Below are positions 1-64,000 of a stretch of 64,000 bases of DNA, one piece after another. The DNA is from an uncultured Pseudomonadota bacterium (lineage in GTDB: Bacteria > Oederibacteriota > Muellerivitia > Muellerivitales > Muellerivitaceae): NCBI GenBank assembly GCA_963770835.1, contig CAVYRH010000019.1, positions 288,001 to 352,000 on the forward strand, given 5' to 3'. Each line of letters starts with the position of its first letter. Within the stretch, counting starts at the first letter, position 1. The notes beneath the pieces were generated by a model. That model was not told the DNA's origin. It saw only the letters and a list, made by a program, of their open reading frames with translations, and did not search any database. A program made the position numbers and the translations under genes.

Positions 1-1
1 G

Positions 2-262
2 TTCGCCCTAGGCGGGGAAAAATGGCTTACCCCCCACTTCGCCCTCCGGGGCGGCTTGATCGTGGAGGATGATATTTACAGCCAAAGCGCCGACCAGACG
101 ATCCTCAATACTTCCGCGGTGGCGGGGCTGGGCTATGAGGACAAGGGCTTGAAACTGGACACCAAGTTCCTTTTGGGCCAAGAGGCCAATTTGAATTATT
201 TGATCGCGGACACCTATTCGCTTTTGCTGGGGATTGAAATCCAGGGGACCCTTTTCCTATGA
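2..262 (+). CDS. Partial CDS (5' end outside window), probable outer-membrane beta-barrel protein C-terminus
   Basis: Frame is open from base 2 (FALGGEKWLTPHFALRGG...IEIQGTLFL) with an amphipathic beta-strand pattern; its stop overlaps the next ORF. Confidence 0.5.
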   Translation, partial: FALGGEKWLTPHFALRGGLIVEDDIYSQSADQTILNTSAVAGLGYEDKGLKLDTKFLLGQEANLNYLIADTYSLLLGIEIQGTLFL

Positions 263-276
263 GAACGGGATTTAAA

Positions 277-1467
277 ATGAACCATAAAACAACTTTTCTA
301 CTGTTGGCCGTCCTTTGGGGGGCCGCTTTTTCGGGAACCTGGGCCCAAGGCCAGGCTGGAACGGACAAGCCCGGCTTCCCCAAGGGTCTTTCGGCCGCGG
401 CCACGGAGAAGGGAGTCCAATTGACCTGGGACCCGGCCAAAGGGATGGCCTTCAACCTGTACCGGACCGACCCAAAGGGGAAGGTCGAAAAGAAACTCAA
501 CGCCCAACCCATCACCGACGGCTATGCCCTGCTGGACCGTTTGGACCCGGCCAAGACCTATTATTTCATCCTGACGGCGGTCAACCCGGCGGGGGTCGAA
601 AGCGCCCCCACCGAACCGTTGAAAGTCCAGGTGGCGGAACTGGAAAAGCAAACCCCTGACCAGGACAGCGGGGACCAAATGGAAGCGGACGAAAAGGAAC
701 TCTTCATCCCCCATTGGACGGGCCAAGTGGGATACATCTTTAATACCCAACTCACCTCGTCGGGCCCGGGGCAGACCACCCAGGAGATCACCCTGACGGG
801 CAATTACTATTTCAGCGAAAGCGGCCATTACTTTTCAATGGTGGCGGGCGGGGGCCAGGAGACACTGGAAGGGGCCAACACCAGTTACGGCACTTTTTCG
901 GCGGGGGGCGGGCTGGTTTTCGGGGTTTTCCAGCCCACGCTAACCGTGGCTTTCCAGCAGGGGGCCGAGGCCTTGAATTCCCTGGATGGCACCCTCACTT
1001 TGAATTTCCAGTTCTTTAAGCCCTTCGCCTTGGGGCTGATCCTGGAGGGCAATCCGCAAAGCCACCAGGGTGCCCTTTCCACGGTGTTGGGGGGCAATTC
1101 GGACCAGATCGACGAGATCGACAGCGTGGACTTGACGGGGGGCCTGGTGGCCACCTTCACGCCGTGGGATTTCCTGGACTTGACGCTCACCGGGGAGCAG
1201 GACGACTCCACGACCTACCAGTGGCAAAACATCCTTCACACCGCCGTCCACCCCTTGAACCAGACGGAACAGATCCCCTCGGTCACCCTGGCGGCGGATA
1301 TCACCTTCCTGGAGGTCTTCACGCTGGACTTGTCGCTCCAGGAGGGCGAGGAGTACATCCCCGCCGGGGTCAGCTACAACCCCATCCTCAAGAAGACGCA
1401 GGATTTTTCATCGGCCACGACCCAGTCCTTCTCGGGATACATGGCGGGCCTTACCTATAATTTGTGA
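277..1467 (+). CDS. Secreted protein with a fibronectin type III-like domain and a probable beta-barrel C-terminal region
   Basis: Signal peptide MNHKTTFLLLAVLWGAAFSGTWA; FN3 motifs P.GLSA...VQLTWD, FNLYR, TYYFILTAVN.AGVES; ends GLTYNL. Alternative start at 259. Confidence 0.6.
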   Translation: MNHKTTFLLLAVLWGAAFSGTWAQGQAGTDKPGFPKGLSAAATEKGVQLTWDPAKGMAFNLYRTDPKGKVEKKLNAQPITDGYALLDRLDPAKTYYFILTAVNPAGVESAPTEPLKVQVAELEKQTPDQDSGDQMEADEKELFIPHWTGQVGYIFNTQLTSSGPGQTTQEITLTGNYYFSESGHYFSMVAGGGQETLEGANTSYGTFSAGGGLVFGVFQPTLTVAFQQGAEALNSLDGTLTLNFQFFKPFALGLILEGNPQSHQGALSTVLGGNSDQIDEIDSVDLTGGLVATFTPWDFLDLTLTGEQDDSTTYQWQNILHTAVHPLNQTEQIPSVTLAADITFLEVFTLDLSLQEGEEYIPAGVSYNPILKKTQDFSSATTQSFSGYMAGLTYNL

Positions 1468-1498
1468 CGGAAGGGCAGCGCACGAAGGGGTCCCCGGC

Positions 1499-2134
1499 TT
1501 ATTTTTTCGCGAAGGCCCGGCTCATGCGGGCCGTGGCGGGGGGAAGCTGGCCCTCGGCGCGGGCGGCCTTGAGGGCCTTGGCCATCCAGGCCAGGTCGTC
1601 CAGCACCACCGGCACGCTGATGTTGATCACGGGCGCCACCGGTTTTCCCTCGCCGTCGAAGGCGTTGTTGACGAAGGGAACGAGGATTTGGGTGCGGATG
1701 GGCACCGCCTCGGTTTCCAGCATGATCTGGTTGAGCTGTTCCACCGAGCGCACGCCCGCCGCCACGCCCATGCTGTAACCGGCGAAAGCCACCGGCTTCT
1801 GCCGGAAGCCGAAGGAGAAGAACACGCTGTCGATGGCGTTTTTCAGCACCGCCGGAACGCCGTGGTTGTATTCGGGCGTGATGATGAGGTAAGCGTCGGC
1901 CTCCTTAATCTTGTTGTTCCACCGCTTGACCACCGGGTTCGAATAGGTGGGATTGGCGAAGTCGCCCACGGTTGCGATGGTTTCCTGGAACATAGGAAGC
2001 TTCCATTCGCGCAGGTCCAGGACTTCCACCTCAAATGCCCCATGTGCCTGGACAAGGGGTAATAACCAGCGAACAACCAAATCCGCGTTTCGCCCCTCGC
2101 GGGTGCTGCCGATGAGGACCTGAAGTTTAAGCAT
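1499..2134 (-). CDS. NADPH-dependent FMN reductase family protein
   Basis: GSTREGR, TPEYNHGVPAVLKNAID and KPVAF motifs; GGAGG RBS 6 nt before ATG 2134. Confidence 0.9.
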   Translation of the reverse strand: MLKLQVLIGSTREGRNADLVVRWLLPLVQAHGAFEVEVLDLREWKLPMFQETIATVGDFANPTYSNPVVKRWNNKIKEADAYLIITPEYNHGVPAVLKNAIDSVFFSFGFRQKPVAFAGYSMGVAAGVRSVEQLNQIMLETEAVPIRTQILVPFVNNAFDGEGKPVAPVINISVPVVLDDLAWMAKALKAARAEGQLPPATARMSRAFAKK

Positions 2135-2192
2135 GACCTGCCTCCAATGATTTTGAATCAATCCGTTTGGCATATAAGCATGTTCATATAGA

Positions 2193-2624
2193 TCAAATCC
2201 CTAACCTTTTAAGAAGTTGCGCCGTGGGATACCACACAATCCCCATTCCTTCAAAATCACCGTCGTTGGACCAAATGGGTATTTTCAACTCGAGGGCCAA
2301 AGCCAGCAAATCAACATCATCCGGATCTCTCTTCCCCATTTTTTTACGGGCCATTGCCAGCGAGCCGTGATAGTCCTTTGGGTTGTACTCTTGGACGGCC
2401 AATAATTGAAATTGGCTTTCCAGCAGTTCAACGGATATGCCGTATTTATCCGCCATGAACGGAAGGTATTCCCTGACTTCTTTGATATTTAAAGACGTGG
2501 ATACAACTTCAAGGCTGGAATGGGTAAAAACTTTAAGGGCAGCCCGGCCAGTGACAGCGGAAAGAAGGACGTTAGCGTCCGCTGCGATTCGACCGGCGGG
2601 CTTTTCTCCATGTTTCAAAGTCAT
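2193..2624 (-). CDS. PIN-domain toxin (VapC-like)
   Basis: DANVLLSA, a conserved E, DPDD...LALAL and IWSNDGDF acidic PIN residues; overlaps the upstream small gene. Confidence 0.85.
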   Translation of the reverse strand: MTLKHGEKPAGRIAADANVLLSAVTGRAALKVFTHSSLEVVSTSLNIKEVREYLPFMADKYGISVELLESQFQLLAVQEYNPKDYHGSLAMARKKMGKRDPDDVDLLALALELKIPIWSNDGDFEGMGIVWYPTAQLLKRLGI

Positions 2625-2850
2625 GTTTAACTGTCCGCTCGCTGACGCCTGATTTTTTGAGATGAGCTGAAATGGAGGAACCGAGGTTCGTTAAAAGCTC
2701 CCTGCGCAATTCCAAGGGAAGTTCCTGGGATTTGGATATGGGAATCAAAAGGCTGGCAACCTTCCCATGTTTGGTGACAAACACGAGATCGTCGCCGCTC
2801 AGAAATTCCGGCGCGTGATCCCTAAATTCCTTTACCCCTGCGACTTTCAT
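2572..2850 (-). CDS. Phd/YefM-like antitoxin
   Basis: 92 aa, MKVAGVKEFRD...VFVTKHGKVASLLIP; upstream of and overlapping the PIN gene. Confidence 0.75.
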   Translation of the reverse strand: MKVAGVKEFRDHAPEFLSGDDLVFVTKHGKVASLLIPISKSQELPLELRRELLTNLGSSISAHLKKSGVSERTVKHDFETWRKARRSNRSGR

Positions 2851-2891
2851 AAACCCGCCTTCTTTGAACTCAAAATACTTTCGATTTTTTC

Positions 2892-2928
2892 AATATAAAC
2901 TTTTTTATAATTATGTCAATAATTATGT
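2892..2928 (-). promoter_or_regulatory. Sigma70-like promoter of the TA operon overlapped by a direct repeat (possible operator)
   Basis: Minus strand TTGACA (2919-2914), 16 nt spacer, TATATT (2897-2892); ATAATTATGT occurs at 2907 and 2919. Confidence 0.5.
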
Positions 2929-3064
2929 ACACAATACTGATTCCGGCTGTCCAACGCGGTCCCCGTCGTGGACAACCCGGGTAAAAAAGAATCCGGCCGA
3001 CCGCCGGCATTTTAACCACAATCCTGAAGGTTGGCGGGGTTTGGTTCGGACCGGGGCCGGGGTT

Positions 3065-3099
3065 AAAAAAAAAGCCCGTCCCCCTGGGGGACGGGCTTT
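3065..3099 (-). terminator. Rho-independent terminator of the DUF805 gene
   Basis: AAAGCCCGTCCCC/GGGGACGGGCTTT stem followed by a T run on the minus strand. Confidence 0.8.
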
Positions 3100-3123
3100 G
3101 GAAAAACTGAAAAAAGGCGGGCC

Positions 3124-3435
3124 CTATTTGAAGCTGGGTTGGCAGAACAAGTAAATCAAGTAGAGTGCCCCTAATAGCGGCACGAGGGCGATGAGAAGCC
3201 ACCAGCCGGACTTGCCGATGTCGTGAAGCCTCCGGACGCCCACGGCGATACTCGGGATCAGCACCCCCAAGGAGTAGAGGTAATACAGGGCCATCAACGG
3301 GTGGACCAGCGCCCCCAGGACCGACAGCACGATCGCGATGATGAGATTGAAAAGGACAAAAAACCAGTATTCGCTCCGGGTCGAGCGGCCCGTAAACTCG
3401 GCGTATTTTTTCAACACGGCCAAATAATATTGCAT
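3124..3435 (-). CDS. DUF805 family inner-membrane protein
   Basis: KYAEFTGRSTRSEYWFF and VRRLHDIGKSGWW signatures. Confidence 0.9.
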   Translation of the reverse strand: MQYYLAVLKKYAEFTGRSTRSEYWFFVLFNLIIAIVLSVLGALVHPLMALYYLYSLGVLIPSIAVGVRRLHDIGKSGWWLLIALVPLLGALYLIYLFCQPSFK

Positions 3436-3595
3436 GAAGCCCTCCTAAAATTTTTATAAGAAGCCGGCGCCGTCCTCAAACCAAGTCCGGGTTATGTTAT
3501 CGGCATTCACCTTACCCGATTCATGTTTTTTCGCGCGAAAAACTTTTTTTACCCCGCCCTAACAATGGTAAAAAACGTGAATTCACGCGAAATCC

Positions 3596-3785
3596 GGTGG
3601 TGTCTCAGTTTGATTAATTCCCCACTTTGAAAAAGGGGCTTTGGTTTTGTGGGTACATAGGGGCTTTTCCCTATGAGAGCCGTTGGGGAGGGGGTATTGG
3701 CCTTTAACGACAAAGCTAACTCCCCCTAAATCCCCCTCTTTCAGAGGGGGGAAAAGGAAGCACAACATCAAACTGATACACCACC
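3596..3785. mobile_element. Non-autonomous mini-element, copy 1, with IS1-like terminal inverted repeats
   Basis: GGTGGTGTCTCAGTTTGA ... TCAAACTGATACACCACC, enclosing CCCCCTAAATCCCCCTCTTTCAGAGGGGG-type palindromes. Confidence 0.6.
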
Positions 3786-3869
3786 GTATTTCCATACTTT
3801 AGCTTCATTGACATTTGACCCGGGGACTCGCACACTAAACCCGCTGATGATCAACCAAGGAGGAATCGC

Positions 3870-4565
3870 ATGGGCTTATTGACCACGGATCAACCTATTC
3901 CCTCAAGCGTCGTTCAGGAAGACGCCTCGACCCAAATGGGTTTTTTGCAGAAAGTTTATTCCCTTTTCTTGTTGGGGCTGGTTTGCGCCTTCGGCGGCGC
4001 TTTTGCCACCATGACAAACCCCGATATCGCCCGTGCGGTGATAGGACATTTTTGGATCGGCCTGTTGGTTTACTTTGGGGTGTTTTTCCTGACCATGGCG
4101 GTCCGTAAAAAACCCGTCATTAATATAGCGGCCCTGCTGACCTTCACCTTTGTCTCCGGGGCCTTTATCGCCCCCGCCATCATGTTCGCCGTCCTTAAAA
4201 CAGGATCCATGGATGTGGTGGTCCAAGCCGCCGGAATCACCGGTTCGATTTTCGTGGGCTTGACCGCCTATACCTTCATCTCCAAGAAGGACTTTTCTTT
4301 CCTCCACGGCATTGTCTATGTGGGAATTTTCGCGGTGATCGGCATTATGGTGGTGAATTTCTTCGTCCAAAGCGAAGCCGCCAATGTGGCTATTTCCTGG
4401 ATCGGCTCGGTTTTGTTTTCCCTTTTCATCCTTTATGACACCTCCCGCATCATGCGCACCCACGAAAGCGACGAATACGTCAGCGGGGCCTTGAGCCTCT
4501 TCCTGGACTTCATCAATCTGTTCCTGTTTATCCTGCGCATTCTCTCGGGCGGCCGCCGCAGCTAA
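3870..4565 (+). CDS. Bax inhibitor-1/YccA family membrane protein
   Basis: About 7 hydrophobic helices; FLQKVY, KDFSFL, ILYDTSRI, ALSLFLDFINLF; GGAGG RBS. Confidence 0.9.
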   Translation: MGLLTTDQPIPSSVVQEDASTQMGFLQKVYSLFLLGLVCAFGGAFATMTNPDIARAVIGHFWIGLLVYFGVFFLTMAVRKKPVINIAALLTFTFVSGAFIAPAIMFAVLKTGSMDVVVQAAGITGSIFVGLTAYTFISKKDFSFLHGIVYVGIFAVIGIMVVNFFVQSEAANVAISWIGSVLFSLFILYDTSRIMRTHESDEYVSGALSLFLDFINLFLFILRILSGGRRS

Positions 4566-4650
4566 AAATAGTTGGATAGTGACCAATCTATCGTTTGGAT
4601 GCGGCCGCAAAGGGCGGCCGCGTCGAAATTTTCCTACGATTAATATTTAA

Positions 4651-4823
4651 GAGGCTCTAACAAAAATCAAAAACAAAGGCGATTTGAACCATCAAGGTCA
4701 CAAAGTCCACCAAGAAAGGCTGGAACAAAGATTGGATTTAAAGCATTTTTAAATATTATTGTCTTTCGTCGTTCTTGGTGCCCTTGGTGTCTTGGTGGTG
4801 AGAAGGGTTTTTGTTAGAAGTTC
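4651..4823. mobile_element. Mini-element with imperfect 16-bp TIRs and TAA flanks carrying an ACCAAG-type palindromic repeat
   Basis: TAA|GAGGCTCTAACAAAAA ... TTTTTGTTAGAAGTTC|TAA; the interior closely matches the reverse complement of 18449-18598. Confidence 0.5.
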
Positions 4824-4889
4824 TAAAGCACTCCTTAAACCTCCTTGCTTTTCGCCGTTTTTCGTGTATTCGTGGTTCAAACGGCCCCT

Positions 4890-6722
<1,833 letters not shown>

Positions 6723-6898
6723 ACCTTAACATTCCGATGGCCGGGAGAACCGTGGGAATGGGATCAAATTGGTTTTCCCGCCTCTCAATTTGATTCCCTT
6801 TTCCCGGCCCCCCCGGGAATGCGGAAAAACCCCGCCCGGCGCGTGGCTTGCTTCTTGCTTTATCCTAAGCCGCGTCCATCACCGCCAAAAGGAAAACC

Positions 6899-7201
6899 AT
6901 GGAATTCACGCAGGCAGAAAAAGACCGCGTCCTTGCCGAGGAAAAACTGCGGTATGAAACCTTCAAGGACCTTCAATTGCTGTGGGGTGGAAAATTCTGT
7001 CCCTTCCATAGTTTTGGGCCGGGACCCTATGGCGGCTGCCAATGCCGCAGCCTGATCAAGGGTTTCCTGCTGGGGGTGGTTTTCGCGTCGTTGCTTTTTT
7101 TCCTTTTTGCCCGGCAGGGATTCGCCCGTGACGGAGGGCGCGTTAATTACAACGGTTCACCCGTGATGCAGTCCCACGGTTCCCCCAGCCAAGCCATGTA
7201 A
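6899..7201 (+). CDS. Small hypothetical membrane protein
   Basis: AAGGA RBS, charged N-terminus and one hydrophobic helix (GFLLGVVFASLLFFLF). Confidence 0.55.
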   Translation: MEFTQAEKDRVLAEEKLRYETFKDLQLLWGGKFCPFHSFGPGPYGGCQCRSLIKGFLLGVVFASLLFFLFARQGFARDGGRVNYNGSPVMQSHGSPSQAM

Positions 7202-7240
7202 CCCGCCGAAGATTCCTTCGGCACGAAAGCCCCGTTTTTC

Positions 7241-7398
7241 GGTAATGCATCAGTTTAAAAGGAAATGTTGCTCCACCCTCACCCCGCCCTCTCCCCTCAA
7301 GGGAGAGGGGGGAAAAAGAATTAAAACCCTCGCCCCTTGGGGGAGAGGGTAGGGTGAGGGGTGCCTTAAGGGCGTCCAACTCAAACTGGTGTACTACC
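7241..7398. mobile_element. Non-autonomous mini-element, copy 2, with IS1-like TIRs and a BoxC-like cargo
   Basis: GGTAATGCATCAGTTT ... AAACTGGTGTACTACC, enclosing CACCCTCACCCCGCCCTCTCCC...GGGAGAGGGTAGGGTGAGGGGTG (7274-7363). Confidence 0.6.
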
Positions 7399-7468
7399 CG
7401 CTTTTTCATCCCCGGCCCGGGCCGGGGATGAAGGCGGCTTTCCAACTGTTCCTTAAAGAGGTGAAACC

Positions 7469-7723
7469 ATGATCGGCCAATCCCCATCCGACCCGCAGGA
7501 AGTCCAACTGGAAGGCCTGATTCACAGCCGCATCCGCCAAATGGGCACCGGTATCCATGTCGTTGTGAAAAGTGGCCGGGTGACCCTGACCGGCACCGCC
7601 GATGATTTCAAGGCCAAAAGGGCGATCGATGTGCTGGTCAGGGGAATCGGCGGGGTGAAGGATGTCATCAACAAACTCGTCGTCACTTCCATCACCGACG
7701 GAGTCTTTGAGAATTATACGTAA
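7469..7723 (+). CDS. BON domain protein
   Basis: IHVVVKSGRVTLTG...GIGGVKDVINKLVV pattern; GAGG RBS. Confidence 0.85.
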   Translation: MIGQSPSDPQEVQLEGLIHSRIRQMGTGIHVVVKSGRVTLTGTADDFKAKRAIDVLVRGIGGVKDVINKLVVTSITDGVFENYT

Positions 7724-7846
7724 GATTAACCACTGTCGTTTCTATCCGGTTGGGTCCACCTGTTGAGTGGGGGGCGCCACCACAATGGTAACCGCCTTGA
7801 AGCCTGGGCTTGGCGTTGGCGCGGAAGGTTCTTCTAGCGTATTTCC

Positions 7847-8013
7847 GGTAGTGTCTCAGTTTGATTTTTAGATGTCATTGCGAGGAGGCACGGTTTGCAG
7901 TTGGTGCCGACATGGCAATCCAAACTTCAAAAAAACTGCAGTTTTTGGACCGCTTTAGATTGCTTCCTCGGTCAAAAGTCGACCTCCTCGCAATGACAAA
8001 CTGAGGCACTACC
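7847..8013. mobile_element. Non-autonomous mini-element, copy 3, with IS1-like TIRs and a GTCATTGCGAG-type cargo
   Basis: GGTAGTGTCTCAGTTTG ... CAAACTGAGGCACTACC, enclosing GTCATTGCGAGGAGG...CCTCCTCGCAATGAC. Confidence 0.6.
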
Positions 8014-8027
8014 AAAACTCCCATCCG

Positions 8028-9605
8028 CTAAAACCCCAAAAACTTTTTGGCCGCGTCACCGGCAATCGTGGTGACCGCCTGCCCGATCATCTTGCCCGTT
8101 GGGTCTGCTTGCTGGGTAGGGGCCGCCACCACTAGGGTAACCGGCTTGACGGACTTGCTTTGGCCGGTATTAACCTTGGATTTTGGCTGTTGGACGGCGG
8201 CTTGAACCTGTTTTCCCCCAACCGCAGCCGGAACCGGCGCGGGGTTAAGGGCGGGCAAAGCCTGGCTGACCATGGCTGGTTGGGGGGCCGCATTCTGGGG
8301 CGGGTGGTTCACCACCTGCCGGGAATAGACCATGCGATAGGCCATCCGGGTCACAAGCCGGCTGGCTATGCTTATAAGAAAGCCTCCCACCATTAAGAAG
8401 AGGAATAGGGTGATGACGGCCGCCCAACCCTGGTTCTTCACTCCCATCCGTTGGACACCTGCCGTGGTCTTGTTGAAGCTCCGGGTAAACCACCGGGGAA
8501 CAAAGCGGTTCAGGATGTGGGCGGGGATATGCTTGATCTGGGTCCAAAGTATGTTCCCCGCAATCGAGGTAGCGCCGGCCGTCAGGGGGCTCGACGCCTC
8601 CGCGGGGGCCGGATGGAAGACGAAGCCCACCTTGGTGTCCTCAAAACCCCTCGAGATCATCGCCGGGGAAGGCTTGGTGGCGGAGCTCAACAGATGGGCT
8701 TTAATGCCTCGGGAGGCGGCGGAGGCCGCCTCCCAAGCCAGGTTCTGGCCCTCGAGGCTTATGCGCACCTCATAGGCCTCCCCTCCCTTATATTTCACCT
8801 TGAGGTGGGGGTCCAAGGTAGCCCAGGCGGCGGCTAAGGGATCGGTTAGGGAATCCTTGGGTTCTTTCCCGCCAAAATCCTCGGGTTGGTTCCCTTTTTG
8901 GACCCATTCGACCAATTTCTTGGCCTTTTGCTCGGTCAAATGGTGGTCCAGGACCACTTTGAGGGTCCTTTCGACCAGGGCGGGGTGTTCCAGATCGGCC
9001 AAAGCAAACAAAGCTGCCTCGGTTATCAAAAAACCCTTATTTTGAGTGTCACGGTCCGTGACACTTTCCCCCTTATCGGGTTCTTGGGAGTCCGCTAAGT
9101 TACCTTCTATCATCTTCCGGGCTTCGGGGTTGAGTACCGCCATGATCTTCAAAGCCCGAAAAACCTTGTTGTAGGAAATCCCAAGACGTTCGGCGAGCTT
9201 CCTTAAGCTTAGCCCCGTCGACTTATCTTCGAACTCGATGGCCATGAGCCAATCCCACCAATCCATTTCCTCCAGGTTGTTGTCCATGAGAGAGGCAAAG
9301 TGGGTCTCGTCGGGGAGGATATCCATGACCTTACAGTTCAGGGTAACCAACCCGGCCAACTTGGCCCCAGCAAGGCGCCGGTGGCCCCCGATGAGTAAAT
9401 ATTCGAGCCCGGGGTTGGCGGCTTTCTCCTCAGTTGTAAGAGGCCGGACTTTGGCATCGGTCTGTTGGCCCTTGTCCTTCAGGGACTCGGCCATTTCCTG
9501 GATGGACCCCTTCTTAAAGCGCGTCCGGGGCTGGTGGGGGTTCGGCAGGATCTTCTCAAGCGGGATTTGGACAACAGTCGTCACTGGGGCAAGGGTGGTT
9601 TCCAT
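8028..9605 (-). CDS. ParB/Spo0J-like protein with an HTH, a transmembrane helix and a Pro/Ala/Gln-rich tail
   Basis: PNPHQPRTRF and LIGGHRRL ParB boxes; SLRKLAERLGISYNKVFRAL HTH; WAAVITLFLFLMVGGFLISIA TM; GGAGG RBS before ATG 9605. Confidence 0.75.
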   Translation of the reverse strand: METTLAPVTTVVQIPLEKILPNPHQPRTRFKKGSIQEMAESLKDKGQQTDAKVRPLTTEEKAANPGLEYLLIGGHRRLAGAKLAGLVTLNCKVMDILPDETHFASLMDNNLEEMDWWDWLMAIEFEDKSTGLSLRKLAERLGISYNKVFRALKIMAVLNPEARKMIEGNLADSQEPDKGESVTDRDTQNKGFLITEAALFALADLEHPALVERTLKVVLDHHLTEQKAKKLVEWVQKGNQPEDFGGKEPKDSLTDPLAAAWATLDPHLKVKYKGGEAYEVRISLEGQNLAWEAASAASRGIKAHLLSSATKPSPAMISRGFEDTKVGFVFHPAPAEASSPLTAGATSIAGNILWTQIKHIPAHILNRFVPRWFTRSFNKTTAGVQRMGVKNQGWAAVITLFLFLMVGGFLISIASRLVTRMAYRMVYSRQVVNHPPQNAAPQPAMVSQALPALNPAPVPAAVGGKQVQAAVQQPKSKVNTGQSKSVKPVTLVVAAPTQQADPTGKMIGQAVTTIAGDAAKKFLGF

Positions 9606-9914
9606 AGGACCTCCAAAATGAGTTTTGAATTTTGGAAATCTTAATGGGGACAAAAAGGCAGGTTCAAGGGGGGTTCAATAAAAAACCGTGATTCGCGGGA
9701 GATTTATTTTTTTCTGCCCAATTCATGTCCTATACGGAGCGGTTCGGGGGACTTCTTCACCCGGAGGGTGGAGGGAGGTTATTGGGAAAAGAAAGGTTTT
9801 ATGGGAAAGCTGAACGTTCGGGAATTTTTATAGATTTTGTCTGATCACCGCCCGGTTTTGAGCGGGGGGAAATGACTTTGCCCGCTCGGAGGCTTTAAAA
9901 ACCGCGGTCCGGAT

Positions 9915-10514
9915 TCATCCCAGGAATGCCTTGGGGACCCGGGCCGCAGGGCCCGCCGTGTTTCCGCGGTTGTCCTCCATCTCCGGGGGGAAAATCTTGG
10001 AGGAGTATTTATCCAAGACATCATCGATGGAGACCCGCAGGTCGGCGGCCCGGATAAGCTGGATGTTTTGGCTGTCATTGAAGGCGGCGATCTCAACGCA
10101 CCGGCCCAAGTCCTTAACCCGGTCCAACACCGGGGAAAAATCCCCGTCCTCGGTCACCACAATGGCCGTATCGAAAATTTTACGGGCCGCGTAATACACC
10201 AGGTCGGAGGCCAGCAAAACGTCCACTCCCCTTTCCTGGACGCTTCCATCGGCCGTCGGGACGAGGCGGCCCAAGCGAAGCTCCAAATAAGGGGTCCGGT
10301 CCAGGGAATCCAGGAACGACATTTGGCTTTTGGCCTTTTCGGGAAAGGCGTTTTTGTCGTAGGCGACGTTGTAGTAAAAGGTGCGGACCAGCTCCCGGTC
10401 GGGCCCGGCCAGGGCCAGGCTTAACTGGTGATAATCCACCCTCGTCGCCCGGTTGTTGCGCTTGAGGGCGAAATAAAAATTGCTTCCGTCAATGAAGACA
10501 CATGCGCGTTCCAT
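9915..10514 (-). CDS. NYN domain (LabA/DUF88) protein
   Basis: VFIDGSNF, ERGVDVLLASD, TEDGDFSP and GRCVE motifs. Confidence 0.9.
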   Translation of the reverse strand: MERACVFIDGSNFYFALKRNNRATRVDYHQLSLALAGPDRELVRTFYYNVAYDKNAFPEKAKSQMSFLDSLDRTPYLELRLGRLVPTADGSVQERGVDVLLASDLVYYAARKIFDTAIVVTEDGDFSPVLDRVKDLGRCVEIAAFNDSQNIQLIRAADLRVSIDDVLDKYSSKIFPPEMEDNRGNTAGPAARVPKAFLG

Positions 10515-10591
10515 GAGTTGGCCGTCCCTTTTGATTGAAGTGGGTCCTGCCGGGTTTTAGGCCCCAAAAGCCCTTGATGCCCCATCTTAAC

Positions 10592-10775
10592 CCGCGGGGA
10601 ATCATCCGTCCCGCATAACGTTTGGACGCTTGAACCGGCCGGTTCGGATTGATCTTCCTCCCATTCAAGGTTCCCGCCATGGGGAGGAATGGGAATGCCG
10701 CCGCTCCAATCGGTGAATACACCTTCAAGACAAGTAACGGCGATTTTGCCGCCGAACGACGCCGATACCCCACAT
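10592..10775 (-). ncRNA. ssrS: Candidate 6S RNA
   Basis: About 180-nt rod on the minus strand: closing stem GUGGGGUAUC/GAUUCCCCGC, CUUGAA/UUCAAG stem, central bubble, UUCCCAUUC/GAAUGGGAG stem and a 3' GAACC-N4-GGUUCAAG element. G-U pairs favour the minus strand. Folded by eye. Confidence 0.55.
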
Positions 10776-11050
10776 GTCCGTTGTTCTAAAGTTTTAGAAA
10801 ATGAGGGGTGGCATAAACGCCGAAAAGTCTTTGAATTTCTTTCCTTTCCGCGTCAATCTGCGTCTGTCGGCGGTCCCCTTTTTTATGTCTTTCCGATTTT
10901 TACATTTCACTTGTCGTCATGGGATAGTCCCCTCCCTTCACCCAGCCGCCCCGGCCCCGCATTTGGCCCAAAAGGAATGTCCGCTTCTTGTTTTTTCGTT
11001 CGTCGTAATGGTATAAGCCGTGAAACAAAATAGAGCAAAGGAGCCCCACC

Positions 11051-11668
11051 ATGCAGACTGCAACATGGAACGTCATTCCCCAGGATGAAGTGATCGAACA
11101 AACCGCCGCCGCCCTGACGGCCAAAGGCATGGCGGCGCGCGTCGTGGAGAGCGGCGATATCGCCCGCAAAGAGGCCCTGGCCCTGATCCCGGACGGCGCG
11201 AGCGTGATGAACGTCACCTCGGCAACGGTGGACCAGATTGGCCTGGCCGCGGAAATCGCCGAATCCACCCGGTTTGAGGCGCTCCGCAAAAAAATCACTT
11301 CCTTGCCCCAGGCCGAGATGCGCGCCCAAATGCGCCGCGCCGGGTCGGTGGCCGACGTGGTGGTGGGCAGCGTGCACGCGCTCACCCAGGACGGCAAGGC
11401 GGTGGTCGTCTCGGGCAGCGGAAGCCAGTTGGCCCCCTACGCCTTCGGGGCGGCCAAGGTGATCTGGGTCGTGGGGGCCCAAAAGATCGTCAAGGACCTG
11501 GACGAGGCCATGCGGCGCATCGAGGAACATACCCTTCCGCTGGAAGTCGAGAGGATGCAAAAAATCTACGGCCGCGGAAGCTCGATCGCCAAGGTGCTCA
11601 TCTTCAACCGCGAAGGCGCGCCCGACCGGGTGAACATCTTCATCGTGAAGCAGGTATTGGGTTTTTAA
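11051..11668 (+). CDS. LUD domain (lactate utilisation/YkgG-like) protein
   Basis: GSVHALTQDG...SGSGSQL.PYAFGA.KVIWVVGAQKIV; AGGAG RBS. Confidence 0.8.
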   Translation: MQTATWNVIPQDEVIEQTAAALTAKGMAARVVESGDIARKEALALIPDGASVMNVTSATVDQIGLAAEIAESTRFEALRKKITSLPQAEMRAQMRRAGSVADVVVGSVHALTQDGKAVVVSGSGSQLAPYAFGAAKVIWVVGAQKIVKDLDEAMRRIEEHTLPLEVERMQKIYGRGSSIAKVLIFNREGAPDRVNIFIVKQVLGF

Positions 11669-12258
11669 TCTCCGCCCGGAATTTTCCCCAATCGCTCGCC
11701 GATCCCCGGGTATTCAACAACGAACCCGTTTGAATCAACCCGTAGGTCGGCCTTGAAGCCTCCCGATGAAAAGTGAACGAGGCCCTTTTGGGGGGGCTTG
11801 GGCAGGCGGGTATAAGTTTGCCGGGAAGGAACCACCCGGAGGCCGGGCATTTCGATGAAAACCATCAAGAACGTCATGGAGCCGGGTTTGCGGTGTAGCT
11901 GGTGCCGTAAAATCGGCATCGTATTGGTCAAAGGCGAATAGGCGATATCGCAATCCAACGCCCCCAAGAATTCCGGTGTGGGGCGGCCCATGACGGACCA
12001 CCCTTTTTTGCCGTTTCTCACCTCCAAACGCCGCCGGCGGTGGCCCGTCTCCGTGGTCACCGACAACTTACGGGTCACGCCATGGCTGTCCACTTCCAGT
12101 GAATAAACCGCCCAATAGAATTCGGGGGTTCGGGCCAAAATCCTTCCCTCCGCCCTAAACCCCAGCCCTTTTCCCAAGGAAAGCCATGCGCTCTCAAAAC
12201 CATTCGTCGCTTGAACAGCCCAAGACAACATTCTTTTCTTGGATGGTTTCAATCGCAT
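11665..12258 (-). CDS. Putative glycolipid-binding domain protein (PA1994/DUF1089-like)
   Basis: DCDIAYSPLTNTMPILR, QTYTR and FKADLRVDSNGFVVEYPG. Confidence 0.75.
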   Translation of the reverse strand: MRLKPSKKRMLSWAVQATNGFESAWLSLGKGLGFRAEGRILARTPEFYWAVYSLEVDSHGVTRKLSVTTETGHRRRRLEVRNGKKGWSVMGRPTPEFLGALDCDIAYSPLTNTMPILRHQLHRKPGSMTFLMVFIEMPGLRVVPSRQTYTRLPKPPQKGLVHFSSGGFKADLRVDSNGFVVEYPGIGERLGKIPGGD

Positions 12259-12433
12259 GGCAATTTTTCCTGTTGGATTTCCTTAAGCCCTTTTACCTGT
12301 CCGCAGTTGGTACAACGAATTGATGTGCAACAGCATCAATATCGGAACGCCGAAACCCGGGATCATCAACACATAGTCCAGGTAGGCAATGGAATGTCCC
12401 TGTTGGACCAACTGGCGGACGAAGGGCACATAG

Positions 12434-12964
12434 CTAGTGCGGCTCCGGGCGGTCCGGCACTTCAATTGGCTGTTGCAAAATGACTTTGAGCGCGGTCAGG
12501 AAGGCGAAAGCAACGGTAAAGAAGTCGACCGTCAAGGCCGTGATGTAGACCGCGGGGCTGTAGGGGAGGCCTGCTAAAACATAGACCAGCATCGCCAGTG
12601 TCACGGCGGCGCCCAACACAACGAAAACCGCGAGTATGGGGAGCGGCGGTCCTTGGCCGACCACCTTGCGGCGCCGGTACGGATAAGTGACCTGAAGCGA
12701 CAGCATCGGCAGCGCGAAAAGCACGGCGGAGCCTTGCCAAATCCACTTTTCCGGGATGTCGTAGAGCGCCAATAGCGCCGGCAGCAGCGCCGCCGCCATC
12801 AATATGAAAATGTGCACCATGATCGTTTTCGCGAGGAACGCGTCAAGCACTGACAACCTCGCCCCGGCAGCCTGCCGGACGCTCAACAAGAGCGCCGAGA
12901 ACCCCGCGAAGGTGATCATCAGGCCGGCCAATGTGTACAGAAAGACTGCGCCTTTGACTTCCAT
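12434..12964 (-). CDS. Hypothetical integral membrane protein
   Basis: 176 aa with about 5 hydrophobic segments; no recognised motif. Confidence 0.6.
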   Translation of the reverse strand: MEVKGAVFLYTLAGLMITFAGFSALLLSVRQAAGARLSVLDAFLAKTIMVHIFILMAAALLPALLALYDIPEKWIWQGSAVLFALPMLSLQVTYPYRRRKVVGQGPPLPILAVFVVLGAAVTLAMLVYVLAGLPYSPAVYITALTVDFFTVAFAFLTALKVILQQPIEVPDRPEPH

Positions 12965-13091
12965 GGTTTGCCCCGCCTTGACCGCCGTCAGAGGATGTTG
13001 TGGCTCATCGGGGCTGATTTTAATCTGCCTCTCTTTCGAGGCGCAAGAGGCAAGGCCCGCCTTCCGGCAAAAACCTCAGTCGCTGAAGGCG

Positions 13092-13421
13092 TTAGGGGTC
13101 TTCATGGATGAAAGGTTTTATTTTATCGACAAGTGGCGGTAGGTCTTCATGGATGATTTCCCAGATACGGTCCAAATTGATGCCTAGATAGTCATGGACC
13201 AAAACGTTCCGGAAAGCCCCGATATCCCGCCATGGGATTTCAGGGTGCCTTTCCTTGGTTTCTGGGGAAATATGTTGTAGGGATTCGGATAGTTCTTGGA
13301 GTTCCCGCAAGACGGCCTTTTGGGTGCGGCGGTCTTGGTTAAAAGCCTCCCGGCCTTCCACGACATAACCCTGGACGGCTTTAGCGCATTCCAAAATATG
13401 GCGGAGATAATACGCGGTCAT
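13092..13421 (-). CDS. hepT: HepT/DUF86 HEPN ribonuclease toxin, N-terminus apparently frameshifted
   Basis: HPEIPWRDIGAFRNVLVHDY (R-X4-H-X-Y); directly downstream of the nucleotidyltransferase. Confidence 0.85.
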   Translation of the reverse strand: MTAYYLRHILECAKAVQGYVVEGREAFNQDRRTQKAVLRELQELSESLQHISPETKERHPEIPWRDIGAFRNVLVHDYLGINLDRIWEIIHEDLPPLVDKIKPFIHEDP

Positions 13422-13424
13422 CCT

Positions 13425-13715
13425 TCAAAGCGGATGGGCCTCACTAAGGACAGTTTCCCGGATTTCCGGGCGCAGGGCCCCGCGTTCCACCACATCCACC
13501 CTTCGGCCCAAAAGTTCCTCCAAGTCGGCTACAAGCCCGCCCGGGAACCAGGGCGTGACTTTTTTTCCCGCCGTTATGAGGAAATCCACGTCGCTATTTT
13601 CCCGGGCTTCGCCCCGGGCAACGGAACCAAAGATCCGGATATCCTCCACGCCATGCTTATGGGCGATTCGGAGGATTTCAGGGCGCTTATTTTCAAGAAT
13701 CTCCTGGATTCCCAT
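13425..13715 (-). CDS. mntA: MntA-type minimal nucleotidyltransferase antitoxin
   Basis: IFGSVARGEARENSDVDFL and LEELLGRRVDVV. Confidence 0.9.
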   Translation of the reverse strand: MGIQEILENKRPEILRIAHKHGVEDIRIFGSVARGEARENSDVDFLITAGKKVTPWFPGGLVADLEELLGRRVDVVERGALRPEIRETVLSEAHPL

Positions 13716-13867
13716 GCTTCTGTCCTTTCGGCCGATCCAACAGGGGTGGTGAACGATTCATTATTATACTTGGCGCCGGCCAAACAACCAAAGCTAACGA
13801 AAATGGGGTAATGTTACAGTTTGAAAAGGACTTTCGTGTTTAAGTTCTCTTTGCGAGGTGGCGCGGC

Positions 13868-16800
13868 TCAGCGCAGGACCGAAACCTTGACCACCTGCCG
13901 GCTCACCAGGCCCCCCTCGGCGTCCCTCTCCTCCACTACCGCCAGGTAGAGCCCGCTGGCCTTGCCCGCGGCGTTCCAGGCGGGCGGGGAGGCCGCGTTG
14001 TTGCCCGAGGCTTTGCCCACCAGTTCCCCCGCCACCGTGTACACCGAAACCCGCAGCGTCAGGGCCAGGGCCGAATTCGTGCTGAAGGTGGCCGTCGTGG
14101 AGCCGTTCTTGAGAACGTTCGGCCAGGCGGCCACCATGCCGGCCCCGGCGTGGACATCCTTGTCCTCCACCGTCACTTCCCCCGTTACCACGGTCTGAAG
14201 GCCCGACCCGCTTTGCGTGGAGAGTTCCACGATGTAACGCCCGCTTTCCACGAAGACCCCCGTGTCGCTTTTGCCGTCCCACACCGCCGTCGCGCCGTTG
14301 CCCATGCTGATCGTCAGCTCGCTGGGTATGCCCGGCGTCGGGGCGCCTGCGGGCTCGATGGTGCTCGAGGAAAGGGCGATCTGGCCCATCGGCGGCAGGC
14401 CCGGGTCCTCCCGGTAGAGCACCAGGTGCCGCACCACTTCCCCGGCCTCGTTGAAGATCAGCACTTGGGTCGTGTAGATGGTCCGGCTCACGGTCACTTG
14501 CTGCGTTGTGCTGGTCACCACGCCGGCGCCGTCGATGTTATCCACCTTCACGTAGTAAACGCCGTTGGAAACCGGGTTGCCGGCGCCGTTGGTGCCGTCC
14601 CAAACGCCGATGGGCGCGCCCCCGGCGATGATCGTTACCGCGTTGTCGGCCCCGTTCAAGGAAGTAATGGTGCCCCCGGAAGCCAGCTGGAAGCTCACCA
14701 CGGGCTGGACCATCTGCTCCACCAGCACCTCTTTCACCAATTCCCCGGCCTCGTTGTAAACCCCGATCTTCAAGGTGACCAGCACGTTGGTGGTGGGCGT
14801 GGGCGTGAAGGTATACGTGAAGGTCGGGCTGAAGGTGGGAGTGTTCGTGGGGGTAAAGCTATCCGTGAGGGTGGGAGTCGAGGTGGGGGTTTTGGTGGGC
14901 GTATTCGTGGGGGTTGGCGTGGCCGTGTTGGTCGGGGTGAAGGTCGCGGTAAAAGTGGGCGTCAGGGTCGGCGTGGAGGTATTCGTGGGCGTGGGGGTGT
15001 TGGTGGGCGTGTTGGTAGGCGTGAAGGTGTTCGTGTTGGTCGGCGTATTCGTGGCCGTGGCCGAGGGGATGGGGGTGTTCGTGGGGGTGGGCGTGGCCGT
15101 GTTGGTCGGGGTATTGGTGGGGGTGTAGGTAGGCGTCGGAGTGAATGTATCGGTGGGGGTGTTGGTGGGCGTGGGGGTATCGGTATTGGTGGGTGTATTG
15201 GTAGGCGTGACCGAAGGCACCGGGGTAGGCGTATCCGTAGGAGTGTTGGTGGGCGTCAGTGTCGGCGTATTGGTAGGGGTATTCGTGGGTGTGGGGGTAT
15301 TGGTGGGCGTGTTGGTGGGCGTCGGGGTCGGCGTATTGGTGGGGGTATTGGTGTTGGTGGGTGTAGCCGTGGGAGTATTGGTGGGCGTCAGGGTTGGGGT
15401 ATCCGTCGGCGTGCCGGTGAAATGAAGGGTATTGGTGGGCGTGGGGGTGTCGGTGTTGGTAGGAGTATTCGTCGGCGTGTTGGTGGACGTGGGAGTGGGG
15501 GTGTTCGTGGGCGTGTTGGTAGGCGTGAAGGTATCGGTATTGGTGGGCGTAGCCGTGGGAGTATTGGTCGGCGTCAGGGTCGGCGTGTTGGTGGGCGTGT
15601 TCGTGGGCGTTGGGGTTTTGGTGGGGGTGTTGGTCGGCGTCAGGGTGGGCGTAGCCGTGGGGGTGTTGGTGGGCGTGGGGGTGTCGGTATTGGTGGGGGT
15701 ATTGGTGGGCGTGTTGGTGGGAGTGGGCGTGGGGGTCCAGCAGGGGCCGGAATAGACGAAACCGATGTCGCTGAATTGCACCGTATCGTCCCCGGAGGCG
15801 GTGTTGCCGTCGATGAAGTCGATTTCGCTGAAAGTCGACGGGGTAAAGCTCGTAAAGGCGCTCAAGGGGATGTACACCTGCTGCCAGGCGCCGGTGATGG
15901 CGCCCCCCGGAATGTAACTGGTGATGGTGACCCGGTTGGAGGTGTTGCCGACGGCGTCCCTCAAGGCCACCTGCATAAAACTAACCGGCGCCCCGGTGCT
16001 CCGCACCCAAAGCACCAAATCGGCGTAGGGGGTCAGGTTCCAAGCCAGGGCGGCGGTACCGTTGGTGAAATTCCAGCCCGCGCCGGCGTAATAGCCCGAG
16101 GGCCAGTTGAAATTATACTGAAGGGCCTTTTCTCCCGCCAAATGGCCCGGGCTGACTTCCGACACGGTGGCGTCGTTGGTCCAGGTATAGCCCGCCGACA
16201 AACTGGTGGCCGGCGTCAGGCCGTTGTAAATATCGTTCGGCGGGCAGGAGAAGGGCGGCGTCGGCGTGTAGGTGGGGGTGGGGGTGTCGGTGGGGGTCGG
16301 CGTATCCGTGGGGGTATTGGTGTTGGTAGGCGTGTTGGTGGGGGCGGGGGTCGGCGTCCGGGTGGGCGTGGGAGTGGGCGTGGGGCTGAGGGTCGGCACG
16401 CAGGCGACGGCGTCCGACACGGAGTTCGAGGCCTTGTTGCCGTCGGGCCAGGCCAGCGACGCCTGGTCCACCAGCGTGAAGCAGCTGCTGCCGGGGGTGG
16501 GCTGGGGGATGAAATTCATGTCCGAAACCGACGCCGAAAGGGTGACGCAGCCCGTCTCGAAATTGGGGAATACGATCGAGTTCCCGTTGGCGGTGGGTTC
16601 GTTGGCCTGGGCGTTCAAGGGGCCGGAGTAGCACATCGTGAAAGGTTCGACGGCGTCCCCGTATCCCCAGCATCCGAACGAAAAAGTGCCGCCCTGGGAG
16701 GCGGTGTCCTGCAGGAAATTGTCCGTGATGGTGGTGGGCCCGTCGGTGACCGGCGCGCCGGTGTCGCAGACCGTGATGGAGAAGGTGATGGCCATCTGGC

Positions 16801-17554
16801 CGAAGCCGGTGACCGCGCCCGACTGGGACTTGGTGATGGTGAAGGCCGGGGGCCCCAGGACGGGCTGGGGGGTGGGAATGGGCGTGCATTGGCGCCAGAA
16901 CAGGGCGCCCGTGGCGTTGTTGGTGCCGTAGTCCCCCGAGCAGTTGTTAGCGATGAAAGGAAGCCTCTGGCCGGTGACCGGGTTAAAGATGGACTCGGCC
17001 CAGGTGGAGGTCGTCACCCCGCTGGAGCAATAGGAGGTGCTGAAGGCGGCCGTGCTGTTGTTGAAGTTTGGGCTGGTCCAGGTGACGCCGTTGGAGTCGG
17101 TGGCCGGCGCGGCGGAGGGATTGCCCGCCGGGTTGTAGACCATTTCCATGCCGCCCGACGAACTGGTGATCTCCGAGTGGCCCCCGCCCTGGCAGGTGAT
17201 GTCCAGGTCCCAGGAGCTGAAATTGACATAGGGGTTGGTGTTTTGCGTGTACACCGCCAGGCAGACTTGCGGACCCGCCAGCAGGCTCACCGGCACGTTG
17301 GCGCAGGTGGGAAAGCCCGCTTTCTCGGTCCCGGGCACGCCGGCGTAGGGGAAGAAGCCGATGGAAACCCCGCCGACCCAAACCGTCGTGTCGTCGTCAC
17401 CGGACACGCAGAGCGTGGCGGACGTAGGCGTGCAGGCCTGGGCCCAAACGGGTCCGGACGGGGCCGCCATGCCCAGCAGGAGGATTCCCCCTCCCAGGAT
17501 GAAATAAGTTGTCAGGGGGGCCCGATGAAAAAGGGCCCTGAAGTTTCGGTCCAT
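13868..17554 (-). CDS. Large secreted Pro/Thr-repeat protein with DUF11-like, CBM-like and FlgD-Ig/T9SS-CTD-like domains
   Basis: Signal peptide ending VWAQA; TITKS...ITV.DTG...[15 protein letters not shown]; long PT repeats; [12 protein letters not shown]...[15 protein letters not shown]...ASGLYL. Start 17554 preferred over 17614. Confidence 0.75.
14787..15735 (-). repeat. Coding low-complexity tandem repeat (TPTNTPT-type linker, about 300 aa)
   Basis: Degenerate Thr/Pro/Asn codon repeats; a second short tract lies at about 16255-16395. Confidence 0.9.
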
Positions 17555-17787
17555 GGTCTTCAAACCCGGTCCGGGAAGAAACGAGGGTGATTTGCCTCGT
17601 GAAAAACCGAACAAACTGAAATTGTTTTAAGTTTGTTTAAGTTTGTGATTAGACCAATAATTTCTCACGAAAACGCCTTTCTTGCAGTATCCCAGGGGCC
17701 CATTTCAAGGCCCCCGTTTAACTGGAGTAGTGATCCGGTTTAAATCTTCCCGAGGTATCACCCTGCGGCCGGTTTATCACCGCGAAT

Positions 17788-17822
17788 AAAAAAAGGCGGA
17801 GCCTTTCGGCCCCGCCTTTTTT
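17788..17822. terminator. Rho-independent terminator downstream of the FKBP gene (possibly bidirectional)
   Basis: A7-GGCGGAGCC TTTC GGCCCCGCC-T6. Confidence 0.8.
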
Positions 17823-17869
17823 ATCTTTGGACTGCCTGCCAGCTGCGAACTGTCAGCTGTCAACTGCCG

Positions 17870-18382
17870 TTATTGGGAAATATCCAAAAGTTCCACGTCG
17901 AAGATGAGCGTGGCGTTGGGCGGTATGGCGCCCCCTGCCCCGGCCGCGCCGTAGCCCAGGTCGGGGGGGATGGTCAATTTGCGTTTTTCACCCACGCGCA
18001 TCCCCGCCACGCCGATATCCCAGCCCTGGATGACCTGACCGGCCCCGAGGATGAACTGGAAGGGTTGTCCCCGGTCCACCGAACTGTCGAATTTGGTCCC
18101 ATTGGTCAGCCAGCCGGTGTAATGCACGCTGACGGTTTCCCCCCTCATGGCAAAAGACCCTTTTCCCCGCTTGAGGATTTGGTACTTGAGCCCCGAGGGC
18201 GTGGTGATGACCTCCGGCTCGGCCTTCTTTTTCTTGGCTGCCGGGGTCGGGCTGGCTGAGGCGTCCGTGGCGGCGGGGGTAGCGGCAACGGGGGTGGCGT
18301 CCTGCGCCATCGCGTTGGAGCCTATTCCCAAGCCTAGCAAGGCCAGGATGGCGGGAATCAAGACGGTCGTGCGGTATTTCAT
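17870..18382 (-). CDS. Secreted FKBP-type peptidyl-prolyl cis-trans isomerase
   Basis: [42 protein letters not shown]; signal peptide; GGAG RBS before ATG 18382. Confidence 0.95.
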
Positions 18383-18448
18383 TTTCTTTTCTCCATTTCT
18401 AAAGGTAGCGGATGAAGCGCGAGTATACCCGATCCGCGGAACCAATTT

Positions 18449-18598
18449 AACCACCAAGGCACCAAGGGCACCAAGAACGACGAAAGACACTAATGTTTAA
18501 GAAAGCCTTAAACCCAATCTTTGTTTCAGCCTTTCTTGGTGCCCTTGGTGCCTTGGTGGTTCAAACCGCCTTGGCTTGCTGTTAGTTTTCGGTTAGAG
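18449..18598. repeat. ACCAAG-type palindromic intergenic repeat (inverted copy of 4655-4800)
   Basis: ACCACCAAGGCACCAAGGGCACCAAG...CTTGGTGCCCTTGGTGCCTTGGTGGTTCAAA. Confidence 0.75.
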
Positions 18599-18801
18599 TT
18601 CATGTTTCGGCGTTGATTATGGTTTACCCGGATGTTACGACCAAAATCAGGCGGAAAACGGGGGTGGCAATATAATGCCCACTCACTTACCCGGCGGCCT
18701 TGCGGACCACACCATCCGGTAAATCCCGTTTCAATTTTATATATTTGGTTTTTGCTAACCTTTGTAACTTGGTGATGAACAATATTTAAGGAGTCTTTTC
18801 A

Positions 18802-20448
18802 ATGGCCCGAAAGTTATTGGCGGTTTTGGCGATGGCAGTGGTTTTAACCGGCTGTTCCCATGTGGATCCCAAAATCTATTCCCAAGACAGGCCGGTGGCG
18901 GACGGGGACATGCTGGTGGAAGCCAGCAACAAAGAGCCGAAACATTTAATGCCGCCCCTGGTGCCGGATATGGTCGGCTGGTGCATCGATAATTGGTTGG
19001 TGTTCAACGGGCTGATCCGTTTAAATGAAAATTACGATCCCGTGCCCAGCCTCGCGGAAAAATGGACCGTTTCCAAGGACGGCAAGGTCATTACCTATTA
19101 CCTGCGCAAAGGCGTTCGTTTCCAGGATGGGGTGGAGTTCACGGCGCAGGACGTGCTTTTCACTTATCAGGTTTATTCCGACCCGAAGGTGAATGGCCCC
19201 AGGGGGTCCTACTACGAGAATATCAAAAACGTCGAAATCCTGGACCCCTACACGGTCCGGGTAAACTATAAAAAACCCTATCCTGCGGCCCTGGGCCAGA
19301 CCTTCGACTGCATCCTTCCCAAACACTTATTGGAAGGCCAGGACATCAATAAGTCGGACTTCGACCGCCATCCCGTCGGCACCGGCCCCTACAAGTTCGT
19401 GGAATGGAAAACCGACCAGCAGATCGTGCTGGAAGCCAATCCCGATTACTGGGAAGGCAAGCCCCATATCCAAAAGTTCGTCATGCGAATCATTCCCGAC
19501 CAATCTACGGAATTCCTCGACCTCCTGAACGGGGGGATCGACGCCATCGGGCCCTGGTTATTTGGATCCATGAGCGCGGAACAATATGTCAAAGACACGG
19601 AAAACCCGAAGTTCAAGGATTACTACAACGTTTATAAAACGAATACATTGGCCTATGTCTATATTGGTTGGAATCCGAAAAACCCGTTATTCAAGGACAA
19701 GAAGGTCCGGCAGGCCCTGACGATGGCCATCGACCGCCAAACCCTCATCCAAAACGTCCTTTTCGGTCAGGGGACTATTTCCACCGGTCCATTCCATACC
19801 TGGGCAAATAATCCGGACATCAAGCCCTGGCCCTTCGATCCGGCAAAAGCGCGGGAATACCTAAAGGAAGCTGGCTGGAAGCCGGGCCCGGACGGGATTC
19901 TGCATAAGACCATTGCCGGCAAGGATACGCCGTTCAAATTCAATCTTTTGATCTGCCAGGGATACGTCGAATCCGAAAGAATGGCCACGATCATTCAACA
20001 GCAGTTGAAGCAGCTGGGTATCCAGATTGACGTGCAGGTTTACGAATTCGGCACCTATTGGTCCCAATACCTGGAAAGCCGGAAGTTCGAAGCCTATATC
20101 GGGGAGTGGTTTACCGACCCGGACCCGTCTGACACCTACCAGATATTTCATTCCAGCCAGACGGACCAGAACCAATTCAATTTCGTCAGCTACAGCAACC
20201 AGCAAGTCGACCGGCTTCTGGAGGAGGCGCGCGAAACCTTCGATTTGACGAAACGCAAGAAAATCTATTGGAAAATTCAATCCATCCTCAACGAGGACCA
20301 GCCCTATACCTTCCTCTATGTCCCCAACAATTTCATGGCCATCCACAAAAGGTTCAAGGGTTATCAAATGAATCCCAACGGCGTCCTGATGCACCCGGAA
20401 AAATGGTACGTGCCGGCGGACCAGCAAAAATATTCCGTCAAGCCCTGA
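18802..20448 (+). CDS. Family 5 (peptide/nickel) ABC transporter substrate-binding lipoprotein, AppA-like
   Basis: Lipobox VLTGC; LRKGVRFQDGVEFTAQDV, PVGTGPYKF, VRQALTMAIDR; AAGGAG RBS. Confidence 0.9.
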   Translation: MARKLLAVLAMAVVLTGCSHVDPKIYSQDRPVADGDMLVEASNKEPKHLMPPLVPDMVGWCIDNWLVFNGLIRLNENYDPVPSLAEKWTVSKDGKVITYYLRKGVRFQDGVEFTAQDVLFTYQVYSDPKVNGPRGSYYENIKNVEILDPYTVRVNYKKPYPAALGQTFDCILPKHLLEGQDINKSDFDRHPVGTGPYKFVEWKTDQQIVLEANPDYWEGKPHIQKFVMRIIPDQSTEFLDLLNGGIDAIGPWLFGSMSAEQYVKDTENPKFKDYYNVYKTNTLAYVYIGWNPKNPLFKDKKVRQALTMAIDRQTLIQNVLFGQGTISTGPFHTWANNPDIKPWPFDPAKAREYLKEAGWKPGPDGILHKTIAGKDTPFKFNLLICQGYVESERMATIIQQQLKQLGIQIDVQVYEFGTYWSQYLESRKFEAYIGEWFTDPDPSDTYQIFHSSQTDQNQFNFVSYSNQQVDRLLEEARETFDLTKRKKIYWKIQSILNEDQPYTFLYVPNNFMAIHKRFKGYQMNPNGVLMHPEKWYVPADQQKYSVKP

Positions 20449-20564
20449 GAAAGTAGGTCCCGCCATTTAGGGTGATCCGCGGTGGGGCCAGGCGGCCAAT
20501 ATCCAGCGGAATCCGCGGACAAATAGGCAAGCAGGATCAACCCTCTCGAAGTAAAATTATCCCC

Positions 20565-21299
20565 ATGGGCTTTCGTATTTATCTGTTTCTTCTAACTTCC
20601 TGTTTCCTGGCCTTTTCGCTTGGCTGCCAAAAGACCTACGTCGTCCCGCCCCTCACCCAGTCCGCGGCTCCGACCGTCACCCCCATTTGTTATGGTGGTA
20701 TAGATGGTGAACCGGGCACCTGTACCAGCGGGATTAACTGGGGAGCCTTCGTGGAGAACTACGACGTCAGCGGCGTTTACCAATACGCGGCGTCGATGGC
20801 CTTGGCGGTCAACTGCGCGCCGGAAACCACCGATGGGGTCACCCTCACCGGGCCGGGTGTCACCCTTCCCCTGGCCTACGACAATTTGGTGACAATCGGG
20901 GGGACGGTTTACGCCTCTTACCAAAGCGTTACGGTGACCGGCAGCCTGACCTCGGGCGATGTTTACACGATGACATCCGCGACTTCGATCGGAACGGCTT
21001 CCGCCGCCGTCACCCTTTCCGAACCCATTACCGTGTCGAAATATTCGGGATACGACGTCGCTACCTGGAATGGCCCTTCCTGCGGCTTGAACCTTTTTAC
21101 TTTTAACACCGGGGGCGAATGCTCATGGACAGGGAATGGGTTTGAGTCCGTTTCACCGATGACTATTACAAGCTTTGGGGGTGGTTCTTGTATTCCTTCA
21201 ACCCTGGTGGGAGCGCAACTCTTCAGCTCAAACACCAACCTCGTTGGAGGATCAGGCTCTTTTAGCATGGCAAACGGCGCCCTCGTCACATACCCATAA
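20565..21299 (+). CDS. Hypothetical Ser/Thr/Gly-rich lipoprotein
   Basis: Lipobox FSLGC after a hydrophobic stretch; several Cys; followed by a terminator. Confidence 0.6.
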   Translation: MGFRIYLFLLTSCFLAFSLGCQKTYVVPPLTQSAAPTVTPICYGGIDGEPGTCTSGINWGAFVENYDVSGVYQYAASMALAVNCAPETTDGVTLTGPGVTLPLAYDNLVTIGGTVYASYQSVTVTGSLTSGDVYTMTSATSIGTASAAVTLSEPITVSKYSGYDVATWNGPSCGLNLFTFNTGGECSWTGNGFESVSPMTITSFGGGSCIPSTLVGAQLFSSNTNLVGGSGSFSMANGALVTYP

Positions 21300-21326
21300 A
21301 AAAAAGCGGGACCGATTGGCCCCGCC
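21298..21326. terminator. Terminator between convergent genes
   Basis: A8-GCGGGACC GATT GGCCCCGC. Confidence 0.55.
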
Positions 21327-21363
21327 TTCAAAATCTTTACCAGGCTGGTTTAATCCCATTTTT

Positions 21364-22293
21364 TCAGTTTTTTAATCTTTTTCTCTCATACATGAGCCGG
21401 TCGGCCCTCTCCATCAAGTCCCCGATGGAACAGGGGGAGGACGGATCGTAAAGCGCGATTCCCAGGCTGACCGAAAGCTTGAAATCCCCGCCCCGGTAGG
21501 AGTTATGGTCATCGAGGGTGTTTTGAAACCGCTCGAGCGCGGACGCCGCGTGGGTTTCCGCGTTGCCGACCAGGAGGGCGACAAACTCGTCCCCGCTCAA
21601 GCGGGCCAGGATGTCCGTCTCCCGGAAGGCCACCCGCAGGACATGGGCCGTTTCCATGAGCGCCAGGTCGCCCCGGTGGTGCCCGAATCGGTCGTTGATG
21701 GATTTCAACCCGTCCACGTCGGCGAACACCAGCAGCAAGGATTGTTTCGACCGGTCGGCCATTTTGAGCTGCTGCTCGGACAGGGTCAGGAACCCGCGCC
21801 GGTTATAAAGGCCGGTCAATTCATCGATGATGTAAAAAGACCGCATTTCCTCCAGGTGCCTTTGGCGCCCGATGGCGTAACGCATGGAACGGCCCAGCAA
21901 ATAACTGTCGATATCGCTTTTGACCAGGCAGTCCTGGGCCCCTTCCCGCATGACCTGGAAGGCCAGTTGGGGGTCTTCCCTTTTCGTGATAACGATGATG
22001 GGCACGCTCGGAGCCATGTGGTAGACGCCCAAAAAGACCGCCAACCCTTGGCCGTCGGGCAGGGTCAGGTCCAGGATGATGACATCCGGGAGGTTGCCGC
22101 CGATGTGTTGGTTGACGTCGGAAAGTTTTTGGACATGTTGGACCTGGATATTGGCGTCTCCGATCCCGGAAAGAACGTCCTTCCAGAAAGGCGAACCGCC
22201 GGGGTTATCCTCGGCCAGCAGGACCTTAATCTTTTGCGCATCCACAGGCCCCTCCACGGGCAAGACTGCGTTTTCCGGTTCCGCATCTTTCAT
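21364..22293 (-). CDS. Response-regulator diguanylate cyclase (REC + GGDEF)
   Basis: LLAED and ILDLTLPDG receiver motifs; DELTGLYNRR, RETD I-site, SGDEF active-site variant. Confidence 0.9.
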   Translation of the reverse strand: MKDAEPENAVLPVEGPVDAQKIKVLLAEDNPGGSPFWKDVLSGIGDANIQVQHVQKLSDVNQHIGGNLPDVIILDLTLPDGQGLAVFLGVYHMAPSVPIIVITKREDPQLAFQVMREGAQDCLVKSDIDSYLLGRSMRYAIGRQRHLEEMRSFYIIDELTGLYNRRGFLTLSEQQLKMADRSKQSLLLVFADVDGLKSINDRFGHHRGDLALMETAHVLRVAFRETDILARLSGDEFVALLVGNAETHAASALERFQNTLDDHNSYRGGDFKLSVSLGIALYDPSSPCSIGDLMERADRLMYERKRLKN

Positions 22294-22388
22294 TATACCT
22301 AAGCTAAGGTTTCGCCAATGCGGGACCCATAACGGGGTGGTAGTTGGCTTGATTTCAGCTAACCATGCTTGGCCATGAGGGCCAAGTA

Positions 22389-22471
22389 CAATTCAAACTC
22401 ACAAAAAAACTCAGTTTTTGGATCGCTTTAGTTTGCTTCCTCGGTCAAGAATCGGCCTCCCCGCAATGACA
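22389..22471. repeat. Truncated right-half copy of the 7874-7997 palindromic repeat
   Basis: CAGTTTTTGGATCGCTTTAGTTTGCTTCCTCGGTCAAGAATCGGCCTCCCCGCAATGAC aligns to about 7939-7997. Confidence 0.7.
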
Positions 22472-22660
22472 GCTATAGACGTTTTTAAAGTACTTCTTCA
22501 AGTTTCGGACTCCATCCCCTCCATTGACCAAGAATATCCCCGCGCCTCAAAAACTCCTTTTTCCGATACCCGAATTTCACAGGAATTTGGGTATTAGCGG
22601 CTGCATGAGAAGGTGATTACTTTCGTTTTGGGGCATGCCGCTAAGTTAAATCCTTTTTTA

Positions 22661-22676
22661 TATGACCCGCGTCATG
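22661..22676 (+). promoter_or_regulatory. TATGA-N6-TCATA-type site upstream of hoxE
   Basis: TATGACCCGCGTCATG (1 mismatch), 77 nt before the start. Confidence 0.6.
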
Positions 22677-22753
22677 CAAAAAAATCCAAAAAACCCGCAT
22701 AAGTAATGCGTCGGCAAGAAAGCGCCTCATTCATTGCCAAGGAAGGAAATACC

Positions 22754-23266
22754 ATGATTCCTGCAACCGCCAGCCCAACGGCTGAGATCAAGAAAAGCGA
22801 CCCGCGCATCAAGCGCATCCTGGCCGTGATGAACGTCCAGGGCCGCAAGCCCGATTCGCTCATCCAGGTGCTCCACGCCACCCAGGAGCTCTTCGGCTAC
22901 CTGCCCAAACCGGTGATCGAGTTCATCGCCAAGGAACTGCGCATCCCCGCTTCCCGGGTCTACGGCGTGGTCACCTTCTACCACTTCTTCTCGTTGAAAC
23001 CCCAGGGCGAGCACAGCTGCGTGGTTTGCATGGGGACGGCTTGTTACGTGAAGGGCGCCCATCTCTTGATCGAGCAGATCGAGAAGGAATTCGGCGTCAA
23101 GCCGGGCGAAGTCACCAAGGACAACAAACTGGGCGTTCAGATCGCTCGCTGCATCGGATCCTGCGGCATGGCCCCGGCGGTGGTGATGGACGGCGAGGTT
23201 TTCGCCCGGGTAAAACCGGAGGAAATCGTGCCGAAGGTCAAAGCCAAAATGGGGGTAACAGCATGA
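22754..23266 (+). CDS. hoxE: Bidirectional hydrogenase diaphorase subunit HoxE (NuoE-like)
   Basis: VYGVVTFYHFF, CMGTAC and CIGSCG [2Fe-2S] ligands; first gene of the hox operon. Confidence 0.9.
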   Translation: MIPATASPTAEIKKSDPRIKRILAVMNVQGRKPDSLIQVLHATQELFGYLPKPVIEFIAKELRIPASRVYGVVTFYHFFSLKPQGEHSCVVCMGTACYVKGAHLLIEQIEKEFGVKPGEVTKDNKLGVQIARCIGSCGMAPAVVMDGEVFARVKPEEIVPKVKAKMGVTA

Positions 23267-24948
23267 ATTCGGACGCATTGAAGGAACTGCGGGAAAAACT
23301 GAAGGCCGAGCGTAACGCCAAGCCGAAGAAGGTCTGCGTCTGCATGGGCGCGGGGTGCATTTCTTCCGGCTCCATGCACACCCTGGAGAAGACCAAGGCG
23401 GCGGTCAAGGACGCCAACCTGACGGACGTGGAAGTCAAATCCGTCGGCTGCATGGGCGCCTGCAATCAGGGCCCCCTGGTGCAAATGATGCCCGAGGACG
23501 TGATGTACCAGAAAGTCAGCGGGGACGACGCGGCCAAGCTGGTCACCTCCCACCTGAAGGACCACAAGACGGTCGAAAAGATGCTGATCTTCTCGGACCA
23601 AAAGGCCAACGTGCCGCTCAAGTCCCAGGAAAATTCCTTCTTTAAAAAGCAGCGCAAGATCGTGCTGGAAAACTGCGGCGTCGTGGATCCCGAAAGCATC
23701 GAGGACTATATCTCCATCGGCGGCTACACCGCCCTCCAGAAGGCCTTGACCCAAATGTCGCGGGAAGAGGTCATCGGCGAGGTCAAGCAAAGCGGCATCC
23801 GCGGGCGCGGCGGCGCGGGTTTCCCCACCGGCACCAAGTGGGAAATGTCCTATAAGTTCGTGGGTGAGAGCAAATACCTGGTCTGTAACGGCGACGAGGG
23901 GGACCCCGGCGCCTTCATGGACCGCTCGGTTTTGGAAAGCGACCCCCACCGGGTTTTGGAAGGCATGATCCTGGGCGGCTACGCTGTCGGCGCCAACAAG
24001 GGCTTCGCTTACATAAGAGGGGAATACCCCCTCGCCATCTCGCGCTTCACCACCGCCATCCAAAAGGCCAAGAAGCTGGGCCTTTTGGGTAAGAACATCC
24101 TGGAGACCCAATTCTCCTTCGACGTGGAAATCCGCATCGGGGCCGGCGCCTTCGTCTGCGGCGAGGAAACGGCGCTCTTGGCCTCCATCGAAGGCAAGCG
24201 CGGAACCCCCCGCCCCCGGCCGCCCTTTCCGGCGGAAAAGGGGGTTTGGGGCATGCCCACCCTGATTAATAACGTAGAAACCTTCGCCAATATCGCCCCC
24301 ATTGTCGAACGGGGCGGCGAATGGTACGCCGCCATCGGCACTCCCAAGAGCACGGGCACCAAGGTTTTCGCGCTCTCGGGCCGCATCCTGAACACCGGCC
24401 TGGTGGAAATCCCGGTCGGGACCACCCTTCGCGACGTCATCTTCGAGATCGGCGGAGGCATCCCGGGCGGCAAGAAATTCAAGGCGGCCCAGACCGGCGG
24501 CCCCTCGGGCGGCTGTATCCCCGAGGCGCACCTGGACACGGCCTTGGATTACGAGGCCCTGGTGAAGCTGGGTTCCATCATGGGATCGGGGGGATTGATC
24601 GTCATGGATGAGACCTCCTGCATGCCCGACGTGGCCCGCTACTTCATGGAGTTCTGCATGGACGAGTCCTGCGGCAAGTGCATTCCCTGCCGCGTGGGCA
24701 CCAAGCAGATGCACCTGCTTTTGACCAAGATCTGCACCTTCCAGGCCACCGAGCGGGACTTGGAACTGCTGGAATCCCTGGCCCCCATGGTCAAGGAAAC
24801 CAGCCTTTGCGGGCTGGGCATGAGCGCCCCGAACCCGCTGCTTTCCACCCTGCGTTACTTCCGGGACGAGTACATCGCCCACGTGAAGGAGAAACGCTGC
24901 CCCTCCGGCGTCTGCAAGCCGGCCAAATCCTTAGTGGAGGTGCGCTGA
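23263..24948 (+). CDS. hoxF: Diaphorase subunit HoxF (NuoF-like, FMN/NAD-binding)
   Basis: GRGGAGFPTG, GAGAFVCGEET, SCGKCIPCRVG...CGLG; ATGA overlap with hoxE. Confidence 0.93.
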   Translation: MNSDALKELREKLKAERNAKPKKVCVCMGAGCISSGSMHTLEKTKAAVKDANLTDVEVKSVGCMGACNQGPLVQMMPEDVMYQKVSGDDAAKLVTSHLKDHKTVEKMLIFSDQKANVPLKSQENSFFKKQRKIVLENCGVVDPESIEDYISIGGYTALQKALTQMSREEVIGEVKQSGIRGRGGAGFPTGTKWEMSYKFVGESKYLVCNGDEGDPGAFMDRSVLESDPHRVLEGMILGGYAVGANKGFAYIRGEYPLAISRFTTAIQKAKKLGLLGKNILETQFSFDVEIRIGAGAFVCGEETALLASIEGKRGTPRPRPPFPAEKGVWGMPTLINNVETFANIAPIVERGGEWYAAIGTPKSTGTKVFALSGRILNTGLVEIPVGTTLRDVIFEIGGGIPGGKKFKAAQTGGPSGGCIPEAHLDTALDYEALVKLGSIMGSGGLIVMDETSCMPDVARYFMEFCMDESCGKCIPCRVGTKQMHLLLTKICTFQATERDLELLESLAPMVKETSLCGLGMSAPNPLLSTLRYFRDEYIAHVKEKRCPSGVCKPAKSLVEVR

Positions 24949-25655
24949 TGGGAACCCCCTTTACCTTGACGATTGACGGGAAGGACGTCCAGGCCGAACC
25001 GGGACAGTCGCTGTTGGACGTGTGCCGGAAGAACGAGATTCCCATTCCCACCCTCTGCCACATGGACGGCCTCTCCGAGGTCGGCGCCTGTAGGCTCTGC
25101 CTGGTAGAAATGGAAGGCACCCCCCGGCTTTTCCCCACCTGCGTGACCATGGCCGCGCCGGGCCAGAAGGTGCATACCAACACCGATAGGCTCCAGAAGC
25201 ACCGCCGCACCATCGTGGAGCTGCTCTTTTCCGAGCGCAACCACATCTGTTCCGTCTGCGTGGCCAATAAGAACTGCGAATTGCAGGATTTGGCCAAGTC
25301 GGTCGGGATGGAGCACGTGCGGCTTCCCTACCTGATGCCCGTGGTGGAAGTGGACGCTTCCCACCCCAAATACGTCATCGACCACAACCGCTGCGTGATG
25401 TGCACCCGCTGCGTGAGGGTCTGCGACGAAGTGGAGGGCGCCCAAGTTTGGGACGTCATGAGCCGCGGATTCAACTCCCGCATCATCTCGGGGTTCCACG
25501 ACCCCTGGGCCTCTTCCGACGCCTGCACCTGGTGCGGCAAATGCGTGATGGTGTGCCCCGTGGGGGCGCTGTGGCCCAAGGATGCGGCCCAAGGCAAGCT
25601 GTTGAAGCATCCGGACCTGGTCTCGGGTTTGGTCCAGAAAAGGAAAGAAAAATGA
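24948..25655 (+). CDS. hoxU: Diaphorase Fe-S subunit HoxU
   Basis: IPTLC..GACRLC, HICSVC, CVMCTRCVRVC, CTWCGKCVMVCP; TGATG overlap. Confidence 0.93.
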   Translation: MGTPFTLTIDGKDVQAEPGQSLLDVCRKNEIPIPTLCHMDGLSEVGACRLCLVEMEGTPRLFPTCVTMAAPGQKVHTNTDRLQKHRRTIVELLFSERNHICSVCVANKNCELQDLAKSVGMEHVRLPYLMPVVEVDASHPKYVIDHNRCVMCTRCVRVCDEVEGAQVWDVMSRGFNSRIISGFHDPWASSDACTWCGKCVMVCPVGALWPKDAAQGKLLKHPDLVSGLVQKRKEK

Positions 25656-26200
25656 GCAAGAAAAAGATCGCAACCGTTTGGCTGGCCGGCTGTTCCGGCT
25701 GCCATATGTCCCTCCTGGACATCGACGAGCGCCTGTTGGACGTGGTGGCCCTGGCCGACATCGTGAAAAGCCCGGTGGTGGACGGAAAAAACCTTCCCGA
25801 CGTGGATGTCACCCTGGTGGAAGGCGCTGTCTCCAGCGAGGAGCACGTGGAGGAATTGAAACACATCCGCGCCAAGAGCAAGTTCGTCGTGGCCTTTGGC
25901 GACTGCGCGGTGACGGCCAATGTGGCGTCGCTACGGAACCTGGTGGGGACCGAAGTAGCCTTGAAAAAGGCCTATGTGGAGCTGCCTTCCAACGTGCCCG
26001 GCAAGCTGCCGCCGGGCGACGGTAGCAAGGGGGTGTCGGTGCTTTTGCCGAGGGTGATGCCCCTGCACGAAGTGATCAAGATTGACTATTACATCCCCGG
26101 GTGCCCGCCGGACGCGGATAGGATTTTCGACATCCTTCTGGCGCTTTTGACCGACAAGACACCGGATCTCTCCAACGAAAGGAAGGCCTCCTATGGCTGA
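25652..26200 (+). CDS. hoxY: [NiFe]-hydrogenase small subunit HoxY
   Basis: WLAGCSGCHMS, GDCA and PGCPP; ATGA overlap. Confidence 0.93.
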   Translation: MSKKKIATVWLAGCSGCHMSLLDIDERLLDVVALADIVKSPVVDGKNLPDVDVTLVEGAVSSEEHVEELKHIRAKSKFVVAFGDCAVTANVASLRNLVGTEVALKKAYVELPSNVPGKLPPGDGSKGVSVLLPRVMPLHEVIKIDYYIPGCPPDADRIFDILLALLTDKTPDLSNERKASYG

Positions 26201-27626
26201 TCTCAAAGTCATCAAAATCAACCCCGTGACCCGCATCGAGGGCCACGCCAAGATTTCCCTCTTTTTGAACGACAAAAACGAGGTTTCGGACGCCCAGTTC
26301 CATGTGGACGAGTTCCGCGGCTTCGAGAAGTTCTGCGAGGGCCGGCTTTACACCGAGATGCCGGTCATTACGCCCCGCATCTGCGGCATCTGCCCCGTGT
26401 CCCACTCGATTGCCAGCGCCAAGGCTTGCGACGACATCCAGCGGGTAATGGTGCCCGAAACCGGCGTGAAGCTGCGCCGCCTGATCCAACTGGGCCAACT
26501 GCTCTCTTCCCACGCCTTAAGCTACTTCTACCTCTCGGCCCCCGACTTCCTTTTGGGTTGGGATTCGGACCCGGCCTTGAGGAACGTGGTGGGATTGGCC
26601 GCCAAGTTCCCTGACGTCGCCAAACGGGGCATCCGCCTGCGCAAGTTCGGGCAGGAGATCTCCCAGCACATCACGGGCAAGAAGATCCATACCAACGGCA
26701 TCATCGCCGGCGGCGTATCCGCCCCCTTGAAACCGGAAAGCCGCCAGGACTTGCTCGCCTGGGTCCCCGAAGCCATGGAGACCACCCTGATCGGCTTGAA
26801 GCTCCTCAAGGACTACATGGACGCCCACAAGGAGGAAGTGGAGAGCTTCGCGCCCGCCGAGACCCTGCATATGGGAATCGTCGGCCCCGACGGCGCCCAC
26901 GAAATGTATGACGGCAAGCTGCGCTGGGTGGGCCCGGACGGCAAGATCGTCAAGGACCAGGTCGACCCCCGGGAATACCTCACCTACATCGCCGAGATGC
27001 CGGTGGAGTACTCCTATCTGAAGTACCCCTACTACAAGCCCCTGGGCTACCCCCAGGGCATCTACCGGGTAGGCCCGCTGGCCCGCCTGAACATCGCCTC
27101 GAAGATGAAGACCCCCAAGGCCCAGAAGGAATTCGAGTCCTTCAAGAGCATCGGGAGGGGCCGCGCCGTCAACGGGACCTTCTATTACCACTACGCCCGC
27201 CTGATCGAGACCATCGCCTGCATCGAGGAGATCGAGATGCTCTTGAGCGATCCCAAAATCCTTTCCACCGACGTGCAAGCCGTGGCCGGAAGGAACCAGG
27301 AGGAAGGCGTCGGCTGCACCGAGGCCCCCCGGGGAACCCTCTTCCACCACTACAAGGTGGACAAGGGCGGCCAGTTGACCATGGTGAACCTGGTGATCGC
27401 CACCGGGCAGAACAACCCCTCCATGAACCGCTCGGTGCTGGACGTGGCCAAGCAATACGTGAAGGGCGCGGACGTGAAGGAAGGCGCCCTGAACCGCGTG
27501 GAAGCCGCCATCCGCTGCTACGACCCCTGCCTGTCCTGTTCCACCCACGCCATCGGCGCCATGCCCATGGTGGTGGAGATAAGGGACGCCAAGGGCGAAC
27601 TGGTGCGGACGATCGAAAGAAATTAA
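26193..27626 (+). CDS. hoxH: [NiFe]-hydrogenase large subunit HoxH (group 3d-type)
   Basis: TRIEGH, L1 RICGIC, L2 DPCLSCSTH plus a 25-aa cleavable tail. Confidence 0.95.
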   Translation: MADLKVIKINPVTRIEGHAKISLFLNDKNEVSDAQFHVDEFRGFEKFCEGRLYTEMPVITPRICGICPVSHSIASAKACDDIQRVMVPETGVKLRRLIQLGQLLSSHALSYFYLSAPDFLLGWDSDPALRNVVGLAAKFPDVAKRGIRLRKFGQEISQHITGKKIHTNGIIAGGVSAPLKPESRQDLLAWVPEAMETTLIGLKLLKDYMDAHKEEVESFAPAETLHMGIVGPDGAHEMYDGKLRWVGPDGKIVKDQVDPREYLTYIAEMPVEYSYLKYPYYKPLGYPQGIYRVGPLARLNIASKMKTPKAQKEFESFKSIGRGRAVNGTFYYHYARLIETIACIEEIEMLLSDPKILSTDVQAVAGRNQEEGVGCTEAPRGTLFHHYKVDKGGQLTMVNLVIATGQNNPSMNRSVLDVAKQYVKGADVKEGALNRVEAAIRCYDPCLSCSTHAIGAMPMVVEIRDAKGELVRTIERN

Positions 27627-27635
27627 GGCGTTTTC

Positions 27636-27728
27636 ACCGCCAAGGCGCCAAGACGCCAAGGTGATCGAAAAGATGTTGAAACAGACTTTTTGATTTTGCC
27701 TTTCTTGGCGTCTTAGTGCCTTGGCGGT
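27636..27728. repeat. GCCAAG-type palindromic intergenic repeat
   Basis: ACCGCCAAGGCGCCAAGACGCCAAG...CTTGGCGTCTTAGTGCCTTGGCGGT. Confidence 0.7.
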
Positions 27729-27756
27729 TTATCTTCAGTTTTGAAAGGAATAGGTT

Positions 27757-29031
27757 ATGTCCTACAACAAACTGACGGTCGAGGATTTACAGCCCTCCGG
27801 CAAGAGGGTCCTGGTCCGGGTGGATTTTAACGTTCCCCTGGATGGAAACCTCAAGATCACCGACGACACCCGCATCCGGGAATCCCTGAAAACCATCCAA
27901 TATCTCTCCCAGAAAGGCGCTAAGGTGGTGCTTTGCTCCCACCTGGGCCGGCCCAAGGGCGCGGACGAGAAGCTGCGCCTGAAGCCCGTGGCCGACCGCC
28001 TTTCCGACCTCCTGAAGAAACCCGTCAAGTCCCTCAAGGAATGCGTGGGCCACGACGTGGAAAAGGAAGTGGCGGCCATGAAGAACGGCGAGGTCCTGTT
28101 GCTGGAGAACCTGCGCTTCCATCCCGGGGAGGAAAAAAACGACCCAACCTTCGCGGCCAAGCTGGGGGCCCTGGCGGACATCTACGTGAACGACGCTTTC
28201 GGCACAGCCCACCGGGCCCATGCCTCCACCGAGGGCGTGACGAAGTTCATTCCCCAGTCGGCAGCGGGCTTCCTGATGATGAAGGAGATCCAGTACCTGG
28301 GCGGGGCGCTTTCCAACCCGGCGAGGCCCTTCGTGGCCATCATCGGGGGTGCCAAGATCTCCGGCAAGATCGACGTCATCAAGAACCTCATGAAGGTGGT
28401 GGACGTGCTCATCATCGGGGGCGGGATGTCCTACACCTTCCTGAAATCCCGGCGCTTCGAGATCGGCAAGTCCCTGGTGGAGAACGACAAGGTGGAGCTG
28501 GCCGACCAGCTCATCGCCCAGTCCGTGGATACCGACGTTCCCTTGCTCTTGCCTATCGACCACGTGATCGCGGACAAATTCGATCCCCACGCCAACGTGA
28601 AGACCGTGGCCCGGGGCGGCATCCTGCCCGATTGGGAGGGCATGGACATCGGCCCCCAAACCATCGAGAAATACGCCGAATTCATCCGCACCGGCCAGAC
28701 GATCTTCTGGAACGGCCCCGTGGGGGTCTTTGAGATGGCGCCCTTCGCCAAGGGGACTCTGGCCATCGCCAAGCTCCTGGCCGAGGCTTCGGAAAAGGGC
28801 GCGACAACCATCGTGGGCGGCGGGGATTCGGTGGCGGCGGTCACCCAGATGGGCCTGGCCCCCAAGATGACCCATATTTCCACCGGCGGCGGCGCGTCGC
28901 TGGAGTTCATGGAAGGCAAGCAGCTTCCCGGCATCCTGGCCTTGACCGACAAGAAAGTTTCCGCCCCGGCCGCGGTCTCCGCCGAGGTTGAAGCCAAGCA
29001 ACAGTTCCACTCCCAGTTCCGCAACCCCTGA
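27757..29031 (+). CDS. pgk: Phosphoglycerate kinase
   Basis: [43 protein letters not shown]. Confidence 0.98.
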
Positions 29032-29044
29032 CCTGTCCGTTTTT

Positions 29045-29083
29045 AGCCGTCATCGCGGGGAATCACTCCTCGCGATGACGGTT
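29045..29083 (+). terminator. Hairpin after pgk (terminator or minimal GTCAT(T/C)GCG repeat)
   Basis: AGCCGTCATCGCGGGGA ATCAC TCCTCGCGATGACGGTT. Confidence 0.55.
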
Positions 29084-29130
29084 TAAGCTCAGCCGGTCCC
29101 TCTGCATCACCGCCCACGAATGAAAAACTC

Positions 29131-29146
29131 TATGCGATTAATCATA
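29131..29146 (+). promoter_or_regulatory. TATGA-N6-TCATA-type site upstream of the protease-hypA-hypF unit
   Basis: TATGCGATTAATCATA (1 mismatch); TAAAAC at 29168. Confidence 0.55.
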
Positions 29147-29254
29147 AATATAGCTGGGTTTTAAAGATAAAACATGGGTATTGGGCCGCCCTGCAAGGCG
29201 GGAAATTCCGGCGAACGGTTTAAAACCCGGGACCGGTATTCGGGAGGTCGGGCA

Positions 29255-29743
29255 ATGGTTGACGCACCCAAGACTTTACTTTTAGGCCTGGGGAACGCCA
29301 CTCGCGGGGACGACGGAGCGGGTTGGGAGGTCGTGTGCTTGTTTGATTTCCTGCGCATCCCGGGACTGGAAACCCGTGTCGCCCCTCAATTGGGCCCGGA
29401 GCTCTTGGAGGAATGGGGTGGTTTCGACCGCGTGGTTTTCGTGGACGCCTCAATCGGCGAAGCGGAAGTGCGTTTGGAAAGGGTCGTGGAATCCGAAGCC
29501 ACTCCCGCCTCTTCCACCCATCATTTGAAACCCGAAACCCTTTTGCAGCTCTCCCGGGCGTTGAACACCCGTTGCCCGGAGCTTTATGTTTGCAGCGTCC
29601 CGGCCAGCAACTTTGAGTTCGGCGAACCTTTTTCCGCCACTACCCGGCGCAATATCCACCAGGCGGTCCGCCTCCTGATCCAATGGCTGACCGACGGCAA
29701 AGGTTACGTCAACACAGTGGAGGCCCAGCTGCAGCAGCCGTAA
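29255..29743 (+). CDS. hoxW: Hydrogenase maturation protease (HoxW-like)
   Basis: GLGNATRGDDGAG, VVFVDA and STHH; GGAGG RBS. Confidence 0.85.
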   Translation: MVDAPKTLLLGLGNATRGDDGAGWEVVCLFDFLRIPGLETRVAPQLGPELLEEWGGFDRVVFVDASIGEAEVRLERVVESEATPASSTHHLKPETLLQLSRALNTRCPELYVCSVPASNFEFGEPFSATTRRNIHQAVRLLIQWLTDGKGYVNTVEAQLQQP

Positions 29744-29777
29744 CAACCCGAAGGGTTGATTGTTTTGGAGGTGCGCC

Positions 29778-30122
29778 ATGCACGAGCATAAATTTACCGA
29801 TCAAATCGTCCAGTCGGTCCTGGACGAACTTCACCAGCACCCGGAGGCCAAGCCCAAAAAGGTCGAGGTCATCGTGGGCGAGGTGTTCCACTTGGAGGAG
29901 GAAAGTGTGCGGATGCACTTCAACCTTCTCACCCAAGGGACGCCCTTGGAGGACGTGGAACTGAGCCTTCAGCAGGAACCCCTGGAAGTCACCTGCCGCG
30001 ACTGCGGCGAAACCGGCCCCGTGGAGGACCACCACCTTCCCACCTGCAACGCCTGCGGCTCCCTGGAGGTCAAAACCGTCCGGGGAAACCACGTGGACGT
30101 GCGACTGATGGAAGCGCCGTAA
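29778..30122 (+). CDS. hypA: Hydrogenase nickel metallochaperone HypA
   Basis: N-terminal MHE; CRDC and CNAC Zn motifs. Confidence 0.93.
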   Translation: MHEHKFTDQIVQSVLDELHQHPEAKPKKVEVIVGEVFHLEEESVRMHFNLLTQGTPLEDVELSLQQEPLEVTCRDCGETGPVEDHHLPTCNACGSLEVKTVRGNHVDVRLMEAP

Positions 30123-30148
30123 AAGCGAAGAGCTTTTGAGGTTCTAAA

Positions 30149-32485
30149 ATGAAAAAATTACCCCTGGTCTTCATAACCGACCGTCCGCCCCTCCACAAGC
30201 GCCAGTTGCTGAGCATCCTTGTGCGCGGCGTGGTGCAGGGCGTGGGCTTCCGCCCCTTCGTGTACCGCCTGGCGAAGGAACTGAGCCTGACCGGCTATGT
30301 CCTGAACGGCCCCCAGGGCGTGGAAATCGAGGCCGAGGGCAACATCCGGGCCCTGAGGGAATTTTTAAAGCTCCTCAAGTCCGACAAGCCTCCCCTGGCG
30401 ATGCTGGAAAGCGTGGATTCCCACCTGATGCCCCCCAAGGGTTACCGGGATTTCCGCATCCAGGAAAGCAGCGAAAAAGGCGCCAAAACTGTCCTCATCC
30501 TGCCCGACGTGGCCATCTGCCCGGACTGCCTCTCTGACATACTGGACCCCCAAAACCGCCGTTACCTCTACCCCTTCACCAACTGCACCAATTGCGGGCC
30601 CCGTTTTTCCATCATCGAAAGGCTTCCCTACGACCGGCTCCACACCACCATGAGGCGTTTCATGATGTGCCCCGAGTGCCGGAGGGAATACATGGACCCG
30701 GCCAACCGCCGCTTCCACGCCCAGCCCAACGCCTGCCCCCTCTGCGGACCCCAACTGGAGTTTTGGGACGGGGCGGGGAAGGTGCTATCCGTCCGCCAGG
30801 CGGCGCTGGAGCAGGCCGTGAAGGCCTTGAAATGGGGCGGCATCGTGGCCCTGAAGGGCCTGGGGGGCTTCCAACTCCTCTGCGACGCGCGCAACGAAAA
30901 AGCGGTCGCCGAACTTCGCGCCCGCAAAAGGCGCGAGGCCAAGCCCCTTGCCGTCATGTTCCCCGGTCTGCTGGCGCTCCAAGCCGCCTGCCTGGTGAGC
31001 CAGGCGGAGGAAAAACTTCTTACCTCTCCCGAGGCTCCCATTGTTCTTTTAAAAAGGAAACCCCTCGATATCACCTTAGCTGCTTCGGTGGCACCGGGAA
31101 ACCTCCAGTTGGGCGCTTTCCTTCCCTATACACCGCTCCACTTCATTCTCATGGATAAACTGGGAATCCCCGTGGTGGCCACCAGCGGCAACCTTTCCGA
31201 CGAACCCATCTGCACCGACGGGGCCGAAGCACTGGAGCGCCTGAGGGGCATCGCGGATTTCTTCCTCACCCACAACCGGCCCGTCGCGCGGCCCATGGAT
31301 GATTCGGTAGCCCGGGTGGTCTCGGGCGAGGTGCAGGTGATCCGCCGGGCCCGGGGTTACGCCCCCCTGCCCGTGCACCTGGCCTCGGGCGGCCCCACCG
31401 TGCTGGCCCTGGGCGGTTACTTGAAGAACACCGTGGCCCTGGCCAAGGAAGGCCGGGTATTCGTGAGCCAGCACCTGGGCGACCTGGGGACTGTGGCTTC
31501 GCTGGAGGCTTTCGAGAAATCCCTCACCGACCTGCCCCGGCTTTATGAGGCGGCGCCGGAAGCCGTGGCCTGCGACCTGCACCCCGACTACCCTTCCACC
31601 CGCCGCGCGCAGGAAATGAACCTGCCGGTGATTTTCGTCCAGCACCACGTGGCCCACGTTTTTTCCGTCCTGGCCGAGAACCACCTGGAAGGCCCCGTCT
31701 TGGGGGTCGCCTGGGACGGCACGGGCTGGGGCACCGACCACACCATCTGGGGCGGCGAATTTTTCACCGTGGACAAGGAATGCGTCCAGCGCTTCGCCCA
31801 CCTGCGGCCTTTCCCCCTGGTCGGAGGCGACAAGGCGGCAAAGGAATCCCGCCGTCCGGCCCTGGGGATTCTCTATGAGCTCTACCGGGAAACGGCTTTT
31901 GGCTTGGACTTCCCCACTGTCGGGGCCTTCGTTCCGCAGGAGCTTTCGGTGTTGGGGAAGATGCTTTCTTTCCCGGAACGCACGATGACTTCCAGCATGG
32001 GACGCCTCTTCGACGCCGTGGCTTCCCTTACCGGGCTTTGCCAGAAGAGCCGCTTCGAGGGCGAAGCCGCCATGGCCCTGGAATTCGCGCTGGAGGATGT
32101 CCAAACCGAAGAGGCCTATCCCCTTCCCTTGGTTTTCCATGGCGGAACGGCCCTGCTGGATTGGGAACCCTTGGTCCGGCAATTGTTGGAGGATGTGAGA
32201 CAGCGGACGTCCGTTTCCATGATTTCCTGGCGTTTTCACAACGCCCTGGTGGAAGGGCTCATGAAGGTGGCCGCCAAGGCCGGACTGGAACAGATCGCCT
32301 TATCGGGCGGCTGTTTCCAGAACCGCGCCTTGGCCGAAATGGCGGTCCACCGCCTGAAAGCCGAAGGCTTCCGGCCCTATTGGCAGAAGCAGGTTCCGCC
32401 TAATGACGGCGGGCTATCGTTAGGACAAGCCGCTTATGCCCGATGGAAGTTGCAGGTGGAAAAAAATAACGGGAGACTTCGTTAG
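30149..32485 (+). CDS. hypF: Carbamoyltransferase HypF
   Basis: GVVQGVGFRP, CxxC Zn fingers, KGLGGF, QHHVAH, PPNDGG. Confidence 0.97.
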   Translation: MKKLPLVFITDRPPLHKRQLLSILVRGVVQGVGFRPFVYRLAKELSLTGYVLNGPQGVEIEAEGNIRALREFLKLLKSDKPPLAMLESVDSHLMPPKGYRDFRIQESSEKGAKTVLILPDVAICPDCLSDILDPQNRRYLYPFTNCTNCGPRFSIIERLPYDRLHTTMRRFMMCPECRREYMDPANRRFHAQPNACPLCGPQLEFWDGAGKVLSVRQAALEQAVKALKWGGIVALKGLGGFQLLCDARNEKAVAELRARKRREAKPLAVMFPGLLALQAACLVSQAEEKLLTSPEAPIVLLKRKPLDITLAASVAPGNLQLGAFLPYTPLHFILMDKLGIPVVATSGNLSDEPICTDGAEALERLRGIADFFLTHNRPVARPMDDSVARVVSGEVQVIRRARGYAPLPVHLASGGPTVLALGGYLKNTVALAKEGRVFVSQHLGDLGTVASLEAFEKSLTDLPRLYEAAPEAVACDLHPDYPSTRRAQEMNLPVIFVQHHVAHVFSVLAENHLEGPVLGVAWDGTGWGTDHTIWGGEFFTVDKECVQRFAHLRPFPLVGGDKAAKESRRPALGILYELYRETAFGLDFPTVGAFVPQELSVLGKMLSFPERTMTSSMGRLFDAVASLTGLCQKSRFEGEAAMALEFALEDVQTEEAYPLPLVFHGGTALLDWEPLVRQLLEDVRQRTSVSMISWRFHNALVEGLMKVAAKAGLEQIALSGGCFQNRALAEMAVHRLKAEGFRPYWQKQVPPNDGGLSLGQAAYARWKLQVEKNNGRLR

Positions 32486-32548
32486 GACTAACCCCGGTCA
32501 AGCCCCGTCAAATGAAAGTTGAACCGTCTTTTCCCGTTCCGGCGCCCC

Positions 32549-33652
32549 TTAGGCTGTTGCTCTTTTTCCGGAAATAACCCGCATACATCCCGCGCAGTTG
32601 CGCCCCTGGCGCTTGGCCTGGTAAAGGCTTTGGTCTGCCAGCTTGAACATCTGGCGCGCGTCGGTCCTGCCGCCGCAATAACTCGTTGTTCCCAGGCTGA
32701 CGGTCAGGGGATAAGAGTCCATCCGGATTCCCGGCAGGCTCGGCGGGTTTTCACGGACCTGCTTGAGGAGGCGCTGGACCAGGAAATTGGCGCTGGCCGG
32801 CGGGGTATCGGGCAGGAGGATGGCGAATTCCTCGCCGCCGATCCGCGCTACCGTATCCAGGCCTCGCACGCAGGCGTGGAAGATCCGGGCGATATGCTTC
32901 AAAAACTCATCGCCCGTGTCGTGGCCATAGGCGTCGTTGACCCGCTTGAAATGATCCAAGTCCGCCAGGACCAGGCTGCAGGAGCGCCCGGTTTTCTTGC
33001 AGCGCTTCAGCTCCTCGGCCAGCGCCTTCTCGAAAAACCGGCGGTTGGAAAGGCCCGTCAGCGGGTCGGTAACGGACTGCTGGACGACCTTCTCGTGGGC
33101 CCGTAGGGACTGGAGGGCCATGCCCACCTGGGTCGCGAAATTAAAAAGGGCCGCGGTGTCCGAACGCGTGATGAGCCGTTTCATGTTCAGCTGGTCCACC
33201 GCCAGGGCCCCGATGATCTTGCCGCCCCCCACTTGGATGGGCACCACTGCGGTGCTGCGGACGGGGACGCGCTGGCAGTCGCCCTTGTGCTGGCGTTGTG
33301 GCAGCCGGTTGGTGAAGTAGTAACGCAGATGGCCGTTGACGATATCCGAAAAAGCGTTGGCGCCCCGGCGGCGGAGGATGGGAAACCGGTCCTTGTTTTT
33401 CTCGAAGCGCCCGTGTTTGTCGACGCCTAAGGCCAGGGTCATGGCGCGCCCGTCGGGCTCCAGAAGGAAAATACCGCAGCGCTTGAATCCCAATCCTTTT
33501 TGCACGGACCAGATGGTCAATTTGAACAGGGATTCCAAAGGGATACCCCGGCGCATCCCCTCCATGACGCGCTGATACATCAGCACTTCCTGGTTCAACA
33601 GCTTTTGACGCCGAGAGATTCGGTGAAATTGGACGTCCGATAGGTAAGGCAT
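32549..33652 (-). CDS. GAF + GGDEF diguanylate cyclase
   Basis: GAF-like AVVPI...IGALAVD; DPLTGLSNRR, DLDHFK, RGLD I-site, GGEEF. Confidence 0.9.
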   Translation of the reverse strand: MPYLSDVQFHRISRRQKLLNQEVLMYQRVMEGMRRGIPLESLFKLTIWSVQKGLGFKRCGIFLLEPDGRAMTLALGVDKHGRFEKNKDRFPILRRRGANAFSDIVNGHLRYYFTNRLPQRQHKGDCQRVPVRSTAVVPIQVGGGKIIGALAVDQLNMKRLITRSDTAALFNFATQVGMALQSLRAHEKVVQQSVTDPLTGLSNRRFFEKALAEELKRCKKTGRSCSLVLADLDHFKRVNDAYGHDTGDEFLKHIARIFHACVRGLDTVARIGGEEFAILLPDTPPASANFLVQRLLKQVRENPPSLPGIRMDSYPLTVSLGTTSYCGGRTDARQMFKLADQSLYQAKRQGRNCAGCMRVISGKRATA

Positions 33653-34143
33653 TGGTCCTCCCTGGAAATAATTCCGTTCAATAAGGAACCGGGCGTAAAA
33701 CCTGGTAAAAATCCCATGACAAAGACAGAATTCAGGCTAATTAGGTTTTCCGTTAAACCTAAAAAATACAAAAGATTTCGTCGGCAATATTTCCGTTTTT
33801 GCCGCGTAAAGCGGAATTTGGAACATTTCACCGCAAGATCAGCTTGGTCTTTAAATTTTTTTATTGAGTTGGGTCTAGGACAAAACCGATAGAGGCATCT
33901 ATCAAGAAAATTATACCCCTGGAACGGGTTCTGGATTTATTTTTTTGTTTTTCGGAGAGCACCAGAACGGCCGGAATGGCGGTGATAAAACCGGTTACGG
34001 TAATATTCAACAAGTTTCAGTGCCTCGCCAAAAGACCCTATGGTCTTTTGACTTCTTCCACAACGCCTATTCTTCCTACCCGAAATGTTATATTCCCCTG
34101 GATCGAATAGATTCAATCCAGGGTCTCAGTGAAAGGAGCCAAA

Positions 34144-34713
34144 ATGAAACTTGATCCCAAGAAGACGGCGGTGCTGAGTTTGGACATCCAGGAAGGAATC
34201 CTGGGCCGTGTGCCGGGAGCGGCGGCGGCACTGCCCAGCGCGGCCCTTACGGTGGAGGCGGCCCGCAAGGGTGGGTTCTTCCTAGCTCATGTGGGAATCG
34301 GCTTTGAGCCGGGCTACCCGGAAATCAGCCCCCAGCATCCGCGTTTTTCCATGGTTAAGGAAAGCGGGCTTTTCATCAAAGGATCGGACTCGGCGAAGAC
34401 CCATTCATCTATTTTTAAGCCAGGCGACAGGGTGGTTTACAAACACCGGGTGAGCGGCTTCGCCGGGAATTCCCTGGAAATGATCCTGCGTGCGCAGGGT
34501 ATTGTGAACTTGGTGCTTTTCGGGTTTTCGACCAGCGGCGTCGTTTTATCCACCCTGCGGCGGGCCAGCGACCTGGATTTCCTTTGCACCGTCATCAAGG
34601 ACGCCTGCTTCGACCCCGACGAGGAAGTACACCGGGTTCTTACAGAGAAGATCTTCGCCGCCCAAGCCACGGTCATCACGGCCAAAACCTTTTCAACCGA
34701 ATACGCCGTTTAG
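34144..34713 (+). CDS. Isochorismatase-family hydrolase
   Basis: TAVLSLDIQ, KHRVSGF and GFSTSGVVLST; GGAG RBS. Confidence 0.85.
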   Translation: MKLDPKKTAVLSLDIQEGILGRVPGAAAALPSAALTVEAARKGGFFLAHVGIGFEPGYPEISPQHPRFSMVKESGLFIKGSDSAKTHSSIFKPGDRVVYKHRVSGFAGNSLEMILRAQGIVNLVLFGFSTSGVVLSTLRRASDLDFLCTVIKDACFDPDEEVHRVLTEKIFAAQATVITAKTFSTEYAV

Positions 34714-34777
34714 TAAGTGGGACAGATTTCAGGGTTTCCATCAACTAGGACGGGACCGGTGGACCGCTTTACTTTGA

Positions 34778-35407
34778 TTAAGCGGCGTTTTCGGCCGGCA
34801 AGGATTTGGCCAATCCTCGCAGGTGGACGGCCAACCACAGGGTGGGAATCGCGGAAATGAGGGCGTAAACACTCAGGAGCCCGATGAGGGATTTGCCGCT
34901 GAATCCCCCGATGAGAAGTAATGCCCCGAAAGTCCATGCAAAAAACCCCGCCCAGAGGCATTGCCGGTTTCTGGCTCCATAGCCGTTGGGGTCGATCCCT
35001 TGGGTGATTTCCAATATCCCCACCAAAAAAGCCCAGACCGCGATCCAAACCGACAGCGAAGGCATGAAGAACCGGGGCCAAATCCAGACCGCTATGCCCA
35101 GGACCACGCTGATAAACCCCTTCCCGAGCAGGGCCCACCACCGGCACATTTGGCCCTGAAGCCGGAAACCCATGGTGAAGGCGCAGACCCCGTCCAGCAG
35201 CGCGTAAAGGCCCAGGTAGAGGACGAGGAAGGCGATGAGAGTTGCGGCTTGCAGGAAGAGGGAGAGGCCGAACGGGTCGCAGGATTGTTGGTTAAGGTAC
35301 AAAAGCGTGATGGCCGAGGCCGAGCCCACGAGAATCCCAAAGGTTCCCTTAAGGGTCATGAGCTTCCAGCATTTTGACAGGACAGCGGGCAATTGCGGGG
35401 GTGCCAT
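34778..35407 (-). CDS. HdeD/DUF308-family membrane protein
   Basis: W.LMTLKG, GLYALLDGV, WWALLGKG, WIAVWAFLVGILEI. Confidence 0.75.
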   Translation of the reverse strand: MAPPQLPAVLSKCWKLMTLKGTFGILVGSASAITLLYLNQQSCDPFGLSLFLQAATLIAFLVLYLGLYALLDGVCAFTMGFRLQGQMCRWWALLGKGFISVVLGIAVWIWPRFFMPSLSVWIAVWAFLVGILEITQGIDPNGYGARNRQCLWAGFFAWTFGALLLIGGFSGKSLIGLLSVYALISAIPTLWLAVHLRGLAKSLPAENAA

Positions 35408-35632
35408 ATATGAAGCCTCATTTTTCTTTCAACCCAGGAACCACTATTAAAATAACGGAAATTTTCAAAATTTCTGATGAGCCCGCTCATAATTCAAACC
35501 TGTCGGACCTCCAATCATCCGCATCCCACCGGGTGGAGAAAGCAAAACCGTGACACCCATTCCCCCTTCCGGTCTGGGATTCATCTGTCCGGGTATTCCC
35601 CTATAATGTGCCCATCTCAGGGGAGGGGTTGT

Positions 35633-36505
35633 ATGAAGAGGCTCAAAGCCCAATGGCACGACAAATTTTTTTCGGGCATCTACGTCAAAATGCTCACGGG
35701 CCAATATTATGAAAAGATGCCGGTCACCCATTTGACCTTTCCAGCCCCAACCCCCGCGGGTGCCGGAAGGGTCTCTCGGAAAAGGATATATCAGCGGGGT
35801 CTGTTTGATTTTTTGAATTGGCCTTTCCTTTTCGCCCTGGGTTTTTCCGTCTTCCTGGCCTGGGGCTGCATGAGCAAAAGGGTCCTCAACCATCCCCTGG
35901 AGGCCCGGGGGAACAACCTAGCCTTCGTGGTCTATGCCGAGAACCCGGCCGAGCTGCTCGAAACGGGCAAGGACGACACGGGCAAGATGGGCCATACCTC
36001 CTTTGCCGCCTGGCTCAATGACAGCCTGGCCTCCGGCTGCAACAAGTACCGCTATTATTATTTCGACCCCACGATGGTCCTGGCGAAGGCCGAGTCGAAG
36101 GGGGTGTCGATCCTCGAATGTCTGGTTTTGACCGGGGACGGCCAACCCACCTCCCAACCGCCCCTCCCCACCTACCCCGGCTCGGCCCTTCCCGCCCTCT
36201 TTGATGTAGCTTCAGACCTAGGCGCCACCCACGTGGTCAAGGTGAAGTTCCTCAGCTATTTCCGCAAGGACTATTACCGGGACGATGGCAAGGTGAAAGG
36301 CGACTTCGTCAAGCTGGAGTTCCAGGCCCGGGTGACGGCCTGGGCCGTCGGCTGGCTCCAGCCCGTCTTCGACCAGCCCGTCAGTTTTTCCGCCGACAAC
36401 AGCATGCTCTTTGGGGACCTGACCGGCGGGGGCAACGTCAAGAAGGCCCTGGATGCCGCCATCGTGGCGGGAGTTGCTCCAAACCCTACGCCCGTTCAAA
36501 AGTAA
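35633..36505 (+). CDS. Hypothetical protein, probably a lipoprotein (start uncertain)
   Basis: TATAAT and a GGAGG RBS precede ATG 35633; internal lipobox-like FSVFLAWGC; GC3-rich codons in the distal part. Confidence 0.55.
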   Translation: MKRLKAQWHDKFFSGIYVKMLTGQYYEKMPVTHLTFPAPTPAGAGRVSRKRIYQRGLFDFLNWPFLFALGFSVFLAWGCMSKRVLNHPLEARGNNLAFVVYAENPAELLETGKDDTGKMGHTSFAAWLNDSLASGCNKYRYYYFDPTMVLAKAESKGVSILECLVLTGDGQPTSQPPLPTYPGSALPALFDVASDLGATHVVKVKFLSYFRKDYYRDDGKVKGDFVKLEFQARVTAWAVGWLQPVFDQPVSFSADNSMLFGDLTGGGNVKKALDAAIVAGVAPNPTPVQK

Positions 36506-36656
36506 CCTAATTCTTTACTATTGCCCTATTTAGAACCCGGGCAGCCAGGGGCATTTTACGGCTGAAAATTCCGCTTTCCTTTTTTCGGTTTTTTTCTAAT
36601 ATGCACCCCTACCCAAGACGGCCATCTTTAGATAAGCTTGGAATTAAGAGGCATTC

Positions 36657-37463
36657 ATGAAACGAACCTTTTTAACCACTCTGGTCCTGGCCCTACTCTT
36701 CCCCACGGCCGGCCTTTGGGCGGCCACCAACGCGGTCTTCACCTCGGTCACTGGCAAGGTGGAGGTCAAGGACGCCCAAGGCAAGAATACCCGCGCCGCT
36801 GAAAAGGACGCCGCCGTGGTGGAGGGCGAGCACATCTCGGCCGGACCCGATTCCCAGGCCACCCTCCAGCTCTTCGATGGTTCCAAAGTGGATATCAGCC
36901 CCAACACCGCCTTTGTCCTGGAAAAGCTCCAACAGCCCAACCTCGATGACAAGGTCATCCAGTTCAAGCTGGAGCTGGGTAAGCTCTTCGCCACGGTGAA
37001 GAGGCTGGCCACGGCCAAGTCCTCTTTCGAGATCGAGGCTGGGGGCGTAGTATGCGGCGTTCGGGGCACTCAATACTGGATGGAATACAACCCCTCTACC
37101 GGCAAGGTGAACGTGCTGGTTCTGGACGGCACGGTCTGGTCCACCACCAACGGACAGACCCAGATTTTGCACGCCGGCGATGGCGGCTCCTGGGACCACG
37201 GTTCATGGACACCCCACCCGCCTCCCACCGGCGGCAACCCGCCGCCTACGACCGGCAACCTGCACCCCGGTTTCATCGCCTCCAACCCCTTCTACGGCTT
37301 CAACGGGAACGGCTCGGACGACTTCAACAGCCACTTGACCAACCTCCCCAGCGGCCTTACCGGCGTGACGGGCACCATTGGCAACACCGGCGTGGTCGGG
37401 CTCGCCGCCCATAACAACCTGAATCTTCAATTGAAGTTCCCCCAATACCTCCCTTTGCCCTAA
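36657..37463 (+). CDS. Secreted FecR-domain protein
   Basis: Signal peptide; G.HI..GPDSQATLQLFDGSKVDISPNT, LELGKL, FEIEA.GVVCGVRGT. Confidence 0.8.
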   Translation: MKRTFLTTLVLALLFPTAGLWAATNAVFTSVTGKVEVKDAQGKNTRAAEKDAAVVEGEHISAGPDSQATLQLFDGSKVDISPNTAFVLEKLQQPNLDDKVIQFKLELGKLFATVKRLATAKSSFEIEAGGVVCGVRGTQYWMEYNPSTGKVNVLVLDGTVWSTTNGQTQILHAGDGGSWDHGSWTPHPPPTGGNPPPTTGNLHPGFIASNPFYGFNGNGSDDFNSHLTNLPSGLTGVTGTIGNTGVVGLAAHNNLNLQLKFPQYLPLP

Positions 37464-37474
37464 CCGGACCCCCC

Positions 37475-38668
37475 ATGAACCTTTCTAAAGCAAAAACCGG
37501 GTTTTACCTCTCCTTGGCCATTTTTCTTTCCGCGACCATCCCCGCCTGGGCCGATCAGGAAGAGCTGCAAGTGGGTTATGTGTTCAACGCCTGGAACAGC
37601 AATTCCCTTTTCCACGGCACCGAGAACCGTGTGCCTCTCAACTATTACTTCTCCACGCCCAACTTTTCCCTCACCTTAGGTACGGCCTTCGTGGCCGGTG
37701 ACTACATGAAGGATTCGGTCGCGGACCTCCTGGGATCCTCCTACAACGCCAGCAAATTCGCCGACACCGACCTGGGCGCCAACTGGACCTTGGACATGGG
37801 TAACTCGGTGAAGTCCACTTTCTCCGGCACCCTCAACTTTCCCACCGGCGACGACAATTGGGAGATCGCCGAGCAGGTAGGGGCCATCCCCTACATCTTC
37901 GAGCCCAGCTTCTATCACGGCGCGGGCTGGGGCGGGAACCTGTTCTACACCCTCTCGGCGGCCACTAGCGGCATGGACTACGGGGTGGGCGGCGGCTTCA
38001 TGTCCACGGGGGTTTACGATACCGGCCTCTCCAGCGAGGGCACCTTCAGCCCGGGCAACAACCTGCTGGCCCTGGCCACCGTGGGGTTCCAGATGTCTCA
38101 AACCGAATCCTGGGCCTTCCGCTGCGTGCGCACCTTCCCCATGGAATCCACCTACGCTAACGCGGCCAACGACTTCACCGAGGGCGCGGGCAACATCCTC
38201 ACCACCCAATGGTTCAGCCAGGTGGGCGGCGACCGGCTGGTCCTCAACGCCTCCTACAGTTTTTACGGCACGGGCAACACGGCCCTGCCCAACGCTCCCT
38301 ATTCCCTGACCGCCGACCCCGGGTCCTACTTCGGCGACCGGCTGGAAATCCATCCCATTTTCGGCTATTCCATAGGCAAGGATATGGTCATGGAAACGGG
38401 CCTCATTTGGGACTGGATCCAACCCAACGGCTATCCTAATTCTCAGGTCAACATTGGCAGCTCGAACGATTATGAGGGTGGTGGAAATCTTTTTGGCATT
38501 GAGCAAAGTGCCACTTTTCAGCTTGACCCCGGCACCTTCTGGAACATAGCCGGGCTTTATCATTACATCACCAATAACAACGCGGGCCAGAATGCTTTGG
38601 GTCAGGACGTCTTGACGATCACTTACAACCGGTTCAGTATCGGCACGAATGTGGGGTTCAAATGGTGA
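37475..38668 (+). CDS. Probable outer-membrane beta-barrel protein
   Basis: Signal peptide (AWA), aromatic/Gly-rich amphipathic strands, C-terminal VGFKW. Confidence 0.6.
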   Translation: MNLSKAKTGFYLSLAIFLSATIPAWADQEELQVGYVFNAWNSNSLFHGTENRVPLNYYFSTPNFSLTLGTAFVAGDYMKDSVADLLGSSYNASKFADTDLGANWTLDMGNSVKSTFSGTLNFPTGDDNWEIAEQVGAIPYIFEPSFYHGAGWGGNLFYTLSAATSGMDYGVGGGFMSTGVYDTGLSSEGTFSPGNNLLALATVGFQMSQTESWAFRCVRTFPMESTYANAANDFTEGAGNILTTQWFSQVGGDRLVLNASYSFYGTGNTALPNAPYSLTADPGSYFGDRLEIHPIFGYSIGKDMVMETGLIWDWIQPNGYPNSQVNIGSSNDYEGGGNLFGIEQSATFQLDPGTFWNIAGLYHYITNNNAGQNALGQDVLTITYNRFSIGTNVGFKW

Positions 38669-39699
38669 AAAAACTTTTCCAATTAAGCTTGGCCGCGACC
38701 TTAGTCCTGGCGGTGGCGGTGGGCTGTAACAAGGCCACGAACCCGGTAGTCCCGGCCGGTTCGTCGGTGCTGCACTTGTCCCTTCCTTCGAAAATCCTGG
38801 GCAGCTTGTCCAAGTCCGTCTCCAGCCAGGACGCGGTGCCGGTGTCCGGCCAGGGCGCCTTGGAATACTACCTGAGCGCCTCGGGGGAAGCCCCCGTAAC
38901 CGGCGTCGTGATTTTCAACGACGGCTCCCAGGTGGGCAACATCTTCATCAACCTGCCCAAGGCGGGTGTATGGCTGGTGGCCGCCGAGTGGTTTTCCTTG
39001 TCACCCGTAGGCACTGCCGGCGCCAAAAAAGCCAGGCCCAAGCTGGTAGTTCCGGCGTACTCGCTGGTCACGCCCGAATTCGTCGGGGCGGACGAGGTGA
39101 ACGTCCAGGGCACCACCTCCTTCACCCTGGAAATGGAGGATATCAGCAATACGGAAAGCGCTTGCTATAACGGGTCCATCAGCAATGCCGACCCCGTCAC
39201 CTGCGGGTACAGCTATTCGGACCTCTTTTCCTTCAACAGCGGTATCTTGTCGCTTTCCTCGATACTCGGGACAACGGGGGACATACAGGCACTTTATGAC
39301 CTAACCACCGCCTCAACTTACCTGGCCAGCTTCTCGGGCTCGACCTTCGCTTACCTCGGCAACGGGGATTTGGTTAACTACCCCGTTGTCCCCAACAACA
39401 CCGCTTTTTATCCCGATACCCTCTCGGCCAAAACCGCGGTGGCGGGATCGGCCTCGTCACCAGTCTCGGTCGGTGATATTTTCGTGATCAAGATCCCGTC
39501 CCAAAACGCCATGGTTTGGTTTCAGGTCACCTCAGATCTCCTGAATGGATGTACAGGCACCAACGATTCCTCGATCTACTTTTGTTTTGTTTACAACAGC
39601 CAGGGTTTGAACTACATGAAGTTCGACCAGACCGCCTACGGCCTCGTCTACTGCAACCAGAACAACGGGCCAGGACCCACCCCCACCCCCGCTCCCTGA
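38662..39699 (+). CDS. Hypothetical lipoprotein
   Basis: Lipobox VAVGC; overlaps the upstream stop; ends PGPTPTPAP. Confidence 0.65.
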   Translation: MVKKLFQLSLAATLVLAVAVGCNKATNPVVPAGSSVLHLSLPSKILGSLSKSVSSQDAVPVSGQGALEYYLSASGEAPVTGVVIFNDGSQVGNIFINLPKAGVWLVAAEWFSLSPVGTAGAKKARPKLVVPAYSLVTPEFVGADEVNVQGTTSFTLEMEDISNTESACYNGSISNADPVTCGYSYSDLFSFNSGILSLSSILGTTGDIQALYDLTTASTYLASFSGSTFAYLGNGDLVNYPVVPNNTAFYPDTLSAKTAVAGSASSPVSVGDIFVIKIPSQNAMVWFQVTSDLLNGCTGTNDSSIYFCFVYNSQGLNYMKFDQTAYGLVYCNQNNGPGPTPTPAP

Positions 39700-39711
39700 C
39701 GTCCGCTTGAT

Positions 39712-39752
39712 AAAAAAAAGGCCGCCCCTTAAAAGGACGGCCTTTTAAAAAA
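39712..39752. terminator. Bidirectional rho-independent terminator
   Basis: A8-GGCCGCCCC...GGACGGCC-TTTT between convergent genes. Confidence 0.7.
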
Positions 39753-39771
39753 ACCTTAAAAATTTCGGGTC

Positions 39772-42534
39772 TTAAAGATCGATGCTAGCCGTGATGAGCC
39801 CCGTGTCCTCGGTGCGCTTCAGGGTGAAGCCCAGCTTGGTGCAGACCGTCTGCATCCTTCCGTTTTCCGGAAGGATATAGCCCAGGATCTTCTTCAGCTT
39901 TTCCTTGCGCCCCACGTCCAGGAGGGTCCTCATCATCAAGCCCCCCAGGCCCTTGTTCTGCCATTGGTCGCTGATCAAAATGGCGTATTCAGCCTCTTCC
40001 TTCCAGTGCACACGGCTCAAGCGGCCCACGCCCAAAATCTCGGGCTGGCCCGTTTGGGCATTCTTGGCCACGGCCACCAGCGCCATTTCCCGGTCGTAAT
40101 CGGTGAAGCAAACGCGGGTCAATCTTTCGTGGGCGACCCGGCGGTCAATGTTGAGCGGCTGGAAATACCGCATGAATACGCTGGTTTCGGAGAGGTTTTC
40201 GTGGAACTTCACCAACAGTGGCTCGTCCTCTGGACGGATGGGTCGCAGGGTGACCTCGGCGCCGTTTTTGAGCTTCGTGGTGGAGACGTATTGGGTGGGG
40301 TAGGGCCGGATGGCGGGCCGGGGCAGGTCGGATTCGTCCGTCTCCACCGGGTGTAGAATGACCCGGGCGTCCAAGGCGATAAGGCCCTCGGAAGAAGCCA
40401 TGATCGGGTTGATGTCGATCTCCTTCACCCAGGGCTGTTCCACTACCAGGTAGCTGAACCGAACCATCAGTTGTTCCAGTGCATTCATATCCACGGATTT
40501 GGCGCCCCGTACGCCTTTCAATGCCTTGAAGATCTTGGTTTGTTCCATCAACCGGCGGGCCAGGTTGGTATTGAGGGGCGGAAGGGCCAGGGCCACGTCC
40601 TTGAAAACCTCCACCAGTTGTCCCCCCATGCCGAAGAGGATGACGGGCCCAAATTGGGGGTCGATGTGGCTTCCCACGATGATTTCCTGCCCCTCCATCT
40701 TGACCATAGGCTCCACTACCACGCCCTGGAAATGCTGGGCGCCGGCCTTTTCCGCCACCGACTTCTTGATGTCGCGGAAGGCCGCCTTGACCTCGTCCTC
40801 GCTTTTTAAATTCAGCTTCACGCCGCCCACGTCCGTCTTGTGCGTCAGGGTTTCGGAGAAAAGCTTGACTACGATGGGGAACCCCATCTTCTTGGCGGTT
40901 TGGGCCGCTTCTTCCTCGGTCTTGGCGGCAACCGTTTGTACCACCGGAATGCCGTAGGAGGCCAGGAGGTTCTTGGATTCGTCCTCCGTCAGGAGGGTGC
41001 GCTTTTTGTCCCGCACTTCCTTCAGGATTTGCACCGCCTTTTGGCGGTCCGGCGGCTGGGTGGCGAATTCGGGCAATGCCTGGGGGGTTTCATAGAGCCC
41101 CTGCAAGTTGTGGCTGTAGCGCCAAAGGTCCACAAAGGTGCGCACCGCGTCGTCGGGATACTCATAAGTGGGAATACCTGCGTGGGACAAGATGGTGGCC
41201 CCGGCCGAAACCTGGTCGCCCCCCATCCAACTGGCGAAGACCGGCTTTCCCTCGAGCTTGGCGTAAGGCTTCAGCTTTTCCGCGATGGCCGTGGCGTCGG
41301 TCATTTGTTGGGGAGTCAGGATGACCAAAAAACCGTCGTTTTTCTGGTCTTTCATCACCACTTCCAGGGTCTTGGCGTAGCGCTCCGCGTCCGCGTCCCC
41401 CAGCACGTCGATGGGATTGTGGTGGCTCCAGGCTTCGGGCAAAAACTGGTTCAGCATCTTTTCCGTTTCCGGCGACAGTTCGGCCAGTTCGCCTCCACTG
41501 CGGATCAGGCTGTCGGTGGCCAGTACCCCCGGGCCTCCGGCGTTGGTGATAATGGTGAGCTTGTTGCCCCGGGGCCGGGGTTGTTTGGCCAGGATGTCGG
41601 CCAGGTCGAAGATCTCAGAGATATGGTCCGCGCGCAAAACCCCGCAGCGCTCAAAGGCCGCGTCCAGCACCTCGTCGTTGCCCGCCATGGAGCCGGTATG
41701 GGAGGCCGCCGCCTGGGCCGCAGCGCCCGTGCGCCCGGCCTTGATGACCACGATGGGCTTGGTCAGCACCACTTCGCGGGCCGCCGAGAGGAAGGACCTC
41801 GCGTCGCCGATGCTTTCCATATATACAACGATGCTGTTAGTGTTGGGGTCACTCCCGAAATAGTCGATCATGTCGCCCCAGCCCACGTCGGCCATGGAAC
41901 CCACCGAGGCGAAGGCGGAAAGGCCCACCCGGTTCTTGAGGCTCCAGTCCAGGATGGCGGTGCCGAGGGCGCCGCTTTGGCTTAAAAAGGCCACCTTGCC
42001 GGGCAGCACCATTTCCTTCGCGAAAGAGGCGTTCAAGCCGGTGGGTGGGGTAAGGATTCCCAGGCAATTGGGTCCGATGACCCGGATGCCGCCCCTGCGG
42101 GCGATTTCGATGACCTTATTCTCGAGGGCCACACCGGAGGGGCCGGTCTCCTTGAAGCCCGCCGAGATGACGATGACGGCTGGTATGCCCGCCGCCACGC
42201 ATTCCTCCATGATACCCGGCACCGTGGCCGCCGGGGTACAGACCACTGCCAAGTCCGGTACTTCCGGTAGTTCGGACACCTTGGGATAGGCCTTGACGCC
42301 CAAAAGGCTCGGGCGCTTGGGGTTGATGGGATAAACCACGCCCCCAAAAGGAGTGGAAAGAAGGTTCCAGAATACCGCGCGGCCCACGGAACCGGGCTTC
42401 TCGGTGGCTCCGATGACCGCCACGCTTTGGGGTTTGAAGAACGCGTTTAGGGGGTGGGAGGTGAGTCGGTAGACGTCCTGGCTTCTGTCAGCTTGGGTGG
42501 GTTTGATCGGCTTGATGGGCTTAAGCGTTTCCAT
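39772..42534 (-). CDS. Bifunctional ADP-forming acetate-CoA ligase / GNAT acetyltransferase (Pat-like)
   Basis: [36 protein letters not shown]-grasp, C-terminal GNAT (WQNKGLG). Confidence 0.92.
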
Positions 42535-42607
42535 GATTCCCTTTCGTCGGCGGGGCAACAGACCCCAAGTTTTCAGGCGTAATCTAGAGAAAGAAGTTCG
42601 TGAAAGG

Positions 42608-42623
42608 TATGACAGGTGTCATA
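42608..42623 (-). promoter_or_regulatory. Perfect TATGA-N6-TCATA site for the acetate-CoA ligase gene
   Basis: TATGACAGGTGTCATA; minus-strand TAGATT starts at 42586. Confidence 0.65.
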
Positions 42624-42705
42624 AAAAAAATCAATTAACTTTAGGTTAAGTTTCTCAGGATTCCCTGCGAATTCCTCCAAACCGGATTTCCCCAGTACAC
42701 AAGAT

Positions 42706-42721
42706 TATGACATGCCTCATA
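42706..42721 (+). promoter_or_regulatory. Perfect TATGA-N6-TCATA site upstream of hypC
   Basis: (T)TATGACATGCCTCATA(A); TAGGAT at 42743. Confidence 0.65.
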
Positions 42722-42785
42722 AATGTGAGGTTCCTCCACCCCTAGGATGCTTCCGAGGGGCAACGCGGCCCCCAAGGAGCCGGCC

Positions 42786-43034
42786 ATGTGTTTAGCAGTG
42801 CCAGGAAAAATTGTCAGCATCACGGGCGGGGAGCCCCTTTTCCTAAAGGGAAAAGTGGATTTTGGCGGCGTGGCCCGCGAAGTTTCCTTGGCCTGCCTGC
42901 CCGAAGCCCGGGTGGGCGATTACGTGATCGTGCACGTGGGCATGGCCATCAGCTTGCTGGATGAAGCGGAGGCCCGGCGCACCCTTGAGGACTTGGAAAC
43001 CCTTCGGGAGTTTTCCTCCAGAGGCACGCCATGA
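42786..43034 (+). CDS. hypC: Hydrogenase maturation chaperone HypC
   Basis: MCLAVPG and [19 protein letters not shown]. Confidence 0.96.
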
Positions 43035-44146
43035 AATACGTGGACGAATACCGCGACGGCCGGGCCTGCCTGGAGACGGCCGAAGCCATCAAGAAAATCA
43101 CCACCCGTCCCTGGGTACTCATGGAAATTTGCGGCGGCCAAACCCATTCCATCGCCCGTTATGGGCTGGAGAACCTCCTGCCCCCCCAAATCTCCCTGGT
43201 TCACGGCCCCGGCTGCCCGGTCTGCGTGACGCCCCTGGAAGTGATCGACAAGGCGGTGGAAATTGCCGCGCGCCCAGGCGTGATCTTTTGTTCCTTCGGC
43301 GACATGATGCGGGTGCCGGGCAGCAGGAAGGACCTGCTCTCGGTGAAGGCCCAGGGCGGCGAAGTACGTCTGGTTTACTCGCCCCTGGATGCCGTCAAGA
43401 TCGCCCAACAAAACCCCGCCAAGCAAGTGGTCTTTTTCGCGGTGGGCTTCGAGACCACCGCGCCCGCTAACGCCATGGCGGTCCGGCAGGCGAAGGCCCT
43501 TAAGCTCTCAAATTTTTTCATTCTCGTTTCCCACGTGCTGGTGCCTCCGGCCATGGAGGCCATTCTTTCCTCGCCCGACAACCGCGTTCAGGCATTTCTG
43601 GCCGCCGGCCACGTCTGCACCGTCATGGGTTTCGGCCAATACCCGCCGATCGCCGAAAAATATAAAGTTCCCATCGTCGTCACTGGCTTCGAACCCCTGG
43701 ACGTGATGTTGGGCGTTTACTACTGCGTCAAGCAGTTGGAGGAAGGCCGCCACGTTGTGGAAAACCGATACAAGCGTTCGGTGCGGCCCGAAGGAAATAC
43801 CGGAGCTTTGGAAACCATCGGCGAGGTTTTTGTGGTGGTCACCCGTAAATGGCGGGGGATCGGGGCAATTCCCAACAGCGGCTGGGCCCTCAACGAAAAA
43901 TACCGTGCCTTCGACGCCGAAAGGCGTTTCGGGGTCGCCCAGGTGACGGCCGAGGAAAGCCCCGACTGTATCAGCGGGCAGATCTTGCGGGGCTTGAAGA
44001 AACCCGTCCAATGCCCAGCCTTCAACACCCTCTGTACCCCCGAACACCCCTTGGGCGCTCCCATGGTTTCTACCGAGGGCGCTTGCTCGGCTTATTACCG
44101 CTACCGGCGGCATGAAGTCCCACCCGTCGTGGAGGTGGCGTTATGA
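43031..44146 (+). CDS. hypD: Hydrogenase maturation protein HypD
   Basis: [30 protein letters not shown]. Confidence 0.97.
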
Positions 44147-45216
44147 GATCTTTTCTCGAACTCTTCAACGACCAGCCGGGGAACCCGCGCTTCAAAGTCA
44201 CCGGCCTTTTTCTCTTATTAATAGCCTTCAACCTTGCCGCCTGGGCCTGGGCTTGGGCCGCCTTTGCCCATTCCCCCGCCCTTTTGGCCATGGCGCTCCT
44301 GGCTTACCTTTTTGGCCTTCGCCATGCCCTGGACGCCGACCACCTGGCCGCCATCGACAACGTGGTGCGCAAGCTTTCTCAAAGGGGCGGCAAGCCCTAT
44401 TCCACCGGCTTCTTCTTTTCCCTGGGCCATTCCACGGTAGTCGTGCTGGCCACCATGATGGTGGCGAGCCTGGCTTCGGCCTTGAAGGGCCGCCTGGAAA
44501 AAGCCGGCGAGATCGGGGGCTTGGTGGGGACGGGGGTCTCGGCTTTCTTCCTTCTCTTCATCGCCTTCGCCAATTTCTTCATCCTCAAGGCGGTTTGGGG
44601 CGCCTTTCAAAGGGCCCGGCGCGGCGCGGCCGTGGATGAAGAGGATCTGAACGCCCTTCTTGCGGGCCGGGGTTTCTTCACGCATCTGTTGAAGTCCCTC
44701 TTCGACCTGGTCTCCGAAAGCCGCCACCTTTACTGGGTGGGATTCCTCTTTGGGTTGGGTTTTGACACCGCTACCGAAGTGGGCCTTCTGGGCCTCTCGG
44801 CCACCCAGGCGGTCAACGGTCTTCCGGGCGCCTCTATTATGATCTTCCCCACCCTCTTTACGGCGGGCATGGCGCTTGTTGACACCGCCGACAGCGTACT
44901 CATGGTGAAGGTCTACGGCTGGGCCTTCCAAGCGCCCTTGCGCAAGCTTTGGTACAACCTGACGCTCACTTCCTTTTCCATCCTCTTGGCACTCGTCATC
45001 GGCGGCGCGGAGGCCTTGAGCCTATTGTCCAATCACTTGGGATTAACCGGCGGGATTTGGGACTCGGTATCCTGGCTTGGAAACCTCCAGGGAAGCTTCG
45101 GCCTGGCGGCTGTTGGAATTTTCTTTTTGGGCTGGATGATTTCGGCCTTCTGGTATCGGTGGAGTGGATATGAAAAACAAGTTCCAGAAAATTTTTCCTT
45201 GGAGAAGAAGCCATGA
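44143..45216 (+). CDS. High-affinity Ni/Co transporter, NiCoT (HoxN/HupN/NixA) family
   Basis: [31 protein letters not shown]. Confidence 0.95.
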
Positions 45217-46265
45217 ACCCCACCAAGCTTAACTTGGATTGCCCCCTGCCTTTCACCGATTACGACCGGGTGTTGCTGGCCCACGGCGGTGGGGGAACCC
45301 TCACCCAACAGCTCATCGAAAAGATCTTCCTGCCCGCCTTCGGCAACGCGCCCCTTTTGAAAAAACACGATTCGGCGGTGGTCCCCCTGGCCGGCCAGGC
45401 GGTGGCCATGACCACCGATTCCTACGTGGTCAAGCCGCTCTTTTTCCCCGGCGGGGACATCGGGAAGCTGGCGGTCACCGGCACGGTGAACGACCTGGCC
45501 ATGGCGGGTGCCCAGCCCCTTTATTTGAGCGCGGGCTTCATTTTGGAGGAGGGCCTGCCGATGGAGACTCTTTGGCGGGTGGTCCAATCCATGAGCGAGG
45601 CCGCCTGGGAGGCGGGCGTGGCCATCGTCACGGGGGACACCAAGGTGGTGGACAAGGGCAAGGGTGACGGCATTTTCATCAATACGGCGGGCATCGGCGT
45701 GGTGCGGCCCGGCCTGGATATCTCTCCCTCGTCGGTGAAACCCGGCGACGCCATCATCCTGAGCGGCGACGTGGGACGGCACGGAATCGCCATCATGGCG
45801 GCCCGGGAGGGCCTGGAATTTGAGACCAAACTCGAAAGCGACTGCGCTTTTCTTCACGAACCCGTGCTTTCCCTTTTGGAGGGGGGTGTAGGCATTCATT
45901 GCCTCAGGGACTTGACTCGTGGGGGCCTGGCCTCAGCCTTGAACGAGATCGCCCAGGCTTCCGGCAACCCGATCCAGGTATCCGAATCGGAGATCCCCGT
46001 GCGGGAGGAAGTGAGTTCGGCCTGCGAAATCCTGGGATTGGACCCCTTTTACGTCGCCAACGAGGGGCGCTTCATTTGCATCCTGCCTGAGGCGGAAGTA
46101 GGACGGGCCCTGGCGGTGTTGAAGGCCCACCCGGTCAGCCGCGACGCGCGGGTGATCGGCCGGGTGCTTCCCGGCCCCGGCAAGTCGGTACGGTTGAAGA
46201 GCGTCACCGGGTCCTTGCGGGTGATGGACCTTTTAAGCGGCGAGCAGTTGCCGCGGATTTGTTGA
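45213..46265 (+). CDS. hypE: Carbamoyl dehydratase HypE
   Basis: AHGGGG, TTDSYVV, GDTKVV, RDLTRGG, C-terminal LPRIC. Confidence 0.97.
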
Positions 46266-47116
46266 GGAGGCTTGGCATAAACACAAATACCGGATCATTG
46301 GAAAATAAGACCAGCTTTTATTATCCCCTCCTGCTTTTACCCCACGACGAGCGGGAAGGCATGGAGGTGTTGTACCGTTATTGCCGGGAGGCGGACGATA
46401 TCGCGGATGGGGAGGGAACCCCGTTGGAAAAAAAGAGCCGGTTTTCCCGGTTTCTCCTCGGCTTCAAGGCCGCTCTCCGCGACCGCGCCCAGGAACCCCT
46501 GTTCCAAAACCTCCAAAACGTCATCCACCGTTTCACCCTTACCCCCGAACCCCTCCACCGCATCCTCAAGGGAGTCAAGCGGGACCTCGGCCCGGTGCGC
46601 TTCAAGACCTTCACGCAGCTTCACCAATACGCCCTCGAAGTGGCCGGCGGCCCGGGGCTTTCAAGCATGGAAATCTTCGGCTACAAAGACGCCGAACACA
46701 GACAATACGCGGAGAACCTGGGGGTCTTCCTTCAGATCGTCAATATCGTGCGGGATTATATTGAGGACGGCGCTATGGGACGGCAATACCTGCCCACAGA
46801 GGATTTCCGTCATTTCCAATTGGAGCCCCGCTTCCTCGACGAAACGAGTCGCCACTGGCGTTCCTTCGTGGAGTTCCAGCTGGACCGGGCCTGGTACTTC
46901 CTGGAAAAGTCGCGGGAATCCCTCACCCTCTCCCAAAGGGCCAAACTGCCCACGGCGGAGTCCATCGCGGAAGTTTACGTCAAGCTTTACGATAAGCTTT
47001 GGCTCGATCCCTACCGAATCCTGGAAGGCAAAGCCGGCCTAAGCAAGGCCGACAAAATCCTTTCAGTGGCAGGCGCGACGGGCCGGTGCTTGGTCTGGCG
47101 TTGGGCGAAGGACTAA
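46259..47116 (+). CDS. Squalene/phytoene synthase family protein (HpnD/CrtB-like); start uncertain
   Basis: [28 protein letters not shown]...GRQYLP. Confidence 0.85.
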
Positions 47117-47158
47117 AATTCTTGTAAAAGCCGAACGCAAGTGAGACTTGAGTTAGCT

Positions 47159-47306
47159 GTCATTGCGAGGAATACCTGCCGAATATGCGGGTGATTATGA
47201 CGAAGCAACCCCAGTTTAAATAGGTCGTTGCGAAGAAAAAGCAGCCAAGACTAAACCACCCATAAACTGAGGTTGCTTCGCTTCAAAATTCGAAGCTCGC
47301 AATGAC
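47159..47306. repeat. GTCATTGCGAG-type palindromic repeat without outer TIRs
   Basis: GTCATTGCGAG...CGAAGCAACC...GGTTGCTTCG...CTCGCAATGAC. Confidence 0.7.
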
Positions 47307-47326
47307 CGCAATAGGAAATTTTCGAT

Positions 47327-48040
47327 ATGAAAAAAAACATTGCCGACCTTCGCCGGGAATATAACCCCGGCCTTTCCAACAATTGGTTCCAAAACGTCCT
47401 GCGGGCCCTGACCGTCGGCAAGCGCGAAGTTTACAACCGGAGCCTGGCGGAAGAGACCGCCCCAACCTATCCCTTCTCCCTTTTTCAGGCCTGGCTGGAG
47501 GAAGCCATGGGAGCGGGCTTGTTGGACCCTACCGCCATGACCCTGGGTACCCTAGGCCCGGACAACCGGCCAAGCCTGCGCACCGTTTTATTGAAGGGAT
47601 TTGACGGCAAGGGTTTCGTGTTCTTCACCAGCTACCAAAGCCGCAAGGGCCGGGATATCTGCCGCAACCCTTTCGCTTCCCTCCTTTTTTATTGGCCGGT
47701 GCTGGCCCGCCAGGTGCGCATCGATGGAAGCATTTCGACCATCGCCGCCAAAGAATCGGATGATTACTTTGAAAGCCGCCCCCGGGGAAGCCAATTGGCC
47801 GCCTGGGCCTGCCCCCAAAGTATGCCCGTGCCGGGGCGGGATTTTTTGGAGGACCGCATGCGGTTCTTCGGGGAGAAGTTCCGGGGGAAACCCGTGCCCC
47901 GTCCCCCCCACTGGGGCGGGTACCGGCTGGTGGCGGAAAAGTTCGAGTTTTGGAACGGCCGGCCCAACCGCCTGCACGACCGCCTTTTTTACCATAAAAA
48001 GCCCAGAAGCGGCTGGATCCGAACCCGGCTGGCACCCTGA
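47327..48040 (+). CDS. pdxH: Pyridoxamine 5'-phosphate oxidase
   Basis: RTVLLK, SRKG, RQVRIDG, YFESRP, WGGY, EFW.GRPNRLHDR. Confidence 0.95.
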   Translation: MKKNIADLRREYNPGLSNNWFQNVLRALTVGKREVYNRSLAEETAPTYPFSLFQAWLEEAMGAGLLDPTAMTLGTLGPDNRPSLRTVLLKGFDGKGFVFFTSYQSRKGRDICRNPFASLLFYWPVLARQVRIDGSISTIAAKESDDYFESRPRGSQLAAWACPQSMPVPGRDFLEDRMRFFGEKFRGKPVPRPPHWGGYRLVAEKFEFWNGRPNRLHDRLFYHKKPRSGWIRTRLAP

Positions 48041-48042
48041 AG

Positions 48043-48134
48043 CCTCTTGAACCACAGAGTACACAGAGGGCACAGAGTTAAATCTTAAGATTCATTTTTA
48101 AAAGGCAAAAACCTTACTCCGTGAACTCTGTGGT
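48043..48134. repeat. ACAGAG-type palindromic repeat, copy 1
   Basis: CCTCTTGAACCACAGAGTACACAGAGGGCACAGAG...CTCCGTGAACTCTGTGGT. Confidence 0.75.
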
Positions 48135-48257
48135 AAAAATCTTTTTTTATTCCTTTGATCTCCCCTCAAAATGTCCCGCCACCCCTTAAATGCCTTTGAA
48201 TTTGGCCCCTCCGCCCTTATCCTGCTCCTCCTTACACACCAAAAGGATAGGAATAAC

Positions 48258-50087
48258 GTGGGAATCTTGCTGAGTTGCCAAAATTTATCGAAGAGTTTCG
48301 GCCACCGGCCGCTGTTCGAAAACCTCTCTTTCGGGCTCTTTGAGGGTGAACGCACGGGCCTGATCGGGCCAAACGGAACCGGCAAATCCACCCTGCTGAA
48401 GATATTGGCGGGCGTGGAGAAGCCGGACGACGGGGTCATCGCGGCCCGAAAGGGACTGCGGGTGGGCTACCTGGCCCAGCAGGACCGTTTTGAGGACCCG
48501 GGAACCTTGACCGTCCGCGAAGCGGTCATTAAAGGCCTGGAAGGCCTGCACCTGGAGGATTGGGAGATCGACCTTCGGGCGGAAGGGGGCCTGGACGAGG
48601 CCGGCTTTACCAACCACGACCAGCCGGTGTCCAAACTTTCCGGCGGCTGGCGAAAGCGCTTGTCCATCCTGACCCAAGTTTTGCGGGAACCCGACCTGCT
48701 TTTGCTCGATGAACCCACCAACCATTTGGATCTGGAGGGCGTGCTTTGGCTGGAAGACTTCATGGAAAACCTGGCCTTCTCCTTTATGGTCGTGACCCAC
48801 GACCGGCGTTTCCTGGAGCGGGTCTCGAACCGCGTCATCGAATTGAACAAGCAATATCCGGAAGGGTATTTCGGAAACGAGGGGAATTACAGCCAGTTCC
48901 TGGAAAAACGCGAGGAGCTTTTCAACTCCCAGGCCCGGCGCGAAAGCACCGTGGCCAACCAGGTCCGCCGGGAAATCGAATGGCTGCGCCGGGGGCCCAA
49001 GGCCCGGCAGACCAAACAACAGGCCCGCATCGACCGTGCCGGGGAGCTGATGGGGGAGCTGAGCGAACTGGAATACCGCAATTCCCAAGGCCGCAGCGTG
49101 GACATCGATTTCTCCGGGTCCAACCGCCAGACCCAGCGGCTGGTGGCCGCGGAAAAGATAACGAAAACCCTGGGCGGGCGGAAACTCTTCAGCCCCCTGG
49201 ACCTGCTTTTGACGCCCGGAGACAAGCTGGGCCTTTTGGGCGAGAACGGCAGCGGCAAGAGCACCCTGTTGAAAATCCTGGCGGGTGAAATTAAACCCGA
49301 TACCGGAAATCTGAAACAGGCGGACAAACTTCGGGTGGTGACCTTCGACCAGCACCGCGGCCAGTTGAACCTGGACCAAAGCCTGCGCCAAGCCCTTTGC
49401 GAGAAGGGCGATTACGTCACCTATAAGGAAAGCCAGATCCACGTGGCCAGCTGGGCATCACGATTCCTCTTTACCAAAATCCAGCTCGACCAGTCCTTGA
49501 AGCAGATGTCCGGCGGGGAGCAATCCCGCGTTCTGATAGCCCGGCTGATGCTCAAACCCGCTGATCTTCTCTTATTAGATGAACCTACGAACGACCTGGA
49601 CATTCCTTCCCTGGAAGTTCTGGAGCAAAGTCTTGCGGAGTTTCCTGGGGCCCTGGTGCTGGTAACTCACGACCGTTACCTTCTGGATCGGGTGAGCCGC
49701 CAGATTTTGGCCTTGGACGGCAAGGGCCACGCGGGGTTTTTCGCCGACCTGTCCCAGTGGGAGGACTACCGGGCGCAGGAACGGGAAAAAGAAAAGACCA
49801 AGGGCAAACAAGTTGAGCCTGCGAAGCCCATCGTCCAAGAGAAGCCCAAAAAGACGCTCTCCACCAAGGAAGTAAAGGAAATCAAGGACATGGACTCCGC
49901 GATCCACGAAGCGGAGGAAAAGGTGAAAGCCGCCAAGGCCCTGCTGGAAGACCCTGCCGTCGCCTCGGACTTGGCCCAATTACAGGAGCGCCAGCGGCTG
50001 GTCGACACCGAACAAGCCAAGTTGGATGCCCTCTATCAGCGCTGGGAAGAGCTTGAGGCCAAACGCGGTCAAATGGAGACCAAGTAA
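48258..50087 (+). CDS. ABC-F family ATPase (Uup-like)
   Basis: Two NBDs (GPNGTGKS, LSGG, DEPTNHLD; GENGSGKS, MSGGE, DEPTNDLD), no TM, C-terminal coiled coil; GTG start. Confidence 0.93.
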   Translation: MGILLSCQNLSKSFGHRPLFENLSFGLFEGERTGLIGPNGTGKSTLLKILAGVEKPDDGVIAARKGLRVGYLAQQDRFEDPGTLTVREAVIKGLEGLHLEDWEIDLRAEGGLDEAGFTNHDQPVSKLSGGWRKRLSILTQVLREPDLLLLDEPTNHLDLEGVLWLEDFMENLAFSFMVVTHDRRFLERVSNRVIELNKQYPEGYFGNEGNYSQFLEKREELFNSQARRESTVANQVRREIEWLRRGPKARQTKQQARIDRAGELMGELSELEYRNSQGRSVDIDFSGSNRQTQRLVAAEKITKTLGGRKLFSPLDLLLTPGDKLGLLGENGSGKSTLLKILAGEIKPDTGNLKQADKLRVVTFDQHRGQLNLDQSLRQALCEKGDYVTYKESQIHVASWASRFLFTKIQLDQSLKQMSGGEQSRVLIARLMLKPADLLLLDEPTNDLDIPSLEVLEQSLAEFPGALVLVTHDRYLLDRVSRQILALDGKGHAGFFADLSQWEDYRAQEREKEKTKGKQVEPAKPIVQEKPKKTLSTKEVKEIKDMDSAIHEAEEKVKAAKALLEDPAVASDLAQLQERQRLVDTEQAKLDALYQRWEELEAKRGQMETK

Positions 50088-50097
50088 ACCCCTCAAA

Positions 50098-50241
50098 CCT
50101 CTTGAACCACAGAGTTCACCCCGCTTTGCATGATTCGAATACGAATCATGCGGGGTGGTACACGGAGTACACAGAGGAAGGCATAAGAATTTCCTTTAAT
50201 TTAGGTTGTCTTACTCCGTGAACTCTGTGTCCTCTGTGGTT
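50098..50241. repeat. ACAGAG-type palindromic repeat, copy 2, with an inserted 41-nt hairpin
   Basis: CCTCTTGAACCACAGAG...CTCTGTGTCCTCTGTGGTT; insert at 50117-50157. Confidence 0.75.
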
Positions 50242-50290
50242 AAAACTCCTTGTTAATAGTCTTTATTTTCCCTTCGAAACCCCTGAATTA

Positions 50291-50306
50291 GCTGATCCCG
50301 ATCATA
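50291..50306 (+). promoter_or_regulatory. Degenerate TATGA-N6-TCATA site upstream of nifJ
   Basis: GCTGATCCCGATCATA (2 mismatches); TATCGT at 50328. Confidence 0.5.
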
Positions 50307-50384
50307 CTTTTCACCGGAAATTCCTCCTATCGTAACTTTGAAGCCAAGCCGTGAATCCGCGTATTCCTTAGGAGGAATCCCACC

Positions 50385-53300
50385 ATGTCCGGTTCAACCA
50401 TGCGTACCTTGGATGCCAATGAAGCCGCCGCTTACGTCGCTTTCCGCTTGAGCGAAATTTTCTGCATCTTCCCGATCACTCCCTCCTCCCCCATGGCTGA
50501 GTGGGTGGACGACTGGGCCGCCGCCGGCAAAGTCAACCTTTGGGGTGCGGCGCCCTCTATCATGGAAATGCAAAGCGAAGGCGGGGCGGCCGGCGCCCTG
50601 CACGGGGCCCTCCAGGGAGGCGCCCTGGCGGCGACCTTCACGGCCTCCCAAGGCCTCCTGCTCATGATCCCCGACATGTACAAAATCGCCGGGGAGCTCA
50701 CCCCCTGCGTCTTCCACGTCACGGCCCGCACCTTGGCCACCCACGCCCTTTCCATTTTTGGGGACCACTCGGATGTCATGGCCGTCCGGGGAACGGGTTT
50801 CGCGCTTCTGGCCTCCAACTCGGTGCAGGAAGCCGCCGACATGGCCCTGGTATCCCATGCCGCCACCCTGGAAACCCGGGTTCCTTTCCTCCACTTCTTC
50901 GACGGCTTCCGGACCTCCCATGAGGTGGCTAAGGCACTGCTCCCCACCGACGAGGAGATCTCAGCCGTCATCTCGGAAAGCGGCATTCGGGAACACCGCC
51001 TCCGTGCTCTGACCCCCGACCGCCCTCATTTAAGCGGCACCGCCCAGAACCCGGATGTCTTCTTCCAGGCCCGGGAAGCCAGCAACTCCTTTTACCAAGT
51101 CATTCCCGGGAAGGTCCAGGAAATCATGGACCGGCTGTCCGCCACTTGCGGGCGGGAGTACAAAATTTTCGAATACCATGGCGCGCCCGACGCCCGGCAG
51201 GTGATGGTGATCATGGGATCGGGGGCAGAGGTGGCCCACGAAACCGTAGATGCCCTGAATGCGGCCGGGGAAAAAGTGGGCGTGTTGAAGGTTAGATTGT
51301 TCAGGCCCTTTTCCGCCCGGCATTTCGTGGAAGCCCTGCCCCCCACGGTCCGCACCATCGGCGTGCTGGACCGCACCAAGGAACCCGGGGCCATGGGCGA
51401 ACCCCTTTACCAGGACGTCATCACGGCCATCGAGGAAACGGATGACTCGGGCCTCTTGCGTTACCATCCTAAGGTGGTGGGCGGCCGCTACGGCCTTTCC
51501 TCCAAGGAATTCACCCCCGCCATGGTCAAGGGCGTCTTCGACAACCTGAAAAAACAGGCGCCGAAGAACCACTTCACTATCGGTATCAAGGACGACGTCA
51601 CCCACACTTCCCTTTCCTACGAACCCAAGTTCACCACCGAAACCGACGACGTCTTCCGGGCGCTTTTTTACGGGCTCGGCGCCGACGGGACCGTCGGGGC
51701 CAACAAGAACACCATTAAGATCATCGGCGAGAACACGTCCAATTGGGCCCAGGGCTATTTTGTTTACGATTCCAAGAAGTCCGGCGCCATGACCGTTTCG
51801 CACTTACGGTTCGGGCCCCGGCCTATCCGCTCCGCCTACCTCATTACCCGGGCCCATTTCATCGGATGCCACCAGCCCCAGTTCATCGACCGTTATGACA
51901 TGCTGTCCAACCTGATGGAAGGCGGGACATTCCTCTTCAACACCTCCGTGGCGCCGGAAATAGTCTGGGAGTCCTTGCCCCGGCACGTCCAGGAACAGCT
52001 TCAACGGAAGAAAGCCAACTTCTACGTCATCGACGCCGACAAAGTGGCGGAAGAGGCGGGAATGGGCGGGCGCATCAACACCATCATGCAGGCCTGCTTT
52101 TTCGCCATTTCGGGCGTGCTTCCCAAGGAAGCGGCCTTGGAGGCCATCCGCAAATCCATCCGCAAGACCTACCAGAAGAAGGGTGAAAAGGTGGTGGAGG
52201 CCAATTTGAAGGCCGTGGACCATACCCTGGCCCACCTTCACAAGGTGGAGGTGGCAGGCCTTCATTTGAACGGCACCCCTTGGCGCCATGCCGTTTCCCA
52301 GGATGCGCCGGACTTCGTCAAGAACGTCCTGGGACGCATCATCGAGGGCCGGGGCGACGACTTGCCGGTTTCGGTCATGCCCGTGGACGGGACCTTCCCG
52401 ACTGGCACCTCACGCTACGAGAAACGCAACATCGCCCGGGAAGTCCCGGTATGGAACCCCGATTTGTGTATCCAATGCTCCCGCTGCGCCTTGGTTTGCC
52501 CCCATGCGGCAATTCGCGTGAACGCCTATGACGCCAAGACCGCCGCGGCCGCCCCGACGGCCTTTAAGTCGATGGACGCCCGGCACAAGGATTGGAAAGG
52601 CTGGAAATTTACCGTTCAGGTGGCTCCTGAGGATTGCACCGGCTGTACCCTCTGCGTGGATATCTGCCCAGGCAAGAGCAAGGAAGGCCCCACGGTCAAC
52701 GCTTTGCAAATGGTCTCCCAATCCCTGGTTTTGGAGAAGGAAAAGATCAATTGGGATTATTTCTTGACCCTGCCTACGCCCAACCCCGCCACGTTGAACC
52801 CTAAGCTGGTCATGCACCAGCAGACCCTGCCGCCCTATTTCGAATTTTCCGGGGCCTGTTCGGGCTGCGGCGAAACTCCCTACGTGAAGCTGGCTTCCCA
52901 ACTGGCCGGGGACCGAATGCTGGTGGCCAATGCCACGGGCTGTTCTTCCATTTACGGCGGGAACCTGCCCACCACCCCCTGGACCCAGGACAAAGCGGGC
53001 CGGGGACCGGCTTGGTCCAATTCCCTCTTTGAGGACAACGCCGAATTCGGGCTGGGACTGCGACTCTCGGTGGACCTTTTGAAAAAACGGGCCATCCAGC
53101 TTTTGAAGAACCTGGAGCCGGTGATCGGCAACGAAGTGGCGTCTCCCCTGCTTTCCGGGGACCAAAACACACCGGCGGGTATCGAATCCCAGCGCCAAAG
53201 GGTCAAGAAACTGAAGGAAGTCCTGGCCCGCAACGCCACCCCGGCGGCCGCCGAGCTTTTGAGCTTGGCCGACTACCTGGTGGACAAGAGTGTCTGGATC

Positions 53301-53969
53301 ATCGGCGGCGACGGCTGGGCCTATGACATCGGCTACGGCGGCTTGGACCACGTGCTGGCCTCTGGCCGCAATGTCAAGGTGCTAGTGCTGGACACGGAGG
53401 TTTATTCGAATACTGGCGGCCAAATGTCCAAGTCCACCCCCCTTTCCGCCGTGGCGCGCTTCGCGGCGGGCGGAAAGAAGACACCCAAGAAGGACCTGGG
53501 CCTTTTGGCCATGGGATACGGATCCATTTACGTAGCCTCCATCGCCCTGGGCGCCAACGACTCCCAAACCTTGAGGGCCTTCCAGGAGGCGCTTTCCTAC
53601 GAAGGCCCTTCCCTCATCATTGCCTACAGCCATTGCATTGCCCATGGCATCCGCATGGAGGACGGGTTCAAGCGGCAGAAGATGGCGGTCCAGACAGGCC
53701 AGTGGCTGCTCTACCGCTACGATCCCCGTCTGAAGGCCCAAGGGAAAAACCCGCTTCAGTTGGATTCACCCGAACCCAACCTGCCCCTGGAGCAATTCCT
53801 CACGACTGAAAACCGGTTCCGGGTTCTCTTGGACAGCCATCCCCAGGAAGCAAAGGAACTGGTGGCGGAGGCCCAGAAGGAAGTGCAGGAAAGGTACCGC
53901 CGTTACCACAATATGGCCTATGGCCAGCCGCAGGCCAATAACCCGTCGCCCGCCACCGTGGCGGGCTAA
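50385..53969 (+). CDS. nifJ: Pyruvate:ferredoxin (flavodoxin) oxidoreductase, single-chain type
   Basis: PITPSS, SEGGAAG, DGFRTSHE, two CxxCxxCxxxCP, GACSGCGETPY, GGDGWAYDIG; AGGAGG RBS. Confidence 0.97.
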   Translation: MSGSTMRTLDANEAAAYVAFRLSEIFCIFPITPSSPMAEWVDDWAAAGKVNLWGAAPSIMEMQSEGGAAGALHGALQGGALAATFTASQGLLLMIPDMYKIAGELTPCVFHVTARTLATHALSIFGDHSDVMAVRGTGFALLASNSVQEAADMALVSHAATLETRVPFLHFFDGFRTSHEVAKALLPTDEEISAVISESGIREHRLRALTPDRPHLSGTAQNPDVFFQAREASNSFYQVIPGKVQEIMDRLSATCGREYKIFEYHGAPDARQVMVIMGSGAEVAHETVDALNAAGEKVGVLKVRLFRPFSARHFVEALPPTVRTIGVLDRTKEPGAMGEPLYQDVITAIEETDDSGLLRYHPKVVGGRYGLSSKEFTPAMVKGVFDNLKKQAPKNHFTIGIKDDVTHTSLSYEPKFTTETDDVFRALFYGLGADGTVGANKNTIKIIGENTSNWAQGYFVYDSKKSGAMTVSHLRFGPRPIRSAYLITRAHFIGCHQPQFIDRYDMLSNLMEGGTFLFNTSVAPEIVWESLPRHVQEQLQRKKANFYVIDADKVAEEAGMGGRINTIMQACFFAISGVLPKEAALEAIRKSIRKTYQKKGEKVVEANLKAVDHTLAHLHKVEVAGLHLNGTPWRHAVSQDAPDFVKNVLGRIIEGRGDDLPVSVMPVDGTFPTGTSRYEKRNIAREVPVWNPDLCIQCSRCALVCPHAAIRVNAYDAKTAAAAPTAFKSMDARHKDWKGWKFTVQVAPEDCTGCTLCVDICPGKSKEGPTVNALQMVSQSLVLEKEKINWDYFLTLPTPNPATLNPKLVMHQQTLPPYFEFSGACSGCGETPYVKLASQLAGDRMLVANATGCSSIYGGNLPTTPWTQDKAGRGPAWSNSLFEDNAEFGLGLRLSVDLLKKRAIQLLKNLEPVIGNEVASPLLSGDQNTPAGIESQRQRVKKLKEVLARNATPAAAELLSLADYLVDKSVWIIGGDGWAYDIGYGGLDHVLASGRNVKVLVLDTEVYSNTGGQMSKSTPLSAVARFAAGGKKTPKKDLGLLAMGYGSIYVASIALGANDSQTLRAFQEALSYEGPSLIIAYSHCIAHGIRMEDGFKRQKMAVQTGQWLLYRYDPRLKAQGKNPLQLDSPEPNLPLEQFLTTENRFRVLLDSHPQEAKELVAEAQKEVQERYRRYHNMAYGQPQANNPSPATVAG

Positions 53970-53982
53970 AGAAAAGTCTTTC

Positions 53983-54074
53983 ACTACAGAGTTCACAGAG
54001 GTCACAGAGTAAGAATTTTTATGAAATTCTTAAGACCCCCTCTGTGTACTCTGTGAACTCTGTGGTTCAAGAGG
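53983..54074. repeat. ACAGAG-type palindromic repeat, copy 3 (opposite orientation)
   Basis: ACTACAGAGTTCACAGAGGTCACAGAG...CTCTGTGTACTCTGTGAACTCTGTGGTTCAAGAGG. Confidence 0.75.
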
Positions 54075-54091
54075 TTTTGTTAGGAGGAAAT

Positions 54092-55585
54092 ATGGAAACC
54101 AAAACCCAGTCATGGGCGTCCCAGCGGATCAATGAAAGCGAAGTGACCCCTTTCCTCGACGAGGGACGGGATTTCACCTCGACCCAAAGGGTCCTCGAGA
54201 ATTTGATCGAACCCCCGGAGCCCGATCCCCACCGGATTGAGGAAATCCTGGCGAAATCGCTCGACCTGAAGACCTTGGAGATGGAGGAACTGGCCGTTCT
54301 GTTGGCTGCCGAACCATCCAAGTGGAACGCCCGTTTCACGGAAACCGCCAGCCAGATCAAACGGAAGGTCTACGGCAACCGAGTGGTGGTTTTCGCTCCC
54401 CTCTACCTGGGAAGCAAGTGTGTCAACGCCTGCGTTTACTGCGGCTTCCGGAACGACAATTCGGCCGTCGAAAGGGTCGTTCTCAGCCAAGAGGAAGTGC
54501 GGAAGGAAGGCGAAGCACTGGCCGGAACCCTGGGTCACCGCCGGGTAACGGTGGTGACAGGCGAACACCCCGAAACCGACGTGGATTACCTGATCCGTTC
54601 CATCCAGACCCTTTACGGCGTGGAAATAAAAACCCGCACGGGACGGAAATCCGTCATCCGGCGCGTCAGCGTGACCGCGCCGCCCATGACCCAGGAGGAA
54701 CTGAGGCGCCTGAACGAGGCTGAGATCGGGGCCTACCAGGTCTTCCAGGAAACCTACCACCGGCCGACTTATAAGAAGGTTCACCCCCCCACCACGCCCA
54801 AAAGCAATTTCCTTTGGCGCCTCTACGCCCAACACCGGGCCATGGCCGCCGGGGTCTCCGACGTGGGACTGGGCGCCCTGTTCGGCCTTTACGACTGGCG
54901 TTATGAGGTCCTGGGCCTTTTGGCCCACGTGAGGGATTTGGAGGCCCGTTTTGGCATGGGCCCCCACAATATTTCCGTACCCCGCCTGGAACCGGCGGTC
55001 AACACGCCCTTCGCCGATAATCCTCCCGCCCAGGTTTCGGACGCCGATTTCCAGCGCATCGTCACCATCCTGCGCCTGGCCGTTCCTTACGTCGGCATCG
55101 TCGTCACCGCCCGGGAGACACCGGCCATCCGCACTCAGGCCCTGGAATGGGGCGCCACCCAAATGGACGCCTCCGCCCAGTGCGCGGTGGGCGGCTACGC
55201 GAAACAGCCGGCCCCCGGCGAGGGGGAAAAGCGCCGCCAATTCAGCCTTTCGGACGGCCGGAGCCTCCCCCAGTTCATCGGCGACTTGCTGGCGACGGGA
55301 CGCCTGCCGTCTTTCTGTACGGCGGGATTCCGCTGCGGCAGGACCGGCCAATGCCTGACCGAACGCCGGCAGTTGGAGCTGGAGGGGCCCTTTTGCCTCG
55401 TCAACTCGGTCCTGACTTTCAAGGAGTGGCTGGATGACTTCGGCCCCGAGGAAATGAAGCCCGCCTCCGAGAAGGCGATCCACCGTGAGATGGGGCTCAT
55501 CCGGAAGCACATGCCGCAGTTCTATCCGGTCTTCAAGGATGCTTATGACCGGCTGAACCAGGGCGAAAGCGACCTGTATTTTTAA
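54092..55585 (+). CDS. hydG: HydG-like radical SAM tyrosine lyase
   Basis: FAPLY..CVNACVYC, FQETYH, GPHNISVPR and C-terminal CX5CX19C; AGGAGG RBS. Confidence 0.85.
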   Translation: METKTQSWASQRINESEVTPFLDEGRDFTSTQRVLENLIEPPEPDPHRIEEILAKSLDLKTLEMEELAVLLAAEPSKWNARFTETASQIKRKVYGNRVVVFAPLYLGSKCVNACVYCGFRNDNSAVERVVLSQEEVRKEGEALAGTLGHRRVTVVTGEHPETDVDYLIRSIQTLYGVEIKTRTGRKSVIRRVSVTAPPMTQEELRRLNEAEIGAYQVFQETYHRPTYKKVHPPTTPKSNFLWRLYAQHRAMAAGVSDVGLGALFGLYDWRYEVLGLLAHVRDLEARFGMGPHNISVPRLEPAVNTPFADNPPAQVSDADFQRIVTILRLAVPYVGIVVTARETPAIRTQALEWGATQMDASAQCAVGGYAKQPAPGEGEKRRQFSLSDGRSLPQFIGDLLATGRLPSFCTAGFRCGRTGQCLTERRQLELEGPFCLVNSVLTFKEWLDDFGPEEMKPASEKAIHREMGLIRKHMPQFYPVFKDAYDRLNQGESDLYF

Positions 55586-55684
55586 ATGAGTTGTTTGAAA
55601 GATTTAACCGCACTTGGCGTTTTTGCGTCGTGGCGGTGGATATGATGGTGTTGTTCCCGAAGTAATAAAAATTTGGAGGGTTTG

Positions 55685-56338
55685 ATGCGCATCATTCTTT
55701 TAGGCGAGCCGGGGTCGGGAAAAGGCACTTGCTCGGCCGGGTTGGTGAAAAAATACGGCATCCCTCAAATTTCCACCGGGGACATGCTGCGCGCGGCAGT
55801 CAAGGCAGAAACCCCCTTGGGCCGCCAGGCCCAGGAATTCATGAAAAAGGGCGCCTTGGTCCCCGACGCCGTGGTAATCGGATTGATCCAGGCACGCCTC
55901 CAACAAGCGGACACCGTTAAGGGCTTCATTTTGGACGGCTTCCCCCGCACCGTGGCCCAGGCCCGGAGCCTGGAGGAAATGCTGCAGGACATGGGCATCG
56001 TGCTCTCGATTGTCGTGAAGATCGAGGTGAGCAAGGCGACCCTGCTTAAAAGGCTGACGGGGCGCAGGGTCTGTACCGGCTGCGGCGCGGTCTTCAACGT
56101 TGAAACCATGAAACCCAAGGTGGAGGGGATTTGCGACAAATGCGGGAAAGAACTCATCCAAAGAACCGATGACAAGCCTGAAACCATCGAGAACCGCCTG
56201 GCGGTTTACCAAAAAGACACCGCACCCCTCATCAAGTTTTACGAGGACCAAGGGCTGTTGAAGCGCGTTTCCTGCGACTGCTGTTATGAGGATGTCCAGA
56301 AGCGGCTTTCCCAGACCCTCGAAGCGGTCGGGGCTTAA
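55685..56338 (+). CDS. adk: Adenylate kinase with a zinc lid
   Basis: GEPGSGKGT, ISTGDMLR, LDGFPRT, CTGC/CDKC. Confidence 0.97.
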   Translation: MRIILLGEPGSGKGTCSAGLVKKYGIPQISTGDMLRAAVKAETPLGRQAQEFMKKGALVPDAVVIGLIQARLQQADTVKGFILDGFPRTVAQARSLEEMLQDMGIVLSIVVKIEVSKATLLKRLTGRRVCTGCGAVFNVETMKPKVEGICDKCGKELIQRTDDKPETIENRLAVYQKDTAPLIKFYEDQGLLKRVSCDCCYEDVQKRLSQTLEAVGA

Positions 56339-56361
56339 CCGGCGTTCCCCATCACCAGCGA

Positions 56362-57005
56362 ATGACTGTTCTGAGTTCCTACACCGGGGGGAGAAAATCC
56401 CGGCTCTTCCTTGGGGCCATGGGATCGGCCCTCTTCCTTCTCAATGGCTGTAATTCAAAACCTTATGGAAGGGCGCTCAACGGCTTCCGTTCCGTGGGTT
56501 TAGGCATGTCTCGGGCCGAAGTTTGGGAACGCCCGAGACCGATCCCACGTTCCGCCTTCCACCTTCCCAACCCGAACCCAACCGGTTTTCCGCCTTCACC
56601 ACCATCGGGGATTATGAGGCCTTTCTCCAATTCGACTTCGACCGCTCGGAGCGCCTTGCCGTCATCCGCATTTCGGTAGGGGAAGTGGGCCGGCGTTACG
56701 TGGACGACAAGGCCATCCCCTATTTCTACAATTGCCTTCGGACCAACCTCGGAAGGCCGTCAACAGCCTGGGATACTTTCGACAATCTGGACATCTATAC
56801 TTGGGACCTGCCGGGTGCCCGCCGTACCTTGGCCGCCATTCATTATTGGATTCCCACGGGAAAGTTCTTGCTGGTTTACATTACGGACCCCCAGAGGCCC
56901 CTGTCGGAGGAAATGGCACTTCGAAAATACGAGAATACGGGCCGGAAGTTCAGGAATTTGAACAAACCTCCAGAGAGCCAAACGGTACTTTCGGCTGATT
57001 TTTGA
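56362..57005 (+). pseudogene. Frameshifted hypothetical lipoprotein
   Basis: Lipobox LLNGC and LGMSRAEV in one frame; LGTPE... continues in another frame from 56523. Confidence 0.5.
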
Positions 57006-57049
57006 GGATGTTAAGCAAAAACTACCGATTAAATCTTCCAGCGGTCGTC

Positions 57050-57910
57050 CTATGCGAGGTCAGATTCTTCCGTCGCCGCCACGGCGGCCAATGGCGTCTG
57101 GGTGGCCGCCACCTGGACGCCACAGAACTTCTCGTAATCCTGAAGCTCATGGATGGTGGGGTTCTCGCCGCAGACCGGGCAAGCGGGGTCCTTGTGGATT
57201 TTCAGCTTCTTGAAACTCATATCCATGGAGTCATAAATGAGGAATTTTCCTACCAAGGGCTCGCCGGCCCCGGTGATGAGCTTGATGGCTTCCGTGGCCT
57301 GGAGCGTCCCCAGGGTTCCCACCATGGCCCCCATGACGCCGATTTGCGAGGCGGGCGGAAGAGTGCCGGGAGGGGGCGGCTCCGGGTAAAGGCAGCGGTA
57401 GCAGGGGCCTTCCTTTGGCTTGAAAACCGTTACCTGGCCCTCGAAGCGGAACACCGCGCTGTAGATGTTGGGCTTGCCTAAAAGGACCGCCGCGTCGTTG
57501 GTGAGGTAACGGGTGGGGAAGTTGTCGGGGGCGGTCACGATGAGGTCGTAATCCTTGAGGATCTCCATGATGTTGTCCCGTTTCAGGGCCATGTCATAGA
57601 CGTTCACTGTCACGTCGGGATTCAGGGCCCTCAGGCGCTTGGCCGCGACCTCGGCCTTGGGCCGGCCTACGTCCGCCGTGTTGAAGAGGATTTGCCGTTG
57701 GAGGTTGGAGGTATCCACCCGGTCGAAATCCACTAAACCAAGTGTGCCAACGCCTGCAGCAGCCAAGTAAAGGGAAGCCGGGCATCCCAGCCCGCCTGTT
57801 CCCGCCACCAGCACCCGGGCCTTGAGGAGTTTCTTTTGGCCCTCCTCGCCCACTTCAGGCAAGAGGATATGCCGGGCGTAGCGCTTGGCTTGGTCTTCGC
57901 TTAATATCAC
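57050..57910 (-). CDS. MoeB/ThiF-family adenylyltransferase
   Basis: RYARHILL, GTGGLG, SNLQRQ, DNF.TRY, CYRC and CPVC; no rhodanese domain; GTG start. Confidence 0.9.
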   Translation of the reverse strand: MILSEDQAKRYARHILLPEVGEEGQKKLLKARVLVAGTGGLGCPASLYLAAAGVGTLGLVDFDRVDTSNLQRQILFNTADVGRPKAEVAAKRLRALNPDVTVNVYDMALKRDNIMEILKDYDLIVTAPDNFPTRYLTNDAAVLLGKPNIYSAVFRFEGQVTVFKPKEGPCYRCLYPEPPPPGTLPPASQIGVMGAMVGTLGTLQATEAIKLITGAGEPLVGKFLIYDSMDMSFKKLKIHKDPACPVCGENPTIHELQDYEKFCGVQVAATQTPLAAVAATEESDLA

Positions 57911-57996
57911 TTTACTTCCCCCTTATTGAAGGAAAGGGACCTTGTGCGGTGTCATCCGCAGGGTCCCTTTCCTCTCTCTCCGTCAGAACGGCCGGC

Positions 57997-60552
<2,556 letters not shown>

Positions 60553-60633
60553 GACCCCATCTCCTCTCTAAGTTTTCTTTACTTTTCAGATTATCCTGCG
60601 ACTACCGGCTTCCAGGCCTGTTGCCACATCTTT

Positions 60634-61062
60634 TCAGGCCAGTTTTTTGATGATTGCCTCCACGGCTTGGTCGGCCCGATGCCGGGCCTCCTCGGTTATA
60701 CCCGTTCCCGGTGTAAAATCCTCCCCCAGGATGGTGCAGACGAAGGCGTTGGTTTTGATCCCATAGAGCATTTCGGACAGGTGTGTCACCAATCCGGGTA
60801 CCAGGGCGTGGGACATAGCGATGGAAACATCCCCCAAGATCGGCTGGACCGGGATCATTTGCATATCCGCCACCTGGACGCCCGCGTCGATAAAGATCAC
60901 GGGGCTGTAGCGGTGGATGTCGGGGACCAATTCCAGGGGAAGGTTGTTAAAAATACGGGTTTCCACGTTCGGAAGGTCGGCTTCCGCAACCCTTTCGGCG
61001 GCGTAAACCCCTATCCCATCGTCACCGCATTTGGGATTTCCGTAACCCACCACTAGTTTCAT
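60634..61062 (-). CDS. Second hydrogenase maturation protease
   Basis: VVGYGNPKCGDDGIG, IFIDA and MSH; GAGG RBS before ATG 61062. Confidence 0.85.
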   Translation of the reverse strand: MKLVVGYGNPKCGDDGIGVYAAERVAEADLPNVETRIFNNLPLELVPDIHRYSPVIFIDAGVQVADMQMIPVQPILGDVSIAMSHALVPGLVTHLSEMLYGIKTNAFVCTILGEDFTPGTGITEEARHRADQAVEAIIKKLA

Positions 61063-61143
61063 GATTTCCCCTCGCCACCGGCCGATTGCGGCCAAAACTT
61101 CCCTGTTCGAGCGCTTATCCTATGGCCGGGGTGGAGGACAATC

Positions 61144-61159
61144 TATGATGCTTCTCATA
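61144..61159 (-). promoter_or_regulatory. Perfect TATGA-N6-TCATA site upstream of the protease-hppA unit
   Basis: TATGATGCTTCTCATA; minus-strand TAGGAT starts at 61122. Confidence 0.65.
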
Positions 61160-61236
61160 ATAAAAAGGGATTTAGCGGGAGGAAAAAACCGAAGTGACAA
61201 CATCCGGTTTTTCACGTGCCTGGAGGCTGGTAAGGT

Positions 61237-62781
61237 TTAATCCTTCATCCTCATATCAATGAGTTCATAGTAAGGCGCAAAAGGCGGCCGGGGACATTTC
61301 TCATCCCCCAATTTTCGCGCCACACAATCCGCGAGGATGTCCTTACGGGCGGCGTAAACCCCCGAGACCTTTCCGAATTTCTCGATCTTTAACACCATCA
61401 AACAATCCTTCTTTTGCGGGGCATCCAAGGTGCAGGCGCGCCTGAATCCGTCCAGGTGGTCCCCCACCATTGTGGAAAAACTCTTTTCATACTCGGTTCC
61501 CTCGGGGGAACCGGTGTTTTTCTGGGCCTGTTGCAGGATATCCTCCGGGATGGAATCGGAAAAGGCGGCGGGGGTATCCGGCTCCTCATTCATTTCCACC
61601 TGGTCCGGTTTCACGCCGGTCATGATCTTCTGGAACCCCTTCAGGAGCTCCGGATCGTTGAATTGGAGGGTCTTGCGGTTGAAATGCGAACCCGGATCCC
61701 ACAGCATCGGGCACATCCCCATACGGTAAACCTTATCGGCTACCGACATGATGTAAGTACGGACGCTCTCGGGGTCCTTGCCCTTAAGGGTGGCCCCGTA
61801 TTCGCCCAGGATGATGGGAACGCCCTGGCCGAGGAAACGGACCTTCAGCTTCTGCATGTTCGCGTCCAGCTCGGCAAAGTCCTCCTTCGTGCCCCAGGTC
61901 GGCCGGGCCTTGCCCCAGGACTCGTCATGCTCCAAACCGGCGAAGGTGTAGGGGGTGTAATAATGGATTGAAAGGATGCAATGGTCCTGCGGGTCCTTGG
62001 GCATCACGAAATCCGGGTCCGTCGTGAGGTCGATATCCGTCGCGTATCCGGCGATCAGGAGGTGGCGTTTCGCGTTAAGCCCCCCCGATTGGCGCACGAG
62101 ATCGACGAAGGCCTGGTTGATGTTGTTCAGGATGCCATAGGCCTTTTGTTTCTTCTCGGGGGCCGCGGGACCGTAACGGTTCCAGACATCGTTGAAGCAG
62201 CCTTCCTCGTTCAGGGACTCGAAGATCAGCGAGCAGGGATAATCCTTGAAATATCCGGCGATCTGCGACCACATCTTCGTATACCGTTTCATGGATTTGT
62301 CGTATTCGGTTGGGAATTTGGACCACCAGCCGCCATCCCAGTGGATGTTGACCACCGCGATCATCCCGTCCTCGTGGACGTAATCGACGATTTCTTTGAC
62401 GCGTTTCAATAGGTCGGGATCGATCGTGTAGTCGTCCCCGATCATGTTCGACCAAGCCACGGGAATCCGGACGGATTTGAACCCGGCCGCTTGGATCGCG
62501 TCGATCATTTCCTTGGTGGTGACGGGATTGCCCCAGGCGGTCTCGAAACTGCTGACCTGCGGGCCCTTAATCCAATCCCCGGCGCACTCCATCGTGTTGC
62601 CCAGGTTCCATCCGAGCCCCATGCGCCGGACCACCTCCACCGGACTGAGATTCTCCAGGGCTGTGTCATACACGGTTGGAGTCGGAGCGCTATTCCCGGC
62701 GGACAAGTCGGATGGAATAAGGGCGAAAAAAAACATCCCGAGACCGAGTAAATGAATGGTATGAATCTTTCTGAATAACAT
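61237..62781 (-). CDS. Secreted glycoside hydrolase family 5 (endoglucanase-like) with an extra C-terminal domain
   Basis: GWNLGN, RIPVAW, NIHWD, acid/base LNE, HYY, nucleophile GEYG; AAGGAGG RBS before ATG 62781. Confidence 0.92.
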   Translation of the reverse strand: MLFRKIHTIHLLGLGMFFFALIPSDLSAGNSAPTPTVYDTALENLSPVEVVRRMGLGWNLGNTMECAGDWIKGPQVSSFETAWGNPVTTKEMIDAIQAAGFKSVRIPVAWSNMIGDDYTIDPDLLKRVKEIVDYVHEDGMIAVVNIHWDGGWWSKFPTEYDKSMKRYTKMWSQIAGYFKDYPCSLIFESLNEEGCFNDVWNRYGPAAPEKKQKAYGILNNINQAFVDLVRQSGGLNAKRHLLIAGYATDIDLTTDPDFVMPKDPQDHCILSIHYYTPYTFAGLEHDESWGKARPTWGTKEDFAELDANMQKLKVRFLGQGVPIILGEYGATLKGKDPESVRTYIMSVADKVYRMGMCPMLWDPGSHFNRKTLQFNDPELLKGFQKIMTGVKPDQVEMNEEPDTPAAFSDSIPEDILQQAQKNTGSPEGTEYEKSFSTMVGDHLDGFRRACTLDAPQKKDCLMVLKIEKFGKVSGVYAARKDILADCVARKLGDEKCPRPPFAPYYELIDMRMKD

Positions 62782-62916
62782 TGCCAACCTCCTTGAGTTC
62801 CCAGAATGGGATCAACCCACCGTTGTATTCAAGGCCAGGGTCTATATAAATTTGGTGTGCCCAGACTTCGTCTGGGTTCTACCACTTTAAACATTAACTT
62901 TTTTTATGGAGAAAAG

Positions 62917-62992
62917 TGGTGGGGCATCCTGGATTCGAACCAGGGACCAAGGCATTATGAGTGCCCTGCTCTAACCGCTGAGCTAATGCCCC
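62917..62992 (-). tRNA. tRNA with CAT anticodon, most likely tRNA-Ile2 (lysidine)
   Basis: 76-nt cloverleaf GGGGCATTAGCTCAGCGGTTAGAGCAGGGCACT-CAT-AATGCCTTGGTCCCTGGTTCGAATCCAGGATGCCCCACCA; paired 1-72, no initiator GGG/CCC anticodon stem; resembles ileX. Confidence 0.9.
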
Positions 62993-63073
62993 TCAAAGTC
63001 AGGCGGACAAAACCAGCAACAAGTTATTCTACAGGGAGTCTTTCCGTCAAAGGCATTCTAAGCGGCTAAAGAC

Positions 63074-64000
63074 TTACCAATCCACGTCCACGGAGGCGTC
63101 GCCATCCATGGCCACGCGGCCCTCGATTCCATAGTCGGTTACGAAGGCTTCCTCCATCTTCAGCGAGGTCACGGTGGTCTTGAGGCGGGCGTGACCCCCC
63201 AGGGGTCGGTTGAGCACCTTCGTCAGCTCTTGTTTCAACTGGTCCAGGTTTTTCCCGATGGGGATCACGGCCTGTTTTCGGAGTGCGTCCCTGATGGCCG
63301 ATCCGTCAAAGGCTTCCGCCATCTGCACCAGGAAATCGCTGGTTTTGATGTCGAAGTCCATGTCGGGGAAGTCGATCAATTGTTCATCCTCGTGGTAAGT
63401 GGGCGTTCCCACCAGGTAAATAGTCAGTTGGGCGGGCTTGCTGGAAAGGTTGAGGATGGGCTGGTATTCGATCTCCGCCTCCACCACGATTTGGCCGCCC
63501 GACCCGTAAATATCCAAGTTGTCGATTTTCAGGTTGTGGTTCCCACCGCCGGGCAAGGCCTTGTTCAGGATGCCGGTCTTAGGGTCCACCAGCAATTTGT
63601 TGACTTCCTTGAAACTGATCTTGAGGTTGGTTTCGATATGGAACCCCTCGGGCCCAGGCACGTAATCCTTCAAGGGCGGCATTTCGGTGACTTTGACTTG
63701 GGGTTTTTCCCCGATGATGACGTTGGGCTGGCCGATGAACTCGAAGACCGTTTCCAGCCGGGGATTCTTGGGGTCGGGAATGAGGCGGTAGGAACCCACG
63801 CTCATGAGGTTGGGTTGGATCTGGAGCCAGATGTCCTGGGCCATGCGCATCGGCTCCTGGAATTTCACCCAAAGCTCCTTGGCCTTGTTGAGGATGTCCG
63901 AGGTCCTTTGTTTCAGGCCCTCATGGAACTTGGAAGTTCCCTTCCGCACGAGCCGTTCGGCCTTTTTGTTGTCGGACTCGGTCACGGAGGCGGTGGCCGT
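63074..64000 (-). CDS. Partial CDS (5' end outside window), DUF4403-like protein
   Basis: Open frame to the window edge; IYGSGGQIVV...IYLVGTPTY...DMDFDIKT pattern. Confidence 0.6.
   Translation of the reverse strand, partial: TATASVTESDNKKAERLVRKGTSKFHEGLKQRTSDILNKAKELWVKFQEPMRMAQDIWLQIQPNLMSVGSYRLIPDPKNPRLETVFEFIGQPNVIIGEKPQVKVTEMPPLKDYVPGPEGFHIETNLKISFKEVNKLLVDPKTGILNKALPGGGNHNLKIDNLDIYGSGGQIVVEAEIEYQPILNLSSKPAQLTIYLVGTPTYHEDEQLIDFPDMDFDIKTSDFLVQMAEAFDGSAIRDALRKQAVIPIGKNLDQLKQELTKVLNRPLGGHARLKTTVTSLKMEEAFVTDYGIEGRVAMDGDASVDVDW

Follow-up and report, generated by a model that had tools for sequence, protein, structure and literature searches.

The window, the 64,000-nucleotide stretch of DNA analysed here, carries a hydG gene behind nifJ, together with the hox and hyp genes of a [NiFe] hydrogenase (Table 1). 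The genome bearing this hydG, G000, is 96.4% complete and belongs to the group FCPU426; other G and L numbers denote genomes and loci of relatives, and "orphan" denotes a HydG in a genome in which no [FeFe] hydrogenase genes were found. A spacer of 122 nt separates nifJ from hydG, whose ATG start lies 4 nt downstream of an AGGAGG site (54082-54087) and whose GC and GC3 contents are similar to those of the neighbouring genes. The sequence-only reading of this DNA had placed the gene behind nifJ, which profile TIGR02176 confirms, and the order recurs in two further contigs, so that it is found in 3/3 clade members with context (G000, L076 and G064). CACAGAG-type hairpins flank nifJ on both sides (50105-50240 and 53977-54072), the strict form occurring 13 times genome-wide, and a CACCAAG variant occupies the corresponding place in L076. 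Scans for sigma-70 promoters and terminators gave nothing exceeding chance. A second unit (57050-61095, minus strand), made up of genes for another hydrogenase protease and a sodium-pumping pyrophosphatase together with a moeB/thiF-like gene, faces the nifJ-hydG-adk unit, with the same order in L076; the moeB/thiF-like gene (57050-57910) was considered as a member of the hydG unit and rejected because it lies on the opposite strand.

Table 1. Genes, protein motifs and DNA elements at the locus (positions within the window).
Feature	Position	Strand	Evidence
TGAY-N4-RTCA box upstream of hoxEFUYH	22662..22675	.	motif scan
hoxEFUYH, sole [NiFe] hydrogenase of G000	22706..27626	+	family profiles
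hydrogenase protease, hypA, hypF	29174..32485	+	family profiles
TGAY-N4-RTCA box between hypC and divergent acyl-CoA synthetase gene	42609..42622	.	motif scan
hypC, hypD, NiCoT nickel transporter, hypE (complete HypCDE scaffold set)	42786..46265	+	family profiles
TGAY-N4-RTCA palindromic box upstream of nifJ (loose form)	50292..50305	.	motif scan
nifJ, pyruvate:ferredoxin oxidoreductase (PFOR; thiamine-diphosphate enzyme), first gene of the unit	50385..53969	+	TIGR02176
Intergenic repeat hairpin nifJ/hydG, no U-tract	53977..54072	.	z -7.35; genome-wide repeat type, 13 copies in G000
Orphan hydG, radical SAM tyrosine lyase with C-terminal auxiliary-cluster domain, 497 aa	54092..55585	+	TIGR03955 above cut-off, AlphaFold model
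CX3CX2C radical SAM cluster motif, C110/C114/C117 (residues 110-117)	54419..54442	+	kept in 16/16 orphan rows
RRVSVT strand with S193 and T195	54659..54676	+	alignment; barrel strand E191-195 in model
GPH (residues 290-292, His292), then clade-specific N293	54959..54970	+	alignment
CX5CX19C auxiliary [4Fe-4S] ligands C409/C415/C435 (residues 409-435)	55316..55396	+	motif, alignment
adk, adenylate kinase, downstream of hydG, likewise in L076	55685..56338	+	family profile, L076 gene order

The product of this gene is a HydG by sequence and fold, and by sequence it is not a ThiH. Specifically, it passes the HydG profile TIGR03955 with 387.8 bits (cut-off 312.15) and misses the ThiH profile TIGR02351 with 253.7 bits (cut-off 380), in agreement with the earlier assignment to HydG rather than ThiH. 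An AlphaFold model built from a 61-row alignment reaches a pLDDT of 91, with low confidence only in the loop 411-430, and its top PDB match is T. italicus HydG (4WCX; TM 0.87/0.95, rmsd 2.1). The model and the motif search indicate a full TIM barrel carrying the radical SAM CX3CX2C motif, and CX3CX2C, GPH and CX5CX19C all lie where the sequence-only reading had named them. The GPH histidine is present in 111/111 canonical HydG rows and 16/16 orphan rows, and in 0/13 ThiH; in G000 it is His292, which we take to be the dangler-iron ligand. The CX5CX19C motif is present as claimed but is not unusual: PMC9431212 names it as a HydG motif, i.e. an ordinary variant, and it occurs in 68/111 canonical rows, including those of G059 and G039, in both of which hydG lies between hydF and hydE. 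Within this segment, the clade changes Y413F and M423T alter otherwise invariant positions. Among the three stretches that had been singled out as divergent, RRVSVT alone affects invariant residues, whereas GVSDVG and PYVG fall outside the positions conserved in at least 90% of rows, and PYVG also occurs in the G039 protein.

No [FeFe] hydrogenase large subunit HydA was found in the G000 genome (control of the HydA search positive in 2/14), and no HydE or HydF scored above cut-off there, in agreement with tblastn searches using the G059 genes. The claim that the window holds no hydA, hydE or hydF is therefore borne out and extends to the whole 96.4% complete genome, in which no complete set was found elsewhere and no hypX either. 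HypX is a formyl-THF decarbonylase that provides CO for [NiFe] maturation under oxic conditions and is found in hyp operons; neither G000 nor any of the family genomes (31/31) has a HypX, all formyltransferase frames being of PurN or Fmt size. HypD, HypE and HypF are all present in G000, as is an 82-aa HypC. A limited search for longer proteins related to HypC yielded 11, with no fusion of HypC to a radical SAM enzyme among them. On the thiamine side, G000 has thiG and no ThiH, together with two ThiO matches above cut-off, one of which is 78% identical to the thiO adjoining thiG in G051. As a separate observation, tblastn and phmmer searches with the HypB of G050, a query that finds the G048 copy, detected no hypB in G000 (window 29174-46265 and whole genome), despite the presence of hypA, C, D, E and F and an intact HoxH.

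The promoter motif that had been described as common to the nifJ-hydG unit, hox and hyp can be written as TGAY-N4-RTCA, and it is enriched in intergenic DNA. In G000, the strict form occurs 48 times between genes against 10.2 expected (20 shuffles, maximum 18), and the loose form, which is needed to include the nifJ site, occurs 102 times against 48.7 in shuffles. The box keeps its position upstream of nifJ in L076 and G064, and a weaker copy lies upstream of hydG in G050 and L075. Judging from its shape, it is likely a CRP/FNR-type anoxia box, and it marks a broad regulon that is not restricted to hydrogenase genes. A match 341 nt upstream of thiC falls inside an apparent uncalled gene and was set aside as chance. 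The gene for a fusion protein of ADP-forming acyl-CoA synthetase and GNAT domain (39772-42558, minus strand) shares its box with hypC, and pgk (27757-29031, plus strand) lies inside the hox cluster; PFOR, Hox, this fusion protein and pgk form a compact fermentation island in the window.

HydG is patchily distributed around G000. It is found in 5/31 family genomes, of which G059 alone has HydA and still carries hydA-hydF-hydG-hydE, and it is missing from 3/3 same-genus genomes and from 26/30 other family genomes. The G000 protein belongs to a clade of four proteins (P0001-P0004; 66-100% identity, support 100) on a stem branch of 0.73. All clade rows (5/5) are altered at seven sites that are conserved in 95-100% of the 111 canonical HydGs, namely K150R, N193S, N195T, T214A, T293N, Y413F and M423T. 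In the alignment to 7PD1 and 4WCX, T195 takes the position of ThiH E158, the tyrosine-carboxylate contact according to PMC9046217, whose ThiH numbering is used here. In the AlphaFold model, residues 193, 214 and 293 lie on barrel strands and would point toward the barrel end that leads to the second site. The tyrosine-binding arginines equivalent to ThiH R300 and R306 are kept in orphan HydG, and the channel gate is Phe/Phe as in HydG, not Tyr/Tyr as in ThiH. The remaining ThiH tyrosine-site positions (E158, T299, S318 and S321) hold T195, A340, D359 and A362 in G000; A340 and D359 are normal for its HydG branch and A362 is private, an Ala at the S321 phenolate site being found in G000 alone. 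Taken together, the G000 HydG stands outside the functional context of the HydG family and has departed from several of its invariant residues.

One explanation for these changes is that substrate or product has changed (for example to p-cresol, glyoxylate, cyanide or another Fe-carbonyl), in the service of some other role in anoxic metabolism or signalling. The long stem of the G000 clade, in which at least seven invariant sites changed, including the substrate-carboxylate position N195T, and which is followed by normal conservation, would fit such a shift, as would the fact that neither thi nor hyp genes consistently adjoin hydG. On the other hand, both tyrosine-binding arginines and all cluster ligands are kept, and no partner gene is conserved beside the orphans. 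We regard a new substrate or product as improbable, placing it behind a role in CO supply and ahead of simple decay, which are considered below.

Orphan HydGs also occur beyond the relatives of G000. A pattern requiring a residue other than Asn at position 193 matched 11 loci in a search of 185,579 species genomes and a further 6 in metagenomes. Of the 11 loci, 10 were placed in genomes, three in FCPU426 and seven in Pirellulales/Thermoguttaceae, and HydA is absent in 10/10. The orphan count leaves out G189, G283 (HydG in two pieces) and locus L071; G189 was rejected because its thiG hardly differs from the one in the HydA-bearing G226, so that its lack of HydA is probably an assembly gap. Two more metagenome HydGs with Ser193 (L074 and L078) stand outside the genome-based counts. 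Position 193 is Asn in 111/111 canonical HydGs and Ser in 16/16 orphan rows and 9/13 ThiH. Within FCPU426, G050 and G052 carry a sister type of the G000 HydG (joined at support 93) with N193S and G213A. In Pirellulales, the orphans fall in the CX2CX22C branch of HydG, share G213A with G050 and G052, and have kept hydG without the neighbouring hydE and hydF that L168 has. A single origin of the Pirellulales and FCPU426 orphans is rejected (AU p 3e-57), and by this phylogenetic evidence orphan HydGs with the Asn193-to-Ser change arose at least twice, once in each group. That both groups retained HydG and altered it in the same way suggests that the enzyme has a second function.

Ser193 is not the mark of every HydA-less HydG, since G018 (90% complete) has kept a HydG with Asn193 and has no HydA match; its Asn-type hydG lies beside sugar-nucleotide genes (L204, G018:C150:1-1335). 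Additionally, a second HydG type, recognized by CTAGYREG, has no second auxiliary cysteine at either of the known positions and lies away from hydE and hydF (L163-L166, in G164, G199, G231 and G147), among genes that we take to be NifB/NifX-like together with a P-loop ATPase.

The patchy occurrence of hydG could also mean that it is a relic, a slowly decaying HydG left over from an [FeFe]-hydrogenase system that has been lost, surviving in an anaerobic operon by chance. The family member that retains the full hydA-hydF-hydG-hydE set, the absence of HydG from most of the family, an internal stop in the G064 copy, a frameshift in the G099 copy, and, within one pair, a dN/dS of 0.16 for hydG against 0.09 for nifJ and 0.13 for adk are all in line with decay. 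However, dN/dS lies between 0.08 and 0.23 across all 21 orphan pairs, similar to the 0.08-0.26 measured for 15 pairs of canonical Thermoguttaceae HydGs, the ratios being rough because dS is near saturation in several pairs. Low-GC sets of canonical HydG yielded values of 0.02-0.04 or had reached saturation. Moreover, the open frame is preserved across 66-75% identity, the protein cluster of G064 holds three full-length members against one truncated, and the identical substitution was fixed twice. Judged by these substitution ratios, orphan hydG is under purifying selection and is not decaying, and we consider a relic the least probable of the explanations weighed here.

We propose that the intact HydG of G000 was kept after the hydrogenase and its partner maturases were lost, and serves as an oxygen-independent source of dehydroglycine for thiamine in place of ThiH, a reading to which we give a probability of roughly 0.4. 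Under anoxia, a CRP/FNR-type regulator would turn on nifJ-hydG together with hox, hyp and the acyl-CoA synthetase gene, in connection with fermentation and H2 release. PMC9046217 describes ThiO as O2-dependent; because ThiO requires O2, HydG would take over under anoxia and cleave tyrosine in the manner of ThiH. Changes in the channel and at the second site (S193, T195, A214, N293, F413 and T423) would let dehydroglycine, or the glyoxylate and ammonia formed from it, out to ThiG, the escaped dehydroglycine would not be split to CO and CN-, and thiamine cofactor would thereby be supplied to PFOR.

Several observations favour this role in thiamine synthesis. G000 has ThiG and no ThiH, which leaves the O2-dependent ThiO and no other source of dehydroglycine for anoxic conditions, and all 11 orphan-bearing genomes (11/11) have ThiG and lack ThiH. 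Since [NiFe] or hypD genes are likewise present in all 11, co-occurrence by itself does not decide the matter. Ser193 is the common ThiH residue and arose twice. As reported in PMC10114646, HydG lacking its C-terminal domain yields mainly 2-iminoacetate, and orphans show somewhat lower conservation of this domain, with 26/80 invariant columns versus 38/80, against 128/306 versus 133/306 in the barrel (p 0.076). ThiO is missing from 2/31 genomes of the family, G059, which also has no ThiG, and the orphan-bearing G052; ThiG is near-universal in this family (29/31), and its co-occurrence with HydG there therefore says little.

The Thermoguttaceae, sampled as 201 genomes with ThiH inferred from extra matches (E 1e-33 to 1e-56) that are rare in ThiG-less genomes (6/48), allow gene loss to be followed more closely. 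Of the 35 HydA-less genomes, 16 have ThiH only, 9 have HydG (6 intact, 3 in pieces) and 10 have neither, and intact HydG together with ThiH occurs in 0/35. ThiO above cut-off was found in 0/201 (9 candidates scored per genome), so the orphans there have no other known dehydroglycine source. ThiO-like matches in 8 genomes were below cut-off and were rejected; the two whose surroundings were examined lie in what is presumably a hydroxyproline-use cluster. Among ThiG-bearing genomes, ThiH is missing in 50/106 with intact HydG versus 7/29 without (uncorrected p 0.03; 18 genomes with partial HydG excluded). A thiG tree of 90/153 ThiG genomes (27/29 HydA-less; 63 HydA-bearing, hand-chosen) resolves the Thermoguttaceae orphans as one event and contains some 11-12 separate lineages that lack HydA and have ThiH, none of them with HydG, as well as four lineages with neither HydA nor ThiH, one of which kept HydG and three of which did not. 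A tree-aware test in independent pairs was not significant (median p 0.25). The five canonical HydGs nearest to the Pirellulales orphan lineage come from genomes with HydA and ThiG and no ThiH match, so the loss of ThiH may precede the orphan state. As a side observation, 44 Thermoguttaceae genomes with HydA, intact HydG and ThiG have no ThiH-level match and no ThiO above cut-off; ordinary HydG may supply dehydroglycine in them, or another route may exist.

Other observations speak against HydG as a replacement for ThiH. All orphan rows (16/16) retain His292 and the three auxiliary cysteines, which is hard to explain with an idle second site, and the C-terminal domain with these cysteines caps the barrel end that is the proposed exit for dehydroglycine in ThiH (PMC9046217). 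The gate is that of HydG, and ThiH E158 has not been restored. No thi genes lie beside hydG at any orphan locus. Additionally, 9/14 PFOR-bearing family genomes have ThiG and neither ThiH nor HydG, the HydA-less ThiH-less lineages G188, G228 and G250/G294 have no HydG, and G268 lacks HydG although it falls inside the orphan clade. Overall, the gene-loss profile leans to thiamine, since the orphan genomes, with a ThiG that is always present and a ThiH that is always missing, fit it better than they fit a link to hyp.

The kept ligands in turn favour the proposal of the sequence-only reading, in which HydG may have been repurposed under anoxia so that tyrosine-derived CO, or an Fe-CO species, reaches the HypCD scaffold that serves Hox. 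They are retained although the FCPU426 orphans alone span a tree length of about 2.8 changes per site, and a second site that still works would favour CO/CN- as output. In line with this, [NiFe] or hypD genes accompany the orphans in 11/11 genomes, as compared with 11/31 in the family of G000, and G052 has a [NiFe] hydrogenase yet no nifJ match; the regulatory box common to the hydG unit, hox and hyp and the lack of HypX throughout the family also fit. PMC12134894 treats the anoxic CO source for the [NiFe] cofactor as open and states that about 10 nM free CO enters the cofactor, outcompeting the endogenous precursor, and free CO release by HydG is reported in PMC10114646.

However, phylogenetic profiling of orphan hydG did not single out hyp: 7/11 [NiFe] family genomes have neither HydG nor HypX, and HydG is also missing from 19/28 Thermoguttaceae that have HypD and lack HydA, so that these mature their [NiFe] enzymes in its absence. 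Because most HydA-less [NiFe] relatives have lost hydG, HydG is no general CO source. The hox and hyp genes do not adjoin hydG at any Pirellulales locus or in G050, G052 or L075; HypCDEF is complete in G000, which has no HydE-like partner; invariant residues of the CO/CN cavity are changed; and the constant absence of ThiH is left unexplained. A nickel link was also considered, because nikR, NiCoT and TonB-receptor genes precede hydG in G050 and a similar receptor gene ends before nifJ in L076; it was rejected as a conserved link, the cassette lying on another contig in G000 (C2:227147-230902, its NiCoT gene split by a frame change) and being absent before hydG in G052 and L075. The labels LarA-like, aspartase-like, TonB receptor and NikR for neighbours in relatives' loci are presumptive and come from a look at the sequences. 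Thus, selection, intact ligands of the CO/CN site and [NiFe] genes in every orphan genome uphold part of the proposal, while hyp is not singled out. We consider recruitment for CO unlikely, although it is the foremost of the alternatives, and it is correspondingly doubtful that a stand-alone HydG, freed twice, makes the anoxic CO ligand of [NiFe] hydrogenase, which would render it the first enzyme named for this step and a direct biochemical link between the two hydrogenase families. The thiamine and CO roles need not be mutually exclusive.

HydG has been regarded as a marker with one meaning, the maturation of [FeFe] hydrogenase, and the literature searched, with most subscription journals outside its scope, holds no report of a lone or repurposed HydG. 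Here, two unrelated lineages have kept a selected HydG after hydrogenase loss, with the same change in the dehydroglycine channel, and the natural Asn-to-Ser variants flag a residue that may control the coupling of HydG's two active sites. If HydG stands in for ThiH, this would explain many ThiG genomes without ThiH or ThiO, such as the 44 HydA-bearing Thermoguttaceae, and would show how HydG and ThiH interconvert; if it supplies CO, this would answer in part the question of the anoxic CO ligand. Either outcome would be new biochemistry.

Like HypX, the G000 protein would on the CO reading act as a dedicated CO donor for HypCD; unlike HypX, it is an unrelated protein with an unrelated substrate, and its gene does not travel with hyp. 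With canonical HydG (T. italicus 4WCX; Carboxydothermus hydrogenoformans 4RTB; TIGR03955) it shares the full fold, the radical SAM motif, the dangler His, the three auxiliary cysteines, the Phe/Phe gate and the tyrosine-binding arginines. It differs from canonical HydG in that the genome has no HydA, HydE or HydF, the gene lies behind nifJ, the second cysteine is shifted (a known variant), and invariant channel and lid residues are changed. Distinct from ThiH (2-iminoacetate synthase; Thermosinus carboxydivorans 7PD1; TIGR02351), which has about 370 residues and no auxiliary domain, it has 497 residues with a 90-residue auxiliary-cluster domain and the dangler His, scores below the ThiH cut-off, lacks E158 and the Tyr/Tyr gate, and is encoded outside a thi operon. 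With ThiH it nevertheless shares, by homology, the chemistry of tyrosine cleavage, and also Ser193, and it fills the genomic gap of a bacterium that has ThiG and no ThiH.
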